Virus record (IMG/VR): IMGVR_UViG_3300036802_000312 | Origin: an uncultured virus (IMG/VR IMGVR_UViG_3300036802_000312) | Taxonomy: Duplodnaviria > Heunggongvirae > Uroviricota > Caudoviricetes | DNA: 64,000 nt | Direction: 5' to 3' (one strand) | In this document: piece by piece, positions 1-64,000 of the stretch | Numbering within the stretch: the stretch's first letter is position 1 | Layout of the letters: each line of letters opens with the position of its first letter | Translations under genes and position numbers: made by a program | The notes under the pieces: model-generated | Databases searched by the model: none | What the model saw: the letters and a program-made list of their open reading frames with translations, nothing else | What the model was told of the DNA's origin: nothing

Positions 1-306
1 ATGGAGGTGAAAGACAGTATGAATAACATAAGTGCAGCAAACGCAACGATGAATCATTTCAATATTCAGCCAGTGGGCAGATTTAGCCTACTTATTCAAA
101 CATGCCTTTTACCACAAGCTAATATTGAGTTTAGTAAACATGAGGATCGCAAATCTTATCCGTCAACAGAACAAGTGGCGATTTGGGGAGGGTTATATCC
201 GAAAGTACAAAGGTGTCTTGTAGAAAAAATACCGATATACTCGTTTATCTTGAAGTGGTGTACCCATTTTAGAGAGAAGCGTTATACAAGTAAATTTTCA
301 GTGTAG
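1..306 (+). CDS. hypothetical protein (possibly 5'-partial)
   Basis: ORF track; followed by an intrinsic terminator at 325-355. Confidence 0.35.
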   Translation: MEVKDSMNNISAANATMNHFNIQPVGRFSLLIQTCLLPQANIEFSKHEDRKSYPSTEQVAIWGGLYPKVQRCLVEKIPIYSFILKWCTHFREKRYTSKFSV

Positions 307-324
307 CTAATAGGCTACAAACAA

Positions 325-355
325 GACACCCATCGAAAAGATTGGGTGTTTTTTT
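325..355 (+). terminator. intrinsic terminator
   Basis: GACACCCATC-gaaaa-GATTGGGTGT hairpin followed by a T-run. Confidence 0.7.
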
Positions 356-373
356 ATTGAAATTTTAAAATAT

Positions 374-466
374 GGATAGGTACTCAAGTGGTTAAGAGAA
401 TCCCCTGCTAAGGGATTAGGCGATCTAAACAATCGTGCGAGGGTTCAAATCCCTCTCTATCCTCCA
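374..466 (+). tRNA. trnS: tRNA-Ser(GCT)
   Basis: loop ctGCTaa, long variable arm, CCA. Confidence 0.92.
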
Positions 467-471
467 TATAT

Positions 472-546
472 GGGCAAGTAGCCAAGAGGTGAAGGCTGTT
501 GACTGCAAATCTTCGAGCGGTGGTTCGATTCCACTCTTGCCCTCCA
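472..546 (+). tRNA. trnC: tRNA-Cys(GCA), weak anticodon stem
   Basis: gttga ctGCAaa tcttc; CCA. Confidence 0.85.
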
Positions 547-566
547 ATAAAAAAATGAAAGAATAT

Positions 567-643
567 GCGGTTATGATGGAATTGGCAGACATCCTTGCCT
601 AAGAAGCAAGGTTTTGAGGGTTCGAGTCCCTCTATCCGCACCA
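567..643 (+). tRNA. trnL: tRNA-Leu(AAG), short variable loop
   Basis: cttgc ctAAGaa gcaag; Leu-type D-arm GGAATTGGCAGAC; 5-nt variable region. Confidence 0.85.
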
Positions 644-649
644 TAATTA

Positions 650-724
650 AGGGATGTAGTTCAGTGGAAGAACACTTGTTTTGGGAACAAGATGTCGTAA
701 GTTCGATTCTTACCATTCCTACCA
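650..724 (+). tRNA. trnP: tRNA-Pro(TGG)
   Basis: cttgt ttTGGga acaag; CCA. Confidence 0.88.
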
Positions 725-735
725 AATTAAATTAT

Positions 736-809
736 AGAGGTATCGTTCAACGGTAGGACTGCGGCTTCCAACCCCGCCAATCAGGGTTCAACTCCTTGTG
801 CCTCTGCCA
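736..809 (+). tRNA. trnW: tRNA-Trp(CCA)
   Basis: gcggc ttCCAac cccgc; G73, CCA. Confidence 0.85.
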
Positions 810-816
810 ATTATAT

Positions 817-896
817 GCTCCCTTATTGCTCAGTCAGGTTAGAGCACACGTCTTATATGCGTGGGGTCGTTGGTTCAAATCCAACAGGGAGTACCA
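817..896 (+). tRNA. trnI: tRNA-Ile(TAT)
   Basis: cacgt ctTATat gcgtg; CCA. Confidence 0.85.
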
Positions 897-900
897 ATAT

Positions 901-974
901 AGGGGATTCGTTTAGTGGTAGGACATAACACTTTGACTGTTATTGCGTAGGTTCGATTCCTGCATCCCCCGCCA
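901..974 (+). tRNA. trnQ: tRNA-Gln(TTG)
   Basis: taaca ctTTGac tgtta; CCA. Confidence 0.9.
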
Positions 975-978
975 AAAT

Positions 979-1054
979 GGTTTTGTAGCTCAATCGGGAG
1001 AGCGTTGCACTGTCACTGCAAAGGTAGCGAGATCGAAACTCGTCAAGACCGCCA
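979..1054 (+). tRNA. trnD: tRNA-Asp(GTC)
   Basis: ttgca ctGTCac tgcaa; T-loop ATCGAAA. Confidence 0.88.
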
Positions 1055-1060
1055 TTATAT

Positions 1061-1136
1061 GGATCTTTAGCTCAGTTGGAAGAGCGTTTGGCTCATAACC
1101 GAATGGTCACAGGTTCGATTCCTGTAGGATCCACCA
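1061..1136 (+). tRNA. tRNA(CAT), Ile2-like or elongator Met
   Basis: tttgg ctCATaa ccgaa; body resembles Bacillus tRNA-Ile2 (GGAYCTTTAGCTCAG...). Confidence 0.85.
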
Positions 1137-1145
1137 AAAAATTAT

Positions 1146-1221
1146 TGACGTGTAGCTCAGTGGTAGTAGCAACCGCCTGTTAAGCGGAGAGTCGTAGGTT
1201 CGATCCCTACCATGTCAGCCA
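1146..1221 (+). tRNA. trnN: tRNA-Asn(GTT)
   Basis: loop ctGTTaa; CCA. Confidence 0.9.
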
Positions 1222-1224
1222 TAT

Positions 1225-1311
1225 GGGAAAGCGGCGAAGTTGGAGAGTCGTGGCAGACTGTAAATCTGCTGTCGAAAGGCTGAGTGAGTTCGAATCTCAC
1301 CTTTCCCACCA
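1225..1311 (+). tRNA. trnY: tRNA-Tyr(GTA)
   Basis: gcaga ctGTAaa tctgc; long variable arm. Confidence 0.92.
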
Positions 1312-1345
1312 AAATAAAATTATACAAAGAAAGGAAGTGTTCTTC

Positions 1346-1390
1346 ATGCGAGAGAGTGATGAGGTAGAGGAAGAAATGATGAAAACATAA
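1346..1390 (+). CDS. Glu-rich mini-ORF MRESDEVEEEMMKT preceding tRNA-Glu
   Basis: SD AAAGGAAGTG; ATG..TAA; 5/14 Glu. Confidence 0.65.
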   Translation: MRESDEVEEEMMKT

Positions 1391-1393
1391 TGT

Positions 1394-1470
1394 GGCTCCG
1401 TTGACAAACTGGTTAAGTCACCAGACTTTCAATCTGGTCATTGCGGGTTCGAATCCCGTCGGAGTCACCA
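1394..1470 (+). tRNA. trnE: tRNA-Glu(TTC)
   Basis: ccaga ctTTCaa tctgg; CCA. Confidence 0.92.
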
Positions 1471-1520
1471 CAAAAGTAAAATAGATTGAATATTCTGAAT
1501 ATAAAAGGAGAGTGAAGTGC

Positions 1521-1568
1521 GTGAAAAGTGACAAATCAGACAAATCAATAAAATATATGTCTTCGTAG
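1521..1568 (+). CDS. Lys-rich mini-ORF MKSDKSDKSIKYMSS overlapping tRNA-Lys
   Basis: SD AAAGGAGAGTGA; GTG start; stop TAG = tRNA nt 8-10. Confidence 0.7.
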   Translation: MKSDKSDKSIKYMSS

Positions 1569-1634
1569 CTCAATTGGTAGAGCAAGGAACTTTTAATTCC
1601 GAGGTTGCAGGTTCAAGTCCTGTCGGAGACACCA
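1559..1634 (+). tRNA. trnK: tRNA-Lys(TTT)
   Basis: aggaa ctTTTaa ttccg; CCA. Confidence 0.92.
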
Positions 1635-1640
1635 ATGTAT

Positions 1641-1714
1641 GCGGATGTAATTTAAAGGTAGAATGCTTGTTTTCCAAACAAGTCATGAGGGTTCGATTCC
1701 CTTCGTCCGCTCCA
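1641..1714 (+). tRNA. trnG: tRNA-Gly(TCC)
   Basis: cttgt ttTCCaa acaag; U73, CCA. Confidence 0.9.
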
Positions 1715-1721
1715 AAAATAT

Positions 1722-1790
1722 CGCTGTGACAGGTGTGCGTTAGGCTTCATAAGCCCGATTGCGAGGGTTCAAGCCCCTCCACTGCAACCA
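1722..1790 (+). tRNA. D-arm-reduced tRNA-like RNA with CAT anticodon
   Basis: acceptor, anticodon (ttCATaa) and T arms plus ACCA present; D-arm replaced by ACAGGTGTGCGT. Confidence 0.6.
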
Positions 1791-1793
1791 TTT

Positions 1794-1869
1794 CGGCTCG
1801 TAGCTCAGTTGGTAGAGCTTCGGTGTGAAGTACCGAGAGTCGGGGGTTCAAATCCCTCCGAGCCGACCA
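1794..1869 (+). tRNA. trnF: tRNA-Phe(GAA), atypical loop
   Basis: tcggt gtGAAgt accga; CCA. Confidence 0.88.
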
Positions 1870-1906
1870 TAATTTCTACAGTTAAAATGAAAGAGGTGAA
1901 ATAAAC

Positions 1907-1966
1907 ATGCGACAGAGAGTTCGACAGCGTTACATAGTGAACTATATTAATACTATTCTCCTATAG
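1907..1966 (+). CDS. Gln/Arg mini-ORF MRQRVRQRYIVNYINTILL overlapping tRNA-Gln
   Basis: SD AAAGAGGTGA; stop TAG = tRNA nt 8-10. Confidence 0.6.
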   Translation: MRQRVRQRYIVNYINTILL

Positions 1967-2030
1967 CATATTGGTAATGCACCTGGCTTTGAACCAGGGG
2001 AACACAGTTCGATTCTGTGTGGGAGTGCCA
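1957..2030 (+). tRNA. trnQ: tRNA-Gln(TTG)
   Basis: cctgg ctTTGaa ccagg; CCA. Confidence 0.9.
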
Positions 2031-2043
2031 AATTAACATTTAT

Positions 2044-2119
2044 GCGTCTTTAACTCAGTGGACAGAGTGCTTGGTTTCGACCCAAGTTGTCGGGAGTTCA
2101 AATCTCTCAAGGCGCTCCA
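2044..2119 (+). tRNA. trnR: tRNA-Arg(TCG)
   Basis: cttgg ttTCGac ccaag; CCA. Confidence 0.88.
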
Positions 2120-2123
2120 TTAT

Positions 2124-2201
2124 CTGGATTTAGCTCAGCTTGGTTAGAGTACGTGCCTTGGACGCACGGGGTCGTTGGTTCAAATCCAACAGTCCAGACC
2201 A
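2124..2201 (+). tRNA. trnP: tRNA-Pro(TGG)
   Basis: cgtgc ctTGGac gcacg. Confidence 0.9.
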
Positions 2202-2206
2202 AATAT

Positions 2207-2283
2207 GCTGAATTAGCTCAGTAGGTTAGAGTATCCCTCTGATAAGGGGAAGGTCGATGGTTCGAGTCCATCATTCAGTACCA
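2207..2283 (+). tRNA. trnI: tRNA-Ile(GAT)
   Basis: tccct ctGATaa gggga. Confidence 0.9.
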
Positions 2284-2288
2284 AATAT

Positions 2289-2366
2289 TGCGGAGTGGTA
2301 GCAGTCTGGTAGCTCGCTTGGCTCATAACCAAGAGGTCAAGGGTTCAAATCCCTTCTCCGCAACCA
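2289..2366 (+). tRNA. trnM: tRNA-fMet-like (CAT)
   Basis: initiator-type D-arm (GCAGTCTGGTAGCTCG), ctCATaa, ends CCGCAACCA. Confidence 0.85.
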
Positions 2367-2367
2367 T

Positions 2368-2443
2368 GGGATCGTAGCTCAATTGGTAGAGCAGCGGCTT
2401 TGCAAGTCGAAGGTTGGAGGTTCAAGTCCTCTCGGTTCCACCA
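2368..2443 (+). tRNA. trnA: tRNA-Ala(TGC)
   Basis: loop ttTGCaa; G3:U70. Confidence 0.9.
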
Positions 2444-2452
2444 AAATAATAT

Positions 2453-2528
2453 TGGCGTGTAGAACAACTGGTAGTTCAGCTCACTGTTAATGAGAAGGTT
2501 GTAGGTTCGAATCCTATCATGCCAGCCA
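2453..2528 (+). tRNA. trnN: tRNA-Asn(GTT)
   Basis: ctca ctGTTaa tgag. Confidence 0.88.
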
Positions 2529-2532
2529 ATAT

Positions 2533-2608
2533 GGTTCTGTAGCTCAATCGGGAGAGTGCTTGCTTGTCACGCAAGAGGTAGCGAGATCAAAACTCGTCAG
2601 AACCGCCA
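2533..2608 (+). tRNA. trnD: tRNA-Asp(GTC)
   Basis: cttgc ttGTCac gcaag. Confidence 0.88.
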
Positions 2609-2617
2609 AAAATATAT

Positions 2618-2704
2618 GGGGAAACGGCGAAGTAGGAGAGTCGTGGCAGACTGTAAATCTGTTGCCTTTGTGCTCAGTGAGTTCGAATCTCACTTTCCCC
2701 ACCA
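2618..2704 (+). tRNA. trnY: tRNA-Tyr(GTA)
   Basis: gcaga ctGTAaa tctgt; long variable arm. Confidence 0.92.
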
Positions 2705-2733
2705 ACTCAAATACTGAAAGGATGGTGATCTCT

Positions 2734-2778
2734 ATGACAGAGGTTGGCGAGGAAAGATTTAAAGAAACATTTGATTAA
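2734..2778 (+). CDS. Glu-rich mini-ORF MTEVGEERFKETFD preceding tRNA-Glu
   Basis: SD AAAGGATGGTGA; 4/14 Glu; same length and spacing as 1346-1390. Confidence 0.65.
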   Translation: MTEVGEERFKETFD

Positions 2779-2781
2779 CAT

Positions 2782-2856
2782 GGCGTGGTGGTGAAATTGG
2801 AATAACACACCGCACTTTCACTGCGGGATTTGCGAGTTCGAGCCTCGTCCACGTCA
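2782..2856 (+). tRNA. trnE: tRNA-Glu(TTC), no encoded CCA
   Basis: ccgca ctTTCac tgcgg. Confidence 0.85.
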
Positions 2857-2865
2857 TAACATTTT

Positions 2866-2941
2866 GCTCGGTTAGCTCAAATGGTAGAGCAACGGTATCG
2901 TAAACCGTAGGCTATGGGTTCAAGTCCCTTATCGAGCACCA
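2866..2941 (+). tRNA. trnT: tRNA-Thr(CGT)
   Basis: acggt atCGTaa accgt. Confidence 0.88.
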
Positions 2942-2971
2942 TTATTTAATTAGAGAAGAGAGGGTGATGAA

Positions 2972-3019
2972 ATGAAGAGTGACAAAGGAAATAAATCAGA
3001 TAAACGTAAGTCCTCGTAG
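2972..3019 (+). CDS. Lys-rich mini-ORF MKSDKGNKSDKRKSS overlapping tRNA-Lys
   Basis: SD GAGAGGGTGA; stop TAG = tRNA nt 8-10. Confidence 0.7.
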   Translation: MKSDKGNKSDKRKSS

Positions 3020-3085
3020 CTCAATTGGTAGAGCAAGCGGCTTTTAACCGAGAGGTTACAGGTTCAAATCCTGTCGGGGACACCA
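3010..3085 (+). tRNA. trnK: tRNA-Lys(TTT)
   Basis: agcgg ctTTTaa ccgag; CCA. Confidence 0.88.
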
Positions 3086-3091
3086 ATTTAT

Positions 3092-3165
3092 GCGGATGTA
3101 GTTTAAAGGTAGAATGCCAGCTTGCCAAGTTGGTTGTGAGGGTTCGATTCCCTTCATCCGCTCCA
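3092..3165 (+). tRNA. trnG: tRNA-Gly(GCC)
   Basis: ccagc ttGCCaa gttgg. Confidence 0.9.
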
Positions 3166-3204
3166 AAAATACTTAAATTAACGAATGAAAGAGGTGAGGG
3201 TAAG

Positions 3205-3255
3205 ATGCCACAGCAAGGAGAACAGAAAATCTCAGTTTTAATTGATCTCCCGTAG
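3205..3255 (+). CDS. Gln-rich mini-ORF MPQQGEQKISVLIDLP overlapping tRNA-Gln
   Basis: SD AAAGAGGTGA; stop TAG = tRNA nt 8-10. Confidence 0.65.
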   Translation: MPQQGEQKISVLIDLP

Positions 3256-3319
3256 CATATTGGTAATGCACCTGGCTTTGAACCAGGTAAACACAGTTCA
3301 ATTCTGTGCGGGAGTGCCA
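3246..3319 (+). tRNA. trnQ: tRNA-Gln(TTG)
   Basis: cctgg ctTTGaa ccagg. Confidence 0.9.
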
Positions 3320-3338
3320 CAAAAATAGTTTTAATTAT

Positions 3339-3415
3339 CTGGACTTAGCTCAGTTTGGTAGAGTACATGCTTTGGACGCATGGGGTCGTTGGTTCAAATC
3401 CAGCAGTTCAGACCA
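3339..3415 (+). tRNA. trnP: tRNA-Pro(TGG)
   Basis: catgc ttTGGac gcatg. Confidence 0.9.
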
Positions 3416-3420
3416 TACAT

Positions 3421-3499
3421 GCCTGTATGGTGGAATGGCAGACACGATTGGTTTAGAGCCAGTTGCTTCGGCGTGGGGGTTCAAGTCCCTCTACAGGCA
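3421..3499 (+). tRNA. trnL: tRNA-Leu(TAG), no encoded CCA
   Basis: attgg ttTAGag ccagt; variable arm. Confidence 0.88.
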
Positions 3500-3509
3500 C
3501 TTAAAATAT

Positions 3510-3586
3510 GCTGTTATAGCTCAGTTGGTTAGAGTACCCGTCTGATAAGCGGGAGGTCAGTGGTTCAAATCCATTTAACAGCACCA
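3510..3586 (+). tRNA. trnI: tRNA-Ile(GAT)
   Basis: cccgt ctGATaa gcggg. Confidence 0.9.
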
Positions 3587-3592
3587 AAGTAT

Positions 3593-3668
3593 TGACATGT
3601 AGCTCAGCGGTAGTAGCATCCGACTGTTAATCGGAGAGTCGTAGGTTCGATCCCTACCATGTCAGCCA
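3593..3668 (+). tRNA. trnN: tRNA-Asn(GTT)
   Basis: tccga ctGTTaa tcgga. Confidence 0.9.
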
Positions 3669-3672
3669 ATAT

Positions 3673-3746
3673 GGGGAAATAGTTTAATGGTAGAACAGTG
3701 GCTTCCAAACCCGCTGGTGTGGGTTCGATTCCTGCTTTCCCTGCCA
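3673..3746 (+). tRNA. trnW: tRNA-Trp(CCA)
   Basis: gtggc ttCCAaa cccgc. Confidence 0.85.
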
Positions 3747-3757
3747 AAATGAAATAT

Positions 3758-3833
3758 GGTGTCGGTAGCTCAATGGTTAGAGTGCTGGACTGTGAATCCA
3801 GCGATGCGAGTTCGATCCTCGTCCTTCACCCCA
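3758..3833 (+). tRNA. trnH: tRNA-His(GTG)
   Basis: ctgga ctGTGaa tccag; G-1, C73. Confidence 0.88.
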
Positions 3834-3838
3834 AATAT

Positions 3839-3914
3839 GGTTCTGTAGCTCAATCGGGAGAGTGCTTGCTTGTCACGCAAGAGGTAGCGAGATCGAAACT
3901 CGTCAGAACCGCCA
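3839..3914 (+). tRNA. trnD: tRNA-Asp(GTC)
   Basis: near-identical to 2533-2608. Confidence 0.88.
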
Positions 3915-3922
3915 AAAGATAT

Positions 3923-3995
3923 GGGTTCGTAGCTCAATTGGAAGAGCAACTGCTTTGCAAGTAGAAGGTCGGAGGTTCGAATCCTTCTAAACCAG
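3923..3995 (+). pseudogene. tRNA-Ala(TGC) with degenerate 3' acceptor strand
   Basis: D, anticodon and T arms intact; 3' strand (taaacca) does not pair with GGGTTCG. Confidence 0.6.
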
Positions 3996-4030
3996 TCAAT
4001 TGAAATCAGAGAGGATGATTCAAATGAAAT

Positions 4031-4387
4031 ATGGGATTTGTCGTTGAAGGATTAAATGACGAGAAACATCTAAAAGAAGTGATGCCTGATGCCCATTGTG
4101 TTGTTACAAACGGAACGAGAATGAATGGACGAGTGCAAATGGATATTAATCATGCATTATCTCTCTGTGATGAAGTTTATTTACTCACTGATCCCGATGA
4201 AGCAGGAGATACTTTAGCGAAAATGGTTTGGCGGTTGTATCCTTCTTTACCAAGAGTTTTGTTGGATCGATATGAATGCACAACTTATCGGAATTTAAAA
4301 CTGAAGGTGGGTGTGGAACATTGCGAATTGGAGTACTTGAGACATGTTTTGTTTGAATATTTGAACAATCTTGATTTGTCTCTGTAG
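4031..4387 (+). CDS. Toprim-domain protein, RNase M5/YusF-like
   Basis: VVEG..D, TNG, LLTDPDEAG (DxD) and GVEH motifs of the RNase M5 family. Confidence 0.8.
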   Translation: MGFVVEGLNDEKHLKEVMPDAHCVVTNGTRMNGRVQMDINHALSLCDEVYLLTDPDEAGDTLAKMVWRLYPSLPRVLLDRYECTTYRNLKLKVGVEHCELEYLRHVLFEYLNNLDLSL

Positions 4388-4636
4388 TTTATCGGGGTAA
4401 CAGTATTTTTAGATCTTGAAGGTTCAAAAGCCTTCTACGTCATTAATTTAAATAATGGCGTAACAAAAAAAAGAAGCTCCACCCCGCCAAGAGTTAAGCT
4501 GCTTCACGTTCTTCGTTCTTATTATACGCTTTTACAGATAGCGTTGCAATGTGGGGACAAATAAGAAATTTAGCGGTTTAAGAAGATTGGAATTAGTTCT
4601 TATTTTTAGATGATCTTAAAACATGAAAGTTTATAT

Positions 4637-4718
4637 GCGGGTATGGTGGAATGGCAGACACGGTGGATTTAAGACCCACTGCGAGAGCGTACAGGTTCAA
4701 GTCCTGTTACCCGTACCA
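4637..4718 (+). tRNA. trnL: tRNA-Leu(TAA)
   Basis: gtgga ttTAAga cccac. Confidence 0.88.
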
Positions 4719-4723
4719 AATAT

Positions 4724-4805
4724 GCGGATGTGGTGGAATGGCAGACACGGTAGATTCAAAACCTACTGCTTTGGCATGAGAGTTCAAGTCTCTCCATCTG
4801 CACCA
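4724..4805 (+). tRNA. trnL: tRNA-Leu(CAA)
   Basis: gtaga ttCAAaa cctac. Confidence 0.88.
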
Positions 4806-4813
4806 AAATATAT

Positions 4814-4889
4814 GCTTGTTTAGTTCAGTCGGTAGAATAGCTGTTTTGTAATCAGAAGGTCGGGGGTTCGATTCCCTCAACAAGCACCA
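4814..4889 (+). tRNA. trnT: tRNA-Thr(TGT)
   Basis: loop ttTGTaa; CCA. Confidence 0.85.
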
Positions 4890-4895
4890 TACTAT

Positions 4896-4968
4896 GCTGG
4901 TTTAGTTCAGTTGGGAGAATGTCTGTTTTGTAATCAGAAGGTCGGGGGTTCGAGTCCCTCAACCAGCA
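4896..4968 (+). tRNA. trnT: tRNA-Thr(TGT), no encoded CCA
   Basis: tandem paralog of the previous gene. Confidence 0.85.
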
Positions 4969-4999
4969 TCATCAAACAAAATGAAAGGAAGTGATTAGT

Positions 5000-5047
5000 G
5001 TGAAGAGTGACAAAGATGGCAAGTCCAATAAACATTTGGGTGTGTAG
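5000..5047 (+). CDS. Lys-rich mini-ORF MKSDKDGKSNKHLGV overlapping tRNA-Lys
   Basis: SD AAAGGAAGTGA; GTG start; stop TAG = tRNA nt 8-10. Confidence 0.7.
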   Translation: MKSDKDGKSNKHLGV

Positions 5048-5113
5048 CTCAATCGGTAGAGCAACGGTCTTTTAAACCGTAGGTAGTGGGATCGTAACCC
5101 ACCGCACCCACCA
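5038..5113 (+). tRNA. trnK: tRNA-Lys(TTT)
   Basis: acggt ctTTTaa accgt; T-loop ATCGTAA. Confidence 0.88.
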
Positions 5114-5125
5114 TATATATAATTT

Positions 5126-5202
5126 GCTCGCTTAGCTCAGTAGAGGAGAGCGTTCGGTTTACACCCGAAAGGTCATGGGTTCGAGTCCCTTAGCGAGTAC
5201 CA
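5126..5202 (+). tRNA. trnV: tRNA-Val(TAC)
   Basis: ttcgg ttTACac ccgaa. Confidence 0.9.
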
Positions 5203-5205
5203 TAT

Positions 5206-5280
5206 GCGGATATGGTATAAAGGTAGTGCCGTAGCCTTCCAAGCTATAGAAGACGGGTTCGAGTCCCGCTATCCGCTCCA
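5206..5280 (+). tRNA. trnG: tRNA-Gly(TCC)
   Basis: gtagc ctTCCaa gctat. Confidence 0.9.
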
Positions 5281-5300
5281 ATAATATTAACACTCACTAT

Positions 5301-5431
5301 GCGGAAATCGTCTAAAGGTAGGACACCCCCCTCCAGGGGCGTGAATGTGTGGTTCGCTACCACCAGGATGAGTAGCCCTCATCTGCACGATAGTCAATGA
5401 GATCGAGGTTCGATTCCTTGTTTCCGCTCCA
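5301..5431 (+). ncRNA. 131-nt tRNA-Gly-like RNA with a large inserted multi-hairpin domain
   Basis: GCGGAAA/TTTCCGC-TCCA acceptor, D and T arms, about 60-nt structured insert. Confidence 0.6.
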
Positions 5432-5436
5432 ATTAT

Positions 5437-5511
5437 TGTCTGAAAGCTTTGATGGTGAAGCTGATCTCAGCGCAAGAGATGAATGTAGTTCAATTCTACA
5501 TCAGACAGCCA
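5437..5511 (+). tRNA. tRNA-like RNA, undetermined identity (loop AGCGCAA, no U33)
   Basis: perfect TGTCTGA/TCAGACA-GCCA acceptor, D and T arms. Confidence 0.6.
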
Positions 5512-5514
5512 TAT

Positions 5515-5590
5515 ATCCTCGTAGCTCAGTCGGAAGAGCATGGAGCTTCTACCTCCAGTGTCAGGGGTTCGAGTCCCTTCGAGGATGCCA
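5515..5590 (+). tRNA. trnR: tRNA-Arg(TCT)
   Basis: tggag ctTCTac ctcca. Confidence 0.9.
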
Positions 5591-5594
5591 ATAC

Positions 5595-5663
5595 AGCGGC
5601 ATAAGGTGTGCGTTTTCTCTCATAAGGAAGATTGTGTAGGTTCAAGTCCTACTGTCGCTACTA
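5595..5663 (+). tRNA. second D-arm-reduced CAT tRNA-like RNA
   Basis: AGCGGCA/TGTCGCT acceptor, TAAGGTGTGCGT connector, ctCATaa. Confidence 0.55.
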
Positions 5664-5696
5664 AATCAAATTTAATGTTTAAGGTGGGTGAGATTG

Positions 5697-6137
5697 ATGA
5701 CTACATTCAAAGTTTACACCGATGCTTCCTCTCGCTATAAAGCGATTGTAGAAGATACAGGAAGTGAAAGGGGGCTGCGAAAAGTCTATCCTTCATCCAT
5801 CGGAGCAGTTATAAAAAATGGTGAACAAGTGATTGGATCAATATCTGAAAAAATAGGTTTTTCAGATTCAAACTATGCTGAATTTTTAGCGATGTACACC
5901 GCTTGTCGATACTTGATTGATCATAAAATTACAAAGGTTGATTTTTATGCTGATTGTCTAAACCTTGTACTGATGATTAATCAAAAAATTATCAGTGGAA
6001 TTCCAGAACTACGGAATCTTTCTTATGCAATCCTTGATTGCTTAAATCAGATCGATAATTATACCGTCACTTGGATCCCACGAAACAGCAACAAAGAAGC
6101 GCATAACATGGCTTCTCAAGCTTTCAAAGTCAGCTAA
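5697..6137 (+). CDS. RNase HI-like protein
   Basis: VYTDAS, SNYAEFLA, YADC, WIPRNSNKEAHNMA motifs. Confidence 0.85.
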   Translation: MTTFKVYTDASSRYKAIVEDTGSERGLRKVYPSSIGAVIKNGEQVIGSISEKIGFSDSNYAEFLAMYTACRYLIDHKITKVDFYADCLNLVLMINQKIISGIPELRNLSYAILDCLNQIDNYTVTWIPRNSNKEAHNMASQAFKVS

Positions 6138-6153
6138 TAACTGACCTTGATTT

Positions 6154-6229
6154 CGGCTCGTAGCTCAGTTGGTAGAGCTTCGGTGTGAAGTACCGAGAGT
6201 CGGGGGTTCAAATCCCTCCGAACCGACCA
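6154..6229 (+). tRNA. trnF: tRNA-Phe(GAA)
   Basis: near-identical to 1794-1869. Confidence 0.88.
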
Positions 6230-6235
6230 TTATAT

Positions 6236-6311
6236 ACTTCATTAGCTCAGAGGACAGAGTGCTTGGCTACGAACCAAGAAGTCGGGAGTTCAAATCTCTC
6301 ATGGAGTGCCA
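6236..6311 (+). tRNA. trnR: tRNA-Arg(ACG)
   Basis: cttgg ctACGaa ccaag. Confidence 0.9.
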
Positions 6312-6318
6312 CAAATAT

Positions 6319-6395
6319 CTGGACTTAGCTCAGTTTGGTAGAGTACATGCCTTGGAAGCATGGGGTCGTTGGTTCAAGTCCAACAGTTCAGACCA
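6319..6395 (+). tRNA. trnP: tRNA-Pro(TGG)
   Basis: catgc ctTGGaa gcatg. Confidence 0.9.
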
Positions 6396-6400
6396 TATAT

Positions 6401-6477
6401 GCTGTTATAGCTCAGTTGGTTAGAGTGCCTGTCTGATAAGCAGGAGGTCAGTGGTTCAAATCCATTTAACAGCACCA
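6401..6477 (+). tRNA. trnI: tRNA-Ile(GAT)
   Basis: cctgt ctGATaa gcagg. Confidence 0.9.
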
Positions 6478-6482
6478 AATAT

Positions 6483-6559
6483 GCTGAATTAGCTTAGTTA
6501 GGTAGAGCATCCCCTTGGTATGGGGAAGGTCGATGGTTCGAATCCATTATTCAGCTCCA
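6483..6559 (+). tRNA. trnT: tRNA-Thr(GGT)
   Basis: tcccc ttGGTat gggga. Confidence 0.88.
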
Positions 6560-6564
6560 ATTAT

Positions 6565-6640
6565 GGGGTCATAGCTCAATTGGTAGAGCGACTGCTTTGC
6601 AAGCGGAAGGTTAAGGGTTCAAGCCCCTTTGATTCCACCA
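6565..6640 (+). tRNA. trnA: tRNA-Ala(TGC)
   Basis: loop ttTGCaa; G3:U70. Confidence 0.9.
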
Positions 6641-6667
6641 TTAAAGAATATGAATGAGGTGTAAGTT

Positions 6668-7552
6668 ATGAACGTGCTGTTTTGTTCTAATCCGCTCAAT
6701 TCCAAACAAGTAGATGAAGAGTATGAGCAAGAATATAATATAGCTCGATTTATGGGAATTAATCCGGCTTTAATTGATATCGAATCATTGTTGGAGGGGG
6801 ATGCAAAATCCGCTATACGATCTGTTCGTAAAAATGAAAATAGTTCACTTGCGATTTATCGTGGATGGATGTTAACGCCACATCATTATCGAGAACTATA
6901 TGAAGCTTTAAAAACCAAAAACATAGCATTAATTAATACACCTGAACAATATATTCATTGTCATTACCTTCCTAACAGCTTTGAACATATTCAATTAAAA
7001 AGTATGGAGACAAAGTGGATGAAGGTAACCGAGATGGATTTACTCCTGAAAGCAATGCTAAAGAGCTTCGGCAATAGTGCCTTGATCGTAAAAGATTACG
7101 TAAAGTCAAGAAAACATGATTGGCATGAAGCTTGTTTTATTCCTACTGCGAGTGATACTGAGCAAGCTGAAAAGGTCATTCGTCGATTTATCGAGTTGCA
7201 AGCAGAAATGCTTGCCGAGGGAATTGTACTTCGTGAATTTGTGGAACTTGAAATCATGGGCTATCACCCTTTAAGTAACATGCCACTTGCAAATGAAAGA
7301 AGATTATTCTTCTTAAATCATCAACTCATAGCTAATTTTGAATATTGGGATGAAATGCTTTACAACAATGACCACTTCCCATTAGAGGAATTTGTTACAT
7401 TAGCCCGAAAAGTGAAAAGTAATTTCTTCACAATGGATGTAGCAAAGAAGAGTAATGGAGAATGGATAATTATGGAGCTTGGTGACGGTCAAGTGTCTGG
7501 ATTGCCCATAAAAGCAGATTTGAAATCATTTTATGAGCAAATTTGTTTATGA
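6668..7552 (+). CDS. ATP-grasp domain protein (R2K/DUF4343-like)
   Basis: YRGWML, IVKDYVKSRKH, ERRLFF, FTMDVA, IMELGDGQVSG; SD GAGGTG. Confidence 0.8.
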   Translation: MNVLFCSNPLNSKQVDEEYEQEYNIARFMGINPALIDIESLLEGDAKSAIRSVRKNENSSLAIYRGWMLTPHHYRELYEALKTKNIALINTPEQYIHCHYLPNSFEHIQLKSMETKWMKVTEMDLLLKAMLKSFGNSALIVKDYVKSRKHDWHEACFIPTASDTEQAEKVIRRFIELQAEMLAEGIVLREFVELEIMGYHPLSNMPLANERRLFFLNHQLIANFEYWDEMLYNNDHFPLEEFVTLARKVKSNFFTMDVAKKSNGEWIIMELGDGQVSGLPIKADLKSFYEQICL

Positions 7553-7675
7553 AAATATTAAGAACTGTTAAGTAATGAAGAAATCGTTCTTGAAGCGATT
7601 TTAAGATCGGTTTCTTCACTTAACCAGTAGCATTTATGGGGTAGTAGCTCACCTCTCGATTTCACTAAAAAATAT

Positions 7676-7775
7676 GTGGAGTATACAACTGGTGTTGTCA
7701 GAGTCGCACTCTGAGTGGGGTTTGATTCCCTTTTATCATGATGACTGGTAGGTTCAATTCCTGCATTCCGCACAA
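7676..7775 (+). ncRNA. tRNA-like RNA with an extra T-loop-like arm
   Basis: GTGGAGT/ATTCCGC acceptor, ACAAC/GTTGT D-arm, CAGAGT/ACTCTG arm, GGGtttgattCCC extra arm, GTAGG ttcaatt CCTGC T-arm. Confidence 0.5.
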
Positions 7776-7783
7776 TAAACTAT

Positions 7784-7871
7784 GGAGTCATGGCTGAATG
7801 GCTAAAGCACCGTCCTGCTAAGACGGCGAAGGGGAAACCCTGTACAGGTTCGAATCCTGTTGACTCCGCCA
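7784..7871 (+). tRNA. trnS: tRNA-Ser(GCT)
   Basis: ccgtc ctGCTaa gacgg; long arm. Confidence 0.92.
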
Positions 7872-7874
7872 TAT

Positions 7875-7962
7875 GGATCGTTGGCAGAGAGGCTTAATGC
7901 ATCATCTTGGAAAGGTGACGAGTGTAACAGCTCCGTAGGTTCAAATCCTACACGATCCGCCA
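7875..7962 (+). tRNA. trnS: tRNA-Ser(GGA)
   Basis: tcatc ttGGAaa ggtga. Confidence 0.92.
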
Positions 7963-8022
7963 AAAACATTTTAGTAATTGTGTACAGTTGCGTCTAAGTG
8001 TAGACGTTTCACAAAAAAATAT

Positions 8023-8100
8023 CTGGATTTAGCTTAGCTTGGTTAGAGTACGTGCCTTGGAAGCACGGAGTCGTTGGTTCGAATCCAACAGTCCAGACCA
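8023..8100 (+). tRNA. trnP: tRNA-Pro(TGG)
   Basis: cgtgc ctTGGaa gcacg. Confidence 0.9.
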
Positions 8101-8104
8101 ATAA

Positions 8105-8194
8105 GGAGAGTTGGCAGAGTCAGGCTTAATGTACCAGTTTCGAAAACTGGAGGGTGTAACAGCTCCAAGGGTTCAAATCCCTTACTCTCCTCCA
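8105..8194 (+). tRNA. trnS: tRNA-Ser(CGA)
   Basis: ccagt ttCGAaa actgg. Confidence 0.92.
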
Positions 8195-8219
8195 CAATAG
8201 ATTTTGTATAATTATATAT

Positions 8220-8306
8220 GGAAGGCTACCGAAATGGTTATAACGGCGTTGCTTTGAAAGCTTCTGTGATTTAAAAGTCCTGGGGGTTCGAATCCCCCGC
8301 CTTCCT
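8220..8306 (+). tRNA. trnS: tRNA-Ser(TGA), no encoded CCA
   Basis: gttgc ttTGAaa gcttc (weak stem). Confidence 0.75.
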
Positions 8307-8313
8307 TTTAATA

Positions 8314-8418
8314 TGAGTTTCGGTCTTTATCTAACGTAATGTTAGGGCTTGTTTACTCCTAAAACCTCCTCCTTAGAATCGACCTCCATCCACTATTTAC
8401 GATAATCCGAATGACTCA
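8314..8418 (+). ncRNA. candidate C-rich (anti-SD) sRNA
   Basis: terminal stem TGAGT-TTCGG/CCGAA-tg-ACTCA enclosing ACTCCT, ACCTCCTCCTT, GACCTCC. Confidence 0.35.
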
Positions 8419-9196
8419 AACGTTTGAATATAAAAAAACTAAAAGCAGATCATGGGATTTGCTTTTTTATTGTGAAATTATTTATTTTAGTTTTGCATCC
8501 ATATACATAGAGAAAACAAAAAAAGCCAGCAATATCTCTGACTTTTAGGTGATACTCGTTATTTGATCCAATAACGTATCCAAGTATTATAACTTGTGTC
8601 CACGTTAGGTTTAAGGTTGAACGTTTCTGTCTCTGTAGGACAAGTGTCATGACTATACTCTAAATGTTGATAAGATTTTAGTTCATTATCGGGTATGTTT
8701 TCAAGTGAAAAGCCTTTGAGTCTTGTAGATAATGACATGATAAGACCTCCTTTAAATAGATTAGAAAGTAATTAAATGCTTTCTATATATAATAGATGGA
8801 AGTCTTAAATCTATAATAGAAATCTAAAAATAAGAAACAAGTCAACTTCTATAGTAAGCAACCGACAATTAATGACCTCTTTTAAGACTTGTAATTTTCT
8901 TAGAACAAAAAAACCAACTGTATAGTTGGCTTTTTTCCCTTATACTTATATAATATACTGAATCGATTCGGCAGTCTAAGTTTATAATTAATACATCTAC
9001 GAAAAAATATAAGTTAATGGAAGAATTATCTGTAGGTTAAATTGTAACCTTGTTAGTTATTAGCGGGATTAATTAGTTGAGAAAATTAATGAGAGAATAT
9101 ACTTTTGAATAAATCCAATTTTACATATAATCTAATAGTTTTAAATTAAATGAACAGTCGATTGTATTGATCATCTTATGTAGGCGGGTATATGGG

Positions 9197-9604
9197 ATGG
9201 AAGATTTACAATGGGAGATTTATAAGAAAGAACTAATTGATAATTTATATCAGGTTGGAATAAGCAAAAGTCTGGGGTATTTACCTATCTTGACGATTAC
9301 AAGTGAAGTGTACTGTAATTTATCAATTCAAGAGGTGCTGGATTATGCTGTAATGCATCAGATTAAATCCTTGGTATTACCGCAACCAGAATGTAATATC
9401 GGATCTGGAGCTGTTTATTTTTATAATGAGGACATGTTGATGTCTATATTGCAAAAAAATAAAGAATATTTGCAAAGTGCTGGCATACCACATGAAGACT
9501 GTTTAATGTATATACGTTACATTTCCAATCGACATGTGAGTCAAGAAAAATATCATGAAGCATATCAAGTCGTAGCTCTAACATTCAATTTATATACGAG
9601 ATAA
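9197..9604 (+). CDS. hypothetical protein
   Basis: ORF followed by terminator; distantly similar in style to 25828-26382. Confidence 0.65.
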   Translation: MEDLQWEIYKKELIDNLYQVGISKSLGYLPILTITSEVYCNLSIQEVLDYAVMHQIKSLVLPQPECNIGSGAVYFYNEDMLMSILQKNKEYLQSAGIPHEDCLMYIRYISNRHVSQEKYHEAYQVVALTFNLYTR

Positions 9605-9740
9605 TACCATTTCAAGCTGATCGTAGATTGGCTTTTTTTATATCTTCCCATCTGGAAAAGCGAAATCGATCTTTGATGAATAAATAGAATTAATAATGGA
9701 AACCCTATGTCAATGCTGCATAATGACAAAGGGGTTAACC

Positions 9741-10346
9741 ATGAATAAGCCTGAACCTTACATTGAATATGTTGCGAGAGTGAAGAAATATAAGGAAGAA
9801 TACCAGTGTGAAGATGTACCTACTATAATACTTCGTCGATGGCGAAGAGAGTTGGGTCTAAGTCTTCCTGGGAAGAAAAGCAAAATAAAAGTTGAATTGA
9901 ATAATGAAGTAAAGTCAATACCAAGACTGTCAGATGAAACAGGTATTCCAAAGGAAGTTCTTTATTACAGATATAGAAAAGGAATCAGAGGTGAAGATCT
10001 TATAAACACTGAATCTTTGTCTTCTCGTACAATAAGAGTTAAATATAAAGGGGAATTGATTACCTTAAATCAATTAGCTGAAAAAATCGGAATTCAAAAG
10101 GATTCGCTCTATTCAAAACTTCGAGAAGGTTCAGAAGGAGTCAAATTGACTAAAGAGGTTAAGTCTAAAGCGAAAATATTGATTGAGTATAACAATGAAT
10201 TTAAAACCGTTGAGGAATTGTCGAGGGAATTGGGGATTCCTAAAAGTACATTGTATTATAGAATTCGAAATGCTGCTAAAAAGAATAACGTTAGAAGAAA
10301 AACAGCGCAAGTGGAAATAGAAGATATCAATTCTACTGATAAATGA
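9741..10346 (+). CDS. protein with three tandem HTH repeats (HNH-endonuclease C-terminal type)
   Basis: repeats of I.YxGE.xTL.xLAE..GI.K..LYYR. Confidence 0.7.
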   Translation: MNKPEPYIEYVARVKKYKEEYQCEDVPTIILRRWRRELGLSLPGKKSKIKVELNNEVKSIPRLSDETGIPKEVLYYRYRKGIRGEDLINTESLSSRTIRVKYKGELITLNQLAEKIGIQKDSLYSKLREGSEGVKLTKEVKSKAKILIEYNNEFKTVEELSRELGIPKSTLYYRIRNAAKKNNVRRKTAQVEIEDINSTDK

Positions 10347-10588
10347 ATCACAATCTAATTTAGTTATAAAAAACTGATAGTGATGTTATTCGTTTTATTA
10401 CACATCAATATGAATAAATTTCAAGTGTATTAACATAAAAAAGCTGAGCTGATCTTCGGATTAGCTCTTTTTGGTTTTTGAGTAGTTAATTAAAAAAGCC
10501 CAAGTATAATAAAGAAAATGCAGAGCCATGGAGTTATCAATATAACAATTTTAAAACTTGAGATTTATATATGAGAGGATGAGAAAAG

Positions 10589-11770
10589 ATGGATGTATCA
10601 ATTTTTTCTACATATGAAAGTGTGCTGTCAGGTAAAATCAAGAGATTTCCAGGGCACACATGGGAAGGTCATAATCATGGGAAAGAATCATTTAAGCGTT
10701 GTTTTAGATATCTTATAAACGAACATCTTAGTATAACAAAAGAAGAATTACTGGAACGTGTGAATTTTTCTTTTTTTCGATTATTTAAGCTTGGAGGAGG
10801 TATCAATTTGTTTAATGACAGTCCATATGAGGCTGTTGCTTTTAGTTTTCCTGAGTGGAATATTCAACCTTGGGAATTGAAATCAACTCCAAATAGCTAT
10901 TGGAATCTGGATACATGTAAATTAGCAGTTCGTTGGCTCTTTCATGAAAAATTAAAATGGGATAGATATGAAATTTGTCAGAATTCGACTCAATTATTAT
11001 TTAAAGAATACAAAATTGAAAAAGCTATTCAAGCTCTTAGAAAAAAGAAAATTTATCCCAAAACAGGATTTTTTGAAGCGATTCATTTTTCATTTCCTGA
11101 GTACAAATATATGAAATGGGAATTCAAAAATGTGGGAACTTGGTCAAAAATTGAAATTAAAGATGCAGTGAAATGGATATTTGAGGTTGAACTTCAATGG
11201 TCTGTTGAAATGATTCAAAAAAGAATTAATCTTAAAATATTTAGCCATCATAATTTATTGAATTTATTCTATATTTATTTTGGGAACTTGTACGAATTAA
11301 TGGAATATGTTTATCCTGCTCAGGATTGGACAGGTTTAAAAGAATTCACATTCTTCATTCGCTCTGAAGAGCGAATTATAGATCTTAGAGACGAGGGAAA
11401 ACAAGTATATGGATACAAGATGACTGATGCTGAGGTAATAGAAGCCAGAAAATTGTACTATTCAGGTCAATTAAACTACAATCAATTAGGTGAAAAGTAT
11501 GGGTTTAATAATGAAACCATGAGTAATGCCATTAGAGGAGTTACATATTCACATATCAAAGAAGGAATCCCAATTGATGACAAGTTCATTCGAACATCTG
11601 TCCTTGCAAAAGAATATGAAATTGATGAGCGGCGTATTCGTTGTTTGATTGAAATAGGAATATTACGGGGGAGAAAATGGGGAGCTTTTTGGTATGTAGA
11701 TCCTGAACAGGCTCGTGAATATTATTTAAACCCCAAAAATGTTATTAAAAGGAGAAAAATAAATAGTTAA
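10589..11770 (+). CDS. DUF4046-like repeat protein with C-terminal HTH domains
   Basis: YESVLSGKIKRFP..W, SPYEA...FPE..PWELK..P..YW repeats. Confidence 0.7.
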   Translation: MDVSIFSTYESVLSGKIKRFPGHTWEGHNHGKESFKRCFRYLINEHLSITKEELLERVNFSFFRLFKLGGGINLFNDSPYEAVAFSFPEWNIQPWELKSTPNSYWNLDTCKLAVRWLFHEKLKWDRYEICQNSTQLLFKEYKIEKAIQALRKKKIYPKTGFFEAIHFSFPEYKYMKWEFKNVGTWSKIEIKDAVKWIFEVELQWSVEMIQKRINLKIFSHHNLLNLFYIYFGNLYELMEYVYPAQDWTGLKEFTFFIRSEERIIDLRDEGKQVYGYKMTDAEVIEARKLYYSGQLNYNQLGEKYGFNNETMSNAIRGVTYSHIKEGIPIDDKFIRTSVLAKEYEIDERRIRCLIEIGILRGRKWGAFWYVDPEQAREYYLNPKNVIKRRKINS

Positions 11771-11994
11771 CAATGAATTGCCGACTAATAATTATTAGTC
11801 GGATCTTTTTACATAGTTTATGTCGTTTGTCTTATAACAAAATAAAGAGTGATCCCTAAAAACATTCTTCACCAAAGATTTCAGCTATTAATTAAAGTAT
11901 CGATTAGAATACAATTTCTACAAAAAAACTAAAATACAGAGTACATGATAAATAAGGAGATTCTATCATTATATTTGAAAGGAAGCGTTTATTT

Positions 11995-12837
11995 ATGGCG
12001 AAAACAATCTGGTTGAAAAATGGAAGGAAAGAGTGGAGGTTATTGAGGTTATTTGGATTCCAATCGTTAGAGAAATTTGCAACAGATGAATTTATCTTGG
12101 GTGAATTGGCTTATTTCTGTTTGTATGCAATTGGAGAAACATCAAAACCGGTATATCAATACGAATTGATAGTCTCATCGGTTAGTGAATCAATTATTGT
12201 ATTTTCTGATGGGAAATCTCCCGAAACTGCGGCTATTCAAGCTCATCTAATTAATGAAAAAGATTGGTCATTTAAACTCATCATCGATGGAGTTGAAACA
12301 TTACCTGCACCATCTGTAACAACAGGTTCTTTAAATGATCTTCTGGATGATATAAGTGAAGATGCTTATGCTGTATGTTTGGAAGGTAGTATGGCAGGGA
12401 AAATTCTATCTATCCAGTACTACGGATTAGGTTGGTTCCTTCATTGGGAACATAACAATGAAAGAGCAGACGGATTCCTCGATAAAAAATTTGCCTTGAT
12501 TGATAATCGTGACATTCTAATTCTTAAAAGCACAAAGGTAAATCAAATTCAAAATGTGAAAGCACTCAATTATGAACTTGGTGCGATGATGGCTCAAATT
12601 GCGGATATTCTTGAATTAGATGAGCCAAAAGTGGAAGGATTTATGACAATCATCAACAGCGTAGGACATGAAAATCTTGTACGCGAAGCTTTCTATCTTG
12701 GGTTTTCGAGTGAACGTGCAAATATGAACTTCTTATTTGAAAAGTCATATGAAAAATTCGAAGAAAGTATCTCCAGGCTTGGAATCGAAGTTAAAGCAGC
12801 GACAGAATGGGAGCAAAATCTTATAGCAAAAAAATAG
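11995..12837 (+). CDS. hypothetical protein
   Basis: 280-aa ORF with SD. Confidence 0.75.
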   Translation: MAKTIWLKNGRKEWRLLRLFGFQSLEKFATDEFILGELAYFCLYAIGETSKPVYQYELIVSSVSESIIVFSDGKSPETAAIQAHLINEKDWSFKLIIDGVETLPAPSVTTGSLNDLLDDISEDAYAVCLEGSMAGKILSIQYYGLGWFLHWEHNNERADGFLDKKFALIDNRDILILKSTKVNQIQNVKALNYELGAMMAQIADILELDEPKVEGFMTIINSVGHENLVREAFYLGFSSERANMNFLFEKSYEKFEESISRLGIEVKAATEWEQNLIAKK

Positions 12838-13110
12838 TGACAATATCAATATTGTATTGAACAGAAATTTGATCCTTGTTCCTGGTTTTTAATTTCGAAT
12901 TATAGTCTTTATTAAATACAACAAGTAAGAGTGGAGAGATTTCAAGTTATCTTTTACTTGTTGTAAAATCAATACTTAATATAGTAAAAGACATTAATCG
13001 ACTGTATATACGAAATAGAATACATGCATGTGATATTTTGGTATACTTGAACCCAAATGAAACTTTATTCAGCAATAAGGGAAAGGCAGGAGATCAATAT
13101 AGGAAAGGGC

Positions 13111-14067
13111 ATGAAGGTTCTTTTAGTAATAGGATTAATCATTTGTCTTGGATTAATATTCACTGGACTTTTGATTGGATATACACATATTAACTGGACG
13201 GTTGTAGATCCTTGGATTTTAAAAGCTTTAGAACTGCATAAAAAAGGAAGCAAAGCATATTACGGATTTTTCTTTGTTAGCATCGTTATTTATATCATAT
13301 ATGCGACTCATTCTTTCCGAAAGGATCCTGAGAAATTTACGGATGACATTTGGAAATTAAGAAAAGTTCTCTATGTACTATTTCTGATCGTAATAAGCAT
13401 TGGGATAGTATTAGGGTATGTTGATTTTCGAGACTGGAAGATCTTGCTTCAGCTCACAGCCATAATCATTTTTGTTGATTTGGCAGTGTTTCAAACACCA
13501 AGTATCACGAAGATATGGAACGCAGAGTTTCAACATCGATCAAAAATAGAGAAGACCATTGAAGTCAATGTTGAATTCATTGCTTCGACAGGAATGAAGC
13601 TTCAGATTTTCTCTGATGCAATTAAGAAAACAGAAGATTATTTTGACCCAATATCTACGATTCCGAATAATTGGAATAGTTATCAGCGTGAGTTGAAACG
13701 TTATCTATCCCTATATACAAGTGAATTTCGTTTTCGATTAGAACTATTTCCGTTTCAACTTGGAGTTGATGAAGCAGAAACGAGACAGCGTATCGATAGA
13801 GCATTTTCACAATTGGAAACGTTGTTTCTTTATGAGGTTGATGATACTCCGGGAAAAGAGAATCAGCCAGGCTTAAGAACTCAAACTCTTAATAGCCTCG
13901 CGAATGGTGTGGGATCTATTATAGAGAAAGACAAACTGATTGTTATTCCAATTTTCTCACAAAGAAACTCCTTAATGGGTATCCGAGCGAATGATGCATC
14001 TCGAATTGATGAGGTTGATATTACAAACATCGTTAATATGGTTCGTATATTTGATTGGTATATGTAA
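13111..14067 (+). CDS. spoIISA: SpoIISA-family membrane toxin
   Basis: TM helices with YATHSF..LRKVLYVLF..FVDLAVF then a cytoplasmic domain ending KLIVIP..IDEVD, matching the B. subtilis SpoIISA layout from memory. Confidence 0.7.
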   Translation: MKVLLVIGLIICLGLIFTGLLIGYTHINWTVVDPWILKALELHKKGSKAYYGFFFVSIVIYIIYATHSFRKDPEKFTDDIWKLRKVLYVLFLIVISIGIVLGYVDFRDWKILLQLTAIIIFVDLAVFQTPSITKIWNAEFQHRSKIEKTIEVNVEFIASTGMKLQIFSDAIKKTEDYFDPISTIPNNWNSYQRELKRYLSLYTSEFRFRLELFPFQLGVDEAETRQRIDRAFSQLETLFLYEVDDTPGKENQPGLRTQTLNSLANGVGSIIEKDKLIVIPIFSQRNSLMGIRANDASRIDEVDITNIVNMVRIFDWYM

Positions 14068-14127
14068 AATTCGTATGTTACAATATTAGTAGATAGATCG
14101 ATAGATTGTTCTAAAGGAGGAATTTGC

Positions 14128-14295
14128 ATGGCAAAAGTTGCTAATCGAGTGGAAGACAGACGGAGAGCAAGTCGTGGAGAAGCTCCTGTAAAATTAAACT
14201 CAGGAAAATCTTTAGAGACAAAGGTGACTATTTCTAATGGATTTAAAGAGTTGCGAGATATTAATCGCAAAGCTCTTATTAGTTTGAAACATTAA
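14128..14295 (+). CDS. small basic protein, SpoIISB-like antitoxin candidate (55 aa)
   Basis: SD AAAGGAGG; MAKVANRVEDRRRASRG...; directly after the toxin; missing from the ORF track. Confidence 0.6.
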   Translation: MAKVANRVEDRRRASRGEAPVKLNSGKSLETKVTISNGFKELRDINRKALISLKH

Positions 14296-14314
14296 TTATA
14301 TGAGAACTTCATAT

Positions 14315-14339
14315 AGGTAGGGGAAACCCTACCTTTTTT
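14315..14339 (+). terminator. intrinsic terminator
   Basis: AGGTAGGG-gaaa-CCCTACCT followed by T-run. Confidence 0.75.
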
Positions 14340-14404
14340 GTTTTGTTATAAAACTCTTATCCAATGGTTAGAATGATTAACAATTGTGATAGGAGGGATC
14401 TACC

Positions 14405-14554
14405 ATGGCTACTGTAAAAAAAGGAATTAAAAATAAGAACACTTATGAAATGAAAACCCCTAAAATTGGTCAGCGTGAATTAAAAGATTCAAAGAAAGCT
14501 TTACAATTATTACGAACTGAGCGAATAGCCGACAAAAAACGATTTTGGACGTAA
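14405..14554 (+). CDS. small basic protein, SpoIISC-like second antitoxin candidate (49 aa)
   Basis: SD AGGAGG; MATVKKGIKNKNTYEMKTPK...; own terminator at about 14575-14607. Confidence 0.55.
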   Translation: MATVKKGIKNKNTYEMKTPKIGQRELKDSKKALQLLRTERIADKKRFWT

Positions 14555-14783
14555 TATACTAACATATTGTATAAAAAGACCTTGAATTATTTAAGGTCTT
14601 TTTTTTATCCCGTTAGAATGACAACAATATAAAAACATTTTATGAGCTAAGATCTATTTCACTATGGCACATTTATATTATATAAGTTATTTTCATTGTT
14701 TTTAGTCAATATTAATTTACACGTTTACTATTTGATGATATTATCTAATATATAGACTATAGTCAACGGGAGGATTCGTATCA

Positions 14784-15938
14784 ATGAATAAAAAATCTAT
14801 TGCTCACTTGCGTAATCAATTTAAGGAAGATAATGAGCTAATGAAAATCAGTGACATCTTTCATGTATATGTAAAAAAAGAAACAGGTGAAATTTATCAT
14901 GAAGGAAGTCAAAGTTTTGAAATGGTTGAGACTGAACAGCGAGAAATGTTCCTCAATAACTTCAAATCGGTATTAAAAGGAAAGCTTGATTCAAAGGTAT
15001 TCGCACTCAAGTTCAAACATGGAATTGAGGATAGCACCCAAACCATCCTTTATGATGGGTTAAACGATGATTCCATTGAATCATGGAAAGAATCGATGCT
15101 TAGCATCGTAGAAAAAATGTTTGGAGATGGTTCCTACGATATGGATACGGTTGTTACATTCATCCGTGGCGAGTATAGTAAGCCAACCACAAAAAGAAGT
15201 AAAGAATCCGAAGAAGGCGGAACGGATGAAATATATACAAGCAAGTTTATTTTGTGTAGTGTAAATAAAACCGATAAGCCCAAGAAATCCTTACTGTTTG
15301 ACTACATTGAAAAAGAATTCAAATCGAATAGCGTCCTTGATCCGATCATCAATCTATCATCACCATTAGTAGGATTTGTATTTCCTGCTTTTAATGACAA
15401 TTCCGCAGATGTGAATCATATTATTTATTCAGCAGGTGTCGCTAATAGCCCAGATACCCATTTCATAGAGAAAGTTTTGAATTGTGAGGATATCACTACT
15501 TCTAAAGAAGATAAGCAAAATTTCGAAAAGATACTGAGACAGGTTATTGGGAATAAGGTAGAAGCTACTAAGATTTCGTACTTGTACGAGAAAATACATC
15601 TTCAAATGGCTGACGACGAAGGTAACGCAACAATGTTAGATGTATCAGATATAGAAAGCTTACTACATGCAAGTGGAATTGAAGATGTTAAGGACGTTGC
15701 GTTGGCTTTTAAAGAAGTTCTTGATGACGACAGTCGTGAACTGAAAGCAAGCAATGTAATACCCAATTATACCTCGAAATCGATCAAAATTAATACAAAA
15801 ACCGCCGATGTATCTATCAGCCCAAAAGAGCTAAGGAACCTTCGTCAAATTACTCATAAGGGTAAAAAGTGTTTACTCATTGAGATTGAAGATGATGCAA
15901 TTATTGAAGGATTTGAACTTAAGGCAGAAAAGCTATAA
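14784..15938 (+). CDS. DUF4317 family protein
   Basis: MNKK.IAH.R.QFK..., GFVFPAFNDNSADVNH motif. Confidence 0.8.
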   Translation: MNKKSIAHLRNQFKEDNELMKISDIFHVYVKKETGEIYHEGSQSFEMVETEQREMFLNNFKSVLKGKLDSKVFALKFKHGIEDSTQTILYDGLNDDSIESWKESMLSIVEKMFGDGSYDMDTVVTFIRGEYSKPTTKRSKESEEGGTDEIYTSKFILCSVNKTDKPKKSLLFDYIEKEFKSNSVLDPIINLSSPLVGFVFPAFNDNSADVNHIIYSAGVANSPDTHFIEKVLNCEDITTSKEDKQNFEKILRQVIGNKVEATKISYLYEKIHLQMADDEGNATMLDVSDIESLLHASGIEDVKDVALAFKEVLDDDSRELKASNVIPNYTSKSIKINTKTADVSISPKELRNLRQITHKGKKCLLIEIEDDAIIEGFELKAEKL

Positions 15939-16187
15939 ATGTAATTTGCAGCGAAAAAAGAGCCTGGTCATTGATCAGCTCTTTTTTAGTAAGATTCTGG
16001 TATGGGATAAGGAACGAAACAAATTGAAGTAGTTGAATTTTACGAAAGAATGTCTCAATAGATTATAGGTATGTAGTTTCATATTGAACTTCACCGAATA
16101 AAGAATAATGCTTTTAGAGCTGTCTATTATAAAGAGTCTTTATAGAATAGGAAATTTACTATTACATTTCGAAGGGGAGATCGTTAA

Positions 16188-17015
16188 ATGAAATTTAATA
16201 TTTTTGCTGGTATTGATATGTCAGAAGAAGCAGTAAATAAAAGACGTCAAGAAGCTTTTACTCTTTCTAAAGAGAATCCAGAAAACATGTCTTACTGGCT
16301 TCCTAAAATTCTGGCATCGACCACGAAAGATCGCTCGGTGTTAAAAGTACCTATCACTGAGATTGTTCCACTGGATTTTGAGATGTGGAAATGGTTGAGA
16401 AGTGATCAGTATACACCAGAAAAAATAACAGAACTAAATGATTTCCTGGTTGGAAAGATTGGGGGATTCTTAGAAAAAGAAAAAACTCTGTTTATGAAAA
16501 CAGGTACTTTTAGCAATAAGTTTTCTTTTGATACCACTGTTATTGAAAATGATAAAAACATTGGAGAAAAACTGTTAAACATGTTTTATACTTCAATGAT
16601 GCTTGGTGCTGATGAGACGGCTGAGGTCGTATTTCGACAAATGGTAAAAGATAAAGAAGAGAGGCTTAAAATTTATGGCGGTATGCCTCTTCATACAGAG
16701 TTTCGAATTTTCTACGATTTTGACTCGGGAATAGTGATTGGTGTTTCAAACTACTGGCATCCTGACATAATGGTAAAAGGGAATTTGAGCGATCAGGATC
16801 TTGCGATTTATCTACAAGAAAAAGAAAAAATCGTATCTGACTTCAATCAATACAAACACAAAGTAGCAGAAGAAGTACAACTATTTGTGGAAGGAGAAAC
16901 TAATTTGCAAGGTAGATGGTCGATAGATGTAATGAAGAATGGTGACGAATTCTGGTTGATTGATATGGCAAGAATGGAAAGAAGTGCGTTGATACAACAA
17001 ATTGAACAAATCTAA
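16188..17015 (+). CDS. ATP-grasp-like protein (R2K/Cdc123-like)
   Basis: FMKTGTFSNKF, HTEFRIFYD, WSIDVM..FWLIDMA. Confidence 0.6.
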   Translation: MKFNIFAGIDMSEEAVNKRRQEAFTLSKENPENMSYWLPKILASTTKDRSVLKVPITEIVPLDFEMWKWLRSDQYTPEKITELNDFLVGKIGGFLEKEKTLFMKTGTFSNKFSFDTTVIENDKNIGEKLLNMFYTSMMLGADETAEVVFRQMVKDKEERLKIYGGMPLHTEFRIFYDFDSGIVIGVSNYWHPDIMVKGNLSDQDLAIYLQEKEKIVSDFNQYKHKVAEEVQLFVEGETNLQGRWSIDVMKNGDEFWLIDMARMERSALIQQIEQI

Positions 17016-17260
17016 AGAAAAAGCCGTGAAGCCTCATTATATATGAGGGTTTCGGCTCTTTTTTTATATATAACAAGAGAAATCAAAAGTATAGAGGGCG
17101 CAATCATATTATTTCTCTTTTACCACCTTCAAACCATCCGATTTGATAATTAATTGTTCGTCATTCAGTTATATTCAGAACATTCATTCAAAGTTGGTTT
17201 GGAAATGTGGGATTATTAAAGTTAAAGAAGGAGTGACTCGAAAGCCACCCCAAAAAACAC

Positions 17261-18022
17261 TTATTTAGAGATCGTGAATCCATCATCAACCTTAACTGTA
17301 GTACCATTAATAGCATACGCATCATCAGAAACTAAGAAGGCTACGGCGCTTCCGATTCGATCAGCGGGGATTAAAGTTTTTCTTAGGTGAGAATTTGCAA
17401 CGTGATTTTTAATCGTGTCGTTCCCACCATGAATTCCGCCAAGCAATTCGGTATCAACACCGCCTGGTTGGATTGCAACTACTCGAATACCATATGGAGC
17501 AAGTTCTAAAGCTGCTGATTTTGTCATCATAAGCACAGCCGCCTTCGTTGCACCATATGCCATCACATTGCGACTTGCAAACTCGCCTAATACAGAGGAA
17601 GTATTGAGAATTACACCTTTAATACCTAATTCTTTCATCTTCTTTGAAGCCGCAAGAATTCCGTGAAATACACCGTATTGATTAACCTCAACTGTCTTAT
17701 AGAAATCTTTTTCAGGATCGATGTCCAGTAATGGTTTGTTTATAATCATTCCTGCGTTATTGATCATAATATCCAACTTACCATGTTTCTCAACCGTAAA
17801 ATCAACTGCCTTTTCTACTTGCATGTAATCTGCTACATCGGTTTGTACAAATGAAACATCAAACCCTTTATCTCGTAGCCCTTTGGCAAAATTCTCACCA
17901 ACGTTTACATTTCGACTCGCAATTACAACCTTTGCTCCCTCGTAACATAATGCTTGAACCATAGCTTGTCCAATCCCAGAAGCACCTCCTGTTACTAATG
18001 CTACTTTGTCTTTTAATTTCAT
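17261..18022 (-). CDS. SDR family NAD(P)-dependent oxidoreductase
   Basis: TGGASGIG, NNAG, YGATK, PG. Confidence 0.93.
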   Translation of the reverse strand: MKLKDKVALVTGGASGIGQAMVQALCYEGAKVVIASRNVNVGENFAKGLRDKGFDVSFVQTDVADYMQVEKAVDFTVEKHGKLDIMINNAGMIINKPLLDIDPEKDFYKTVEVNQYGVFHGILAASKKMKELGIKGVILNTSSVLGEFASRNVMAYGATKAAVLMMTKSAALELAPYGIRVVAIQPGGVDTELLGGIHGGNDTIKNHVANSHLRKTLIPADRIGSAVAFLVSDDAYAINGTTVKVDDGFTISK

Positions 18023-18325
18023 TTAATCCCATCCTTTATTTTGTATTTTTATCTGAAATCTATGTTAAGCACTTATTGTCACAACTATTCTGTAGATAGT
18101 GCTTAATAGAACATTTAAAGATAATAATAGTCGTATCCTTAATAACCATCAGAGTATGAGTAATGAAATTCAAATTAATTAAATAATTTTATAGTCAATA
18201 TAAATTGTATCGTTGTCTATTGTATATAAAACATGTTAAAATAATCAAAAGACAGATATCAATTTGTTCTTCTTTGTAAAACATAAAATACTAAAATGAT
18301 GGGATAGAAAATCTTAAGGAAAGAG

Positions 18326-18565
18326 GTGTACGAATTGGATAAGATTTGTGGTAAATGTTCTCAAGAAACTGGAATGGTTATTGAGGATCGCATTGAACTT
18401 GCGTTATCTCGATTGCCAAATAAGATTTACAATTGCCCAATATGCAAAAAAAATCATGCGTTCAAATGGAAATATGGGGAGGTGATACGTGTTCAAACAC
18501 AAGTTAACCTTCCCAAAAAGACACCTCGAAAAGAATTAAGAGAAGAACAACTGACCTTATTCTAA
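18326..18565 (+). CDS. small zinc-ribbon protein
   Basis: CGKC..CPIC; QLTLF clamp-binding-like tail. Confidence 0.6.
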   Translation: MYELDKICGKCSQETGMVIEDRIELALSRLPNKIYNCPICKKNHAFKWKYGEVIRVQTQVNLPKKTPRKELREEQLTLF

Positions 18566-18730
18566 ATAGGAGTTAATCAGTATAGATTTCGATGATTACC
18601 TCCTTTTGTACATTAAAAAGATAAAACCAGTAATGTCAATTAATATAAAGATTTCGCATTTGATTGCGTTAGATAAACTTTTAAGTCAATAGATTATCAA
18701 AATCTAAGAGAAAGACGAGGGACTTTACCA

Positions 18731-19171
18731 ATGAAAAAACATGATTGGGTTATTTTGAGAGAAGCAGAAGATATGGGATTAGTTGTTGCAATGACAAGTA
18801 CTGTTGAACGAAATCGTACAACATTGAATAACGAACTGAGCGCCTATTTCAAAACGAAGCTTCCAAATTATTCAGGTATCTTTGATGAAGAAACATATGA
18901 GGACATTCTTGATCAAATCAATTCGTATATTGATGAACATAATATTGACAAACACGAGTTGACGTTTCCGATTACAGAAGGAAGTGATATTTACTTAATT
19001 CGTATTACAGATAACCTCCAATTGAAAATTTTAATTGCTGATGAATACTACGGAGATGGGGATTATAGTAAATATATTTCAATTGACTTTTTTGTTATAA
19101 ACGAAAATACTACCTCAAAAGATGTGGATGTTCTAACTGATTTTATAGAAAAATACATTTCACAATCATGA
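18731..19171 (+). CDS. hypothetical protein
   Basis: ORF with SD. Confidence 0.7.
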   Translation: MKKHDWVILREAEDMGLVVAMTSTVERNRTTLNNELSAYFKTKLPNYSGIFDEETYEDILDQINSYIDEHNIDKHELTFPITEGSDIYLIRITDNLQLKILIADEYYGDGDYSKYISIDFFVINENTTSKDVDVLTDFIEKYISQS

Positions 19172-19266
19172 TGTGACATAAATCTTTAATTAGTGGGTTG
19201 TGGATCTGACTTAAGCGGAATCATTAACAATAGTACGAAAATGAGAACTATGTTAAATGATTCTTA

Positions 19267-19548
19267 ATGAAGTATAAATATAATATGATAGGTGGTTTTT
19301 ACTTGTCTTTTAATCCTTTTCCTATATGGTTTATTTTGATTGTTGTCATTCCGTTTACACTACTTTATTGCATTACCTACTTACCTTTCTACGTTCTAAG
19401 AATAGTTGGGTTGGGGAAATACTACAAAATTGGACATTACATTTTCTTTGAGAATATTCAACAATTTATTCTGCAACCAAAGAACTACTTTAAAAAAATA
19501 AAATCAATTCAAAGGCAAATCATTCAAGATAGCAAACGTTTCAAATAA
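19267..19548 (+). CDS. small membrane protein
   Basis: hydrophobic N-terminal half. Confidence 0.5.
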   Translation: MKYKYNMIGGFYLSFNPFPIWFILIVVIPFTLLYCITYLPFYVLRIVGLGKYYKIGHYIFFENIQQFILQPKNYFKKIKSIQRQIIQDSKRFK

Positions 19549-19572
19549 AATGTTATTTAAAATAAAAATGGG

Positions 19573-19953
19573 GTGAGTTTAGTGAATGCTAAATTGATGG
19601 AATATCTTGAAAATAGTAAATATCTACCTGATTTTATTAAAGATTTCGATGATCAGAAGGTTTTATTCAAACGTCTTGATCGTTTAGTGCAAGCAAGAAA
19701 TGATGTATACACAAAGGATGTAAATTGGATAGCAGGTCAAGTGTATACCATTGATGTTTTCCTATGGTTCATGGCGAAGCATGGTTACACCCTACAAAAA
19801 AATCGAAGAAAAATAGAATTTGAAAATATTTATGATGATTTAGATGCTTTTGAAAATGAGTTGAACGAACAACATGCTAACTTTTTAAAACAAATAATAA
19901 ATGAACGTATGAATAAAAAGAATGAACCAGAAGACGTTCTAACAACGCCATAG
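19573..19953 (+). CDS. phage-type hypothetical protein
   Basis: YLPDF.KDF.DQK.LFK..YTIDVFLWFMAKHGYTLQK. Confidence 0.7.
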   Translation: MSLVNAKLMEYLENSKYLPDFIKDFDDQKVLFKRLDRLVQARNDVYTKDVNWIAGQVYTIDVFLWFMAKHGYTLQKNRRKIEFENIYDDLDAFENELNEQHANFLKQIINERMNKKNEPEDVLTTP

Positions 19954-20042
19954 CTTTCAAGTAAAGCGCTAATATGGAAAATACTCAAACTCAAGCAGTG
20001 TATTTTCTTTAATTCATTAATTAAAAGGAGTTTTTCTGATAA

Positions 20043-20555
20043 ATGAAAGATTATAACCAAATTAATCGTAAAGATATTGAAGCCCTTGTGAGTGAATTGA
20101 AAAACAATCGCATTAATTTAAATCAACAAATCATCAAAGCTCAAGAAGAAGGTATAGATTACCTTGTTTCGCTTTATAGAGGTGAGTATTTTTCAACAGG
20201 ACAGGCGATAACAAAGTTAAATAAATTGTTAGAGATTCCATTCGATGATGTGGTATTAGGTGTTCAAAAAGGAATCTTTGACTACAAAGTGGTTGTACAT
20301 CAGCTCAATTTAGAAGAAATGATTCATCCAGGAGGAAAATTGACGGTCGAATCGTTCGCTAAAATACTTGTTGCAACATGGAGAAACGAAAATTTGAGTA
20401 CTACTTCATTCATTGAATTCAAAAATCTTCAACAAGAAATTCTTGATGGAGAGAAGGAGCACTGGTCATTAGCTATTGCTTATAATGTATCAAACAATCT
20501 GAGCGAAAAAATCGTTCATTCATGGGAAGAGAATAATAGCACAATACTTGTCTAA
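20043..20555 (+). CDS. hypothetical protein
   Basis: ORF with SD AAGGAG. Confidence 0.65.
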   Translation: MKDYNQINRKDIEALVSELKNNRINLNQQIIKAQEEGIDYLVSLYRGEYFSTGQAITKLNKLLEIPFDDVVLGVQKGIFDYKVVVHQLNLEEMIHPGGKLTVESFAKILVATWRNENLSTTSFIEFKNLQQEILDGEKEHWSLAIAYNVSNNLSEKIVHSWEENNSTILV

Positions 20556-20896
20556 ATTCGGTTCATTATAGAAAAGTAGCATGTTAATCAACTCAGAATG
20601 TGAAGTGATTCTTTGAAACAGCTCTTTATTTTCCAGTTTCTAAGACAAAGCAAATGTAAAAAATGATTTTTTCAATATAATGAAAATTCTTAAAACTGCA
20701 AAATGAAATTGGAAAACATCTTTCTTAAATCGATTAATAACCAAGTTAAAATGAAACTCTTTTTAAAGCTGATCCTTCGGATTGGCTTTTTTGTCATTTA
20801 ATTTAACTTGAGAAATATAGCGCCTAAAATTAATTGCATTTAGTCAACGCATAATATAATATTGATTATAATAAATAATAGAGGTTGTGCTTAGAT

Positions 20897-21580
20897 ATGA
20901 TTCAGAAACTTATCTTTGAGGAAAAAAGCAAGCTACAAATGTTACTTGGATATAAAGAAGTTGAGTTGAAAAATCTTACGATTCTGATGGGACCTAACGG
21001 GGTAGGGAAATCATCCTTAGTTCAAGGACTATCTTCGAAAATAGAAAGATCAGGTGTTCCAGAATATTATAGGAGTTGTGGAGAATCCATCCAGGTTATT
21101 ACTGATAGATCATACGAAATTGAAATATTAAAAGCACGTCAAGACAATGGGAAATACAGAGGTTATTTTGAGGATGTGAATTTAGATATCGAAATGCTCT
21201 TTCAAAGTGAAGGACAATCTACAATGACTATGCTTAATAATCGATTGGCAAAATTGATCGAAAAGTTAACTCAAAATCCAGAAAGGATGATCACCTTTCT
21301 TATTGATGAATTAGATAGCGGAGTTTCCTTTGATAATGTGATTTTAATTGTTACTTTTTTAAAAAATATACAATTAAAGTTCCCCAATTTACAAATCATA
21401 ATGACTGCTCACAACTATGAATTTGCTCGCTCTTTTCCTGAAAATACTTTTTGGGTTCCAATAGGTCAGTATATTGATATGCGAGAATATGAACAATATC
21501 AAGCGCTATATCATTTACATCTTATAAAGAAACAATTTAAGAAACGCGACAAAGAAAAATCAGAAGGAGAACAGAAATGA
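20897..21580 (+). CDS. AAA/ABC-type ATPase
   Basis: Walker A GPNGVGKS, SEGQ signature, Walker B IDELDSG, H-loop. Confidence 0.85.
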   Translation: MIQKLIFEEKSKLQMLLGYKEVELKNLTILMGPNGVGKSSLVQGLSSKIERSGVPEYYRSCGESIQVITDRSYEIEILKARQDNGKYRGYFEDVNLDIEMLFQSEGQSTMTMLNNRLAKLIEKLTQNPERMITFLIDELDSGVSFDNVILIVTFLKNIQLKFPNLQIIMTAHNYEFARSFPENTFWVPIGQYIDMREYEQYQALYHLHLIKKQFKKRDKEKSEGEQK

Positions 21581-22095
21581 AAAATACTAAGTTTTTCATT
21601 CCAGTTATAATTGTTTTCTTATTATTCGTTATGTTACCGATTAAATTAACGCAAATAGCGATCCAATCAAATTGGATTGAAAGAGAATTTGGGAGTCGGG
21701 AGCTAATAGAATTCTCAGTAGATATCAAAGAAAACTATGATGAGAAATACCCAAAACTAATCACATATATCTACTCTAATAGAAGTAACAGTCCTCTATT
21801 TGGATCAAATAGTACCTACGTCTTCAAGAGAAGTAGTTTTATGGGTTTCACTAAAATATCCACCGAATTGGCAGAAAAAAGAGGTTCAAATTATTTTTAT
21901 CTGACAAGCTCATCAAAAGGAAAGATTGTTGAAGAAGAAAATGAAAAAACACATCAGGTGTCCATTTTTAATATGAATGAAAAGCAAGGATCTATTCGTA
22001 TTTCTACTCAAAGTAAAGAGCATGCGAAATGGATTGTAGAACATCTTAGCGACGAATTAGTTTGGTATGAAATATTGAAAAATAAAACTGAGTAA
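21577..22095 (+). CDS. membrane-anchored hypothetical protein
   Basis: N-terminal TM; ATGA overlap with the ATPase. Confidence 0.7.
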   Translation: MKNTKFFIPVIIVFLLFVMLPIKLTQIAIQSNWIEREFGSRELIEFSVDIKENYDEKYPKLITYIYSNRSNSPLFGSNSTYVFKRSSFMGFTKISTELAEKRGSNYFYLTSSSKGKIVEEENEKTHQVSIFNMNEKQGSIRISTQSKEHAKWIVEHLSDELVWYEILKNKTE

Positions 22096-22252
22096 CCATT
22101 AAACATAATAGACGTTCCCGATTGAAGAGTAGCAAAATTGCTATTCTTTTTTAAAATGTATAATGAATAGGTTTGATTGTGATACCGTAATATATCGAGT
22201 TAGCAAATAAAAAGGCTACATCAAATTGTAAAATACATTAGGAGGAGTTTTT

Positions 22253-23134
22253 ATGAATCAAGTTGGCGGACGTAATGCAGGAAATGATGAAGTTTTTAAT
22301 TTCAAAATGTTGTTAACCGCTGTATTTAATTGGGCATACAACAATGATCTCGACTTGTACAAAAATTTGGATAGCACATTTGAAGCGTTTGAATGTAGAA
22401 GTGGTTTAAGTCAAGAACAAACTAAACAAATTTATAATTATGCAATTCCAGATCAACAAACTGTTATTAAACTTCTTTCGAAAGCAATAACCCTGGCAGA
22501 TTATCATGACACATTGAAATTTAGCTGGACATTTATTACGAATAATAACTCAACAAATAAAGGTCATGGGAGTTACGAATGGAAGTATTCAAGCTTTGTT
22601 TCACATCCTTATTCGGAATTAATCCCTTTAATTAAAGCACAAATGGAGTTATTAGAAGAAAAAGGATTAAATAGTTGGAGTAAATCAATAGATATTGAAA
22701 AACATACTCACTTCAGATGGTGGATGAATCATTTTTTAGAGGTTGATCGTGCAATCTCATTGCGGTTCTTTGTTCAGCATACTGGAAATGTGCAATCCTT
22801 TGATACCTTATACGTTGGTACAAATCAAAACGAGGCTTATCATGCCATCATTCAATTCATTTTAGATCAAAACATCGTTCCAGATCCGTGTTATAAAAGT
22901 CTGGACGTTCCCGATTTTGTGAATCCAGATCATTATAATCCTCGACCTATTAAGTCGTCAGGAAGATTTGGAGGGTTCAATTATTTAGTTTATTTAACCG
23001 GAAGAGAACTAAAGGAAATTTACAAAACGAAAATAGTTGAAGATGATCTCAACTATATGGAGAAGGCAATTTGGAGTTATATTAACGCTACAATCATGGA
23101 GAAAGAAACTCGTTTTTATTTGTTTTTCACTTGA
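22253..23134 (+). CDS. hypothetical protein
   Basis: 293 aa; SD AGGAGG. Confidence 0.75.
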   Translation: MNQVGGRNAGNDEVFNFKMLLTAVFNWAYNNDLDLYKNLDSTFEAFECRSGLSQEQTKQIYNYAIPDQQTVIKLLSKAITLADYHDTLKFSWTFITNNNSTNKGHGSYEWKYSSFVSHPYSELIPLIKAQMELLEEKGLNSWSKSIDIEKHTHFRWWMNHFLEVDRAISLRFFVQHTGNVQSFDTLYVGTNQNEAYHAIIQFILDQNIVPDPCYKSLDVPDFVNPDHYNPRPIKSSGRFGGFNYLVYLTGRELKEIYKTKIVEDDLNYMEKAIWSYINATIMEKETRFYLFFT

Positions 23135-23175
23135 AACATCCTATAATACCACTTGTAGAAGGGTGAGTTCAACGA

Positions 23176-23952
23176 TTGAGAATAATTCGATTTAAATCAA
23201 AAAAAATACCCTTTTGTTCTTTCGTATTGTTATTAGTATTTATAGTTAGTAGCGGTTGTTCATCTGCCTACAAGCCTCAAGCGCCATTTAAGGAAAGCCT
23301 ACATGAAAATGTAAATGCATCTATTCCAGAAGCAACTACGCAACCATCAAAGCCATTAAACAGGATATCACCAAGCGATCAACCTACAGAAGTTTCTAAG
23401 TACGATGTCGTCATTGTGTTTCCGGCTGTAAAGTATCCTGAGACAGCAAAGCACATACAAGATGCTATAGAAAACGGAGAATCAAATATATGTACCATTG
23501 ATAGATCAAGTGCAGATGCAAACAGAGATAAATCTTTAGATGGTATACCGACGAAAAAGGGGTATGATCGAGATGAATGGCCGATGGCTATGTGTAGTGA
23601 AGGTGGTTCAGGAGCCGACATCGCCTATGTAACGCCTTCTGATAATCGAGGGGCAGGATCATGGGTTGGCAATCAACTTGATGGTTACAAGGATGGTACG
23701 AGGATCTTGTTTCTAATCGAAAGAGATAAAAGTGAAATGACTTCAGAAACATTAAAACCCATTTCTCCAATAATCGAATCTACGAAATCTACTGATCATA
23801 TCAAGGAAAAAGCTAAAGAAGCACTATCAGATATCTACTATAAGAATTGCACAGCCGTAAAAGAAGCAGGTGTGGCTCCTATACATGTTGGCGAGCCTGG
23901 TTACAGTAAAAGCCTTGATCGTGATGGAGATGGAGTAGTATGTGAATCTTAA
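23176..23952 (+). CDS. NucA/NucB-family DNase lipoprotein with C-terminal Excalibur domain
   Basis: lipobox [49 protein letters not shown]. Confidence 0.9.
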
Positions 23953-23968
23953 CGCATGAGCTATAAAT

Positions 23969-24004
23969 TAAAGAGACTACGTAACAATAGTAGTCTCTTT
24001 TTTT
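23969..24004. terminator. bidirectional terminator
   Basis: AAAGAGACTAC...GTAGTCTCTTTTTT between convergent genes. Confidence 0.75.
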
Positions 24005-24051
24005 CGTATCTATATACATATTAATTCCTAATTAATAAGGTATCAATTGTT

Positions 24052-24783
24052 CTACCCTTGAATATTTTTTGTTGTTTTAGTTTTCTTTTTATTTGCGACA
24101 GGATCTAATAACCGACTCCGATCCCAACCCTTTAATGCTCTACCTCTTATAACATTTACAGAAAGTCCACTTAATTCTGACCATTCCTCTATAGTTTTCG
24201 TTTCTCCATTGATAGTTATAAGGTAAGGCGTTTTATTCTCTATCATTTCCCGAATTTTCTTTAGTAGTGCTGAATTTTCTTCCCTATTGTTTAACGTGGA
24301 TTTCTTCTTTTTAAAAATTTCCTTTTTAGACTCTTTCTTTTTAGACTCTTTCCTTTTAGACTCTTTCCTTTTAGGTTTTTCTTCTTCAACGGAAGACACT
24401 TCAAGTTCAAATTGATTAATATTTAGTTGAAATGGAATCATTTCATCTACATATCGAACATACGTAATGTCTTTTTGTTGGTTAATCCAAACTTGCCTTA
24501 ATTTTCTCAATCTAAGATGGACATGCGTGTAAAAGAAAGTTGAAAACTTAGAACCTTTACTGGAATCGTAGTTGTGAAACGCTTCTACGAAGTACATGTT
24601 TAGCATTGACTTAAAATCATCTGCTTCAATATTCATAAATTTAATCTTCGGGTACCACTGCGTAAATGAATCGTAAATTAAGCCCTGGTTCGTGAGATAT
24701 AATTGATTAAACAGTTCGGGATCATAGTTATTTTTGATTCTCTCAATCATTTCTTCGTTCGTCATAAATTCATACCCATTCAT
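24052..24783 (-). CDS. sigma-70 region 2-like protein fused to an HNH-type C-terminal HTH
   Basis: YD.SKGSKFSTF motif; ITINGETKTIEEWSELSG. Confidence 0.65.
   Translation of the reverse strand: MNGYEFMTNEEMIERIKNNYDPELFNQLYLTNQGLIYDSFTQWYPKIKFMNIEADDFKSMLNMYFVEAFHNYDSSKGSKFSTFFYTHVHLRLRKLRQVWINQQKDITYVRYVDEMIPFQLNINQFELEVSSVEEEKPKRKESKRKESKKKESKKEIFKKKKSTLNNREENSALLKKIREMIENKTPYLITINGETKTIEEWSELSGLSVNVIRGRALKGWDRSRLLDPVANKKKTKTTKNIQG
24322..24373 (-). repeat. 15-nt tandem repeat (K[RK]KES)x3 within the CDS
   Basis: ttagactctttc[c/t]tt repeated. Confidence 0.7.
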
Positions 24784-25096
24784 TTAATTATTTCAAATCA
24801 AAGGTTAACTTTGAATACATAAAAGTTTACCATGTTCGCATGGTAGATGAAAGCTAATAGCGATATTATCATAAGATATGAAATTTAAAAGAGTTAACTA
24901 TCTACATTATAACAATTTTGAGACATGTTGAATTGATATGTGTGTCTATAGCATTAGTAATCTAAATGAATTTTATAACTAAAATTAAATTAAATTTTAC
25001 AATGATGAATCTTTATCAAATAATCCGTTTATATGTATTGCCTATAGTCATCATATGATATAATATGTTTATAGACAATTATTCAATAAAGGAGTT

Positions 25097-25822
25097 ATGT
25101 ACATGATGAGTAAAAGTAAAATGTGTATTGCTGCTATTTCCTTTCTCTTGATTTTCAATCTTGTTTTATCAGGATGTACTTTTGAAGAAGAAGTCATTCC
25201 CATCGATCAGAGCGTTCCTACAATGAAGAAACTTTCTGGTAATAAAATATCATTCGATCATGAAATAAGTGGAAGTATTATTACAACATCTTATGATTTA
25301 GGTGAATACAAATTAGAAAACTGGAGAGTTACGGACTCCAAATCAATTAATGTGAATGTCGCAGTGAAAGAATTGGCAAAGGGAACTGAATTATTAGTAG
25401 AACACGTTCATGCTGATGCATCTATCAAATCAACTGATCCTCAGCTTAATGGTTTAACTCAAGATTCTATGGACAATTCATATCATGGAACATCTCAAGA
25501 TGGTTTCCTCATTAATGAAAAGTATTCATACTCCAATATTTTTGCTATTGAAGGATTTTCAAAAGATATTATAAATGGTTGGATGTTCTACGCAGGGGAT
25601 TATGGATCAGGAAGCATTTCATCGAAAAGATTAACAGAAGGATCTCTATTGAAATCAGGCACGTATGGTAGTCAACTAACAGTTGTCTATAATTTCTTAG
25701 TGAAGAAAACTGGAGATGAAAAGTATCATATCGAAAGCTTAGAAGATCGTATTATTATTCCAACAATGGCGCTTATTGAATTGAAAAACAAACAATCCGA
25801 ACAACACAAGAATGAGGAATAG
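25097..25822 (+). CDS. lipoprotein
   Basis: lipobox LSGC. Confidence 0.8.
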   Translation: MYMMSKSKMCIAAISFLLIFNLVLSGCTFEEEVIPIDQSVPTMKKLSGNKISFDHEISGSIITTSYDLGEYKLENWRVTDSKSINVNVAVKELAKGTELLVEHVHADASIKSTDPQLNGLTQDSMDNSYHGTSQDGFLINEKYSYSNIFAIEGFSKDIINGWMFYAGDYGSGSISSKRLTEGSLLKSGTYGSQLTVVYNFLVKKTGDEKYHIESLEDRIIIPTMALIELKNKQSEQHKNEE

Positions 25823-25827
25823 AGAAA

Positions 25828-26382
25828 ATGTTAGGAAAATCAGATATCGCTATTGTTATGAAAGATGATTCATTTTCATTAGAATCGGATGAAGGTTTCT
25901 TGGGTTACTATGATACATTGGACGATGCGCTCGAAATTCGATTATTATGTATCGGAATCAAGCCCGTAGTAAGCCAGAGTTTTGACGTGAATCAATTGCC
26001 TTTATTGGTTATGTATGAATTTCCTCACTTTGTTAAAAGTTCTAAAGATGATCCTGAAATTTTGAGGATTTTATTTTTTCAAAATGAAGAATTGAAAGCT
26101 CGTTACTTAAATGAATGCCAAAATTCCAGAGGTTTAACTTACAAAGAAAAATTCGGTGAACTACTTGGATATCCACCAATTGCTATAGCGGATTATTTGG
26201 AAAGAATGAGAGAGTTGAGTGAAAACAAGAGGATTTCTTCTTGGAAACGAATTGATTACCATGGTCAATCTTTCATCTGTAAAGAAGAAAATGTGCAATC
26301 ATGTCTTGATTGGCTGGATAAACAATACAACATCCCATTCAAATATCAAACAGGCATTCATATAACAGATCCTTTTAAATAA
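25828..26382 (+). CDS. hypothetical protein
   Basis: GELLGYPP motif; ORF. Confidence 0.7.
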   Translation: MLGKSDIAIVMKDDSFSLESDEGFLGYYDTLDDALEIRLLCIGIKPVVSQSFDVNQLPLLVMYEFPHFVKSSKDDPEILRILFFQNEELKARYLNECQNSRGLTYKEKFGELLGYPPIAIADYLERMRELSENKRISSWKRIDYHGQSFICKEENVQSCLDWLDKQYNIPFKYQTGIHITDPFK

Positions 26383-26699
26383 AAATATAGACAGCCATAT
26401 AGTAGGCTATTGCAATGATACGGTTAAAATAAGCTGAATGTGATCTTCTCTCAAGCTTATCTCCAGGTCTCAACGAGAAGATTAGATATCTTTTTATTAA
26501 ATCTTCAGAACATAGTTAACATGGAAATTGAATACCGTTATCAAAATAACACGTTCGAAGTACAGAAAGATTATATTTGCTAAATTCTCTTGAAAATATC
26601 TCTTGATTAACTATCAAGCATGTTTGTTGTATATAATAAAGGGATTTTATATAATAGGTGTTTTTCAAAATAAAAACAGAAATAATAGGAGGAATTTTT

Positions 26700-27170
26700 A
26701 TGTTAAATCGAATTATTTTAATTGGTCGTCTCACTCGTGATCCTGAGCTTCGTTATACTCCCGCAGGAGTAGCCGTAACCCAATTTACACTTGCAGTAGA
26801 TCGGAACTTTACAGGTCAGAACGGTGAACGCGAAGCAGACTTTATTCCCGTTGTAACTTGGAGACAATTAGCTGAAACAGTTGCTAATTATACAAAAAAA
26901 GGTCGTCTTGTTGCAGTTGAAGGTAGAATACAGGTTAGAAACTATGAAAACAACGAAGGTAAACGTGTGTATGTAACGGAAGTTATTGCTGATAATGTGA
27001 GATTTTTGGAATCACAAAGTTCCAATAATGGTCAAAATACTGGTAGTTCGACACAACAATCTAACAGTTCCAGTACGAATAATGTCAACAATTCATATAA
27101 CTCAACCATTGATCCATTTCAAGGTGATGGTAAGCCAATCGATATTTCAGATGATGATCTGCCATTCTAA
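26700..27170 (+). CDS. ssb: single-stranded DNA-binding protein
   Basis: [19 protein letters not shown]...DDDLPF; SD AGGAGG. Confidence 0.97.
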
Positions 27171-27386
27171 GTTTAAACAGAATAGTAAGAGTAAAAAAAG
27201 GAACACATCTTTAAAAGATGTGTTTTTTTTCTGATTAAGCAAAGAGTCTGGACATTCGCTATGCCTAATATAGACGACCATTCATCGCTCTTTGAAACAA
27301 CAAGACAACAAAAAATGGATACTTTTACATGATCTCTGTGATAGAATAAAAGTATATATTAACTCAATTGATAAGGACGGGATTCG

Positions 27387-27815
27387 ATGAAGTTGATTCC
27401 ACTAAAGCAATGGTACTGTGATCACTGTGGAAAAATAATTCTAAAAGCAGAAGATGGCTATTTCGAATGGAAAGAAAACACAGATGGTATAAACTATGGA
27501 TTTAGAATCGTTCACTTCAAATCTTGTCAATATGATGATAGAACCTTTTCTTCAAATGAATGTATACAAGATTTACAATTAGATGAATTTGTTGAAGCTG
27601 ACGGAATGGTACGATTGTTAGAAATACTTGAACGGAGACAGTTCAGAGATAAAAAAGAATTCCTCGAAATGTTTCATCGTCTCCAGGTTCCCTATTATGA
27701 AGAAGCTCGAACCTATCTTGAGCAAGCATTTAGAGAGGGATATATAGACGACATTGAAGATCATGGCATTAAATTCTCCTATAACGCTTTGTCAATCATA
27801 ACAAAATATGCATAG
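27387..27815 (+). CDS. hypothetical protein (CxxC)
   Basis: LKQWYCDHCG..RLQVPYYEEAR. Confidence 0.75.
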   Translation: MKLIPLKQWYCDHCGKIILKAEDGYFEWKENTDGINYGFRIVHFKSCQYDDRTFSSNECIQDLQLDEFVEADGMVRLLEILERRQFRDKKEFLEMFHRLQVPYYEEARTYLEQAFREGYIDDIEDHGIKFSYNALSIITKYA

Positions 27816-27875
27816 ATGTAAATGAGCTTCTTCTATGTGAAGGAGCTTTTTTCTTTTAAAAGAGAGGTGAGGGAT

Positions 27876-28130
27876 ATGCGTTCAAAACTAAGATGTACGA
27901 TTTGTAATACCCCATTTCCTATTAATCGAACAAGACCGCGTGAAACCAATCATTTAAAGCCGATTTGGTGCTATGTATGTAAGAAGAGAACACTATTTAA
28001 AGAGAACACTTTAATACTCCCTAAGAAAAACAGAAGACGCTCTGAAGAAAAATTGATAGATGAATTGCAATTACTAAACTGGGAAGAGATTTTTGATATT
28101 AACCAGGATAACGAAAGTAATAATCATTAG
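27876..28130 (+). CDS. zinc-ribbon protein with ribosomal L33-like N-terminus
   Basis: MR.KLRCTIC...WCYVCKKRTLFKE; SD GAGGTG. Confidence 0.5.
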   Translation: MRSKLRCTICNTPFPINRTRPRETNHLKPIWCYVCKKRTLFKENTLILPKKNRRRSEEKLIDELQLLNWEEIFDINQDNESNNH

Positions 28131-28238
28131 TCCAATTAAACTTTTCATTGATATCTAATAATTAGAGTACGGTGGATATATAATAAAGAAACTTTTAAAC
28201 AGGAAAATTGATAAATTTAAATAAAGGAGTTTTTTGAT

Positions 28239-28838
28239 ATGAATGTTAGTTATGAGCTTGTAGCAGGCTGTTTGTATACTTGGGATAGTGGGGACTCCAA
28301 GTTTTTTATATTTGTAAAAAGTATTGATGATAATGAAGGAATTTGTAGTACCCTTGTTGCAAATGATGGGGACTTATATGAGAGAGAGTATAATGTCGGT
28401 TTTTTTAAAACGGAAAATGTGAGATTTTCATATTTTGACGAAAGGAAAGAATTCCTCTCCTTAAATCCATTCCAGGAGCCATGGTTAGAGCAAACTATCG
28501 AGACATTAGTAAAGAAGCATTGGAATACCTCGAATAGACCGTCAATTACGCTTGATCCAGTTGAACGTATAGGGATTGAATTTTTAGGTGCATACGATGC
28601 ACCAACAGAAAGTTTGGTGTTTCATTCAGGAATGATTGCATTATTAAGTGAAGAAGAAATGAAAATGGTTGTACTTCACGAGCTTTGTCACTGGTATTTA
28701 CATATAACCGGAGAAGCTTATTTAGATGAAGACATTCGTTTTGCAGAGGAAATCATTCGTGTAGGGGCTGATGAAACGATTAATTTTCACAGAGAGAATG
28801 CAAAACATGCTTATGAACAAGCTAAATTATCAAAGTGA
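28239..28838 (+). CDS. SprT-like zinc metallopeptidase domain protein
   Basis: HELCH (HExxH) motif. Confidence 0.7.
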   Translation: MNVSYELVAGCLYTWDSGDSKFFIFVKSIDDNEGICSTLVANDGDLYEREYNVGFFKTENVRFSYFDERKEFLSLNPFQEPWLEQTIETLVKKHWNTSNRPSITLDPVERIGIEFLGAYDAPTESLVFHSGMIALLSEEEMKMVVLHELCHWYLHITGEAYLDEDIRFAEEIIRVGADETINFHRENAKHAYEQAKLSK

Positions 28839-29146
28839 ATATTTTTAGCAAAGAACTGGTCAACTGATTAGTTCTTTTTTATTTATGGCTCTTATAGATT
28901 TTAGTATTGTTATTTGACAAATTGGTTCAAGTGGTTGTAAACCTTCATTGATGAGAAGGAAATTGTTAAAGCAAGACAATTTCTTGTCAATAGTTCTACC
29001 AAAATGATAGATACTAATTTGTATCAATATCGAACAAGAGGTCATCTATATATATATAATAGATAGAATTATATTTGATTGTACCAAATATAATATAGCA
29101 TAATCATTACAAGGCGATATTTAATCAATTTACAAGGAGGTTTAAA

Positions 29147-29446
29147 ATGTTATATGAAAAATGTAGAGAAATGTTGGTTGTTGATATTTCTATGGGAATT
29201 ACACAATTAGATACCATTAGGAAAGTATTATCATTGGCAGATGAAGGGTGCAAAAAATTATCATTGCTTGATATTGAAAATTTGTGGCATCAACACGAGA
29301 ATTGGCATGGAAGAGAAATTGCAGTTGATAAAGATGGGATGAAAAGATACATTAAGTGGATATCTGAAGATTTTGTATCTGCTGAAGAAATGAGAATGAT
29401 TTACGCAGGTATTGATAAATTATTTGACACAAAAGACCTCTTTTAA
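29147..29446 (+). CDS. hypothetical protein
   Basis: SD AAGGAGG. Confidence 0.7.
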   Translation: MLYEKCREMLVVDISMGITQLDTIRKVLSLADEGCKKLSLLDIENLWHQHENWHGREIAVDKDGMKRYIKWISEDFVSAEEMRMIYAGIDKLFDTKDLF

Positions 29447-30010
29447 TTCATTTATACAGCAAGACTAAAATCTAACAGAGCGTTATTTAATAAATAAAAC
29501 AAGTTAAATGATTGCTGGAGAATAAGGGTCAGTTTTGAAACATTAATCGGAGAATGTTCGTATTTAGGAGTTTGGCCACTCATATTTCACAAGAAATTGT
29601 TCGGATATTGGAATGTCTGATTTTTACGTGTGAACTGAATATAATCAGAATGAAATTATTAATAAGGAATAGTCAATAGAACTTATGTTGAAAGAGAGTA
29701 TCTTATGTGTTTTGGGTAGTTGGAAACCACAAAAGCTATGTAGAAGAATATGTTAATTCTCAAAATGAATAAAATTGATTTAATAGTTCATAGAAGGGAA
29801 AATAATACAAAGATTAATTAGAAGCTTCCTAAACAGGAGGCTTTTTCATTTTATGGAAATCGCCTCAGAAACGATTAATAAGGTAATCCCCTCTCTAAAT
29901 ATATTTAAATCGATCTGAGAGGCTCCTAAAGGGATGTATTTAGACCTATATGAAAGATATTTTTGCGAAATTCGAAACAAGAAAGATTAGAAATATAATG
30001 CAAGTAAATA

Positions 30011-30024
30011 AGAACGTAAGTTCT
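30011..30024. promoter_or_regulatory. LexA/DinR (SOS) box candidate
   Basis: aGAAC-gtaa-GTTCt. Confidence 0.45.
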
Positions 30025-30213
30025 CATAAGATCTATGCATTATTGTTGAAAACTCTTCTTTTCGACAATTATACATTGATTTTAACAAATTCGATCTTAA
30101 TTGTAAAAAGTAATTGACAAAATACATTATATATCCTTTAATTTAAGGGTAGGTGTCCAGTAAAATATACCTATATTTTAATAATTCAAGTAATACTATG
30201 AGGGGGTTAGTTA

Positions 30214-30537
30214 ATGTCTGCTGAAATAAAAAATGGGTTAACATTAGACGCATTACATGAGGAAATCACAAAAGAGCTTTTTCCATTTATCACATTTAGA
30301 GTCCAAATGGGAAATGAAATTGTTTCGAATGTTACAATTCCCAACTGCCGATTTAGAGAAACTGACAATAAGGATCTTATAGAGGCTCGTAGTTGTGATT
30401 GTGGGGGGACGATTTGTGGAAATCCTACACAATCTTTATTTTTATCAAAAAATCAAATGAAAAATTATCTCTTAATAGAGAAAAATTCTATAAATTTTTA
30501 TGTGTTTTTGTATATTCTGCATAATCAAGAAATTTAA
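30214..30537 (+). CDS. hypothetical protein
   Basis: SD GAGGGGG. Confidence 0.6.
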   Translation: MSAEIKNGLTLDALHEEITKELFPFITFRVQMGNEIVSNVTIPNCRFRETDNKDLIEARSCDCGGTICGNPTQSLFLSKNQMKNYLLIEKNSINFYVFLYILHNQEI

Positions 30538-30645
30538 TTAAATTTTAAATAATCATATTGACTAAAAACAAAATAATATTGTTAATTTCCTATAAACGGT
30601 TTATTATTAGGAGATAAGAAAAAAGTTAAAAAAAGGAGATTTTCA

Positions 30646-31908
30646 ATGATAGACTTCGTTGAGTTGTCAAAAATAACGTGTAACTGCTTAGAAATCGGTA
30701 TGGATCTACCTCGTAGACCTACCACTCCTCACGAAATTATCGGTTTAGTAAACCGAAAAAAAATAATTCAAAAAATATATCAAGCTCTATTTGATGATGA
30801 ATTGTTTGAAGAGTATGTTGAAAATTATACATATGATAAAAAGATTGACCTTTATGAAGTTGACATACGAGTATCATCAACTCAAAAAGGCTTTCGTTTT
30901 TCTGCTAATAAATTTTTAGTTTGTTCCGTTGAAAATGAAAGCGATATTTACAAATTGATAATTCCTTTAAACAAAGAAAACACAGAACTATATTTGTATG
31001 GAATAATCTCTTTTATGGAACCAACTCTAATGTTGGAATGGCTTGAGTATGGGTTTATTTCTAAAAGCAAGCAAACTACAAAAGAAACCCGGATTCATAA
31101 TAAATTCGCATATTCTCTTGAAAAGGGAAAGAAAGGTGAGAAAGAGATTACTCCTCAAGAGTACTTTTACAGATGTCTTCTCGAAGATGCAGCATTACTC
31201 TTTTTTACTGAAATCAATAATGGTCGTATTAAAAACACATCATTCAATCCACGTGATTTAAACCTTCTTCGAATATGGAGCATTATGAATATTGAATGTT
31301 TTAGTCAAAATACGATAGATATCGTTAAACCGACTAAAAGAATCCTAATTGATAAAAGATGGGAGAGATTCAAATCTTTCTTCGACTGGTCAATTAACAA
31401 TCAATTAGAAGACTCAATATCCATGCGAAGAATAGACACTTCATCTGATTATTCCCCAATTAATTGCACTTGGGTCTCTAAAGTAAATAAAAACAAAGAT
31501 ATAATAAGCTTTTCTGCCGAAAGGTATTACTGGCATTATTTTGATCATTTTTATTATCCAACATCAAGAATCCGATTAACTCCGATTATTATTTTTGGTG
31601 AGAAGACATCGTTAATCGAATTGAGTGCTAAGTATAAAATACCAGGTCATATTATTATGGGAAGAGTTTATAGTGGTTTGAAAGACGGAGATTTAATAAC
31701 ACCGGTTATTAAAGAACCTGCAACTCGCATTTATAGTTCCATAACGATTGATGGTGTGACCAAAAGCCCTAAAGAATGGTCTGAACTATCTGGTGTACCT
31801 GTTAATACGATTATTTCACGTTTACGCTATGAATGGACTGGTGCAAAATTACTAAAACCGTCTCGTCGAAAGAAAGTGAAGAATGATGAAGAAGATGAAA
31901 AAATATGA
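30646..31908 (+). CDS. degenerate HNH-like nuclease fusion with C-terminal HTH repeats
   Basis: RW..F.SF.DW..SMRRID...YSP.NC.W; ITIDGVTKS..EWSELSG. Confidence 0.65.
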   Translation: MIDFVELSKITCNCLEIGMDLPRRPTTPHEIIGLVNRKKIIQKIYQALFDDELFEEYVENYTYDKKIDLYEVDIRVSSTQKGFRFSANKFLVCSVENESDIYKLIIPLNKENTELYLYGIISFMEPTLMLEWLEYGFISKSKQTTKETRIHNKFAYSLEKGKKGEKEITPQEYFYRCLLEDAALLFFTEINNGRIKNTSFNPRDLNLLRIWSIMNIECFSQNTIDIVKPTKRILIDKRWERFKSFFDWSINNQLEDSISMRRIDTSSDYSPINCTWVSKVNKNKDIISFSAERYYWHYFDHFYYPTSRIRLTPIIIFGEKTSLIELSAKYKIPGHIIMGRVYSGLKDGDLITPVIKEPATRIYSSITIDGVTKSPKEWSELSGVPVNTIISRLRYEWTGAKLLKPSRRKKVKNDEEDEKI

Positions 31909-32488
31909 GATCATAGCAAAATTGTATAATCGATTATTTCATGATAGGATAGCTATTTTTTTCTACTTATGTCTGCTTGGATTTCTATTGTCACTTGTTG
32001 TATATCCTCTGACAGATGATTTGTGGGGCTTCTTCCTATATATCTCAATTGTTGCAGGAATACTGACCCTGACAACTGTCCGTCTAAGCAACAACAGTGT
32101 TTACAGTCGTTTAACGAAACATTTAAGTATGAACATTCGTAGTTTTGAGGGCTATCATCGATTTAATTATATAGAAGATCGTGCTTCAATTGCAAAGCTC
32201 TACCAAGAAGAATTCATTGTAGCTATCGAATCAGCACATCGTAAGCGTTATAAAACGATCAAGATGACGACTCATGCTTGGGTCTATGAACAAGTTATAT
32301 TACATCCAAGAATTCAATCTATTTATTCACCCAAAGCGAAGGAATCTGGATCATGTAAAGCTCCCTTAGAAATCGTATTATTAGTGACCCCATCAGTTAT
32401 TCGGAGTGAACCATCAAAGATATACGAATTAGCAACTCGGAGCCGAAAACAGTATAAGATTATTTTGAAATTGAAGACTGAAATCTAA
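31883..32488 (+). CDS. membrane protein
   Basis: two TM helices. Confidence 0.7.
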   Translation: MMKKMKKYEIIAKLYNRLFHDRIAIFFYLCLLGFLLSLVVYPLTDDLWGFFLYISIVAGILTLTTVRLSNNSVYSRLTKHLSMNIRSFEGYHRFNYIEDRASIAKLYQEEFIVAIESAHRKRYKTIKMTTHAWVYEQVILHPRIQSIYSPKAKESGSCKAPLEIVLLVTPSVIRSEPSKIYELATRSRKQYKIILKLKTEI

Positions 32489-32682
32489 AATGAAATAAAG
32501 AAGAACCCTCATTTAAAGGGGTTCTTTTTAGGTTTTCTTCCGGAATTCTAATGAGAAATGAGTCTAATTTAATATGATTATTGAAGAATTATGCGAGTGA
32601 GGGAAGAGTAGTAGTTGTAGATTGACCTTAATTGACCTATATTTAAAATCGAGTTATACTTAAGGGAAATACATCCATTGGA

Positions 32683-33357
32683 GTGATTAAAATGGTAATG
32701 AGTAATGAGGAAAAAGAGGTCAATTGGAGCAATTTCATTAATAACTTTTTCCCTGGTGGTGTTCCTGAGACAAAGCTTTGGACTGGAGCGAGTGTAATTG
32801 CGGAACAACTCAACAATATTGGCTACGCCAAGAGTCGTGCATTCAATCATACATTTATGCCAGGTGGAGGCGGTCTTGATTTAACCTCTGCACAAATATC
32901 AACGTTAGAACCAGGATGTATTGAAATCAATTTCGATAGTATTAAACATGTAGTTAAGCCTTCAAAATTATACTTTCATTCCTTTTATTCTGACCCTCAA
33001 TGGTTTTATTTCCGTCTGGAGACAGACAATTTAAAACCTTCAGGCGTGTATAAAAATAGTGCTGGATTAGATTTTGAAGAAGTTTGTCGATTACCTGAAG
33101 GTGAATTAATTGACAGAAGTTATTATGATTACGGGTATTATAGATCAGATGAAAGTGGCAGAGAAATACGATTACCAAGTGGTTCTGAAGTTGTTATCCG
33201 TCAATTCGGGGGAAGCTTTGTTATTTTCGGAAAATTCTCAGCTTATAACCAAAATAGTTCGACTTACGATGGGCGACACAATAAGATGACAAATGATGAG
33301 TTTAGATCTCATATTCAATCAGTTATTGATTATTTAAAATCAAAATCGGCAAAATAA
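32683..33357 (+). CDS. conserved hypothetical protein
   Basis: NHTFMPGGGGLDL..YDGRHNKM; no kinase motifs seen. Confidence 0.75.
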   Translation: MIKMVMSNEEKEVNWSNFINNFFPGGVPETKLWTGASVIAEQLNNIGYAKSRAFNHTFMPGGGGLDLTSAQISTLEPGCIEINFDSIKHVVKPSKLYFHSFYSDPQWFYFRLETDNLKPSGVYKNSAGLDFEEVCRLPEGELIDRSYYDYGYYRSDESGREIRLPSGSEVVIRQFGGSFVIFGKFSAYNQNSSTYDGRHNKMTNDEFRSHIQSVIDYLKSKSAK

Positions 33358-33680
33358 TTATCATTAAAACGTGCTGATCCGTAAGGATCGGCTTTTTTAT
33401 TTAATCGGGATGAATAGGAGTACCTATCAATCATCGCGGTTGCTACATGATCTGTTCCAGTTTTATTTATAGTTAGGCAGGATGATTATCAGGATAGTAT
33501 GGATAACGATAACTATATTTATTCCGAAAACAACACTTTTCGGAAATTATATGCACAAAAAAATGGTTTTAAAGCACAATAATGAGAGAAACACACTGAA
33601 AAACTTGAAAATGATGACTACGGAGATTTATATAACAATAATTAAGAGCCGTCATTTGACGACTCTTAATATGATACAAC

Positions 33681-34085
33681 TTATGCCGTTTCACTTTTAA
33701 ATGATTCCCACATAGATGTGAAATCTAAAATGAATCTGTCGATATCAATCCCGCCGTTCATCAATACCAACTCATTAATAATCTTCTCTGGAACGCCATG
33801 AAACTTAGCCAATAAATACTCGTTATGTGTCCATACCGAACCATAATTCCACAGCTTTAGCGGAGCCTTATAATCTCCCTCGATGATTTCAATGCTTATA
33901 TTTCGATAAACATTGTTCTTTTTGAGTTTGTGATATTTAGGATCCATATCAATAAAGAACTGAACACCATTCTGAGAATAAAACACGATTGTCAGACTTG
34001 ATTGGTACGCTTCATCTACGGAAATATCACAATGTTTCGCCTTGATTTCCATCGTTTTCATGATCAATTGTCTAATCGTCACCAT
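33681..34085 (-). CDS. hypothetical protein, tandem paralog 2
   Basis: strong similarity to 34201-34593. Confidence 0.8.
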   Translation of the reverse strand: MVTIRQLIMKTMEIKAKHCDISVDEAYQSSLTIVFYSQNGVQFFIDMDPKYHKLKKNNVYRNISIEIIEGDYKAPLKLWNYGSVWTHNEYLLAKFHGVPEKIINELVLMNGGIDIDRFILDFTSMWESFKSETA

Positions 34086-34200
34086 ATAAATATCCCTCTT
34101 TCAGCCTGATATACAGGTCTTTTTAATGTATAATTCCTCTAAAAAATAGTTTTAAAATCAACTGTTATATAAAAATCCATTGAGCAATTAATACTTATGC

Positions 34201-34593
34201 TTATCCTAAAGATTTCCACATAGTTGTAGAATCCGAAATGAATCTGTCGATATCAATCCCCCCGTTCATCAACATAAATTCATTCACCATTTTTTCGGGC
34301 ATGTTATAAAACCTTGCCAAAGGAATGACGTTATTTGTCCATATCGAACCAAAATTCCATATCTCTTGGGGAGCTTTATAATCACCCTTCATGATATTAA
34401 TGTCTATTTTTCGATATACATTATTCTTCTTGAGCTTGTTGTAATTCGGATGCATGACTATAAAAAACTCAACACCATTCCGAGAATAAAAGACCACTGA
34501 TAGACTTGTTTTGAACGCTTCATCTACAGAAATGTTACAACATTGCGCCTTAAATTCCATTGTTTTCTCAATGAGTTGTCTAATCGTAGTCAT
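34201..34593 (-). CDS. hypothetical protein, tandem paralog 1
   Basis: M.TIRQLI.KTME.KA..C.ISVDEA shared. Confidence 0.8.
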   Translation of the reverse strand: MTTIRQLIEKTMEFKAQCCNISVDEAFKTSLSVVFYSRNGVEFFIVMHPNYNKLKKNNVYRKIDINIMKGDYKAPQEIWNFGSIWTNNVIPLARFYNMPEKMVNEFMLMNGGIDIDRFISDSTTMWKSLG

Positions 34594-34782
34594 AAAATAC
34601 CCTCTTTCCGCCTGTTTTAAATAAAAGTCATGGAAACTTCCTGTTTTATTAAATATCGCTTTATTTTATACTTAGCTATTGGAATTTATAATGTTTTTTG
34701 CAACTGAATAGTAACCATTGGTTGAAGTTTTTTAGCTATCTTATTGTAGAATTATGTCGAAAATCCTAATTTTCGGAATAAA

Positions 34783-34810
34783 AGTTTACATAATTAATAT
34801 TATGTTAACA
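34783..34810. other. dif-like site 1 (11-6-11)
   Basis: AGTTTACATAA-TTAATA-TTATGTTAACA; arms match the XerD/RipX arm TTATGTAAACT. Confidence 0.65.
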
Positions 34811-35132
34811 GATTATTGAAATTTATATAATCAAGAAAAAATACTTAGAATCCAAACTTTCCTTATCATTTCTTTCAATTCTTAGCAACCTCCCCTTCCT
34901 ATATTAGAATAAGAAAAGGTTTACCCTCACTCGACATTCACAAATATCCGATTAGATAGAGCATTGCTCTCCCCTACTATTAAATCTATAAAAAGCTCGT
35001 TTTCGTAATTTTATCAACGTATATCTATAAATGACACTCAGAATAGCTACTATTATTCCTTATATACAAAACAGTAAGCCACATCCATGGTATCGCATTC
35101 CCCTATTACCAGATTTAATCTGATAACCCTTG

Positions 35133-35146
35133 CGAACATGTGTACG
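35133..35146 (+). promoter_or_regulatory. SOS-box-like site overlapping a sigmaA promoter of the recombinase
   Basis: CGAAC-atgt-GTACG within TTGCGA-18-TACAAT. Confidence 0.45.
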
Positions 35147-35182
35147 ATTACCCTACAATAGAGTTATCGAGGTGAATATCAT

Positions 35183-36337
35183 TTGAAAAAATCAATGGAA
35201 AATCAAGTAAGAGAAAAACTTCGGGAAAGACTCATTCTTCTTCCTGAGTTTGCAGTAGACTTCTTGTATCTTTTAGAAAACTCCACAGAAATACAAACCA
35301 GATATGAATATGCGAAAGATATTTCATTGTTTTTAGAGTTCTTACTTTCTTCTCATAAATGTTCAGTGTCTTCAATGAAGGAAATCAAGCCAGATGATTT
35401 AAATCTATTAACAGATCGTGACTTAATCGATTTTTTTGATTATCTTTCTTCTTACTCAAAAAGTTATATATCAAGTACAGGAAAAGAAGTGATAATGGAA
35501 TTTTCAAATGCTCCAGTTGGAAAAGCAAGAAAACTGGCTACTTTGCGAAAGCTTTTCAGACATTTATTCATAAAGAAGCTGATATCAAAAGATATCACAC
35601 CAAATATTGAAATTAAGATTCCTTCAAAAGTTAAAGTGAAACAACGATTAACACCAGATGAAGTACAACGTATGTTTTCAACAATTATGGATGATCTTTT
35701 TATTGAAGGTTCGAGATCAATTAAATTTCATGAAAAAGTTAAGCATCGAGATTATATCATTACACTTCTCCTTGCATACACAGGTATTCGAATAAGTGAA
35801 TTGGTTCAACTTGATATTTCAGATGTTAGATTGCAAAAACAAACAATTGTTGTGACACGAAAAGGTGGCGACGAACAAGAAATCACAATGCCTGAACGAA
35901 TTATCGAAGATATCTCAGCCTACATTGAACATAGAAAACTTCTTACGAATGTGTCAAAGAAGGATCATAATGCCTTGTTTATATCGTTACATAAAAAACG
36001 TATTGATCCGAAAACTGTTCGTGCTTTATTGGACAAGTATTCAGTACGAAGCCAAATCTCAATTCACGTAACACCCCATGTTTTCAGAAGAACATTTGGT
36101 ACAAATCATTACAATACGTATGAAGACATGTTTTTAACCGCTCAGATTCTTGGTCATGCTTCCGCAGAGACAACTCGTAAATTCTATGCCGATCCTTCTG
36201 AGGAACGTGTGAATCGATCAATGAAACAATTTGAATATAAGCAAGACTTTCCACTGGTTGAGAATAAAGGAAAACTACAAACTCTCGCCAATAAACTGGG
36301 TATAAGCGTAGATGATTTAATTAAGGAATTAGGATAA
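35183..36337 (+). CDS. Xer-family (XerS-like) tyrosine recombinase
   Basis: TGIRISEL, RKGG, TPHVFRRT, LGHAS, FY (R-K-H-R-H-Y); SD GAGGTG, TTG start. Confidence 0.92.
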   Translation: MKKSMENQVREKLRERLILLPEFAVDFLYLLENSTEIQTRYEYAKDISLFLEFLLSSHKCSVSSMKEIKPDDLNLLTDRDLIDFFDYLSSYSKSYISSTGKEVIMEFSNAPVGKARKLATLRKLFRHLFIKKLISKDITPNIEIKIPSKVKVKQRLTPDEVQRMFSTIMDDLFIEGSRSIKFHEKVKHRDYIITLLLAYTGIRISELVQLDISDVRLQKQTIVVTRKGGDEQEITMPERIIEDISAYIEHRKLLTNVSKKDHNALFISLHKKRIDPKTVRALLDKYSVRSQISIHVTPHVFRRTFGTNHYNTYEDMFLTAQILGHASAETTRKFYADPSEERVNRSMKQFEYKQDFPLVENKGKLQTLANKLGISVDDLIKELG

Positions 36338-36486
36338 ACATAACTTCCTTGAAATGATTTTCTATTCATGTCATGATTGAGGTGAAGCACGAGGCTGTTA
36401 GAGACATTGCAAAATCTGACGGATCGACAATAGACAATTCTATGATAAGTCCTGAAATGTCCCTTGGAGCGCCTCTCTGAGTCGTT

Positions 36487-36521
36487 AAAAAAGAGCTGAG
36501 AGTAATTCCTCAGCTCTTTTT
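36487..36521. terminator. bidirectional terminator
   Basis: AAAAAAGAGCTGAG...CTCAGCTCTTTTT. Confidence 0.8.
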
Positions 36522-36534
36522 ATATTTATATTTT

Positions 36535-37443
36535 TCATCTTGCTACAGCAATTTGCTTATTGGTGTTGCGACCAACTTTTTCTAATTCAAACCTGGCTTT
36601 TAGTTCATCCAATTTGGATTGGGTTACATGTTTTGTTTTATAAACACTTACATATAACTCGAATGCTTCTTTCGATAAACAAACACCTAAGCCTTTTTGA
36701 TAATGCATTTCTAATATCTTATCTTGTAACTTTTCAAGTTCTATTTTCGTATATTCAAAAACAATCTCTTTTTTCTTAATCTCAAGTGATGAAAAGATTT
36801 CTTCAATCATTTCGTCTATGTTAAACAATCGGCATACATAATGGCATGCTACTCCTGTTATATAGCATTTTGATTGAGAAGCTGCTCTTGAATCTTCGAA
36901 CCACTTTTCAACACTATACTTGAGGAATGAATCGATATCCTGTATATTTCGAAAAATATAAGAAGAGTATTGCTTAGATCTCTCTTGCCCACAATATTTA
37001 CAACCATGACCTGAATTGAAATTATTCCAGGTAGTTTCTAAATTTCCTTTATCTATATGTTTCCGACAAGCGTAAATTAGTTTCTTATTGCTTCTTTCAT
37101 AAGACGTTGAAATTAACAAATATCCTCTTTCTTCAAACTTTTCACGAATTACATTGATTGAAAGTTTGTTCTTAGAGATTTTCCCCTTTTGGCTACATGA
37201 TTTACATAAATCTTTGCAATAAGAAGGATCTTTTTTTCGTCTGGTATAGCTACTATAGATGATTCTTGAAATAGATCCGCAATCATCACATTTCACTTCT
37301 ACTGAGACAGATGATCCTTCTTGCACTTCATCTATTTTAACGACAAATATATCATTATTTTTTGTGAAAACGTAACCTTTTTCTTCATAGTATTTCTTGG
37401 AATTTCCATTCCATTTCATTTTGACTTGTTGTGTAAGTAACAT
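36535..37443 (-). CDS. zinc-ribbon repeat protein, homing-endonuclease-like
   Basis: KYYEEKGY, VKCDDCG, DLCKSC, GCKYC, CYITG. Confidence 0.65.
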   Translation of the reverse strand: MLLTQQVKMKWNGNSKKYYEEKGYVFTKNNDIFVVKIDEVQEGSSVSVEVKCDDCGSISRIIYSSYTRRKKDPSYCKDLCKSCSQKGKISKNKLSINVIREKFEERGYLLISTSYERSNKKLIYACRKHIDKGNLETTWNNFNSGHGCKYCGQERSKQYSSYIFRNIQDIDSFLKYSVEKWFEDSRAASQSKCYITGVACHYVCRLFNIDEMIEEIFSSLEIKKKEIVFEYTKIELEKLQDKILEMHYQKGLGVCLSKEAFELYVSVYKTKHVTQSKLDELKARFELEKVGRNTNKQIAVAR

Positions 37444-37553
37444 AATAAAAAACCTCCAATGCTAATCTATATACTTATATTTTAGCTTAAATACAAGATT
37501 AATGGAGTTTGGAAATGTTTTAGACTGTTCGAGTGTCATCATATTCAATCACT

Positions 37554-38717
37554 TCATTTTATCATTACAATTTGATTGGGTATCGAAAGCGAAACTTGAA
37601 TAATCGTGCCTTTATTTTCCGCTGATTTAATTACTAATTTCCCACCGACTAACGAAAGTCTTTCTTTCATTCCAATCAATCCAAATTTCTGTCCATCATG
37701 AAGCGTGTTTTCTTCATATATAAATCCTTTGCCATTATCTACAATTTCTAAATTAATTTCATTATGTAGTATCTCAATTTTCACTTTAATTTCTGTAGCT
37801 TCGGCATGTTTTTTGATATTGGTCAAAGATTCCTGTACCGTCCGATACAAGGCAATTTCCAGGCTACTCTCTATTCTTTTTTTGTAGGTATCACATATAA
37901 CAAGCGCAATATTTAAACCTGTCTTCTCTTTATATATTTCAATATATTGTTCTACCGCAGGAAGAAATCCTAAATCATCAAGTGCCATGGGTCTTAGATT
38001 ATGGATGATGGAGCGTATTTCAGTAATACTGCTTCGTACAATTTCTTTGAATTCTTTAACCTCTGTTTTAAAGTTGTCCATATTTTTTAGTGCTATTCTT
38101 TCGAGTAACTCTGATCGAATAGCAATGTTAGCCATAGCTTGGGCTGGACCATCATGGATCTCTCTTGATATTCGAAGCCTTTCTTCTTCTTGTGCCTCAA
38201 TAATTTTCTTTCCTAATTGCATCTTATATTCAGCGCTTTTAAATAATTCTCCCACTGACTTCAAATCACCATTTAGAAAGCTATTCACTGTACCAATTTG
38301 TGATGCGGCAGACTCCGCCTTCTTAATCGTTGTTTCAAAATTAATAAGGCGACGAGCAAGTTCATTTCTACGTTCTTGCAATTCATGTTCTCGTTCTTTT
38401 GCAGTAGTCAGCGAATTTTGTAAATCATTTGCATAAGAATATGCCTCTTGTATTCTTGAATCTGTCTTTTCAAACTTCTTACTTGCTTCAATCAATTTCA
38501 ACCTTGCAATCTTAAAATTGATCTCCATCTCGTCTACTTCTTTTATAGCAATAAGAATTCGGCTTTGAATGATTTTTTCATCTTCATATGCCTTTTTATA
38601 CTCATCTATTGCACCGTGCATAATCGATGATATTTCATCTTCCCCTTTTTTCAACGCATTCATTGTTTGTTCTATTGACTTATTTAGCGTATCAAGAGAA
38701 TATCTTTGTTCATTCAT
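37554..38717 (-). CDS. degS: DegS-like soluble sensor histidine kinase (orphan)
   Basis: N-terminal coiled coil; EEERLRISREIHDGPAQ; LRPMALDDLG; DNGKGF; FGLIGMKER. Confidence 0.85.
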   Translation of the reverse strand: MNEQRYSLDTLNKSIEQTMNALKKGEDEISSIMHGAIDEYKKAYEDEKIIQSRILIAIKEVDEMEINFKIARLKLIEASKKFEKTDSRIQEAYSYANDLQNSLTTAKEREHELQERRNELARRLINFETTIKKAESAASQIGTVNSFLNGDLKSVGELFKSAEYKMQLGKKIIEAQEEERLRISREIHDGPAQAMANIAIRSELLERIALKNMDNFKTEVKEFKEIVRSSITEIRSIIHNLRPMALDDLGFLPAVEQYIEIYKEKTGLNIALVICDTYKKRIESSLEIALYRTVQESLTNIKKHAEATEIKVKIEILHNEINLEIVDNGKGFIYEENTLHDGQKFGLIGMKERLSLVGGKLVIKSAENKGTIIQVSLSIPNQIVMIK

Positions 38718-38929
38718 ATAATTCCCCTCTTTGCTGCTTTATTCGAGTATTAGATGTCCCTTGCGTTTATACCGTTTACTTTAAAACAATATCAATAATA
38801 AGTATACTATAAACAACATGATTATTGTACATTTGTATTAAGAAACATTAAAGATTTAATATTTATGGTTCATTGTAGAAAAAAAGCCAGATACCTATTT
38901 TTAGGTTTTCTGACTTTAGTAAATGAGGA

Positions 38930-39664
38930 TTACTTTTCTACTTCACTATTGCTAATTATTTTTGAATATTGATTCTCTGCTAAAGTTAAAATTGCCTTGA
39001 TTTCATCAGCAATTTTGGAGATCTCTACATAATTGGCATTGAGGTATTTTTCCGTTATGACAAAGGTAATCGTAAAATCAATGTTATAAATCGTTCGCGC
39101 CTCATTGAAATACAGATCTTCAATGTTAAGAAGCAAATAATCACTCAATTCTATTGAATCTTGGATGACTTCGATAATATCCTTTTTGAAAGCATTCAGT
39201 TTTAATGTAGAAAACTGTTTCATAAATCCATTGTCAAGTAATTCAAGTGCATCTTTCTCTGTCAATCTGAATTCACGTTGTAATTTCCCTAAATTTATAC
39301 CGAATCTTCGAATGACCACTATTCCACCATTTTCAGATGATGCTTTAGTAGAAAAATACTTTTGACCTTTAGATTCTAACGCCCCTGAAAGTTTTGCTTG
39401 AAAATCGGTGAATACCTTATTTAAAATAGTTTGATTCACATAAGTCTCCATGGTGATTAAAATTCTTTCCATTGCTATTGGAGTTACCAGTTCACTTGTT
39501 AAAGCTTCATATATTTCCTTACCATAATCCGACTCTTTTAACGACTGAAGTAGTCCATTATAAATTAACGGATTATTTTGATTATCATTTAATACTTTTT
39601 TCAAATCCAAAATTTGAGTTCCTTTTTCGTTCAATAATTCCTTACTTTTTGTAATTGATGTCAT
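38930..39664 (-). CDS. hypothetical protein
   Basis: ORF with SD GGAGG. Confidence 0.75.
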   Translation of the reverse strand: MTSITKSKELLNEKGTQILDLKKVLNDNQNNPLIYNGLLQSLKESDYGKEIYEALTSELVTPIAMERILITMETYVNQTILNKVFTDFQAKLSGALESKGQKYFSTKASSENGGIVVIRRFGINLGKLQREFRLTEKDALELLDNGFMKQFSTLKLNAFKKDIIEVIQDSIELSDYLLLNIEDLYFNEARTIYNIDFTITFVITEKYLNANYVEISKIADEIKAILTLAENQYSKIISNSEVEK

Positions 39665-39829
39665 TTGACATTCCTCCAATAAATTTGTTTTGATAAAACC
39701 TCTATTTTCCCAAATAAGTATGTCCTATTCTATTCTTAAACAAGGTAATTTATAAAGAAATGTTGAAAAGAGCCATCAGGTAATACCTGATAGCTGTCAT
39801 CATTTTACTCATTAGATTTAGTTAGCCCA

Positions 39830-40660
39830 CTATTCCCTTGATTTCGGATCATCACAACCGAGTTCTTTTCTTTGAATAGCATTGTAGATACTTGTCACGC
39901 TCTTACCTTTTCTCCAATCAGTATTCATTAGTTTAGTAAAATGTTCTGAAATGCCAGAGTCACTTAATTGGAAATTGGAATGTTGATATACTTTCATTTT
40001 TTCAAACTCATTAGGAAACATATCTAAAATTGCTTGCTTTTGCTTAGGTTTATTCAATTCATCCCAACTTGTTCCTTTAAATAGATTAATCATTTCGGTT
40101 TGTAAATAGGGTAACAATACTACTTTTCCTCGCTCGTTTGCTAATATTTTAAGAATCTCTTGTTGAGCATAATTTGGATTAGAAAAGAGTTTTGATCGAT
40201 ATATATCCATCAGTTCAATCGAATGTTTAAAATGTATGCACCCTTTCTTGCTCAATACAAAGTGACCGTCAGCCCCTAAACCAGCAACAACTACTTTTTC
40301 TTTTATTAACTTAAGTGCATGATTCAGTACCCAAGTACATTCGATTTCAGTTTTTTTTGTTAATCCTTTCTCTTGAATTAAATACAAGAGATCGTGTTTT
40401 AAAATATCAATGTCCACAGGTAAATATATAGGGAAAAAGGGCAACCCATATAATTTCGCAGTCTCTCTCGCTCCTTTAAAATCTGAGCTTTCTCGATCCT
40501 CTAATGTAAATGAGTAAATTACTATATTTTTACCCTGTTCAATCAATTCAAATAATAGTGCATGAGAATCAATCCCCTTCGATAACAACAGAGCAACAGG
40601 TTCATCCTTAACGTCTTTTAAAGTATTTGAAATTATGTTTTTCATAATTGTTGAAATCAT
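39830..40660 (-). CDS. asparagine-synthase-like adenine nucleotide alpha hydrolase (no glutaminase domain)
   Basis: LLSKGIDS PP-loop, GLGADGHF, LPYL. Confidence 0.75.
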   Translation of the reverse strand: MISTIMKNIISNTLKDVKDEPVALLLSKGIDSHALLFELIEQGKNIVIYSFTLEDRESSDFKGARETAKLYGLPFFPIYLPVDIDILKHDLLYLIQEKGLTKKTEIECTWVLNHALKLIKEKVVVAGLGADGHFVLSKKGCIHFKHSIELMDIYRSKLFSNPNYAQQEILKILANERGKVVLLPYLQTEMINLFKGTSWDELNKPKQKQAILDMFPNEFEKMKVYQHSNFQLSDSGISEHFTKLMNTDWRKGKSVTSIYNAIQRKELGCDDPKSRE

Positions 40661-41300
40661 TCATCATTCCCCCCCATAAAATATATTTTCATTTTGATTC
40701 TTAATTCTCCTTATGATGATATAGGTTTTTTCGTGAGTCATTGGTTCTTATTATTAAATTAAAAACTCCTCATCAGAACGCTTGTATTCGTTTCTAAGGG
40801 TGAAATTAAAAACGTCCATAGTTGTGCAAAGAAATCAACAAAACTCCTCTCTGCATTTTATGGAGACCTCTAAATAGATGTTGTGGTCTTCATTCTAATT
40901 AATAAAGAGAATCTACTACCTAACTATCCAATCCTTTGTATTATATTCAGCTTCTTATCATAGATTCTTGTTTTGATCAAGGATACGAGTTTATAACGAG
41001 TCGAAAAGATTATTTTTTAAAAAGAAGCAAGTATATTACTACCGAAAATGGTCTATGTTTAGCTTTTTGAACTATTACTACGGTATGATCTCCTGGGATA
41101 CGGACACATAGCGGTCGATACAAAAAAAAGGCAGCATATAAAGATGTCTTTTTTGCTGTCGTTTGTGTTGAAAATCGCTCAATTCTTTTATATTGCTAAA
41201 ACATGATTGCAGAGTTAGGTATACTGGATATGTATAGCGTCAATAATGAAATTAGGTTAGGTTCGTCTAACCTAACTTCGTTATTATGAGGAGAGATAGT

Positions 41301-41942
41301 ATGCGTTACGTTCGACATTTTAATATTGACTGGTATAGAGATCTTATTACTGATTTTGAACGTTGTTATCAGGAATTATGGTACAAATTAGAAGGATACA
41401 ACAACTTTAATAATCGAACAAACAGATTTAAATCCACTCCCATTCAAGGGAAAAATGGAATTACACACCCATTTCCATTTGCTGAAAAAGTCTATGAGGT
41501 TTATGAATGGTTAATCGGGGAAAGTAAGCACCCCCCCAAACATATTGATGATACGTTAGATTTTATCTTACAACTTGCCTATTTCAATCCTTTCATCGAT
41601 TTCACAGAACTGGCTCATGAAATCGAATGGGAACGTTGGAATGGAATGCATACTGGTTCGTTCTATTCAGCCGCAGTTATTGCTCTGAAGCTCAATAATG
41701 GGAAAGACATTAATGCCACAGAGATGTCACTAATGCTTCATATCAGTCAAGTAGCTGTTGTAAAACAAATACAAAACAATAAGTTTCCTGCTAAAAAAAT
41801 AGGGAGCGCATGGAAGATAGACGCAAGAGTTGCAGCGCAATGGATAGCAGAATATAATACTGAAAATCCTATATATATATCGACTATATCGGTGGATAAT
41901 GAACGGTCAAAAAGCGAAGGTTTGGGGACAGGTATCTCTTAA
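41301..41942 (+). CDS. protein with a C-terminal excisionase-like HTH
   Basis: ATEMSLMLHISQ..IQNNKFPAKKIGSAWKI. Confidence 0.7.
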   Translation: MRYVRHFNIDWYRDLITDFERCYQELWYKLEGYNNFNNRTNRFKSTPIQGKNGITHPFPFAEKVYEVYEWLIGESKHPPKHIDDTLDFILQLAYFNPFIDFTELAHEIEWERWNGMHTGSFYSAAVIALKLNNGKDINATEMSLMLHISQVAVVKQIQNNKFPAKKIGSAWKIDARVAAQWIAEYNTENPIYISTISVDNERSKSEGLGTGIS

Positions 41943-41945
41943 AAG

Positions 41946-41982
41946 AAATGGGTGGTAGATCTTTTGATCTCCACCCATTTTT
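41946..41982. terminator. bidirectional terminator
   Basis: AAATGGGTGG.AGATC-tttt-GATCTCCACCCATTT. Confidence 0.75.
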
Positions 41983-41999
41983 ATTGTTTTATTTTAGCC

Positions 42000-42413
42000 T
42001 TATAAAAATGCACGTGCCTTTTCAATGATTTTCACAAAATTTGTATAACCTTCTTTTTCAAAGTTTTCACGTAGGAAACTTGAATTATGAGTTAAATCGT
42101 TAAAGACAGAAATAAATTCAAGAATTCTTTCCAATTCTTCAATCTTAATGATAGTATACCCGTCATTTTCCCTGGCTTCCCATCTTTTCATCGTTAAAAA
42201 AGCACTCATATGAATAAAATTATTTAACTCATGCTCTCTACTTAGTAAAGTTTCTGAATTATCAATATTGTGAATGCCTTTACTTTTAAGTCCCGCTGCT
42301 ACTAACTCATTAATTGCTTTGGAACCATTTTTGACATTGTTCTCCTTCATATACTTATCCAAACCAAGTTTAAGTTCAGGCGAAATCCGAACAGTAGTTG
42401 GTTTATCACTCAT
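42000..42413 (-). CDS. ribbon-helix-helix DNA-binding protein
   Basis: TTVRISPEL..LD.Y....SKAINELV. Confidence 0.6.
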   Translation of the reverse strand: MSDKPTTVRISPELKLGLDKYMKENNVKNGSKAINELVAAGLKSKGIHNIDNSETLLSREHELNNFIHMSAFLTMKRWEARENDGYTIIKIEELERILEFISVFNDLTHNSSFLRENFEKEGYTNFVKIIEKARAFL

Positions 42414-42567
42414 AGAGTTCACTCTCCTTACCCTTTATAACACCACTTTACATTACGAATCTAAACCAGTCAACTACATTTGTATTCATATTGTATTCTA
42501 TATTGATTCAGAAGATAAAAAACAGCTATTCAAAGCTGTCTTAGATAAGTATATTGTTCTTAATATA

Positions 42568-42801
42568 TTATGATTTTTGCTTCCATTTATTTTCTAAAGC
42601 GTTGGGCCAGACGACATCTATTACTTTTCCATTATCACACACACTACAAGCATGAATTTCTGGATAACCATCGGATTCCACAACTTTCACTGTTGAAAGA
42701 CCTTTACATGACCAACAAGGTACATATCTAACATACATTCCGCTTCTTGCTTTTCGATAACCCTTTAATCTGTATATAGCTCTAATTCGCTTTGTCTCCA
42801 T
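42568..42801 (-). CDS. small zinc-finger protein
   Basis: CWSCKG..CSVCDNG; SD GGAGG. Confidence 0.65.
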   Translation of the reverse strand: METKRIRAIYRLKGYRKARSGMYVRYVPCWSCKGLSTVKVVESDGYPEIHACSVCDNGKVIDVVWPNALENKWKQKS

Positions 42802-42847
42802 AGTTGCTCCTCCATTTTCAAGCCATTTCTCAACCTTTTTATTTACA

Positions 42848-42875
42848 AGTTAACATAATTATAATTATGTTACTC
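42848..42875. other. dif-like site 2 (11-6-11)
   Basis: AGTTAACATAA-TTATAA-TTATGTTACTC. Confidence 0.5.
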
Positions 42876-43004
42876 ATGAACCGGTATTGTATTTTTACTG
42901 ACGAAATCAACCTGATAATCATAATAAAGTTGTTCCTAACATCAATCAGTGTTTTCACAAGAAAACAAAAGGGTAGATAAATAGATCTACCCTTTCATAT
43001 TAAC

Positions 43005-44321
43005 TTATCGAGTTTTTTTGAATTCGATAATATACTTGATTTTCACTTGATTTTCATTAAAAACGATATATTCATCATGTATCAATCCACCAGGACTCTT
43101 TACACCACGAACAGAGTTATACGGATGTGGAGCGGAAGATAAATGCGGCTGAGCGGATGTGTAATCCTTGATCTTACCCGTTGCAACTTCACATACAAAC
43201 AGGTAATTCTCATCAGATGCTACCCCGCCATTAAATCCCCAACAGTAGTTCGCAGATTTCGTAGACTGTGAGGCAAAGTAAATTCCTCCTCCAAACATTG
43301 ATCCCGTATGCACCGCAGATGCTGGCTTGATTTTCAAACCGTTTTGCATAATGCTTAGAATGTTTTCATTACGGGAACCATGAAATAACTCCAATGAATC
43401 CACTTTGTAAGGATTAAATCGTTCATGGTTTACCATATCTTGAACTTCAAATATTTCTTTGATTTCAAAACCAAAATGATGATTATATCCTTTCGTGCTT
43501 TGAACAAAATCAGACAATCTTTTGTACTCTTTAGAACGTCCAGACAAAGCTTCGAGTTTAATATTGAGTGATTTATACTTCTCTTCCAGGTTTTGTTCCA
43601 ATGTATTTTGTGCTTGTACAACGGAACTCATGACACCAAGAAGATCTTTTCGATCATTGAGTTTTATATAGTCATTGATAATAAACTTACTGTAATCCAC
43701 TCTACTTCCAAATGTAACAGGAATATAAGAATAGAACTCATTAGAAAGTCTTTCAACTTCAGCTCCAAATGTTGTTCCACGATCTAACATATTCTCAATC
43801 TGATTTAGGATTTCAAGACCTTTGGCGACTTGCGTTGAAGATAGTTTTCCGAGTGGTGTATCAATGGACTTCACCAAATAACTTGTAGCATTTTGATAAA
43901 GCTTTCCAATTAATCGAAGTACTTTATCTTTCACTTCCGCAAGGTTTTCTTTCTTCGTCGTTCCTTTAATATTTACTTGTGTTGGAGTAGAAGATGATGC
44001 ATCATCTACGTCAACATCCTTGTACTTTCGTTTTTTATCGCTATACAAGGCATTGTAATCACTATCCATCTCGCACTGATTTTTGTAGTGCCGTCCTTCT
44101 TTTGTAGGATTCGGCTTACCCATTCTTCCATATTCAGTATAGATACGATAAGGAAAATCACCAGTACCCTCTTGTTTTTCCATAATAAAATACTTATTAG
44201 AATTTGCTGAAAGATCCGCACAATTTAACACTTTTCGTTCCCAAGACTTCAGCTCTGTGAATTTTGGGCTACTTGTGTTATTCAATCGGATTGCTTTTGC
44301 TTTTGTTGCCATTTTAAACAT
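43005..44321 (-). CDS. poly(ADP-ribose) polymerase: WGR + helical regulatory + catalytic domains
   Basis: NSNKYF..YGRMG; PLGKLS..LSNEFYSYIP; LFHGS, GSMFGGGIYFA, KSANY, DEYIVF. Confidence 0.9.
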   Translation of the reverse strand: MFKMATKAKAIRLNNTSSPKFTELKSWERKVLNCADLSANSNKYFIMEKQEGTGDFPYRIYTEYGRMGKPNPTKEGRHYKNQCEMDSDYNALYSDKKRKYKDVDVDDASSSTPTQVNIKGTTKKENLAEVKDKVLRLIGKLYQNATSYLVKSIDTPLGKLSSTQVAKGLEILNQIENMLDRGTTFGAEVERLSNEFYSYIPVTFGSRVDYSKFIINDYIKLNDRKDLLGVMSSVVQAQNTLEQNLEEKYKSLNIKLEALSGRSKEYKRLSDFVQSTKGYNHHFGFEIKEIFEVQDMVNHERFNPYKVDSLELFHGSRNENILSIMQNGLKIKPASAVHTGSMFGGGIYFASQSTKSANYCWGFNGGVASDENYLFVCEVATGKIKDYTSAQPHLSSAPHPYNSVRGVKSPGGLIHDEYIVFNENQVKIKYIIEFKKTR

Positions 44322-45406
44322 CTCTCCTTTAGAATAAAAGTTTTCTAATAAGGTTGTTTACAGAAACACCCTGTTTAAATAGAAATCTATATGTTATATG
44401 CAAAAAGGAGCGCAAATAAAAAAGACTTAAGCTCTGAGTCTGATTTAATATTTAAAATGCTATTAATATTCATTTTGAATGATCTGATACACATCTTAAA
44501 AACAAAAAAAGGACTTCCATTTGATTAAGAAGTCCTCTTTGAAGCATTATTTCACTAAACTCTATAGACGTTATTGATCTTAATAATGACAATAAAATAA
44601 CTTTTTGTTTGTAAATAAAAAAATCACTCATAAGAGTGACCTTCTTTAAGAATTTATAGATTTAAGTTTTCACAGAATACTGTATTCATTAAACAATCTA
44701 TTTATGCGTATAAGATTGTTATTCTTAGATAAAAATTCGGTTTAACAATTCGATTTCAATGATGACTTTGGACAGCCATTAAACCATACTTCTTTTGTAT
44801 CAAAATCCACTTTGATGATAGAAAGAACCATTATATTTTCGTCATCGATATAAACGGAATCTCCAACTTCAATAACATCAGTACTATAGTCTTTTTCAAA
44901 TTTATAAATACCCATTTTAATCGATCCTCTCTAAAGTAAGCTTTAAAAAGCTCCTGTTTTTATATTTTTTCTGTATTATATGATACTGATAGTCTTTTCA
45001 TAAGAATACGCAAAAACACTAATATTTAATTAATTCATCCAAATTCCATTCCTACTCCATTAAATCTCCAATCCACTTTCAGATTATTTACTCCAAAATG
45101 ATCAATGACAGATTCAGCCGTGCTTTTCCAGTCAGAATGTTTACTCGAAATATGAATTTTCCCAGTCCTTTTTAATTTTTCTACATAGATATCAAAGTCC
45201 ATTTATTCAGACCTTCTTTCCTGTATAATTTAATGCAATATTGGAGCCAACTTAATCTTTTGAAAATCTTGAAGGATCAGATGCAATTCTTTATAAAATG
45301 AAATAAAGATTTCATTTTCACCTCGAAAATCTACTGCATCACTTTGTGATGGTTCATTTCCATCTCGACAAATATCAGTGGCATCATGGACATAAAAATC
45401 TTTTTA

Positions 45407-45823
45407 CTAATAAGAAGTGTAAATAGCAAGATACTCTGTTTTCCAATCTATTTCAGATTGAAAAGTTTTCAAGTTGCTTAGAATCTTTCTCCATCGTGCT
45501 AAGAACTCTTCATGTGTTTCATTACTGTACTTGTAACCATACTCAGGTTTATTTGTCTCAAATGAATCATTCATTATCTGTTCAATAATTCGAATAATTT
45601 GATTGAGCTGAACTTGATTAATACCAATTTGAACTTCAGACTGTAAAACATCATCATCATGGATGATGGGTATACTTAATTGTTCTTCTTCTGTAATAAT
45701 TCTACCCTTCTCCTCAAACAATTGGAGCAATCTTTCGTCTGCCCACCAGTATGCATGATCCAGGTAATAATCAACCCAAAAAACCCCTTTCTTGCATTTA
45801 TGACCCGTTACATTCATCCCCAT
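45407..45823 (-). CDS. hypothetical protein
   Basis: ORF with SD. Confidence 0.7.
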   Translation of the reverse strand: MGMNVTGHKCKKGVFWVDYYLDHAYWWADERLLQLFEEKGRIITEEEQLSIPIIHDDDVLQSEVQIGINQVQLNQIIRIIEQIMNDSFETNKPEYGYKYSNETHEEFLARWRKILSNLKTFQSEIDWKTEYLAIYTSY

Positions 45824-45887
45824 TAAAAGACCACCTTTCATTAAGAAGATACTGGAGAGAGTTAAACCCGCTCCAGCTTACTATTTC

Positions 45888-48434
45888 CTATGCACCGAAT
45901 TGAAGTTCTAATTGAATACAACACGCTTCTTCTAATGGAATTGTAGACTCTTTAAAGAACAATCCTATGGCTTTCTCAACCTGCTCAAGAGGTATACCCC
46001 TTTCTTTTAGTGTTTGTATAAAATGTATTGCCTTTTCATTGATCTTCACAAATCGACTAACTACTTTAGGTACATCGGGAAGATCATAATCGTATCGGAG
46101 TAAGAACAGTGTAAACTCCTCAGAAGTCATTCCCTTTACAAGATATGCAAGATGGAACTTCGTCCAGAAATCTCTTCCTTTAAGTCCCTCATGATATCGA
46201 AGTTTGTGAGCTTTTTGCAAATTGCTATCCGCAATCTCTGCGTATTCCTTCACACTCTTCGGTAATACATGTGGCATGTACGCTCTATTTAACAAGAACA
46301 GCTTCGCTTCGTGTCGCTTCATACCTTCAATCAGCATTTGCCCAATGTATTCCCATGTTTCATCATTTAAATAAGTTTCAATCAGTGACTGATTTCTTCC
46401 GTAGTATCGCATCACCCTTGCTGTCATAAGTTCCATATCTGATACATGAGCGTAACTTTTCAGTTCGGCTGGTATGATCTCAGGATCCTCACCATTTTGA
46501 AGCATTTTCCGCTTCGCCATGACTGGAGATAATTTCCCATACTCTTTCATGTAAAAATCATCCCAATTTACTTCTCTTAAAGTTTGTAATTCTCTTGATT
46601 GTTCCATATACCAATCAACAAATGCCGTTGCTTCTTCGTGTGTTTTAATCTTTTGATCACACACAATAAAAACAACTGTATTCCAGTAAACAACATGATC
46701 CTTTGTATCCATCTTACTCCAATCGAAACGCTTTTCAACATTCCATGCGGGTAGCCAATAATAGGGGAGGTGAACACCTGTTCGTATTGAGGATTGTTCT
46801 AATTGAGCCATAATCGTTGCTTCATCATATCCCCAATCTGTCATAACATAGAACACTTCATGATGATCCGATTTCGTTGAGTCGAGATTAATAGTTTTTG
46901 GCGTTGGCATTGTCAAAAGCGCTAACTCTTCTACTTTGGTCATCTTTCTACGCTTACGAGGTTGAGGTGTGAGCTTCTTGTTTTCTATTGGAGGTATAAT
47001 CATTCCATACCCAAGTTCTACGTCTACAATCTTTTGATAAAGTGTTAGATTTGGAATGGTTGTATCCTCTACGTTTACTGTATAATCAGGGTTTAAAACC
47101 AAACTACCAGGATATTGAGGAAACGCTGGCTTCAAATCGTCTTCATTTTCTAACCATCCGCACTCTTCAGCCCAAACCTTTTTAATATAAGCAAGCTCTT
47201 CGTCAGAAACAAGCTTTACACCGGAAATATCTTGCGTATATAAAAATGCTTTAAGAAGGAATATTCGAGCTTGTAACGTGTATCCAGCTAACGAAAGATT
47301 TGGATAAACAGGCTTCGAATCATGGCACAATCCTTCACTCATATTTTTAAATTCTTCACGTTCAAAATTGAATTCATCTTCAAATTTTTTCCGGTTTGCT
47401 TTTTTCCCCTTTGCTTCTTTCCACTCTTTCTCTTTTTGATCATAATCTTGGATGAAAGGATTGACCCAATCCAATTTCTTTTTTCTCCACGCGTTGATCG
47501 GTCTACGAAAACGAACATCAAAAAGCGAATCACGAATGAGTCTTCTCAAACGATTCATGTGTATAGCCCAATCTTCACCTTTATCAATGAAGCTCTTTAG
47601 CATTTTATCATCTTGTGATGTCGTCATCATACAAATCATACAACCATTCCGAGAAGATCCTCCGCATGGTTTGCTGGTTTGCTTGTCAACCTGAATAGGA
47701 CACTCACCCACTCCTTCATACATTTTGCGGATCGTAGTAGCCTTTGTACGCCACGGTAGAATGCGAGCATGTGTTATCGTTCTCCATACCTCTTCATCCG
47801 TTAAATCAACGATAGGGTGGCTCATATACTTCTCATAAAATCCTTCGAATGTTTCTTTTGCACCGACTTTGGGGAAAATGAATTCCCCCATGATTGAATG
47901 TTTTTTAATGCTGTTTGCCCGTTTCAATGATTCATTCGAACGAACGCCGAGCATCAATATGATTGCACCATGTTTCTCGATTAACTTCGTTTGAAGCTCT
48001 TCCATCGGTTTTAGCTTAAGTAAGTCTGTACACCAACGATTCAAACCTGACTTTGGTGTTGGAAGCGGGTTCCCATGAGCGATCATTTTCATAATGGCTG
48101 TCATTTTAGGCTTAACCAGGAATGCTTCGATAGGTAGTTCACTTTCTTTAGCAACTTCATTCATATTTTTGTTACTAAATTCCATCAACTCTCTCATCTG
48201 AGGATGCTCTAAAAGTGTATCCGTTGTAGCAAAATACACCTTTCGACTTCTCTGATCTACAGGAATTCGCTCAACAGCTTTCCAAACACAGTAAGATAAC
48301 GTTGATGAATCTTTACCGTTACTATTCGCTACAAACCAAGGGAATTGATGATTAACATCTAAATAAGCTTCCACCAATTGTTCAATAATCGGCTCAATAA
48401 AATCGAGTTCTTGTTTCTCTAAAATGGCTACCAT
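45888..48434 (-). CDS. DndC-like PAPS-reductase-family protein with a long C-terminal extension
   Basis: SNGKDSS, DTLLE, RWCTDLLKLKP, LGVRSNES.KR, HPI.D....VW, SRNGCMIC. Confidence 0.8.
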   Translation of the reverse strand: MVAILEKQELDFIEPIIEQLVEAYLDVNHQFPWFVANSNGKDSSTLSYCVWKAVERIPVDQRSRKVYFATTDTLLEHPQMRELMEFSNKNMNEVAKESELPIEAFLVKPKMTAIMKMIAHGNPLPTPKSGLNRWCTDLLKLKPMEELQTKLIEKHGAIILMLGVRSNESLKRANSIKKHSIMGEFIFPKVGAKETFEGFYEKYMSHPIVDLTDEEVWRTITHARILPWRTKATTIRKMYEGVGECPIQVDKQTSKPCGGSSRNGCMICMMTTSQDDKMLKSFIDKGEDWAIHMNRLRRLIRDSLFDVRFRRPINAWRKKKLDWVNPFIQDYDQKEKEWKEAKGKKANRKKFEDEFNFEREEFKNMSEGLCHDSKPVYPNLSLAGYTLQARIFLLKAFLYTQDISGVKLVSDEELAYIKKVWAEECGWLENEDDLKPAFPQYPGSLVLNPDYTVNVEDTTIPNLTLYQKIVDVELGYGMIIPPIENKKLTPQPRKRRKMTKVEELALLTMPTPKTINLDSTKSDHHEVFYVMTDWGYDEATIMAQLEQSSIRTGVHLPYYWLPAWNVEKRFDWSKMDTKDHVVYWNTVVFIVCDQKIKTHEEATAFVDWYMEQSRELQTLREVNWDDFYMKEYGKLSPVMAKRKMLQNGEDPEIIPAELKSYAHVSDMELMTARVMRYYGRNQSLIETYLNDETWEYIGQMLIEGMKRHEAKLFLLNRAYMPHVLPKSVKEYAEIADSNLQKAHKLRYHEGLKGRDFWTKFHLAYLVKGMTSEEFTLFLLRYDYDLPDVPKVVSRFVKINEKAIHFIQTLKERGIPLEQVEKAIGLFFKESTIPLEEACCIQLELQFGA

Positions 48435-48517
48435 ATAAGATCTCTCCCTTTTACAAAATATTCGAAAATAAATTCCCAAGAATTAATCCGATTAACGCCC
48501 CAAATTATAAAGGATAA

Positions 48518-48736
48518 TCAAAATCTCCATAGCTCGTTTTCATCTTCTTCCAAGCAATTAAGTTGCAGGATAAGCGTTAATCCCGTTGAAAAGACAATGA
48601 AACGATCAATTGGACTTAATATAAAGTCAAAAGTAATCTTAACGTGCATAAACACATACAGAACAAATCCCATACATGATAAAACCCATTTATACTTTCT
48701 ACCTGTTAGCTTTTCTATGATTAGAAGTTTTTTCAT
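48518..48736 (-). CDS. small membrane protein
   Basis: two TM segments. Confidence 0.55.
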   Translation of the reverse strand: MKKLLIIEKLTGRKYKWVLSCMGFVLYVFMHVKITFDFILSPIDRFIVFSTGLTLILQLNCLEEDENELWRF

Positions 48737-49326
48737 TTTTTATCGTTCCTTTGTGGTTATGAATATAACCACATAAAAGTTATGAACTTATTTCATAAAT
48801 ACTGATGAAGTCTTTTATTCCATATAGAATTACATTTTCATCTACATAGAGGGTGCCAGGTTTATCATCGCTCAAGAAATTCCTTCAACAAGCCTGACTT
48901 CATTCATTTATCCGTATAAACACTCTCCTTTTTAGAATTCAAACGTAAGTTTCCTGATTTCTTATAAACCTTGTATTTTATGTAGTTGAAGCGGGTTTTA
49001 CAAAGAACCAAGTGATATATTGCTGAGTTGATTTTTCACAAAAATAAAGAATCTCGCCGAAGCAAGACTCTTGTTATATTACATTTTTTTCGCGTTTTAC
49101 GAATTTGAATTTATCGATAGGTGAGACTTACCACCTGTTGGCATATGAACTTTTGCTGATATATCATATTCTTTCGTAACGTTAATCCCACAGCTTAATC
49201 ATTTTGTTCCTTCTTCCGCAACTCCAATACTGGCTCTAAACGATCCACTTGGGGATGTTCTTCGACAAGCATGTGTAATCATTTTTTTACTCATGTTATT
49301 ATCAGCTCCTAATTTATGTGTCCTTA

Positions 49327-49518
49327 CTACTCCATCCATGCGATAAGTGCATTGGCTACTTCACTTGGGACGGATTTCCCAATTTGAGCTTGTACCATGT
49401 ACTCTTTTTTGGTATTTAATATCGCTGACAAATTATCAAAATCGAGTACACCTTCTCTTCGCTTTTGATACATTAATTCACGTTGCTCAAAAGTTAGCAT
49501 TTTTGACATTTCATTCAC
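49327..49518 (-). CDS. hypothetical protein (C-terminus resembles a C5-MTase tail QIGKSVP)
   Basis: ORF with SD. Confidence 0.45.
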   Translation of the reverse strand: MNEMSKMLTFEQRELMYQKRREGVLDFDNLSAILNTKKEYMVQAQIGKSVPSEVANALIAWME

Positions 49519-49989
49519 CCCTTAATCTTCAAAAAAACTACTGAGCTTCTTATGCTCATCACAAGCTTTAACAGGAGTAGGAACATCTTTCCCACCTTCT
49601 GGATTCATTGCAAACACAATTCCCGATGTCGTTGCTTTCTCTTGGCAATTTTTATAACAGCATTTATCCATGATTGATTCGCTCCTTAGTCAAATAAGTT
49701 AACTTGATTTTTTAGACTTATTATGTTTTTTTTGAATTTACCAGTTAATTATTCAATTTCACGCACTTGACACAGTTCCAATTTGTCATGAATGACAACA
49801 TTCTCATGATTAGCGTTAAGCTCGTCGATCATTTCGTTCATTTCCTTTTCGGATTCAAGCCAAGCATAATTCCCTTTTCCAGCAATATCATACGTCAGTA
49901 AAAAGTTTCGATTAGACATTTTACTATCCTCCTCCTATTCTTTCATTTGCACGATCTGAAATGATTGAATTTATTGACTGCCTTACAAA

Positions 49990-50205
49990 TTACACCTTAC
50001 GTTCATCAAACGGTTGATTCCAAGTCAATGCAACGCCTTTCGTTGTGACTTCCTCATATTCTTCAATTTGAATTTCTATTCCATATTCAGCATAGTCTTT
50101 GATTAAGAGTTTTTCAGCTTCTTGGAATGTCTCCGCTAACACGATAGATTTCATCAATAAACCATTATTCAAAAATCTGATTAAGTAAACATTTAGTTCG
50201 TCCAT
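49990..50205 (-). CDS. hypothetical protein
   Basis: SD GGAGG. Confidence 0.6.
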   Translation of the reverse strand: MDELNVYLIRFLNNGLLMKSIVLAETFQEAEKLLIKDYAEYGIEIQIEEYEEVTTKGVALTWNQPFDERKV

Positions 50206-50270
50206 CTCTATTCCTCCATTTTTACTTTCGTGATTTTTATATATCCTGCTTCTTATGAAATGGCTTGGTA

Positions 50271-50549
50271 TTAATCTTTTTTGACGGAATTTGATGTTGA
50301 ATACGTAATTACACCAAGGGATATTAAGTAACCAAGATTGTACCAAAAACCATTATTAAATGGTTCATAAATCCCGATTTCTCCGTTAAACCATGACCAT
50401 CCGAAAAAGATGAGAGCGAATATCCCGTGCCAAATCCCTGACCAAAAACCAGCAGGACTTGAAGGAGTAGCCGATCCGTCCCCTGGTGCACATCCTGTCA
50501 GCGAAATAAGCATAATCATTAATAAAATAAAAATTAGCATTTTTTTCAT
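50271..50549 (-). CDS. lipoprotein/membrane protein
   Basis: LTGC lipobox; PAGFWSGIWHG..IYE..N.G.WY..G. Confidence 0.75.
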   Translation of the reverse strand: MKKMLIFILLMIMLISLTGCAPGDGSATPSSPAGFWSGIWHGIFALIFFGWSWFNGEIGIYEPFNNGFWYNLGYLISLGVITYSTSNSVKKD

Positions 50550-50842
50550 AACATTCTACCTAAGACCATACATTTGTTTGTACTCATAAGAGAATTTGTT
50601 TTTAAAATAACTTCAAACATACTCGTCAGACCTTTCTTTTCTTAAATATTCGCAGGTTATTTACCTACGTTTTCTCGAAAAAACTTATATCCTTGCTTAC
50701 TCATTATTACGACATGAATTGAATCCTGTTCGAATGAACCGAAGTTCCGACGAATATATCGAATAATCGATCTGCGGATGAAGCGTTTAATCATTTTCTT
50801 CCTCCTTCGTTGGGGAGATCTGGGCAAGGAGTGGATACGAAA

Positions 50843-51121
50843 TCATGTAGTTTCCTCTCCAACCTCTATTGATTTCCATTCGCCAGAGTCAATCATTGCC
50901 TCCTTGATATCTCCTCTGTAATATTCGCCTTCTTCGAAATATCCTTGATTATTTTTTATCCACTCTTCACATTTAACACATGTATAAGTGGAATAAATAC
51001 TCCCTTCATTTGCAATGGTCTCAAACCTAACACCTTCCGTCTTCTCAGGAATCAATTCATTGCATCCAAAACATTTATGAGGCTTTCGTGTTTTAACTGT
51101 CTTGTCTATTAAAATGTCCAT
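50843..51121 (-). CDS. phage zinc-finger protein
   Basis: TRKPHKCFGC..CVKC. Confidence 0.7.
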   Translation of the reverse strand: MDILIDKTVKTRKPHKCFGCNELIPEKTEGVRFETIANEGSIYSTYTCVKCEEWIKNNQGYFEEGEYYRGDIKEAMIDSGEWKSIEVGEETT

Positions 51122-51175
51122 CTCTTCTATCCTCCTTAAGCGGGGTTAGCTGGGTAATAAAGGGTATTGGACAGC

Positions 51176-51472
51176 CTATACATTAGAATTTTCATTCATC
51201 ATTTGAGTTAATTCCGCTTCACTATACTGAAACATTGGTCGGAACCATGCTTCTGGTGCATTGATTGTTATCCATTTATAAGCATAATCTTTAACTCCCA
51301 TCCACAAAATAGTTTGTAATGCGTCTGGATAACCACCTACATCCTGATACCATCTATCTATCATTGACTCATCTTTGTTTTCATTAATATAATTTCCAAT
51401 CACTTCCATTGCTTGCGTTTGGAACATACCTCTACTCGTCATTTCTTTAACCATAGCGTCTTTAAATGTCAT
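51176..51472 (-). CDS. phage-type hypothetical protein
   Basis: SD AAGGAG; PEAWFRPMF. Confidence 0.7.
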   Translation of the reverse strand: MTFKDAMVKEMTSRGMFQTQAMEVIGNYINENKDESMIDRWYQDVGGYPDALQTILWMGVKDYAYKWITINAPEAWFRPMFQYSEAELTQMMNENSNV

Positions 51473-51535
51473 TCTGAATGCTCCTTTTCTTTTTCGCATT
51501 TTGTATTTTCTGTTTAGTGTCTTCGTATTGTGCAT

Positions 51536-51757
51536 TAAATTGGTTGATCCGGAATTGTAATCGGTGTCCAATGCGTATGATAATCTGACCAACTTGAATC
51601 TAATGGTGTGCCGACATACGGTGGTTCTTCAATCGGGAATTTCCACCACAATACATTTCCAATGCCTTCATGCCATTCATCGATTGACTTCGGCTCTTTC
51701 AGTGTGTATTGGAAACAACCTATCGTTTTCTTGGTTACTCGGTTTACTTAAATTCAC
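51536..51757 (-). pseudogene. frameshifted phage-type ORF (DEWHEG.G.VLWWKFPIEEPPYVGTPL...THWTP)
   Basis: coherent peptide split across reading frames. Confidence 0.45.
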
Positions 51758-51791
51758 CTCTTTCTTTCCTTCGCGATATGCGTCCACGCCC

Positions 51792-51980
51792 TCATAACAC
51801 TGTGTATGTCTTCAAACCAAATTCATCAATTGAATAGTAATTAATTAAATCTCCATCTGCTTTTTCAATTTTTTCTATACCTAATTCAAAGCATTCTTCA
51901 GCAGTCGGGGCTTCAATGGTAAACCCAAAGTTCTCATTATCCTTTGTATAAAGGAATTTCATCTTCTCCAAGCACTTCAC
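51792..51980 (-). CDS. hypothetical protein
   Basis: ORF with SD. Confidence 0.55.
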   Translation of the reverse strand: MKCLEKMKFLYTKDNENFGFTIEAPTAEECFELGIEKIEKADGDLINYYSIDEFGLKTYTVL

Positions 51981-52544
51981 TCCTCAAATGACTCTGAGCC
52001 AGAATCATTGTTCGTAATCACGATTTTCAAAACTTGATTGATGGATTAAAAAACTAATAGTTAAAAAGGACGATATTGTCCTCTGAATGCTTGTACGACT
52101 AAACCTAATGCCTTTATCTGTGCGCAACTATTGTATTTAATCTTTTTGATTTTTGTACTAATGATAAAGAATAAAGCCCAAAGCAATACTACATAATACA
52201 AAAAACATAGGTGGATAAGTCAACAATTCATAGAGGGACATTTTAATTACTCCTTACAAGGGTGTATCCTAATTCATTTTCTCGGACGAATACGATTTCT
52301 TTTGGGGCGAGGGCTAACGTATTGATTTCGATTCACTTTATTTTCAACATTTTCACTTTCTGAGCTTGATTTGTTAAGCATTGTAAGTAAAAGTAAAAGG
52401 CAAACGGGTATTAAAAAGTACAACCACATTCTCCATACCTCCGACTATTTTTAATGAACTATATGCGTTTACTGTGTGGGGTGAGGGCTTATGCCCTCTT
52501 ATTCCCCGCTTTTTGTGATCTAACGTTGCTAATAACCCTTATGT

Positions 52545-52799
52545 TTAAATACTCATTTTTTCAAATCGTTTAGAATCACGTTCAAAATCTTCTAAAGTGT
52601 AATAACTCATTACTTCGCCTTCATTGTTCAGGAAATTAAAAATAGGTTTAATTATCTCAAACTGTGCTTTTGCATGTTTAATATTATTATGACGTAGATA
52701 CATCCGCATTAATTGCGAGTGTTTATCCAATAATTCCCGCCTAAAGGTTACATCTTCTTTATACTGTTTATTTTTCAAGTTACTGTTTTTAATTGTCAT
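52545..52799 (-). CDS. hypothetical protein
   Basis: SD AAGGAG. Confidence 0.65.
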   Translation of the reverse strand: MTIKNSNLKNKQYKEDVTFRRELLDKHSQLMRMYLRHNNIKHAKAQFEIIKPIFNFLNNEGEVMSYYTLEDFERDSKRFEKMSI

Positions 52800-53283
52800 T
52801 CTGAACGCTCCTTCGTTTAATTCTCATTCTTACGGTATACAAAGTAGCGGTTTCCATTTTGGAAATAACCACAGTGATCTGTGTAACCACGTACAAAATG
52901 GGATTGCTGCTGGTACTCCAACCCATTCTTTGACTTTTCTATTCTGATAAATTCATTTATGAGATTCGTCAATGCTTCCCGCGTGACTTCTGGAGCAATG
53001 CGGATGAATGGAAGTTCGATATTAATGCACCATCCTATTCATTTTCTAAATAGCTAACTGAGACATTACTTAGCCTTAACCTTCGGTTTAACAGGTTGTA
53101 CAGTATGTTCTGCACCAGTTTCCATCGTAAACATCATTGCTTCCTCAAGTGCAATTTCATATGTTGAACAAATTTTTACAATCTTTGCTTCTATTCCTTC
53201 GCCATAAACAACGCCATACTTTTGTTCACTCATCTACTTATTCTCCTTCATATAATGTGTCTTAATCGCACGACCTCTTCGCA

Positions 53284-53499
53284 CTATTCATCAAATCCCA
53301 CTAACCGTTTTGCTTTATTTAAGATTTCTTCATCTGGCTCTTGGTGCAAGTTTGTAGCCTCCACCATCGCCTCAATGAATGACTTTTGTGCCGAAATCGG
53401 TGCAGCCTTCATCAGTTCTTGTAACTCACCATCCATTGGGGCTTGATCGACATTACTCCAAAGATGCAGCATAATTTCCGAAATCTCTTCTTTTTTCAT
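53284..53499 (-). CDS. hypothetical protein
   Basis: SD AAGGTG. Confidence 0.6.
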   Translation of the reverse strand: MKKEEISEIMLHLWSNVDQAPMDGELQELMKAAPISAQKSFIEAMVEATNLHQEPDEEILNKAKRLVGFDE

Positions 53500-53580
53500 A
53501 CACTCACCTTCCTGTGGAGCATTACTTTTTTCATTAAATATCAATCCTCCTTTAATACATAATTTCTTCGTACTGCGCAT

Positions 53581-54078
53581 TTAACGCTTATCTAATTTTT
53601 TTCCGCATACAGGACAATAGTTTATTTTCACACCATATAGCGAATGCGGCGCACTTCCGCCAATAATGCTATCTTCTAAATGATTTGCGCTATTGATGAA
53701 CACGTTATAATCGCTCAATTGACTTTTCATTATAGGTTCTCTGTCTACTAATGGTCTGCCCGTACAATATCTACATGTTTCTTCGTCCACGTCATTCACC
53801 TTTATACTGTTAAAATCTACCAGTAACTTACTTTTGACGATTCTAAACTCCCAATCACTTTCGCCATCGGCAGGATGACCATCGGAATATCCTTGTGAAA
53901 ACCAATACTCCACATCGCACTCGTACACCCCAGCTTTTTCAGGAACATTCTCAAAGAGGTTATCTTCACAATTTGAACCATCTAAATGATTTTCAAATTC
54001 TAAAGGATACTTCAAAATGATTCCTTGACCATGTACATCAACACAAATCACAACTTTAATATCTTTGATTTTCCTCAT
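53581..54078 (-). CDS. phage-type hypothetical protein
   Basis: C-terminal INYCPVCGKKL. Confidence 0.7.
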   Translation of the reverse strand: MRKIKDIKVVICVDVHGQGIILKYPLEFENHLDGSNCEDNLFENVPEKAGVYECDVEYWFSQGYSDGHPADGESDWEFRIVKSKLLVDFNSIKVNDVDEETCRYCTGRPLVDREPIMKSQLSDYNVFINSANHLEDSIIGGSAPHSLYGVKINYCPVCGKKLDKR

Positions 54079-54189
54079 GCTCTATCATCCTTTCTTGGTG
54101 CGCTATATCCGTCTACTACGGTCATGACCTTTGGGAGAAAATGAGGAGGGCTATTAACCCTCTCTGTCCCTGAATCTTCGTACTAAGAA

Positions 54190-54576
54190 TTAATGAATAC
54201 TTGCTGGCTTAACCTCTAATGCCCACTTTCGACCTTGGGCGGAGTTTAACCAGTTTTCAATTTTTGCAGTTTGATTAACACGTTTTACACCTGATAATTC
54301 TTTAAGTTCATTTAATGGCAAATATTTATGTGATCCACCATGAATAGACACTTCATATATACCTGTCGCTTCACCTTTTATCTCGCATGTCATATAATCA
54401 ATACACTTGATTCTACGGTCAATAACTACCTTCCAACCGCATTTGCAACTACGAGTGAATACTTCATCTTCGATAATTAAGGCACCTTGTGACGGCTCTC
54501 CACCAATATTGTTATTTCCGCATTCGGGGCATGTGCTATACTTTTTCATTAATTCTGTTGATTCGTGAACGTTCAA
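54190..54576 (-). CDS. DUF3797-like zinc-ribbon protein
   Basis: KYSTCPECGN..IG...F.RSCKCGW. Confidence 0.65.
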   Translation of the reverse strand: MNVHESTELMKKYSTCPECGNNNIGGEPSQGALIIEDEVFTRSCKCGWKVVIDRRIKCIDYMTCEIKGEATGIYEVSIHGGSHKYLPLNELKELSGVKRVNQTAKIENWLNSAQGRKWALEVKPASIH

Positions 54577-54662
54577 TTTCTATCCCTCCCTTAGTTCGCT
54601 TTATGCGTCAATTGGGTCATATTCTTTGGGAGAGGTGGAAATACTCCTACTCCCTTAATGAT

Positions 54663-55091
54663 CTATATCTTTGAATACGTAGTAATAAGTTCTGGATTTT
54701 CAAACATCGTTCCCACAATTTCCCCTTCTTCCAGATAATGAAGATGCAAACCCATTAATGGCTCTTTTCCTCTGAAAAGCTGATACATACCACTGTAATA
54801 TTCAACATTTAGATTTTCAGGAAGTGGAGCAGAACTTTCAAAAGAAAGCTTGCTGACTTTGATAATATCTCCATGATAAATTCCCTTGTTATTAATAGAT
54901 TCGCCTGTAAACTGACCCATTGACGCTAATTCGCACTCAATTGGGCTTGAATTGTCGCAATATAACAGAGCCTTATCTGTGATACCTTTTTCTTGTTTGT
55001 ATTCCTCTGTATAGTCAACTTCGAACCAGCCGTGTCCATAGTGCCAACTGTTAGTTTCTTTGCTAAAACCTCTGAACCTTGGTTGTTTCAT
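54663..55091 (-). CDS. YopX family protein
   Basis: FRG, GQFTG, IYHGDI, EIVG..FENPEL. Confidence 0.85.
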   Translation of the reverse strand: MKQPRFRGFSKETNSWHYGHGWFEVDYTEEYKQEKGITDKALLYCDNSSPIECELASMGQFTGESINNKGIYHGDIIKVSKLSFESSAPLPENLNVEYYSGMYQLFRGKEPLMGLHLHYLEEGEIVGTMFENPELITTYSKI

Positions 55092-55336
55092 ATAAGTTCC
55101 CCTTCCTTCGTAATTTGCGTCTTTAGCGATCAAACACCTTGTCGAAAAACTTACTTGTTACTGCTTCGTCTTCCTCAGAATAAGCGCCTGAGTTTCCTGA
55201 ATCTGCATCAAAAAGCCTTTCCAGCATTTCAAGCGTCTTTAGGTCTTGGTCACTTAAAAATAACTGTCTTCCCATTCTCCACATTCCTTCCTTCACAGTT
55301 TGCGTCTTACTCGCACAACTTCTTCTTACTGCGGAA

Positions 55337-55723
55337 TTATTGTAGAATAATATCTCTAATCTTTAGTAGTTTTTCAGCGCTCTCATTTAACAACGCATTT
55401 TCGTTTATGATGATTGTATTTCGTTTGTAGTTATTCGTAAGATAAGTAGCAAACCTTCCTTTCTTTTGCTTACCTTTCATATGAATACCTTCCAATGAAC
55501 AATCCATAAAGGTTACATCTTTCATGTATTCAGGTAATAGATCACTCCATTTTTCATTAAGGTAGCTTTTCATGTGCGACTCTAATTCTTCACCGCCTGA
55601 AAATGGAACTTCTACCTCAACACTCTTACCATCATCGTCAGTAAATTCAAAAACTAAGTATGCTTCAAACTCTTCTTTATTAGAGATATTGAGATTAAAT
55701 ACAATTGATGATTGCTCAGACAT
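55337..55723 (-). CDS. hypothetical protein
   Basis: SD AAGGAG. Confidence 0.7.
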   Translation of the reverse strand: MSEQSSIVFNLNISNKEEFEAYLVFEFTDDDGKSVEVEVPFSGGEELESHMKSYLNEKWSDLLPEYMKDVTFMDCSLEGIHMKGKQKKGRFATYLTNNYKRNTIIINENALLNESAEKLLKIRDIILQ

Positions 55724-55949
55724 AATATTAATCGCTCCTTATGATTGCTCAACTTTATTTTTAGTCTAAGTGAAATATTCAACTTCTATCTTGCGAGACA
55801 TTTCAAATTCCTTTTCACAATGCACACATTCCATTGTTGTAAATTCGATATTCACTGATTCATCATCAAGCGGTTCATTAACCCCTTCACAATACGGACA
55901 AATAATCTTGTTACCATTAAACATTTTAGTAACTCCTTCTATTTAAATT

Positions 55950-56249
55950 TCAAGACCGTTTCCATTTTTCACGTCTTTCCTCAAGTTCTGGATCATCTTC
56001 GTCGATAATTGCAACGTTCTCTCCACAAGCACAGTCCCAAGTGATCCTAACCTCACTGTTACACACAAGACATTCTGGATGGTGCAGTTCACTTTTGTAG
56101 TTAGGTGAATTTTTATACAAGGGATATACGCTTTCAAACCAATCTTTCACTTCTCTGTCGGTCAAAGAATACATAGACATAACGTAATCTATCCCCTTCT
56201 TTTCACAAAGCCATTGCATACGAGTTTTTCTGGTATTTGGCTTCATCAA
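55950..56249 (-). CDS. hypothetical protein (CxxC..CxC)
   Basis: SD AAGGAGG. Confidence 0.65.
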   Translation of the reverse strand: MMKPNTRKTRMQWLCEKKGIDYVMSMYSLTDREVKDWFESVYPLYKNSPNYKSELHHPECLVCNSEVRITWDCACGENVAIIDEDDPELEERREKWKRS

Positions 56250-56312
56250 AACTTGACCTCCTTGTGTGCTTTTTGTACCTCATCCGCATTCGTTCTTCGA
56301 ATACGTCACAAG

Positions 56313-56717
56313 CTACTCTTTAAAAGTTCTTAATGATTGCGCCAATATTTTTATATCGAACCCTTCATTTTCCACAACACTATCACCGACTATTGCTCTT
56401 ACAACAGCCCATAGCCCATTTAGATAATCCGAACGATCATTCAGATAAAGGACGCTTATAGCTTCATTCAGTGCTAATTTTTCTCGCTCTGAAAGTGAAT
56501 CAATGATAAGTAGATTGGTTAGTTCTTGTACTTGTTGTTCTGTTAACTCATAATGTTCTGAGATCTGTTCTGCCCAATCTCCAGGAATACTACGTTTTCC
56601 TTTTTCAATTGCTGAAAGATAACTGACTGTCACACCTAACTTTTTTGCCATATCCTTCATTAATTCATCTTTGTCTATTCGTAATTTGCGACAAAACTTG
56701 CCGAAATCAGTAGTCAT
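56313..56717 (-). CDS. XRE-family HTH transcriptional regulator
   Basis: FGKFCRKLR..MAKKLGVTVSYLSAIEKGKR. Confidence 0.88.
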   Translation of the reverse strand: MTTDFGKFCRKLRIDKDELMKDMAKKLGVTVSYLSAIEKGKRSIPGDWAEQISEHYELTEQQVQELTNLLIIDSLSEREKLALNEAISVLYLNDRSDYLNGLWAVVRAIVGDSVVENEGFDIKILAQSLRTFKE

Positions 56718-57080
56718 ACTGTCACCTTCCTTTACAATGAACTTAGTATTCAACTTTGCAAAGATTACCTTGTTTCAGTGATTCTGGTGACTCTATATCA
56801 CTTATTTTCCGGTTAACCAATCAAATCTTTAACCAAGCGCTATTGGCAATGATTGTAGCCAATCATCTATAGATAAAGACTCCTTTGTTGTAGTGCAATA
56901 CTGCTCATATCGATATTTGATATATTCCTCATCCATATATTGTTGATCTTCTTCCGTTATGTTGCATAGCGAACAATTACACATATTAGACAATCCCCTC
57001 TGCTAAAAACATCTTTTTCTATTACAATAGAAAAAGAAAGGAGTATCTTTGTTTAACACTCCTACTTTTCATTATCACTA

Positions 57081-57716
57081 TTAACTTTTCAACAAGGACA
57101 AATCATAAATGGTATAATCGCACCGATAAATGAATAATGCCTTGTTATCGATGTTAAACATCGTAGATTTGTCAATATCTGTTGCGAAATAGGAGATATC
57201 ATTCCCTACAAATGTAGCCAAAGGCTTTCCAGATTGAGATCTCACCAAGATAAGGAATTTCTGACCTGTAGTGAAATTTTTCATCGAATTAACCATCTTG
57301 TTCAAAAACGGTACAGAGCGACCTCGATTGTTAATATCAACCGTCTTGGCGTATTCATCAAATACATCAACAATTCCTTTTTCACGCATGATAAGCGAAC
57401 TTCCAACATGAATCACGCTTTTACCATCAACCGTAAAGTTGATTACTCCTGATTTTTTAGTTGTATTTCCATCCTTATCTTTCGTTTCAAAGATGTCCTC
57501 CGAGCTAATATGAACTGACTTACCAGCTATTTCATCAATAGGTTGACTGTCTTCATCATAAGTGGTGATTTCAACAGCTCGACCTTTCCAAGCACTCTTG
57601 AAATTTCCAAACTCATTACTAAGAAAATTACAGCCAGACAGCGAGACAATCACAGATACTATAAGAGAAAAGAAAATTACCTTTTTCAAAACATTTGTCT
57701 TATTGAATATTTTCAT
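57081..57716 (-). CDS. DUF5052-like lipoprotein
   Basis: LSGC lipobox; HVGSSLI, RSQSGKP, IYRCDYTIYD. Confidence 0.75.
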   Translation of the reverse strand: MKIFNKTNVLKKVIFFSLIVSVIVSLSGCNFLSNEFGNFKSAWKGRAVEITTYDEDSQPIDEIAGKSVHISSEDIFETKDKDGNTTKKSGVINFTVDGKSVIHVGSSLIMREKGIVDVFDEYAKTVDINNRGRSVPFLNKMVNSMKNFTTGQKFLILVRSQSGKPLATFVGNDISYFATDIDKSTMFNIDNKALFIYRCDYTIYDLSLLKS

Positions 57717-57801
57717 TAGAAAAACTCCTTATTGTTCAGGTTTTTGATTTATAATTTTGATTGATTAACAGTTTTTCTCTGATCTCAAATATTTAAGAGA
57801 T

Positions 57802-58065
57802 TCACCAAAAAATATCCTCGTCATGGTAAGAGTTGAAATAACTTCTTTTCGCTCGTTTTCCATATTGCATATGCAATATGGTATCTCTTGCTACAGCTCT
57901 CGACACAGGTTGGTGATTAACATAATAAGAGTCTTCTGCATAAGCTACAAAATCGCCATCCGTAATCCAGCAAATACCTTCTCCTTCCAGCAAATAATCC
58001 GCCGGAAGCTCTTCGTTAACAATTTGAGTTGCAAATTTTCGAAGCAACCGCTTTTTTCCTTTCAT
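57802..58065 (-). CDS. hypothetical protein
   Basis: ORF in the minus-strand run. Confidence 0.65.
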   Translation of the reverse strand: MKGKKRLLRKFATQIVNEELPADYLLEGEGICWITDGDFVAYAEDSYYVNHQPVSRAVARDTILHMQYGKRAKRSYFNSYHDEDIFW

Positions 58066-58098
58066 GTTTCATTTCTCCATTCGTAATAGAAAGTAATG

Positions 58099-58425
58099 TT
58101 ACACACTGAATTCACCAGCTTCGTACAGCCGTATAAAATTATGCGATATTCTTAACTCTCTCCTTGTTGTATCAGAAAGTTTCTTTAAATGATCTTCTCT
58201 AAAAATAAAAACATCTTCAATTGAAAAGAAATCGCCGATGAAATTCAACAACCTACTATCTGCCGTAACTATGGCACTATCCTTACTTTCTTTATTCAAA
58301 TGCTCTCGAATGGTTCTGGTAGATTCTCCATCATACGACTCTGTTGATGTTTGCACATTTAAGAGCTTGCAAATTTTTGTCTGTGTGTCTGATGTAGCCT
58401 TTTGTTCAGTCATAATCAAGTACAT
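58099..58425 (-). CDS. hypothetical protein
   Basis: SD AGGAGG; ends LYEAGEF. Confidence 0.7.
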   Translation of the reverse strand: MYLIMTEQKATSDTQTKICKLLNVQTSTESYDGESTRTIREHLNKESKDSAIVTADSRLLNFIGDFFSIEDVFIFREDHLKKLSDTTRRELRISHNFIRLYEAGEFSV

Positions 58426-58481
58426 GATTCATTTCCTCCTAAGTATTCATTAGATATTTCAAATAACATTCGAAAATAAGT

Positions 58482-58799
58482 TTACTTTTCCCAAATCAAT
58501 GTGCCGTAACCGTCAAAACAACGAGTTTCAGCAGGAAAGTTTAACAAATTCAACTTACAAGCTTCGTCTTTTTCAACTAAAACTTGGAATGCATCTTTGC
58601 ATACCATTACATAATCAACTTGATCTCGAATAACCTCTGGCGTAGGAAGCATCTCGATTGGGACATTGCGTTCATCAAGCATGTTCTCTATCATTTCTGC
58701 TTTATTACTCTCTATCCAAGTCAAAAAAAATCGGTTTCCTGTTTTCATCGAATTTCCCTCCTCTAATAAACGTGTGTTCACCTTTTCTATAAAATCCAT
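58482..58799 (-). CDS. hypothetical protein
   Basis: ORF. Confidence 0.6.
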   Translation of the reverse strand: MDFIEKVNTRLLEEGNSMKTGNRFFLTWIESNKAEMIENMLDERNVPIEMLPTPEVIRDQVDYVMVCKDAFQVLVEKDEACKLNLLNFPAETRCFDGYGTLIWEK

Positions 58800-58875
58800 A
58801 TATCTTATGTCTCAGGTAGTCACTTTACAAAAGGAACTTTTAAAGAACGTTTTTTATAAAAAATTCTTTCAACAT

Positions 58876-59292
58876 CTAACAACTCCAATTGACGAAATAC
58901 CCTTTTTCCCAAAGCTCTATTAAATAAGTCAGCACTTCTAACGGATCAAATATATATGAATATTTTTCTTTTACCCTCTCAAAGTTTTCTGCAATGTATG
59001 CTTTCGCTTTATCTGCTTCAATCAATGCTTTTTCAAAAGAGAATGTAGCTAATTCTTTAATAATGGATGTATAAACTGGATTTTCACAATTCATGATGTC
59101 ATCGCATATAAGATACTTGTTTAGATCTATATTTCCATTTGTTAATTCGTTAAGTGTAGCCGCCAATTCAATGAATTCGCCATTTGGATATTTAAAGTTC
59201 TCTTTCTCAATATCATCAAAATAATCATCAAATATCACTTCATTATTTGGTGTAAGTCTACAACTTCTATACGCGCCTGTATCAATTCCCAT
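58876..59292 (-). CDS. hypothetical protein
   Basis: SD AGGAGG. Confidence 0.7.
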   Translation of the reverse strand: MGIDTGAYRSCRLTPNNEVIFDDYFDDIEKENFKYPNGEFIELAATLNELTNGNIDLNKYLICDDIMNCENPVYTSIIKELATFSFEKALIEADKAKAYIAENFERVKEKYSYIFDPLEVLTYLIELWEKGYFVNWSC

Positions 59293-59612
59293 TTGAAGTC
59301 CTCCTATTTATTTAAGCTTCTTACTATTTTCACCGAAATCGTGAAAGAGCTTGTTTCAATACTAATCATCCTAATAAACGCTAAGTAGCGTTCCCCATTT
59401 TTTTTATTTCTGCTATATGGAATGTAGATGGATTATCCTATACAAATTTGGTTAGGGAAATTTGATTATTTTCTTGACAGGAAACATGAAGGAGAGCAAA
59501 ATCTATCTTTTTACTGATTTTTATTTTTGTGTATATAAACATGTCGGATAATATGCGAATATGTAAGTAGAAGTGCCAGGCAAAATTCCCTGACTCTTCT
59601 TTGTCCTTATCG

Positions 59613-61310
59613 TTAACGCTTAAGCGTTTGATTAAATATCTTCTCAACCGTTACGATAGTTTCTTTTGTATCAACAAAATTTAATTTTACTATGTCACCC
59701 TCTCGGATGAAGGTTGCATAGGTTGCTTCTTTTGGGTTTACATTGAAGACATTCTCGCTATTATCTAATAGGATTTGAACAACGCTGGTCTCTCCAATTT
59801 GTATCGATCCTACACGAAGGACTTTTCCAGTCACCTCTTTCAATTCCGAATCGTCAGTAGGATTAGCCCCTTCTCCTTTTCCTTCTGTAGCCAGTTTAAA
59901 CTTATACATGTTCAGAGACTCTTGTTTAGACTCTCCCGTTGCTACAATCTGCGGATTATGAGCATTGACCAAAGCAATTGCTCGAAGCAATCCACTCGCA
60001 TCAATAACAGGTATATACCAAGTGTCATGTCCGTAGATGTTGTAAAGTACAGGATTTGTCCCTGTCCACAATTCTTTTTTAAATGAGTCATGAACAGCAT
60101 TCAAAGCTGCTTTACCATTTGAGAATCCATTAGACCCCTTATAGAAAATGAACTTTCCTGTGCGACCATCCATCAATGTATATCCCTTTAAGGAATTCGT
60201 TCCTGGTGAAGAGTGATCCGTAAACCAATACATCCGCTGGTCAGGTCCAAAAACTCCAATAACCTCTTCACCTGTGTTCCATTCATGAACGGTACTGATA
60301 TCTGTTTTTCCAACAACGGTATTCCACCAGCCATGTTTGTACTTAGCAACCCACTCATTATATGAAGAGGCTAAATTCGGAGGGACGACAAAATCAACGT
60401 ACTCAGGAATATCTTTTAAATCATAGTATTTCATCAACCCCGTTTCAGGATCTACAATGACGATTCCATCAATTTTTGTAGCTGATCGATATTTTTCATA
60501 ATGACCAAGAGCAATTACATAAAAAGGTTTTCCACTGTCATCTGGTTCAAACCCACCGCCAATTATAACTTTACTCGGAAAATCTCTTCGAACAATGCGA
60601 TCCAAGTTTTTTCCAAAATAGGCTGATGGGACATATTTCATTTGATAATCATCTAACAAAACACCAATATCATCTTTGCGTTCAGCCGACACCTTAATAT
60701 AACCAGGGACGCTATCGGCTTTTTTACTTTCAAAAAAACCTCGATACTCAATAGGTGCTACCCAAACTTCCTCACCATTTACTTTTTGGCGAGTAAGATC
60801 ACCTAATTCATAGTAAGATGAGTTAGTCAGTTGACCAATTAACTTTTCTGCCTTATAACGAGCGGATTCAATCGGCACCGTTGGAATGTGATTGATATCT
60901 GTTGCTTGTATCTTTTCTTGTTTTTCTTCCACTTGAACAACATCGTACAACTTTCCTTTAATGGTTAATGGATAAATAATAGACATGATTAACCAAACAA
61001 TCATTACGACGATCCCAAGACCCGAAGTTATATTGAGTATTGTCGAATTTGGTTTTTTTTCTAATCCACTAATAACATTAGAATCCAGGAAAAGTATAAT
61101 TAAATACGGGATTACTATATTCGCAAATACCGCTGACAAACTCTGATCTTTTAAACTAAGATATCCAATAAAATAAGCTCCAATTAACGACATAATAATT
61201 TTTGCGACTTGCCAGCCAAGAATACTTGAACAATTTTTCCCTTTGAGATGCCAAAGTGTAGGCGTTAACAACAAACTAATTACAACCAATATTCCGAACC
61301 AAAACCACAT
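59613..61310 (-). CDS. membrane protein (4 TM) with a large soluble domain
   Basis: WVAPIEYRGF, VPGYIKVSA, KYVPSAYF; SD AAGGGGG. Confidence 0.85.
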   Translation of the reverse strand: MWFWFGILVVISLLLTPTLWHLKGKNCSSILGWQVAKIIMSLIGAYFIGYLSLKDQSLSAVFANIVIPYLIILFLDSNVISGLEKKPNSTILNITSGLGIVVMIVWLIMSIIYPLTIKGKLYDVVQVEEKQEKIQATDINHIPTVPIESARYKAEKLIGQLTNSSYYELGDLTRQKVNGEEVWVAPIEYRGFFESKKADSVPGYIKVSAERKDDIGVLLDDYQMKYVPSAYFGKNLDRIVRRDFPSKVIIGGGFEPDDSGKPFYVIALGHYEKYRSATKIDGIVIVDPETGLMKYYDLKDIPEYVDFVVPPNLASSYNEWVAKYKHGWWNTVVGKTDISTVHEWNTGEEVIGVFGPDQRMYWFTDHSSPGTNSLKGYTLMDGRTGKFIFYKGSNGFSNGKAALNAVHDSFKKELWTGTNPVLYNIYGHDTWYIPVIDASGLLRAIALVNAHNPQIVATGESKQESLNMYKFKLATEGKGEGANPTDDSELKEVTGKVLRVGSIQIGETSVVQILLDNSENVFNVNPKEATYATFIREGDIVKLNFVDTKETIVTVEKIFNQTLKR

Positions 61311-61743
61311 AGAAATAAATCCCCCTTTTTGATATAGACGTTATATGTATTATAGTTAATATTACAGTCATCATTGTTTTTAGTCAACGTTTGATTCTTT
61401 TTCATTTTTTCAAGCTTTGGTGATAATTTCAGGGTTGTTTGTTGAAAATCCCTCTTAGTCTTTCAACGTTTTTTTCATTGATGAATACGAATTCTTCTAT
61501 CGCTTAGTGGATCGAAGTTTGAAAGGTTGTATTAATAGCGGCATAGCAAGAGGTGTCCACTATCTAATGAAGAGTCAATCTTCTTCCAAAAAAGAATACA
61601 GAGGTATATGAAAGATTTTTCAAGTAGACGGGCGTAAGTAAGCATCTTTCCTTCGTATCTTTGTCTGTAAATGCAAAAAAAGACCGCAATCTCTGCGGTC
61701 TTCTTCTTGTTCCTGCGAGTCATACGTTCACCCTTCAAAAACT

Positions 61744-62148
61744 TTAATATTCAGTAAAAATCATTAAACCAGCTATCATTACGTCATAATGACCAATTGA
61801 AATAGGCGGAATCATTGCCAAACCAATGCATTCACGTTGAACTCCATTGAAAGATACAGAACTGATCCCATTTGTAATGAAGTCATTAGATTCAAGCAAT
61901 TGAAGTAGTTCATTTTTATCGATTTTGATGGTATCAATTTCCGCAGGGCAATCTCCATATGAAGAAAGCATAATTTGAATTGAACTTCGATCCAAAGATG
62001 TTATCCGATTCTTAATATCAGATAATGATTTATCTTTTGATAGTTCTACATCTTGTTTTTGACCAGTGAGTTCGTCGCATGAAAAACACTCTTCTCCATC
62101 ACAATATGTTTTACAAATTGAACAGATAAGTATATTTACTATAGACAT
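61744..62148 (-). CDS. hypothetical protein (Cys-rich N-terminus)
   Basis: ORF. Confidence 0.6.
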   Translation of the reverse strand: MSIVNILICSICKTYCDGEECFSCDELTGQKQDVELSKDKSLSDIKNRITSLDRSSIQIMLSSYGDCPAEIDTIKIDKNELLQLLESNDFITNGISSVSFNGVQRECIGLAMIPPISIGHYDVMIAGLMIFTEY

Positions 62149-62185
62149 AGATTCACAACTTTTTATCTATACTTAACTGGTTAAT

Positions 62186-63079
62186 TCAAATGGAGTTAGA
62201 CAATAGCTTCCCAACTTCTCGAAACGTGTCAGAAATGGAATCGTTTATAACCATCTGAAAACAACTATCAAGTTTCGTGGATTCTTGGTTTATAAGTACA
62301 CTTTTCTTATAAGACGGGAAAAACATGGGGATTTCATTGATAGGAGCAACCTCAAGGGAAGTACCCAGGACAAGGAATAGATCCGATTGTGATGCACTTC
62401 GCTTTGCCTCTTGAAAATATCGAATGGAATCTTGAAATAAAACTACGTCTGGTTTTAAGATGTGATTGCATCTAACTTCCCGCTTCTTTTTCCCTTTACA
62501 TCGAATAGCTTCTTTTGTAATTCCGCGCAAATCATAACGAGTACCACATTCCGTACAATCAACATAATTGAAGGGGTGATTCGAGATTGGAATATAGTGA
62601 TTACAAACATTCTCTTTGATTTCAATTTTTCGACAAGTCGGAATCTCGTGTTTGCGAATATAGTCCAAATCATAATCTTCGCCACAATTTGTACAATAGG
62701 CAACTTTCATACTGCCATGTACCTCATAGACTTTCGAACTTCCTGCCATCTGATGTAACCCGTCTACATTTTGCGTAAAAATGGTTATGTCTTTGCCTTG
62801 TGATTCAAGGTTGGCTAAAAATTGATGTCCAAAGTTCGGCTCATAATCCCCTGCTAATTTAATTCTGAAAATATTTTTGAATGCAATCCAAAACTTTTCT
62901 TTATGCCGGTTAAAATACGATAAAGACATTATTTGTTGCCTGGACAAATTGTACGTCCAGATACCAGTTAATGACCGAAAATCGGGAATCGATGAATCTG
63001 TGCTTATCCCTGCACCTGTCAATACAGTTATCTTGTTAGCTTCTTGTATCCATTTCGCAAGGAGTTGATGATTGTCCAT
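62186..63079 (-). CDS. Sir2-family NAD-dependent deacylase with extended Zn-binding insert
   Basis: TGAGIS..S.IPDFRS, TQNVDGLH, EVHGS, KPDVVLF, GTSL.V.P. Confidence 0.93.
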   Translation of the reverse strand: MDNHQLLAKWIQEANKITVLTGAGISTDSSIPDFRSLTGIWTYNLSRQQIMSLSYFNRHKEKFWIAFKNIFRIKLAGDYEPNFGHQFLANLESQGKDITIFTQNVDGLHQMAGSSKVYEVHGSMKVAYCTNCGEDYDLDYIRKHEIPTCRKIEIKENVCNHYIPISNHPFNYVDCTECGTRYDLRGITKEAIRCKGKKKREVRCNHILKPDVVLFQDSIRYFQEAKRSASQSDLFLVLGTSLEVAPINEIPMFFPSYKKSVLINQESTKLDSCFQMVINDSISDTFREVGKLLSNSI

Positions 63080-63110
63080 ATACGCCTCGCCTCCTCTCTA
63101 TTCTGATTTA

Positions 63111-63395
63111 TTATAAAAGTACAAATCCTTGAACGTGACACCACTTCACAAGAAATTGACGCTTTACTAATTGATCGTAAAATTCCCAAACGAAATTTTT
63201 AGACTGTTTTTCAGCTTCGTCTCCACGTAAAATGGCATTTACGCCCCAATGCGCAACCGCTCGAACTTCAAGATTCGTATAAAATCCAATTCCTCGGTGG
63301 TTAACAAACGCTCGAATTTGATCCCCAGGTTGAAGGATCTTAGTAAACCGTTTCTCATTTCTACATTCCATAGACACCGAACGTATTTTTATCAT
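63111..63395 (-). CDS. hypothetical protein
   Basis: SD AAGGGG. Confidence 0.6.
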   Translation of the reverse strand: MIKIRSVSMECRNEKRFTKILQPGDQIRAFVNHRGIGFYTNLEVRAVAHWGVNAILRGDEAEKQSKNFVWEFYDQLVKRQFLVKWCHVQGFVLL

Positions 63396-63414
63396 TAATA
63401 CTGATTCCCCTTTT

Positions 63415-63723
63415 CTATTTAGACATCTTATAACGGTTCGAGTCGAACCATTTTCCAAAAATCATAAATGGAAATAAGGGAGTAAGGAAAAAAGCAAGAA
63501 TTAACCCTGTAAATTTCAAGAACATTGTAAACACATTTTCATTACTGTGACCAAAAAACGGCTCCGCTCTAAAAACAATAAACCCTACATAGAGAAAATG
63601 GAATAAAAATGACAAACCTACAATAATCATTAATTTATATTTAGGGTTGATACAAACACCACCTTTTAATTCAGATAAGCTCCCAATACTCTTTTGATTT
63701 ACGCAGAATCTTGTATTTAGCAC
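63415..63723 (-). CDS. small membrane protein
   Basis: two TM segments; start uncertain. Confidence 0.55.
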   Translation of the reverse strand: MLNTRFCVNQKSIGSLSELKGGVCINPKYKLMIIVGLSFLFHFLYVGFIVFRAEPFFGHSNENVFTMFLKFTGLILAFFLTPLFPFMIFGKWFDSNRYKMSK

Positions 63724-64000
63724 AAAATTCTTGAGAATTAACGGTAATGATAAAATCTGACATTAACCGATGTAAACTTATATCTTCAGCCATTGAACCT
63801 CTTTCATACCCACACAAACATAACCAACATCTTTCAATGATTTCAATACATCATCTCCTTCGCAGAAGAACGTAAGTTTCTCTACTTATTGTTTTCAATA
63901 ACGTCAAGGATTTCATTGGTATAACAAATAAATGCATTTGCAAAATCCGCCTCTTCTTGTGTAATTGTTGCAGCATCATCATGTTGTTTTTCTTTAATAC

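Follow-up and report, generated by a model that had tools for sequence, protein, structure and literature searches.

Cognate-codon leader ORFs in front of tRNA-Lys, tRNA-Glu and tRNA-Gln genes of a long tRNA array: candidate sensors of decoding

Why should a long tRNA array, in which most genes lie 3–13 nt apart, keep seven spacers of 67–88 nt, and only before genes for tRNA-Glu, tRNA-Lys and tRNA-Gln? The array (374..8306, + strand) was delineated from ARAGORN predictions, Rfam tRNA matches and the spacers, and occupies about 8 kb of the window, by which we mean the whole 64,000-nt stretch of DNA analysed. ARAGORN places 57 tRNA genes in it, all on the + strand, including three for tRNA-Lys (starting at 1559, 3010 and 5038), two for tRNA-Glu (1394 and 2781) and three for tRNA-Gln (901, 1957 and 3246). 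The contig to which the window belongs measures 483,535 bp (~480 kb, plasmid-like), and the relatives of the array are carried by annotated plasmids of 360–628 kb. The host is most likely a giant, megaplasmid-like element of Bacillales from soil, with a long and co-transcribed array. L-arrays are characterized by tens of tRNA genes on one strand, separated by short spacers and carried by a horizontally transferred element, and all of these features are found here. A cmscan of positions 1–9000 against Rfam (E<=1) returned tRNA-clan and chance matches only, and no leader family.

Each of the seven long spacers contains one ORF led by a Shine-Dalgarno sequence (SD), which abuts the tRNA gene or runs 10 nt into it. 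All of these leaders and tRNA genes are on the + strand, and the tRNAs were called by both ARAGORN and Rfam. The Glu leader E1 (MRESDEVEEEMMKT, 1346..1390) has the SD AAGGA 10 nt upstream, an ATG start and five Glu codons, and its stop codon ends 3 nt 5´ of tRNA-Glu(UUC) (1394..1470); homologues of E1 are present in L004, L025 and L044. The second Glu leader, E2 (MTEVGEERFKETFD, 2734..2778), has GAG as its third and sixth codons, and its stop codon ends 2 nt 5´ of the tRNA-Glu(UUC) at 2781..2857. In the Lys leader K1 (MKSDKSDKSIKYMSS, 1521..1568), the SD AAGGAG is followed by a GTG start and by Lys at codons 2, 5, 8 and 11, and the stop codon TAG constitutes positions 8–10 of tRNA-Lys(UUU) (1559..1634). 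K2 (MKSDKGNKSDKRKSS, 2972..3019; ATG start) and K3 (MKSDKDGKSNKHLGV, 5000..5047; GTG start) similarly stop at a TAG within the tRNA-Lys(UUU) genes at 3010..3085 and 5038..5113, respectively. The two Gln leaders also terminate at a TAG inside their tRNA-Gln(UUG) genes. Q2 (MPQQGEQKISVLIDLP, 3205..3255; tRNA at 3246..3319) has an ATG start and Gln at codons 3, 4 and 7. Q1 (MRQRVRQRYIVNYINTILL, 1907..1966; SD GAGGT, ATG start; tRNA at 1957..2030) is the weak case, with CAG at codons 3 and 7 as its two Gln codons in 19, outnumbered by Arg (4).

Our scan, in which a leader is an SD-led ORF ending at −10..+30 relative to the tRNA start, recovered all seven mini-ORFs where the earlier note had placed them, before 3/3 Lys, 2/2 Glu and 2/3 Gln tRNAs (7/8), and bore out its claim that the other tRNAs of the window lack a comparable ORF (0/49). 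The exception, a tRNA-Gln(UUG) of a different sequence type behind a 4-nt spacer (901..974, + strand; ARAGORN, spacers), serves as an internal contrast. The enrichment of cognate codons that had been proposed also held against 2000 dinucleotide-preserving shuffles of each spacer: an SD-led ORF of the leader kind arose in 2.5–18.6% of the shuffles, and the observed cognate count or more in 0.05–0.65%, although the seven spacers are not independent trials because the leaders are paralogues.

Six related tRNA arrays also contain leaders homologous to these (seven sources including the window); the arrays include those on plasmids of the cultured Paenibacillus polymyxa SC2, P. thiaminolyticus SY20 and Rossellomorea sp. 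AcN35-11. Across the seven sources, SD-led ORFs abut 22 of 33 Lys/Glu/Gln tRNAs versus 2 of 171 other tRNAs, counts that are not independent, as a single family of elements supplied all 22 leaders. The two ORFs before other tRNAs are spurious, one lying within a Toprim gene and the other within a tRNA remnant. By tRNA identity, leaders are found in 10/10 Lys, 10/15 Glu and 2/8 Gln cases; they are not obligatory, since the tRNA-Gln at 901, five of the 15 Glu genes and six of the eight Gln genes in the family do without. No leaders were found in the more distant arrays searched (L005/L006, L009 and L024), nor any homologues of the Gln leaders outside the window, and the Gln case consists of two paralogues with two and three Gln codons. 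The tRNAs behind the leaders have diverged, with compensatory changes in 14 of 20 cloverleaf pairs, and the Toprim proteins embedded in the arrays share 52–72% identity among relatives; the conservation of the leaders is thus not merely a matter of recency.

The earlier note had staked its proposal on homologous arrays preserving the frame and the cognate codons, and the Lys and Glu leaders preserve both, together with the SD and the start, as the intervening codons are scrambled. Lys accounts for 42/126 codons of the K leaders (33%, with 0 Glu), Glu for 38/122 of the E leaders (31%) and Gln for 5/27 of the Q leaders (19%). Counted per frame, with the ORF frame first, cognate triplets number 42/10/12 in K, 38/8/12 in E and 5/1/0 in Q leaders. 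Among the 10 K leaders, identity in the Lys columns (2, 5, 8 and 11) is 0.8–1.0 at the first two bases and 0.36–0.80 at the third (AAA/AAG), and in columns 6, 7, 9 and 10 it is 0.2–0.5 at all three bases; the start varies between ATG and GTG only, and Asp between GAC and GAT only. Codons 3 and 6 are invariably GAG in 7/7 E leaders of the MRES type. The N-termini M-K-S-D-K of K leaders and M-R-E-S-D-E of E leaders are conserved and follow one layout, X-Ser-Asp-X, with the cognate residue as X, which suggests a single module whose codons were exchanged to suit different tRNAs. Conservation of the Ser-Asp codons (AGT GAY) equals that of the cognate codons and is not accounted for by a sensor model. 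Mean SD pairing energies were −11.3 kcal/mol (22 leaders), −8.4 (24 long ORFs of the window) and −2.0 (400 random ATG/GTG). All 22 leaders are short SD-led ORFs rich in codons of the amino acid to be sensed, as in attenuators. Taken together, these patterns support the view that the Lys and Glu leaders are translated, codon-specific and tied to the cognate tRNA; the stretch itself was found in no RNA run.

Three other readings of the ORFs have to be set against this evidence. Ribosomes might be loaded for spacing, processing order or protection of a long spacer, with the cognate codons a historical accident; the conserved SD and start and the absence of an RNA switch would fit, but such codon-blind loading is improbable, as it leaves unexplained the amino acid composition of the three leader classes, the finding that conservation peaks at the cognate codons and neighbouring codons drift, and the restriction of leaders to Lys/Glu/Gln tRNAs. 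Very improbable in our judgement is sensing without ribosomes, by an untranslated motif of periodic AAR/GAR triplets bound by a protein or by T-box-like base pairing to the mature tRNA's anticodon. The cognate triplets of K leaders do repeat every 9 nt, like some repeat-binding RNA sites, and AGTGAY is conserved at the nucleotide level; against this stand the strong SD at a fixed distance, the start that swaps only between ATG and GTG, indels in whole codons or 9-nt units, the excess of cognate triplets in the ORF frame (42 vs 10 and 12), and the lack of any T-box or other Rfam match in positions 1–9000 and of a conserved structure that could present a specifier. The conserved N-termini, Ser-Asp included, could alternatively belong to functional micro-peptides (basic KSDK-type and acidic ESDE-type) that reside in the array by chance. 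This is the most far-fetched of the three: length (11–27 codons) and C-termini vary freely, the latter often dictated by the sequence of the tRNA entered, residues between cognate positions are scrambled, and a composition matching the downstream tRNA would be a threefold coincidence.

If the leaders are codon-specific sensors, how would they act on the tRNA? The parallel drawn in the earlier note to amino-acid operon attenuators stands for the sensor, an ORF of cognate codons, and fails for the output; it is limited to the sensor because the leaders have neither a terminator nor alternative hairpins. No terminator-like site was found in any leader, nor an antiterminator/terminator hairpin pair coupled to a leader ORF. 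The leaders are unstructured (MFE −0.1 to −13.2 kcal/mol, z −2.6 to +1.4), and their comparison yielded no consensus structure outside the tRNA. Leader-tRNA duplexes were energetically no more favourable than those formed by shuffled leaders (z −1.6 to +1.8), and no antisense arm or hairpin for the tRNA ends was found. Translation attenuation of the ermC/cat type, where ribosome stalling opens a hairpin and so exposes the ribosome-binding site further downstream, was rejected: the hairpin is absent, and the gene that follows is a tRNA, which has no such site.

The arrangement of the leaders and their retention in related plasmids suggest that the tRNAs may be released according to how well ribosomes already read their codons. 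We put at roughly even chances the reading that the seven leaders are translated mini-genes that act in cis as sensors of Lys/Glu/Gln decoding and set the maturation of the tRNA directly behind. Cognate codons occur from codon 2 or 3 on, and the stop codon is located between 3 nt 5´ of the tRNA and 23 nt within it, such that ribosome position itself could be the signal, with no RNA switch involved. With plentiful cognate tRNA, ribosomes would reach the stop codon, where their footprint would cover the 5´ strand of the acceptor stem, and their continued arrival would block folding of the pre-tRNA and cleavage by RNase P. Under scarcity, cleavage or poor modification of the cognate tRNA, the leading ribosome would stall at codon 2–3, ~14–44 nt upstream of the tRNA, and block new initiation, so that folding and processing of the tRNA could go ahead unhindered. 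The net effect would be negative feedback that supplies, on demand, the three tRNAs whose wobble U is 2-thiolated. Assuming that the ribosome edge lies 16 nt beyond the first P-site base, a terminating ribosome has its edge at +8 to +34 of the tRNA in 22/22 leaders, and one whose A site contains the first cognate codon has it at −44 to −14, a fit that is partly built in because the ORFs were chosen for ending near the tRNA.

The polarity is, we infer, the weakest step of this mechanism. A terminating ribosome departs within seconds and the RNase P cut is irreversible, and occlusion alone may therefore do no more than postpone maturation if there is no competing route of decay. The same sensor could work in the opposite direction, with translation or stalling protecting or promoting the tRNA: the precursor could be shielded from 5´-to-3´ decay by a ribosome that is bound to the leader or has stalled there, or passing ribosomes could prevent the A-rich leader from disturbing the folding of the tRNA. 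In Bacillus, SD-type 5´ stabilisers and stalled ribosomes shield RNA from 5´-to-3´ decay. The leader anatomy would be the same, the SDs are very strong, like those of known stabiliser elements, and the leaders sit in a polycistronic precursor in which cleavage further upstream would create a free 5´ end. We nevertheless consider this reversal unlikely. Output raised by flowing translation would amount to positive feedback with no obvious use, 171 other tRNAs manage with 3–13 nt spacers and without a stabiliser, and leader-tRNA pairing, being no better than shuffled, leaves no misfold for ribosomes to relieve.

Among known systems, the ribosome-mediated transcription attenuators (trpL, hisL, pheL, thrL, leuL and pheM of pheST) have a leader ORF that reports the supply of cognate charged tRNA. 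They share with the leaders described here a short, SD-led cis ORF rich in the codons of one amino acid, placed before the gene that it would control. However, attenuators control mRNAs for biosynthesis or synthetases by means of terminator/antiterminator or other alternative hairpins, whereas here such elements are absent, the cognate tRNA itself comes next, overlapping the ORF or 3 nt away, and an ORF ending on or inside this tRNA would act on RNA folding or processing and not on transcription termination. T-box riboswitches, with which Firmicutes control mRNAs, are structured RNAs of ~200 nt to which uncharged tRNA binds, and they are not translated; a codon-like leader element that senses a specific tRNA in cis is common to both, in the same bacterial group, but here it is an SD-led ORF, with neither an Rfam T-box match nor structure. 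In M. tuberculosis, depletion of tRNA-Cys by VapC4 is reportedly sensed by small ORFs with Cys codons, which control stress-response mRNAs. There, too, ribosome stalling on cognate-codon small ORFs would convert the loss of one tRNA into a signal; here, the controlled gene would instead be a replacement copy of the depleted tRNA. The 57-gene array on a ~480 kb plasmid-like element fits the description of L-arrays, and like the Anabaena array may be a reserve tRNA set for translational stress. The abstract of the Anabaena paper has the whole array induced, and its main text contains no occurrence of 'leader', 'small ORF' or 'Shine'; control here would differ in being exerted per gene, post-transcriptionally and on three tRNA identities only. 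Our literature search found no published description of cognate-codon leaders before tRNA genes.

In conclusion, we tentatively propose a bifunctional mRNA/pre-tRNA, in which the precursor of a 2-thio-U34 tRNA (Lys, Glu or Gln) carries a mini-gene written in its own codons. As the mini-gene stops on or within the tRNA, the same nucleotides would be contested by ribosomes and RNase P, and the tRNA pool could replenish itself without an RNA switch, protein regulator or terminator. The identity of the three tRNAs is what points to a possible link to PrrC/RloC or to xm5s2U34 modification. If the proposal is true, the arrays of megaplasmids would provide an on-demand reserve of exactly those tRNAs that are depleted by anticodon nucleases and by failure of thiolation, and a surplus of hypomodified, misreading-prone tRNA copies would be avoided.

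The array consists of 57 tRNA genes at 374–8306, every one called on the + strand by ARAGORN, with which Rfam agrees. Its spacers are mainly 3–13 nt long and end in ..ATAT. Seven spacers of 67–88 nt contain no tRNA-like sequence, and all of them lie before Glu, Lys or Gln tRNAs of the + strand (tRNA-Glu at 1394 and 2781; tRNA-Lys at 1559, 3010 and 5038; tRNA-Gln at 1957 and 3246); the remaining long spacers are tRNA remnants (e.g. 1715–1793 before tRNA-Phe) or positions after protein genes. One SD-led ORF is found in each of the seven, at the places where the earlier note had put its mini-ORFs: the Glu-rich E leaders at 1346 and 2734, the Lys-rich K leaders at 1521, 2972 and 5000, and the Gln-rich Q leaders at 1907 and 3205. 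In the window, the Glu ORFs stop 2–3 nt upstream of the tRNA, and the stop codon of the Lys and Gln ORFs is a TAG made of tRNA positions 8–10. The third tRNA-Gln (901) has a spacer of just 4 nt and no leader. The restriction to Lys, Glu and Gln tRNAs was confirmed within the window, where an SD-led ORF of this kind precedes none of the 49 other tRNAs. A comparison with shuffled versions of each spacer gave an SD-led ORF with at least the observed number of cognate codons in 0.05–0.65% of 2000 shuffles per spacer, the seven being paralogues and the trials therefore not independent.

For the comparison across related arrays, ARAGORN was run on every locus and SD-led ORFs ending at -10 to +30 of each tRNA start were collected. 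Seven sources were counted: the window, pSC2 of Paenibacillus polymyxa SC2 (L025), plasmids of Rossellomorea sp. AcN35-11 (L003) and P. thiaminolyticus SY20 (L044), and three further arrays (L004, L010 and L011). Leaders precede 22 of the 33 Lys, Glu and Gln tRNAs (Lys 10/10, Glu 10/15, Gln 2/8) and SD-led ORFs precede 2/171 other tRNAs (Fisher 2.7e-19, shared descent ignored). Of these two exceptions, one falls within the Toprim gene and one within a tRNA remnant. The Lys leaders are clearly homologous, e.g. MKSDKSDKSIK* in P. thiaminolyticus, MKSDKGSKSDKLMSS* in L004, MNSDKSDKPKKQKLNI* in Rossellomorea and MKPDKCGKHSS... in pSC2, as are the Glu leaders MRESDEVREVNSE* in L004, MQESDEIVLEM* in pSC2 and MRESIEFDEERNK... 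in P. thiaminolyticus. A second Glu leader type, MEPGEE..., occurs in three elements. No homologues of the Gln leaders were found in plasmids or IMG/VR. Conservation of cognate-codon leaders in related arrays holds for Lys and Glu; Gln leaders were found in the window only. No such leaders are present in the more distant arrays L005/L006, L009 and L024, or in the array of Bacillus phage vB_BcoS-136.

Several features point to these ORFs being read as codons. The K leaders contain 42 Lys codons out of 126 and no Glu codon, the E leaders 38 Glu codons out of 122, and the Q leaders 5 Gln codons out of 27; cognate triplets in the ORF frame and the other two frames number 42/10/12 (K), 38/8/12 (E) and 5/1/0 (Q). 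Among the ten K leaders, the start codon is ATG or GTG only, bases 1–2 are identical in Lys columns 2, 5 and 8 (identity 0.8 in column 11), base 3 of the Lys columns is A or G, the Asp codon varies between GAC and GAT, and columns 6, 7, 9 and 10 have an identity of 0.2–0.5 at each base. GAG is invariant at codons 3 and 6 in all seven MRES-type E leaders, and indels in the leaders come as whole codons or in steps of 9 nt. The mean SD pairing energy of the leaders, -11.3 kcal/mol, compares with -8.4 in a set of 24 long window ORFs and with -2.0 at 400 ATG/GTG positions taken at random. Of 20 stem pairs in the tRNAs behind the K leaders, 14 show compensatory changes, so recent copying does not account for the conserved leader columns. 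K and E leaders have the layout X-Ser-Asp-X in common, where X stands for the cognate residue, and look like a single module whose codons were rewritten to suit different tRNAs. Directly behind the first cognate codon come codons for Ser and Asp (AGT GAY), at 1527–1532, 2978–2983, 5006–5011 and 1355–1360 and in the same columns in L003, L004, L010, L011 and L044. At the nucleotide level, their conservation equals that of the cognate codons in both leader types, a fact that the sensing model leaves unexplained. Within the reach of sequence comparison, the interpretation as conserved, in-frame, cognate-codon leaders is supported, with the Gln leaders as its weakest part.

Known types of RNA switch were considered. 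Rfam at E<=1 gave tRNA-clan and chance matches only, no consensus structure beyond the cloverleaf was predicted by RNAalifold, and terminator-like sites were absent from every leader. Self-structure of the leaders is weak and not above that of shuffles (z -2.6 to +1.4), pairing between leader and tRNA does not improve on that of shuffled leaders (z -1.6 to +1.8), and promoter-like sites do not exceed shuffle expectation. The leaders are therefore neither a transcription attenuator, for which terminators, leader hairpins, conserved structure and an Rfam family are all lacking, nor a T-box, given no Rfam match and no conserved structure. A hairpin or leader-tRNA antisense mechanism is likewise ruled out by the shuffle-level folding and pairing and by the cloverleaf-only RNAalifold result.

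The anatomy of the leaders suggests another mode of action. A strong SD is followed by an open leader with cognate codons from codon 2–3 and a stop between -3 and +23, counted from the tRNA start. In toeprinting practice, the ribosome edge is placed 16 nt downstream of the first base in the P site. With this edge assumed, and for ORFs chosen beforehand for ending near a tRNA, a ribosome at the stop codon extends to tRNA +8 to +34 in 22/22 leaders, far enough to cover the 5´ acceptor strand completely; for a ribosome that waits with its A site on the first cognate codon, the edge under the same assumption is at -44 to -14. This geometry favours direct occlusion of the tRNA 5´ end by ribosomes as the likeliest mechanism, judged from sequence. 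When the cognate tRNA is ample, ribosomes would arrive time and again on the tRNA 5´ end, impeding tRNA folding and cutting by RNase P. When it is scarce, cleaved or poorly modified, the first ribosome would stall at the start of the ORF, block further loading and leave the tRNA free, and the net effect would be negative feedback. A weak point of occlusion is that a terminating ribosome stays only briefly. The opposite polarity, in which the ribosome would act as a 5´ protector of the tRNA, is possible. In 15 of the 22 leaders, the stop codon has its last base at +1 of the tRNA or beyond, so that an RNase P cut would leave the leader without an intact stop codon.

Lys, Glu and Gln tRNAs are the three wobble-2-thiouridine tRNAs, and other U34 tRNAs of the array (Arg-UCU, Leu-UAA, Gly-UCC) have no leader. 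In the E and Q leaders, the sensor codons that do not vary end in G (GAG and CAG), and these tRNAs read them by wobble; this, we infer, would let the sensor respond when the tRNAs are scarce or poorly modified. Among the genes of the window, none for tRNA cleavage, repair or thiolation was found that would link the leaders to modification or cleavage, and a search for a tRNA 2-thiolation enzyme near the array gave only a weak PAPS-reductase-domain match in an 863-aa protein.

The window is part of a contig of 483,535 bp, and the sequencing run listed with the stretch is one soil-metagenome DNA run, which may be the source sample, with no RNA run. Its gene content is plasmid-like and Bacillales-like, with a SpoIISA-like toxin domain protein (13057–14067), a DegS-like histidine kinase (37554–38717), a PARP-like protein with WGR and regulatory domains (43005–44321), Sir2 (62186–63079), SSB and an integrase. 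With this gene content and relatives that are annotated as plasmids, a phage origin was rejected. Among the searches for phage relatives, INPHARED megablast of window 9000–30000 gave no match, and blastn with the array and with K2 plus its tRNA aligned on tRNA bodies only, never across a leader. In IMG/VR, the Toprim protein found no relative, three leader or tRNA patterns had no match, and an SD+K-leader pattern matched five stretches, none before a tRNA-Lys.

Three protein genes lie inside the array: Toprim (RNase M5-like, 4031–4387), RVT_3/RNase H-like (5688–6137) and R2K-clade ATP-grasp (6668–7552). Relatives of the Toprim protein (52–72% identity) are encoded on the 628-kb Rossellomorea plasmid, 510-kb pSC2 and metagenome contigs. 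The 360-kb P. thiaminolyticus plasmid was found not via Toprim but by blastn with window 1312–1634 (E1 and K1 leaders with their tRNAs). P. polymyxa SC2 and P. thiaminolyticus SY20, both of them cultured, carry the same leaders on their plasmids; in pSC2 the leader ORFs lie at 4912, 5724, 6550 and 8521, within an array region of about 4.7–14.8 kb. The pSC2 array has annotated counterparts of all three genes, and the P. thiaminolyticus stretch has the RVT-like and ATP-grasp genes and no Toprim gene; the three may be a conserved companion set of tRNA arrays. The Rossellomorea Toprim homologue (L003 10001–10322), a blast match joined from two pieces, has one in-frame TGA, perhaps because it is a pseudogene or because of a sequencing error. 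Among 401 genomes from the order of the Rossellomorea genome, ten more Toprim matches had no tRNAs nearby, nor had a Priestia megaterium plasmid match.

Other features of the array deserve mention. The remnant at 1715–1793, which bears a T-arm and has no ARAGORN call, recurs in L004 (4422–4502). A 128-nt Rfam tRNA match in spacer 5301–5428, also uncalled, suggests an insertion, and spacers 5595–5660 and 7675–7772 hold two more weak, uncalled tRNA or tRNA-Sec-like matches. The tRNA at 818–896 is called with anticodon TAT (Ile), as is one in L004, and in pSC2 (5366–5442) ARAGORN calls tRNA-Tyr with anticodon ATA; these unusual calls may reflect modified-wobble decoding or be miscalls. A hairpin with a T-run at 326–356, similar to hairpins ahead of the arrays in L004, L044 and L003, lies just before the first tRNA (tRNA-Ser, 374), so that a promoter would have only ~17 nt. 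Entry into the array may be by read-through, and the array could then be controlled as a whole.

To our knowledge, how bacteria and mobile elements set individual tRNA levels is largely unknown, and the codon-sensing leaders we know of act on amino-acid or synthetase genes, never on tRNAs. The present leaders share their sensor principle with leader-peptide attenuators but differ in that the target is the cognate tRNA itself and that there is no RNA switch, the ORF abutting or entering the tRNA; this target and output are new. Full-text searches of literature outside subscription journals turned up no account of leader ORFs in front of tRNA genes. The array matches the description of the long tRNA arrays (L-arrays) reported to spread horizontally in Firmicutes and cyanobacteria; in the main text of that study, “leader”, “small ORF” and “Shine” are all absent (PMC8421152).

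If the model is true, a leader composed of the codons of the tRNA that it adjoins would form a direct autoregulatory loop for the supply of that tRNA, and ribosome occupancy gating tRNA processing would be a first case. All three wobble-2-thiouridine tRNAs would be singled out for such control, and the model would bear on why mobile elements carry tRNA arrays: to have spare tRNAs when defences cleave them or modification fails, not to match codon usage.

Follow-up and report, generated by a model that had tools for sequence, protein, structure and literature searches.

The trpL, hisL and pheM attenuators are leader peptides of amino-acid and synthetase operons. In Bacillus subtilis, the abrB leader peptide MTKKNII contains an AAG codon that responds to the loss of MnmE modification, and a synonymous AAA swap abolishes the response (PMC13733827). 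Hungry codons near a start codon lead to peptidyl-tRNA accumulation (PMC2490762), and in minigenes slow early codons cause peptidyl-tRNA build-up and drop-off (PMC2490762, PMC10192219). The trn operon of an Anabaena megaplasmid is repressed under standard conditions (PMC10272220), and a survey of mobile tRNA arrays names the plasmid of P. polymyxa SC2 (PMC4758250); the words leader, peptide, spacer and intergenic are absent from the main text of that survey. Here, we compare with these systems the tRNA array of IMG/VR record IMGVR_UViG_3300036802_000312, analysed as one stretch of 64,000 nucleotides (the window), which is part of a Paenibacillus-type megaplasmid carrying a 57-tRNA array.

Leader ORFs within the tRNA array

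The 57 tRNA genes (Table 1) constitute an array unit under the definition of at least 20 tRNAs at 2 or more per kb (PMC4758250). Rfam covariance models gave 56 matches in window positions 1-12000, all of them tRNA, and matched neither a T-box riboswitch nor any other Rfam cis-regulator there. A strong Shine-Dalgarno (SD) sequence and a 14-19-codon ORF of cognate codons precede seven of the eight Glu, Lys and Gln tRNA genes of the window and none of the 49 others. These ORFs finish at or inside the 5′ end of their tRNA, their anti-SD duplexes range from -11 to -18 kcal/mol, and in 7/7 cases they are followed by the gene of the cognate tRNA, never by a protein-coding ORF. The sole leaderless case, tRNA-Gln 901..974, belongs to a distinct sequence class that is also leaderless in L001 and L002, two loci with homologous Glu leaders.

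Table 1. Features of the tRNA array and its leaders; peptides are given up to the stop codon.
Feature	Position	Strand	Peptide	Details
tRNA array	374..8306	+		57 ARAGORN genes, all on +
tRNA-Gln(TTG), leaderless	901..974	+		4-nt spacer
SD of Glu leader 1	~1330-1339	+		anti-SD duplex -13.3 kcal/mol
Glu leader 1	1346..1390	+	MRESDEVEEEMMKT	14 aa; GAG at codons 3 (1352-1354), 6 (1361-1363), 8; GAA at 9, 10; homologs in L001, L002, L012
tRNA-Glu(TTC) 1	1394..1470	+		nt 8-10 TTG
Lys leader 1	1521..1568	+	(M)KSDKSDKSIKYMSS	GTG start; 4/4 Lys codons AAA
tRNA-Lys(TTT) 1	1559..1634	+
Gln leader 1	1907..1966	+	MRQRVRQRYIVNYINTILL	CAG at codons 3 (1913-1915), 7 (1925-1927); CGA directly before each (codons 2, 6); homolog in L007
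tRNA-Gln(TTG) after Gln leader 1	1957..2030	+		leader class, U1.U72 mismatch
tRNA-Arg(TCG)	2044..2119	+		next gene after tRNA-Gln 1957; no leader of its own
Glu leader 2	2734..2778	+	MTEVGEERFKETFD	14 aa; GAG at codons 3 (2740-2742), 6 (2749-2751); GAA at 7, 11; anti-SD duplex -18.4 kcal/mol
tRNA-Glu(TTC) 2	2782..2857	+		nt 8-10 TGG; CCA unencoded; start 2782 by Rfam, 2781 by ARAGORN
Lys leader 2	2972..3019	+	MKSDKGNKSDKRKSS	AAG at codons 2, 13; AAA at 5, 8, 11
tRNA-Lys(TTT) 2	3010..3085	+
Gln leader 2	3205..3255	+	MPQQGEQKISVLIDLP	CAG at codons 3 (3211-3213), 7 (3223-3225); CAA at 4; no Arg codons
tRNA-Gln(TTG) after Gln leader 2	3246..3319	+		leader class, U1.U72
Toprim gene	4031-4387			within array
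Lys leader 3	5000..5047	+	(M)KSDKDGKSNKHLGV	AAG at codons 2, 8; AAA at 5, 11
tRNA-Lys(TTT) 3	5038..5113	+		U31-A39 in anticodon stem
RNase H-like gene	5688-6137			within array
R2K ATP-grasp gene	6668-7552			within array
Terminator-like site	8441-8466			3′ of array

In six related arrays, leaders stand at 19/28 Glu, Lys and Gln tRNA genes (the other nine are leaderless) versus 1/175 others; at 29 loci in other Bacillales genomes, they stand at 0/34 and 0/147 tRNA genes. The leader-bearing set in the megaplasmids is exactly the three xm5s2U34 tRNAs (Glu, Lys and Gln), and zero leaders occur at the other U34 tRNAs of the megaplasmid arrays (Arg TCT, Leu TAA, Gly TCC). The alignment search with the RNase H-like protein returned three genome, six metagenome and one viral locus, among which only L004 (the same as L003), L007 and L012 had Glu, Lys or Gln tRNAs; L005, L006, L008-L011 and L013 are without them and were excluded from the counts. 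Scans with patterns built on the distinctive arm of tRNA-Glu gave no match in either viral or genome contigs (the pattern used on the latter does match L001 and L002), no viral relatives of the Toprim protein were found, and no RNA runs were listed among the sequencing runs. In a relative from sequencing run X2, an SD-like stretch is joined directly 5′ of 2734.

The sequence-only reading of this DNA had described both Glu leaders as 14 aa long, starting 48 nt and stopping 3 nt before tRNA genes that lack TAG at nt 8-10, and the coordinates and the tRNA sequences agree on every point. Taken as a fixed geometry, this arrangement is rejected: eight Glu leaders start at -35 to -52 and stop at -3 to +22. 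Both Gln leaders and Lys leader 1 stop at a TAG that is nt 8-10 of the tRNA itself. Terminator-like sites in positions 1-8600 number 7, against 6.7 ± 3.1 in shuffles, and none lies between any leader and its tRNA in that segment. The ORFs end at most 3 nt from the tRNA, or inside it, and the terminator of a transcription attenuator is lacking. Neither is there a conserved leader-tRNA fold, since pairing exceeds that of shuffles by over 1 standard deviation in just 3/18 cases, the strongest pairing (Gln leader 1) is missing from its homolog, and phage leaders (described below) pair with their own tRNA less than shuffled leaders do, exceeding the shuffled mean in 6/51. Pairing of the leader with the anticodon or the acceptor was rejected by this comparison with shuffles. 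A fixed UGA in the -1 frame, which is lost in second repeats, was rejected too.

G-ending codons in the leaders and their homologs

The G-ending codons noticed from the sequence, GAG at codons 3 and 6 of both Glu leaders and CAG at codons 3 and 7 of both Gln leaders (hereafter, anchors), are confirmed, as is the AT-rich background from which GAA and CAA would be expected: in the 47 long ORFs of the window, standing in for replicon-wide usage, GAG accounts for 243/961 Glu codons (25%), CAG for 68/365 Gln codons (19%) and AAG for 297/990 Lys codons (30%). The window anchors give GAG 4/4 (p = 0.004) and CAG 4/4 (p = 0.001) at positions chosen post hoc, and all cognate codons of the window leaders give GAG 5/9 (p = 0.051) and CAG 4/5 (p = 0.005).

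Comparison of synonymous codons across homologs, set by the sequence-only reading as the refuting test, revealed no free variation at the anchors. In six Glu leaders from outside the window, GAG occupies 10/12 anchors versus 1/8 later Glu codons (p = 0.0045), with GAA once at each anchor position, while the codons between the anchors vary freely. This 10/12 compares with a neutral retention of 45% (18/40) in neighbouring genes (p = 0.008); the only homologous Gln leader retains CAG at 2/2, giving 12/14 GAG or CAG anchors outside the window against the same 45% (p = 0.002), in a sample of six Glu leaders and one Gln leader that are mutually related. Across 20 family leaders, the first cognate codon is G-ending in 16/20 versus 17/53 later codons (p = 4e-4). 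A search of plasmids and phages found no further Gln leaders. A loose pattern for C34 isoacceptors, which would read GAG, CAG and AAG with no need of wobble, gave 29 matches versus 21 for the control in a Rossellomorea genome and 26 versus 18 in a partial Paenibacillus replicon; on inspection by eye, no match could be recognised as a tRNA.

A proposed link between the two CGA codons of Gln leader 1 and tRNA-Arg(TCG) held only as description: the codons and the neighbouring gene are both present, but the only homolog, in L007, keeps three CGA codons and has tRNA-Arg(GCG) at the orthologous position, and the link is rejected. The L007 array also has a leaderless tRNA-Lys(CTT). The three Lys leaders of the window use AAG in 4/13 codons, a background level (p = 0.58), and in the family codon 5 is AAA in 6/8 Lys leaders. 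The family Lys leaders also retain a Lys codon at -8, a position from which a stalled ribosome would still cover the start of the tRNA. Lys leader 3 falls beyond the coordinates of the sequence-only reading.

A related M-x-S-D-K Lys leader was found in many phages. Its S-D-K lysine is AAG in 44/46 distinct leaders (background 1035/5085, 20%) and all-AAG in 14/16 clusters, and the Lys codon that follows varies (17 AAA, 27 AAG). This lysine is codon 5 in 49/51 leaders and always lies at least 17 nt from tRNA nt 1, while all Glu and Gln codons ahead of intact tRNAs lie at least 18 nt upstream; both distances fit a ribosome edge that reaches 13-14 nt beyond the A-site (PMC12409363). An in-frame stop at tRNA nt 10 is present in 32/46 phage leaders, and the serine is encoded by AGT and by TCN in the leader family, which points to translation. 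The third-position constraint extends beyond the wobble codon, however, because the Asp is GAC in 37/46 phage leaders (background 26%) and the Ser at the first repeat is nearly fixed as AGT (one AGC leader versus 85 AGT records); the G bias thus need not concern wobble alone.

In four phage arrays that were fully read, the leader stands at tRNA-Lys only. A codon-neutral scan of viral contigs for Glu leaders found tRNA-Glu in 1/118 stretches among the matches listed. Selecting phage tRNA-Glu by the anticodon arm alone gave at least 119 stretches (105 distinct); among the matches listed, an ORF with at least two Glu codons was present in 4/109, two of them plausible (L286, identical to L166, and L309, identical to L045), and an S-D-K leader at 0/33 tRNA-Lys(TTT). 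By these counts the leaders are lineage-restricted, and the leader is absent from L227 and L228, which are named or cultured-collection phage regions.

A proposed switch on tRNA maturation and its alternatives

From sequence, we consider it an even bet that each leader is a translated sensor of the decoding power of the downstream tRNA, acting on maturation and not on transcription; the layout suggests that each tRNA would be switched on only when ribosomes struggle with its codons. When Lys, Glu or Gln tRNA(U34) decodes well, ribosomes would translate as far as the stop codon, which lies between nt -3 and +22, and occlude both the RNase P site and the acceptor/D strand, leaving that tRNA copy unmatured. 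When decoding is poor, whether the tRNA has been cleaved by an anticodon nuclease, is uncharged or lacks its xm5 wobble group, ribosomes would stall at codons 2-8 or drop off there, before reaching the tRNA, which would be left free to fold and be cut out. We propose that G-ending codons are kept earliest because U34 reads G by wobble, placing the slowest codons first, which would make the switch more sensitive. They probably also let the leader report U34 modification besides tRNA loss, in which case the hypomodification sensed would be of the MnmEG type.

That the leaders may sense modification state as well as abundance, as first suggested from the sequence, has gained support in part, from the conserved anchors, the xm5s2U34 leader set and the abrB precedent (PMC13733827). 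Against this, the available text of the same source reports raised pausing upon loss of mnmE in B. subtilis at AAG only, and GAC is over-conserved as well; the available text of PMC7694415 and PMC3936742 gives no codon-specific rates. As s2U mainly helps A-ending codons (10.64898/2026.08.15.745044), an mnmA mutant is not the appropriate test of the G-ending ones. A more far-reaching reading, at a probability of roughly 0.35, is that mobile elements ranging from Bacilli megaplasmids to large phages of two translation-initiation styles share a self-feedback loop on xm5s2U34 tRNAs: a mini-ORF would end within the pre-tRNA, normal translation would cancel the tRNA, and stalling at a G-ending wobble codon would release it. 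In this way the element would gauge both the quality (wobble modification, lowered by ppGpp via MnmE) and the quantity of host Lys, Glu and Gln tRNA and supply a replacement only when needed, such as following an attack by anticodon nucleases. No prior description of such control of tRNA maturation was found in the literature searched, most subscription papers being outside our reach.

The same feedback sensor might instead read tRNA abundance or charging alone, the G-ending codon being merely a slower synonym and modification irrelevant, which we rate as rather unlikely while giving it real weight. Lys tRNAs are targeted by anticodon nucleases, and phage-supplied tRNA-Lys rescues phage from PrrC and PARIS (PMC11555353, PMC12409363). 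The confinement of the leader to tRNA-Lys in the four fully read phage arrays, the lack of any AAG in Lys leader 1 and the absence of reported GAG or CAG pausing upon mnmE loss in the available text of the abrB source all suit abundance sensing. Glu and Gln tRNAs are also targets of some anticodon nucleases (RloC specificity). What argues for modification is that the megaplasmid leader set corresponds to one modification class, the Arg TCT, Leu TAA and Gly TCC tRNAs being leaderless, and that AAG is the codon responding to MnmE loss in a Bacillus (PMC13733827). An improbable alternative is that the conserved G reflects a wider codon-context or RNA constraint (AGU-GAC-AAG, frame, A-run avoidance, or a nuclease or protein site) and no wobble sensor. 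The GAC and AGT conservation, the Asp directly before the sensor codon in most Lys and several Glu leaders, and the CGA before each CAG in two Gln leaders are in keeping with such a constraint, yet between the Glu anchors codons vary freely while the anchors stay GAG, and in 46/51 folds the S-D-K motif pairs with no part of the tRNA, nor does it covary with the first bases of the tRNA. GAC is moreover preferred although GAT would suit the anti-SD better, and phages with no SD keep the motif, so internal SD pairing as the cause of the G is rejected.

We infer the direction of control (read-through blocks, stall frees) from the sequence arrangement, which gives some room to the opposite sign, finished translation aiding precursor folding or protecting from decay; the peptides might also act themselves, as their S-D-K portion is conserved over distant phage and plasmid lineages. 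Both are quite improbable: with the opposite sign, the tRNA would be shut off when scarce, and the peptides diverge past the sensor codons, finish in tRNA-dictated residues and in every case name the amino acid of their own tRNA. Simple inheritance of the G-ending codons, with the third base unselected, would accord with few and related homologs, post hoc positions and one exception per Glu anchor, but is highly improbable given that neutral retention of G is 18/40 versus 12/14 at the anchors and that the two window Glu leaders have just 20/45 bases in common; for the phage Lys leaders, in which AAG persists in 14/16 clusters and the Lys codon after it switches between AAA and AAG, it is largely refuted.

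Meaning and relation to known systems

If true, the favoured maturation switch would represent codon-specific, per-gene ribosomal control of tRNA maturation with neither a terminator nor a protein regulator. The leaders would also bear on why phages and plasmids carry tRNAs, by marking those tRNAs that the element expects to fail (always Lys, and in these megaplasmids also Glu and Gln), which are those struck by anticodon nucleases and by U34 modification loss. At ~130 nt, the cassette could then serve as a compact biosensor for wobble modification.

The trpL, hisL and pheM attenuators likewise combine a strong SD, a short ORF and cognate codons that sense tRNA supply. Unlike them, the window leaders have no terminator/antiterminator or conserved alternative fold and stand one per tRNA inside a polycistronic array, where the output is likely processing. 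The abrB leader is, like the window leaders, a short leader with a G-ending codon of an xm5s2U34 tRNA; such a codon is conserved against background in the Glu, Gln and phage Lys leaders and partly in the plasmid Lys leaders. The abrB leader adjusts how a protein gene is translated (PMC13733827), whereas the window leaders abut or overlap the gene of the sensed tRNA, cover Glu and Gln, and repeat sensor codons at fixed early positions. In the available text, minigenes and hungry codons figure as inhibition or quality control, not as a means to switch a tRNA lying downstream (PMC2490762, PMC10192219). The phage tRNAs active against PrrC, PARIS/AriB and retron effectors are alike in that the element's tRNA-Lys acts as a backup when tRNAs are cleaved, and tRNA-Lys 5038 of the window has A39, a change reported to abolish AriB cleavage; in the available text those tRNAs rely on strong promoters or resistant sequence (PMC11555353, PMC12409363), and the word leader is absent from the main text of PMC11555353. 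Mobile arrays and the Anabaena trn operon share with the window a large plasmid-borne tRNA set, but where a transcriptional repressor governs the whole Anabaena operon (PMC10272220), the window has leaders for individual tRNAs.

Leader units and the element that carries them

The leaders are most probably translated sensors of codons, to which, judging from sequence, we assign a probability of roughly 0.85. Leader units precede seven of the eight Glu(TTC), Lys(TTT) and Gln(TTG) genes of the window, each with a spacer of 67-88 nt, a strong Shine-Dalgarno sequence and an ORF of 14-19 codons enriched in the cognate codon; no leader ORF was found before the remaining tRNA genes of the array (0/49). 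Six related arrays together have leaders at 19/28 Glu/Lys/Gln genes versus 1/175 other tRNA genes (p = 5e-19, an overstated value because the arrays are related), the single other case being a TTG-start ORF without cognate enrichment. In 29 loci of other Bacillales genomes, such an ORF was found at 0/34 Glu/Lys/Gln and 0/147 other tRNA genes. According to the available text of 10.64898/2026.08.15.745044, the Glu, Lys and Gln tRNAs are those that carry 2-thio plus xm5 on U34.

Of the 95 stretches given by a pattern scan of viral contigs, 85 carry an ATG-x-Ser-Asp-Lys leader, in frame, ahead of a tRNA-Lys(TTT) sequence, and M-x-S-D-K leaders precede tRNA-Lys(TTT) in 86 viral records (L014-L108, L356), comprising 46 distinct leaders in 16 clusters. 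The viral locus L362 holds an apparent broken copy. Both Shine-Dalgarno-bearing phages and A-rich phages lacking that sequence are represented, the latter Bacteroidota-like in look, a host suggestion from style only. Four phage arrays read whole (22, 28, 23 and 25 tRNAs) have a leader at tRNA-Lys only, and the 109 phage tRNA-Glu genes picked by anticodon arm alone yielded two plausible leaders among the matches listed; as phage tRNA-Glu genes rarely have one, Glu and Gln leaders belong mainly to this plasmid family.

The window itself is read, from its sequence, as a megaplasmid of the Paenibacillus thiaminolyticus/P. polymyxa SC2 family; megaplasmids of these species (loci L001, L002) are its best DNA matches and Rossellomorea (L003) a more distant one. 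The array region gave 56 Rfam matches, tRNA only, and the array encloses genes for Toprim, RNase H-like and R2K ATP-grasp proteins, the RNase H-like protein being recorded from a contig of 483,535 bp. The ORFs ahead of the first tRNA loosely share xxTCL and LYSK-like motifs, and the window and L002 copies have 29/35 identical codons at a protein identity of 50%; with its hairpin, this ORF is a candidate array-wide, translation-coupled attenuator.

Features of the window and of related loci (asterisk, stop codon)
Feature	Locus	Position	Strand	Remark
tRNA array	window	374-8306	+	57 genes, at start of window
ORF of 60-95 codons, then terminator-like hairpin	window	19-306; about 326-355		just ahead of first tRNA
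Tandem copies of ORF and hairpin	L001	2871-3116, 3224-3481
Tandem copies of ORF and hairpin	L002	3920-4174, 4352-4621
Tandem copies of ORF and hairpin	L003	9955-10188, 10291-10473
tRNA-Gln, leader class	window	1957-2030, 3246-3319		U1.U72
tRNA-Gln, leaderless	window	901-974		A1.C72
tRNA-Lys	window	5038-5113		U31-A39
tRNA-like elements not called by ARAGORN	window	about 1722-1790, 5300-5430, 5595-5660, 7690-7775		two short CAT-anticodon forms (one an Rfam match), two with long extra arms
SpoIISA-family toxin-antitoxin toxin	window	13057-14067		same element
DegS-like kinase	window	37554-38717		same element
PARP with WGR domain	window	43005-44321		same element
Sir2	window	62186-63079		same element
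Glu leader, intact	L002	5724-5810		its tRNA-Glu is cut short, fused to tRNA-Gly
Gene annotated in its record as peptidyl-tRNA hydrolase	L003	192-443		upstream of Rossellomorea array
555-aa ORF, by eye presumably Ro60/TROVE-like	L401	7155-8822		inside phage array with Lys leader
Phage Glu leader	L166 (=L286)			before tRNA-Glu; MHEPGEDPYVVEPEGER*; codons 3 and 6 both GAG, as in plasmid EPGE class; GC 56%
Phage Glu leader	L045 (=L309)			before tRNA-Glu; MIKESANIEEAEEQNV...
Phage cognate-codon mini-ORF	L243			before tRNA-Ser GCT; MRNKRQSSSSSSSCDDSIEG*
Phage cognate-codon mini-ORF	L250			before tRNA-Ser TGA; MNHSSSSSSI*
Phage cognate-codon mini-ORF	L230			before tRNA-Arg TCT; MKRSFRIVKGSRRWRNG*
Conserved 8-codon ORF, MVIFVPRN* type	L021, L033, L050, L052, L081			before tRNA-Val TAC, ending 3-5 nt upstream; two GTT codons; phages lacking Shine-Dalgarno

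Position of the G-ending codons

Re-reading of the window bore out every sequence statement of the sequence-only reading on the Glu and Gln leaders, including the anchor codons (GAG at codons 3 and 6, CAG at codons 3 and 7). Against 47 long window ORFs (GAG 243/961, CAG 68/365, AAG 297/990), the anchors, positions picked post hoc, are GAG in 4/4 (p = 0.004) and CAG in 4/4 (p = 0.001); counting all cognate codons gives GAG 5/9 (p = 0.051) and CAG 4/5 (p = 0.005), and the three Lys leaders, with AAG in 4/13 codons, show no excess over background. As a neutral yardstick, conserved Glu/Lys/Gln sites in neighbouring protein genes were used, where a G-ending window codon is G-ending in the homolog in 18/40 (45%). 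The six Glu leaders outside the window (two in L001, three in L002, one of these before a truncated tRNA, and one in the related array L012) have GAG at 10/12 anchors versus 1/8 later Glu codons (p = 0.0045), the residues between anchors being free to vary, and the one homologous Gln leader, in the related array L007, has CAG at 2/2. Together these anchors are G-ending in 12/14 versus the 45% neutral value (p = 0.002), so that G-ending codons are indeed kept among homologs. Across all 20 leaders of the family, 16/20 have a G-ending codon as their first cognate codon, versus 17/53 for later ones (p = 4e-4). The phage S-D-K lysine is AAG in 44/46 distinct leaders (background 20%; the search accepted AAA or AAG) and in every leader of 14/16 clusters; for the lysine three codons later the split is 27 AAG to 17 AAA. 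The bias is thus real and depends on position, with G-ending codons early and A-ending ones later.

The proposal that these codons are kept for wobble decoding, with modification state sensed alongside abundance, is partly supported: the anchors are kept beyond background, but codon 5 of plasmid Lys leaders is AAA in 6/8 and neighbouring Asp and Ser third bases are constrained too. The phage Asp codon is GAC in 37/46 (background 26%), and when a scan excluded T as the third base of codon 3, its 23 stretches included a single true leader (AGC), which argues for constraint on neighbouring third bases too. Selection of the G-ending codons for a decoding reason is probable, and modification state as a real input is a more tentative proposition. 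The available part of PMC13733827 describes more pausing at AAG in B. subtilis without mnmE, its authors noting that other substrates may be below detection. MnmA-made s2U chiefly benefits A-ending codons (10.64898/2026.08.15.745044, available text), so an mnmA mutant would probe the later codons, not the anchors. The suggested tie between CGA codons and a downstream tRNA-Arg(TCG) fails in L007, where three CGA codons are kept but tRNA-Gln is followed by tRNA-Arg(GCG); they are better read as a slow context ahead of each CAG.

Geometry and possible output

The layout of 14 residues, starting at -48 and ending at -3, is not conserved across the Glu leaders, which begin at -35 to -52 and stop at -3 to +22. 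The conserved feature is the geometry: counted from the start codon, the sensor codon keeps its place (codon 5 in 49/51 phage leader-tRNA units). Phage codon 5 lies at least 17 nt from tRNA nt 1 in all units, Glu and Gln codons ahead of intact tRNAs lie at least 18 nt upstream, and the commonest stop, in 32/46 phage leaders, is the tRNA's own UAG at nt 8-10. As the edge of a stalled ribosome is 13-14 nt beyond the first A-site base (available text of PMC12409363), a stall at the sensor codon would just clear the tRNA; hungry codons close to the start favour peptidyl-tRNA accumulation (PMC2490762, in its accessible part). A ribosome terminating at nt -3 to +22 would sit over both the acceptor strand and the site of RNase P cleavage, such that good decoding would cancel the tRNA copy, a negative feedback on maturation, and poor decoding would release it. 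We lean slightly towards such negative control of tRNA maturation as the output. Most plasmid Lys leaders also have a Lys codon at -8, which fits less neatly, because a stall there would still cover the tRNA start.

A conserved alternative leader-tRNA fold was rejected: pairing was more than 1 SD above shuffles in only 3/18 plasmid cases and above the shuffled mean in only 6/51 phage cases. The S-D-K motif lacks a pairing partner in 46/51 phage folds, and no terminator was found between leader and tRNA in the window array.

The amidotransferase determinant, a U1-A72 pair, is absent from both tRNA-Gln classes of the window. The two tRNA-Lys copies other than that with U31-A39 have A31-U39 and G31-C39, and phage leader-bearing tRNA-Lys mostly have A31-U39; AriB cleavage is reported to be abolished by a U39-to-A change (PMC12409363, available text).

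Comparison with known systems

No published description of control of a tRNA gene by a translated leader was found in the literature covered, mostly without subscription papers. Classical attenuators have the same sensor but depend on RNA structures that these leaders lack. Among tested systems, the closest is the B. subtilis abrB leader peptide, in which, in the available part of PMC13733827, AAG gives MnmE sensitivity and a 2xAAA variant loses the effect; that peptide governs a protein gene, whereas the present leaders adjoin tRNA genes. Leader-peptide sensing is known; the proposed tRNA-gene output would be new.

Follow-up and report, generated by a model that had tools for sequence, protein, structure and literature searches.

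The tRNA array in this 64,000-nucleotide stretch of DNA, called here the window, contains short open reading frames (ORFs) which abut or overlap genes for tRNA-Lys(UUU), tRNA-Glu(UUC) and tRNA-Gln(UUG). Sequence comparisons support the view that these leaders are conserved coding elements, with sensor codons matched to the downstream tRNA. We give about an even chance to the reading that each leader acts as a translated feedback gate, in which the decoding speed of the cognate codons would decide on the maturation of the tRNA. The array that bears these leaders sits on a giant Paenibacillus-type plasmid, and the array of the Paenibacillus polymyxa plasmid pSC2 is its direct relative.

The array comprises 57 tRNA genes in about 7.9 kb (Table 1), in line with the definition of long tRNA arrays given in PMC4758250 (at least 20 tRNA genes, at a density of at least 2 per kb). 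The hairpin and U run preceding its first tRNA are kept in L001, L002, L040 and L074. The whole array is probably turned on by an attenuator at its head that responds to general translation stress.

Table 1. Leaders, tRNA-Lys genes and array features in the window.
Feature	Position	Strand	Remarks
95-codon ORF, head of array	19..306	+	contains all 20 amino acids; predicted antiterminator arm at about 207-222
Terminator-like hairpin and U run	323..357	+	about 17 nt 5' of first tRNA
tRNA array	374..8306	+	57 tRNA genes, single strand; leaders lie within
Glu leader 1	1346..1390	+	MRESDEVEEEMMKT; stop 6-4 nt 5' of tRNA-Glu(UUC) 1394-1470
Lys leader 1	1505..1568	+	SD 1505-1515; ORF 1521-1568, GTG start, MKSDKSDKSIKYMSS
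tRNA-Lys(UUU) 1	1559..1634	+	pair 31-39 = A-U
Gln leader 1	1907..1966	+	MRQRVRQ...; stop = nt 8-10 of tRNA-Gln(UUG) 1957-2030
Glu leader 2	2734..2778	+	MTEVGEERFKETFD; stop 6-4 nt 5' of tRNA-Glu(UUC) 2782-2857
Lys leader 2	2960..3019	+	SD about 2960-2967; ORF 2972-3019, ATG start, MKSDKGNKSDKRKSS
tRNA-Lys(UUU) 2	3010..3085	+	pair 31-39 = G-C
Gln leader 2	3205..3255	+	MPQQGEQ...; stop = nt 8-10 of tRNA-Gln(UUG) 3246-3319
Lys leader 3	4984..5047	+	SD 4984-4994; ORF 5000-5047, GTG start, MKSDKDGKSNKHLGV
tRNA-Lys(UUU) 3	5038..5113	+	divergent body; pair 31-39 = U-A

A preliminary description of this DNA had assigned a fixed geometry to the Lys leaders: 15 residues with lysine at positions 2, 5, 8 and 11, a start 38 nt before tRNA position +1, and termination on the TAG formed by tRNA nucleotides 8-10. 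Within the window this description is exact for all three, and the same stop is used by both Gln leaders. The body of the third tRNA-Lys is indeed diverged, with 45-47 of 73 bases in common with the other two (26-27 of 38 for the leaders). The duplexes with the anti-SD have energies of -13.9, -10.4 and -11.5 kcal/mol for the ORFs starting at 1521, 2972 and 5000, and leader plus tRNA form a cassette of less than 150 nt. Taken alone, the lysine content is not striking in such A-rich DNA, as shown by per-leader shuffles (P 0.01-0.23). The three tRNA-Lys copies also differ at pair 31-39.

The specificity of the leaders becomes apparent across seven related Bacillales arrays, where they lie upstream of 18 of 29 LysUUU, GluUUC or GlnUUG tRNAs versus 1 of 180 others (Fisher p ~1e-17, a value inflated by shared ancestry). 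They precede all nine LysUUU genes and not the single LysCUU gene. The automatic test found none at 4 of 11 Glu and 7 of 9 Gln tRNAs, which counts against the gate, and a leader with a weak SD was found manually at one of these seven Gln genes. Codon content follows the tRNA: K/E/Q counts over codons 2-11 are 34/0/0 in Lys leaders, 5/29/1 in Glu leaders and 2/1/7 in Gln leaders. The 20 Bacillales leaders, two of which were added manually, contain no in-frame stop, versus 14 and 32 stops in the +1 and +2 frames. In the comparison of lysine with other codons that had been suggested at the outset, pairwise counts among seven leaders, which are not independent, show lysine-site codons as identical in 52 pairs, synonymous in 26 and non-synonymous in 6, and the bias is reversed at other variable positions (10, 14 and 60, respectively). 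The three-codon periodicity of lysine also persists, in 23 of 27 gaps between lysines in nine Bacillales leaders. Serine stands two residues before lysine at 18 of 27 Bacillales sites and aspartate one residue before at 14 of 27; this conservation exceeds the needs of lysine sensing, which speaks against the gate as a full account. The nearest called upstream tRNA of the nine Lys leaders is Glu, Thr, Asn, Tyr or Leu, so that the leader travels with the downstream tRNA; control of the upstream tRNA was rejected on the same ground. Sequences within the leader sets are related, and counts thus overstate independence.

Such leaders also occur in numerous unrelated phages: one of the form M-x-S-D-K is found 5' of tRNA-Lys(UUU) in 46 of 58 distinct phage cassettes. 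The search pattern fixed the S-D-K codons and left the start, the frame and the second lysine free; the scan took in 46 of 64 collection parts and returned 119 loci, of which 41 were dropped as having no tRNA-Lys at the match, and merging of duplicates gave the 58 cassettes. The 46 have an ATG setting S-D-K at codons 3-5, against an ATG background of 0.032 per position, and several of the 12 cassettes without this start still have K-rich leaders. With a looser pattern devoid of the anticodon (120 loci), tRNA-Lys(UUU) accounted for 17 of 19 tRNA matches. Among the carriers, a leader is present at tRNA-Lys in 44 of 46 cases, at tRNA-Glu in 1 of 9 and at tRNA-Gln in 0 of 29; this restriction to tRNA-Lys argues against the generality of the gate. 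Two styles of start signal are used, an SD in 17 of the 46 leaders and an SD-less A-rich version in 29, with an A at -13 in 28 of the latter. Lysine codons lie at -17 to -19 in 45 of 46 leaders, at -8 to -10 in 45 of 46, and at both places in 44. Codon 5 is AAG in 45 of 46, which, along with the conservation of serine and aspartate, leaves peptide- or codon-level effects unexplained. The closest cultured capsids for three carriers belong to proteobacterial and Flavobacterium phages, so the effector should be host-universal, like the ribosome and RNase P. No cultured phage matched with 80% coverage of a leader-plus-tRNA query.

The exact spacing, taken as fixed in the preliminary description, proves looser across the family. 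Starts lie 20-54 nt 5' of the tRNA overall. The 38-nt distance is found in six of nine Bacillales Lys leaders (39, 50 and 54 nt in the others) but in only 5 of 46 phage leaders, where 29 nt prevails (28 leaders), followed by 30 nt (8), 39 nt (2) and 20, 31 and 40 nt (one each). Likewise, the stop falls on U8-A9-G10 in five of nine Bacillales Lys leaders and 33 of 46 phage leaders (38 of 55 together); the other Bacillales Lys stops are at -5, -2, +13 and +13, those of all Bacillales leaders range from -6 to +20, and 13 phage leaders terminate away from nucleotides 8-10. Since 36 of the 57 window tRNAs carry TAG at nucleotides 8-10, a stop there is the default of the frame. A clade of eight otherwise intact leaders reads through to +28; seven of its tRNA bodies group with that of a +8 leader, six being identical to it, in a tRNA tree of 74 columns that resolves little. 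What holds throughout is an ORF that ends no more than 6 nt short of tRNA +1 or continues into the tRNA (20/20 Bacillales and 46/46 phage leaders), so that an elongating or terminating ribosome reaches the acceptor stem and the RNase P site. The proposed selection on spacing thus stands for a constrained distance to the tRNA, but not for precisely 38 nt or for the stop position. Judged from these sequences, the better-kept quantity is the distance of the last lysine codons to the tRNA, rather than the stop. Lysine codons at both about -17 and about -8 are found in five of nine Bacillales Lys leaders, and for Glu and Gln the sensor codons are spread over -12 to -46; this loose geometry weighs against the gate. 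All 20 Bacillales leaders have at least two cognate codons at -17 or farther upstream. The peptides are 9 to 22 residues long, with one of 37, and their C-termini are encoded by the acceptor stem.

The leaders share with attenuators a short ORF, a ribosome-binding signal and enriched cognate codons. Terminator-like sites were found at none of the seven window leaders, and internal transcription termination was rejected. Runs of at least four T in the 20 leaders fall in the Lys anticodon loop, at +80 or later, or at five upstream places without a demonstrated preceding hairpin. No antiterminator emerged from folding of the 20 leaders (z from -2.8 to +1.5, 100 shuffles each), and no helix between leader and tRNA common to the family was found. 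Natural phage leaders pair with the tRNA over 2.0-2.1 bp versus 5.6-6.5 bp for shuffled ones, with an acceptor probability of 0.86-0.89 versus 0.65-0.66; an alternative RNA fold of the leader was rejected from these folding and pairing results. There is no downstream coding gene with a sequestered ribosome-binding site, as in translational attenuators, the next gene being always a tRNA. No T-box or other Rfam cis-regulator was detected in window positions 1-9000, where all 56 gathering-level matches are RF00005 tRNA. A promoter reading of GTGACA was discarded: no sigma-70-like site is seen at the leaders and, in the 29-nt leaders, transcription would start within the tRNA. Decoding of the leader in cis by the tethered tRNA was set aside by reasoning alone, the linker being too short.

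A ribosome unwinds RNA about 11-13 nt ahead of its P-site codon, and its protection extends about 12 nt beyond the A-site codon. With such dimensions, a ribosome held at the -17 Lys codon would leave the tRNA and about 5 leader bases uncovered, and no codon beyond the one at -8 could be read without unwinding of the acceptor stem. In the proposed gate, rapid decoding would carry ribosomes into the acceptor stem, whose melting would hinder maturation. Run-through would repeatedly unfold the 5' acceptor strand and the D-arm, which could block RNase P and open the 3' end to decay. When the cognate tRNA is short, ribosomes would stall or drop off upstream, leaving the tRNA free for RNase P; scarcity of a tRNA would thus raise its own maturation. 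Hungry early Lys codons, after an acidic peptide of 4-7 residues, would favour pausing and peptidyl-tRNA drop-off, and hungry A-site codons early in ORFs are described as promoting drop-off (PMC10192219, PMC2490762). The likely purpose would be the release of spare Lys, Glu or Gln tRNA when that of the host is cut by anticodon nucleases, under-modified or depleted; tRNA-Lys(UUU) is a target of PrrC and AriB (PMC12409363, PMC11464382). Against the gate, none of the 106 ORFs of the 120-kb record was found to encode an anticodon nuclease, and a brief passage of the ribosome may repress only weakly; against its proposed sign, a ribosome paused on the Lys codon at -8 would lie over the RNase P site.

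The same gate could work with the opposite sign: a ribosome on the -8 (or -17) Lys codon would block RNase P, slow decoding would hold the precursor and run-through would release the tRNA. This would avoid adding uncharged tRNA in amino-acid starvation, the two phage lysine positions are equally kept, and a -8 lysine would set the ribosome leading edge on the -1/+1 bond, by its usual geometry. We nevertheless regard it as unlikely: more tRNA-Lys benefits phages when tRNA-Lys is cut (PMC11464382), a stall at the Glu and Gln sensor codons would leave the tRNA free, and the head attenuator predicts induction when translation slows. It is improbable, too, that the S-x-K repeats form an arrest context for chloramphenicol-like peptidyl-transferase inhibitors, or one that responds to the loss of an elongation helper, with general ribosome trouble being sensed instead of tRNA-Lys supply. 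Ribosomes stall at T-D-K in the cat-86 leader and at A-D-K in that of cmlA, and the Bacillales sites often have the penultimate serine. A penultimate Ala, Ser or Thr favours chloramphenicol stalling (bioRxiv 10.1101/2021.06.17.448903), and the Anabaena tRNA array is induced by impaired translation (PMC8421152). Such a context would however not explain why the sensor codon becomes E before tRNA-Glu and Q before tRNA-Gln, and the drug rule suits neither the Y-D-K second unit of 16 of 46 phage leaders nor glycine, the commonest penultimate residue in Glu leaders.

A stalled or terminating ribosome might instead guide a Rae1-like endonuclease that cuts the precursor, helping or destroying the tRNA. 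In short ORFs, Rae1 cleaves 12 nt before a stop codon at which the ribosome has paused (PMC12407103); applied to the +8 stop of most Lys leaders, a cut at this distance would shorten the leader to about 5 nt, by geometric comparison. The probability is low, since with stops as scattered as those of the Bacillales leaders the cuts would fall in leader and tRNA alike, and Rae1 is described from Gram-positive bacteria, cyanobacteria and chloroplasts, which are not the likely phage hosts. In Bacillus, stalled ribosomes protect downstream RNA from RNase J1. A loaded ribosome or SD pairing could similarly keep exonuclease away from the 5' end of processing intermediates, in the ermC or stab-SD style, cognate codons prolonging the stay when the tRNA is scarce; the strong SDs of Bacillales leaders would fit. 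The universal run of the ORFs to or into the tRNA would then be unexplained, as would the SD-less leaders in phages whose hosts rely on other decay systems, which makes shielding a poor candidate. Least probable is that the peptides themselves are the product, or that the cassette is neutral and hitch-hikes when the tRNA is copied. The N-terminal M-x-S-D-K is common to different host groups and one pSC2 copy decays along with its tRNA, but the variable peptide lengths, the C-termini drawn from the acceptor stem and a codon content that tracks the downstream tRNA do not fit, and the synonymous bias and two start-signal styles speak against neutrality.

Leader peptides such as trpL, hisL, pheL, thrL and pheM-pheST control amino-acid operons by transcription attenuation. 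The present leaders resemble them in having a short, probably translated ORF with cognate codons, through which ribosome speed would read the supply of charged tRNA. In contrast, the internal leaders lack terminator, antiterminator and U run, the product controlled would be the sensed tRNA itself, and up to seven leaders occur within one operon. The S/T/A-D-K context resembles that of the cat-86 and cmlA stall sites; unlike in translational attenuators, there is no hairpin, nor a ribosome-binding site further on that could be unmasked. A parallel is offered by the polycysteine short ORFs of mycobacteria (bioRxiv 10.1101/834739), a stalled ribosome controlling the next gene without a terminator. 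In the Rae1 targets spyA (S1025) and bmrX of Bacillus subtilis (PMC12407103), as would be the case here, what becomes of a polycistronic RNA depends on where the ribosome stands and the distance to the stop matters, but the leaders have no MEKDQV-like motif, their stop is variable, and they occur in phages of hosts without reported Rae1. The array is supernumerary and mobile, like the Anabaena trn operon (PMC8421152), which is under repressor control (PMC10272220), and the pSC2 array (PMC4758250). Term searches in the main texts of PMC8421152 and PMC4758250, for an ORF or intergenic feature or for a small ORF, spacer or RNase P, gave no match. The phage tRNA-Lys that escapes PARIS/AriB (PMC11464382) is likewise a spare tRNA-Lys(UUU) with an altered anticodon stem, as in the third window copy (U-A at 31-39); leader regulation is not described there. 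The literature search found no paper on such tRNA-fused leaders.

Other searches delimit the distribution. Toprim and ATP-grasp queries against the genome and viral contigs gave no useful homologs, the strict MKSDK-K-K pattern gave 14 loci with tRNAs at none, and two further viral patterns nothing useful. An RNase H profile matched once in 401 + 401 genomes, with tRNAs absent within 20 kb, and the array-type Glu pattern had no match in 401 genomes. By an SD-based test or by eye, no K-rich leader was seen at 18 viral loci chosen by a tRNA-Lys pattern; leaders are also absent from the 33-tRNA BTB_502p array, from five host-type or Vibrio plasmid clusters and upstream of the Phosso tRNA-Lys. The SDK-tRNA pattern gave 6 matches, versus 8 with the reversed control, when applied to 301 genomes of the order around G111; one of the six is a chromosomal-type tRNA-Lys with M-S-D-K and without an SD. 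No RNA dataset with the array was among the matches listed by the sequencing-run search. A relative in run X2 has a comparable Glu-Thr-Lys stretch; indels are called close to its leader, which is unreadable.

These leaders bear on the role of tRNA genes in phages and megaplasmids and on how the dose of these tRNAs is set. The cassette is found on a cultured plasmid family (pSC2), and may serve as a compact in vivo reporter of tRNA-Lys, -Glu or -Gln supply. We put a little below an even chance the broader proposal of an undescribed regulator class, common to Bacillales megaplasmids and to jumbo phages whose hosts belong to at least two other groups: in a hybrid mRNA-tRNA precursor, the tRNA would control its own maturation via the ribosome, without RNA switch or protein factor, would detect anticodon-nuclease attack or U34 under-modification, and would be retuned from Lys to Glu or Gln by single-base changes of the sensor codons. 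If true, tRNA 5' processing would join the outputs controllable by leader peptides, and mobile elements would measure the decoding of exactly those tRNAs that host defences cut.

The three 15-codon Lys leaders of the window (starts at 1521, 2972 and 5000), short upstream ORFs with K at codons 2, 5, 8 and 11, could all be confirmed. They have strong Shine-Dalgarno (SD) sites. As the preliminary description had stated, they start 38 nt 5' of their tRNA-Lys(UUU) and stop on the TAG at tRNA nt 8-10, where both Gln leaders also end. The two Glu leaders of the window end 6-4 nt before their tRNA. A TAG at nt 8-10 is present in 36 of the 57 tRNAs of the window, so that a stop there is the default for that frame; four K per ten A-rich codons is modest for a single leader (shuffle P 0.01-0.23). 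A second type of Glu leader survives as a remnant after tRNA-Cys (547-566), and L001, a P. thiaminolyticus plasmid array, and L002 (pSC2) retain at the equivalent place both the leader (MEPSEEK.., MEPGEEK..) and tRNA-Glu.

Seven Bacillales arrays were compared, picked by tRNA or RNase H similarity independently of the leader: the window, L001, L002, L040 (Rossellomorea), L074 (Brevibacillus) and the metagenome contigs L061 and L066. In these arrays, 18 of the 29 LysUUU, GluUUC and GlnUUG genes follow an SD-led ORF that begins 21-70 nt 5' of the tRNA, vs 1 of the 180 other tRNA genes; where the spacer has at least 30 nt, the counts are 18/21 vs 1/38. Such leaders are found at 9/9 Lys, 7/11 Glu and 2/9 Gln genes, and at 0/1 LysCUU. 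Together with two added by hand (a weak-SD Gln leader and a Glu leader in front of a tRNA that is degenerate), the 18 automatic cases form a set of 20, in which no in-frame stop occurs in codons 2-11 and the K/E/Q counts over these codons are 34/0/0 for Lys, 5/29/1 for Glu and 2/1/7 for Gln leaders. In a pairwise comparison of seven alignable Lys leaders, codon pairs at the K sites were identical in 52 cases, synonymous in 26 and non-synonymous in 6, and those at the other variable positions in 10, 14 and 60, respectively. The Lys M-K-S-D-K resembles the Glu M-R-E-S-D-E, the Gln M-R-Q and Glu M-R-E starts differ by one base, and the three classes look related, probably by common origin. In pSC2, a frameshifted Lys leader sits on a degenerate tRNA-Lys, a Glu leader precedes a tRNA-Glu that a deletion has joined to tRNA-Gly, and a tRNA-Tyr has an ATA anticodon.

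Beyond the window, the proposed geometry is not fixed. Among the Bacillales Lys leaders, starts lie at 38 nt in 6/9 and stops at +8 in 5/9 (positions relative to tRNA +1), and all 20 leaders start 35-54 nt upstream and stop between -6 and +20. Some selection on leader length in this lineage is favoured, since one L001 Lys copy without the first K codon still has 38 nt and 15 codons.

Phage genomes brought further Lys leaders. A first pattern (S-D-K-x-x-K then GTAGCT, anticodon and frame unspecified) gave 120 loci, with a tRNA at the match in 19, of which 17 were tRNA-Lys(UUU). When 46 of the 64 parts of the collection were scanned again, now for S-D-K codons lying 8-38 nt ahead of nt 8 of tRNA-Lys, there were 119 loci, 78 of them with this tRNA and 58 distinct. 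An ATG puts SDK at codons 3-5 in 46 of these 58, where the background frequency of ATG is 0.032 per position. S-D-K itself is imposed by the search pattern in the phage set, and its conservation is to be read from the Bacillales set only (8/9). The 46 starts have an SD in 17 cases and are SD-less and A-rich in 29, an initiation style known from Bacteroidota. The capsid proteins of three carriers have their closest counterparts in jumbo or T4-like phages of proteobacteria (67-76%) and, behind an uncultured phage, in Flavobacterium phages (41%); judged from capsid similarity only, the hosts would be proteobacterial or of Flavobacterium type. In these carriers, tRNAs other than tRNA-Lys are essentially without such leaders (Glu 1/9, Gln 0/29). 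Some phage Lys leaders of variant type, which do not fit the M-x-S-D-K frame, also end at tRNA nt 8-10 (loci L310, L318, L322, L284 and L240), for example MKESDKESNKRKDR and MKRKRNKEESDKRNVDR. At another locus (L351, 1538-1581, minus strand), a chromosomal-type tRNA-Lys follows M-S-D-K...K, with the stop at the tRNA start and no SD; this reading frame may be due to chance.

The phage start/stop pairs are 29/+8 (27 leaders), 30/+28 (8), 38/+8 (5) and 39/+22 (2), with 20/+8, 29/-2, 31/+81 and 40/+21 seen once each. With start distances so distributed, 38 nt is a single step on a ladder spaced at 9 nt. Eight leaders read through to +28; they are intact, differ from one another at codons 2 and 7, and in six cases precede a tRNA body identical to the one behind a 29/+8 leader. 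A stop at nt 8-10 is thus frequent but can be dispensed with. K is placed at -17 to -19 in 45/46 phage leaders, at -8 to -10 in 45/46 and at both in 44/46, the Bacillales Lys counts being 6/9, 5/9 and 5/9. The preliminary observation holds, and its interpretation is supported in part. The leaders form a real family that extends past the window, and its constant is better described as the distance from sensor codon to tRNA than as a start or stop position. Very probably the leaders are translated and under selection, each of them linked to its own tRNA.

The leaders are unstructured (folding z -2.8 to +1.5), and no terminator was found at them. Phage leaders pair with their own tRNA less than shuffled leaders do; the difference from shuffles is small for the Bacillales Lys leaders and absent for Glu and Gln. 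Seven polar terminators in one operon would require a simultaneous shortage of three tRNAs. From this reasoning and the absence of an RNA switch or terminator, it follows that the leader effect is most likely local and exerted after transcription. Sensors of this type are known. For the proposed output, the maturation of the very tRNA that is sensed without any RNA switch, no description was found, nor for a cognate-codon ORF abutting a tRNA gene, among the titles and abstract beginnings searched in mostly open literature. No matching regulator family was found in Rfam for window 1-9000.

The leader could act as a ribosome gate on pre-tRNA maturation through which shortage of the sensed tRNA raises its maturation, a reading whose chances look evenly balanced. 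General ribosome geometry is the basis for interpreting the -17 and -8 positions. With a ribosome paused at the -17 Lys codon, the cloverleaf and about five leader bases would stay free, and the -8 Lys codon would be the last to be decoded ahead of acceptor-stem unwinding. A passing ribosome would melt the 5' acceptor strand and the D-arm, no matter whether its stop lies at -6 or +28. The same gate with the opposite sign is unlikely. Shielding of the 5' end, a ribosome-guided cut of the precursor and a drug-type arrest context all seem quite improbable, and a peptide product or neutral reading slightly more so.

Lys, Glu and Gln tRNAs share a thiolated U34. Hungry codons early in an ORF are reported to favour pausing and drop-off (PMC10192219, PMC2490762). 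Pair 31-39, which we take to be the one altered in E. coli PARIS resistance, is A-U, G-C and U-A among the tRNA-Lys copies of the window. In E. coli, a U-A for A-U swap is described as conferring this resistance (PMC11464382), and PrrC and AriB are described as cutting tRNA-Lys(UUU) (PMC12409363, PMC11464382). The preferred reading remains the gate by which shortage raises maturation.

The 57 tRNA genes of the window (374-8306) are all on the plus strand. Toprim/RNase M5-like, RNase H-like and R2K ATP-grasp genes lie within the array; such proteins are found repeatedly inside related arrays and are candidates for array-specific RNA processing or repair. ARAGORN did not call two CAT-anticodon tRNA-like genes whose D-arm is reduced (the second reaches 36 bits against RF00005), and similar ones follow tRNA-Arg in L001, L040, L061 and L066. 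Another tRNA-like gene combines an acceptor stem of Gly type with a CTCCAGG loop and carries a large insertion; there ARAGORN calls only the adjacent odd tRNA-Ala(CGC) at 5437. A conserved, tRNA-like structured stretch, uncalled, lies between the ATP-grasp gene and tRNA-Ser. The record, of which the window forms the first 64 kb, has 119,962 bases and is classed as viral; no capsid, portal or terminase family turned up when 37 ORFs of the window and 58 of the remainder were scanned with Pfam. The nearest arrays reside on plasmids of Paenibacillus, 360 and 510 kb in size, whose RNase H-like proteins are 82-88% identical to that of the window (64% for a 628-kb Rossellomorea plasmid), and the window's protein is also recorded on a 483-kb contig. 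The record is probably part of a Paenibacillus-type megaplasmid. SpoIISA-type toxin, WGR-PARP, DndC-like PAPS reductase and Sir2 genes are found on the same element.

Coordinates of features in the window and in the compared arrays
Feature	Window	Other arrays
Array-head units	19-357	L001 2871-3515; L002 3920-4695; L040 7946-8655; L074 8244-8572
CAT-anticodon tRNA-like genes	about 1722-1790 and 5595-5660	
Truncated RNase M5-like Toprim	4031-4387	
Gly-type tRNA-like gene	about 5300-5432	L074 about 9475-9590
RNase H-like protein	5697-6137	
R2K ATP-grasp protein	6668-7552	
Conserved uncalled stretch	7620-7780	L061 about 4050-4165
SpoIISA-type toxin of toxin-antitoxin	13057-14067	
WGR-PARP	43005-44321	
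DndC-like PAPS reductase	45888-48479	
Sir2	62186-63079	
Degenerate tRNA-Lys with leader		L002 8521-8633
Fused tRNA-Glu with leader		L002 5724-5880

At its head, the array has an ORF of 95 codons (19-306) in which all 20 amino acids are represented; a terminator-like hairpin comes next, 17 nt short of the first tRNA. Across five arrays there are eight units of this build, in tandem in three of the arrays; their ORFs have 60-95 codons, all 20 amino acids and a common T-C/W-L motif, and are again followed by a terminator-like hairpin. An in-ORF complement to the 5' arm of the terminator beats all 30 shuffles in 4/8 units, that of the window included, and fails to do so in the other four. The array head looks like a classical attenuator. 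A tRNA array of Anabaena is described as being induced by slow translation via another route (PMC8421152). The build of the head suggests that the array is a back-up tRNA set, induced by slow translation.
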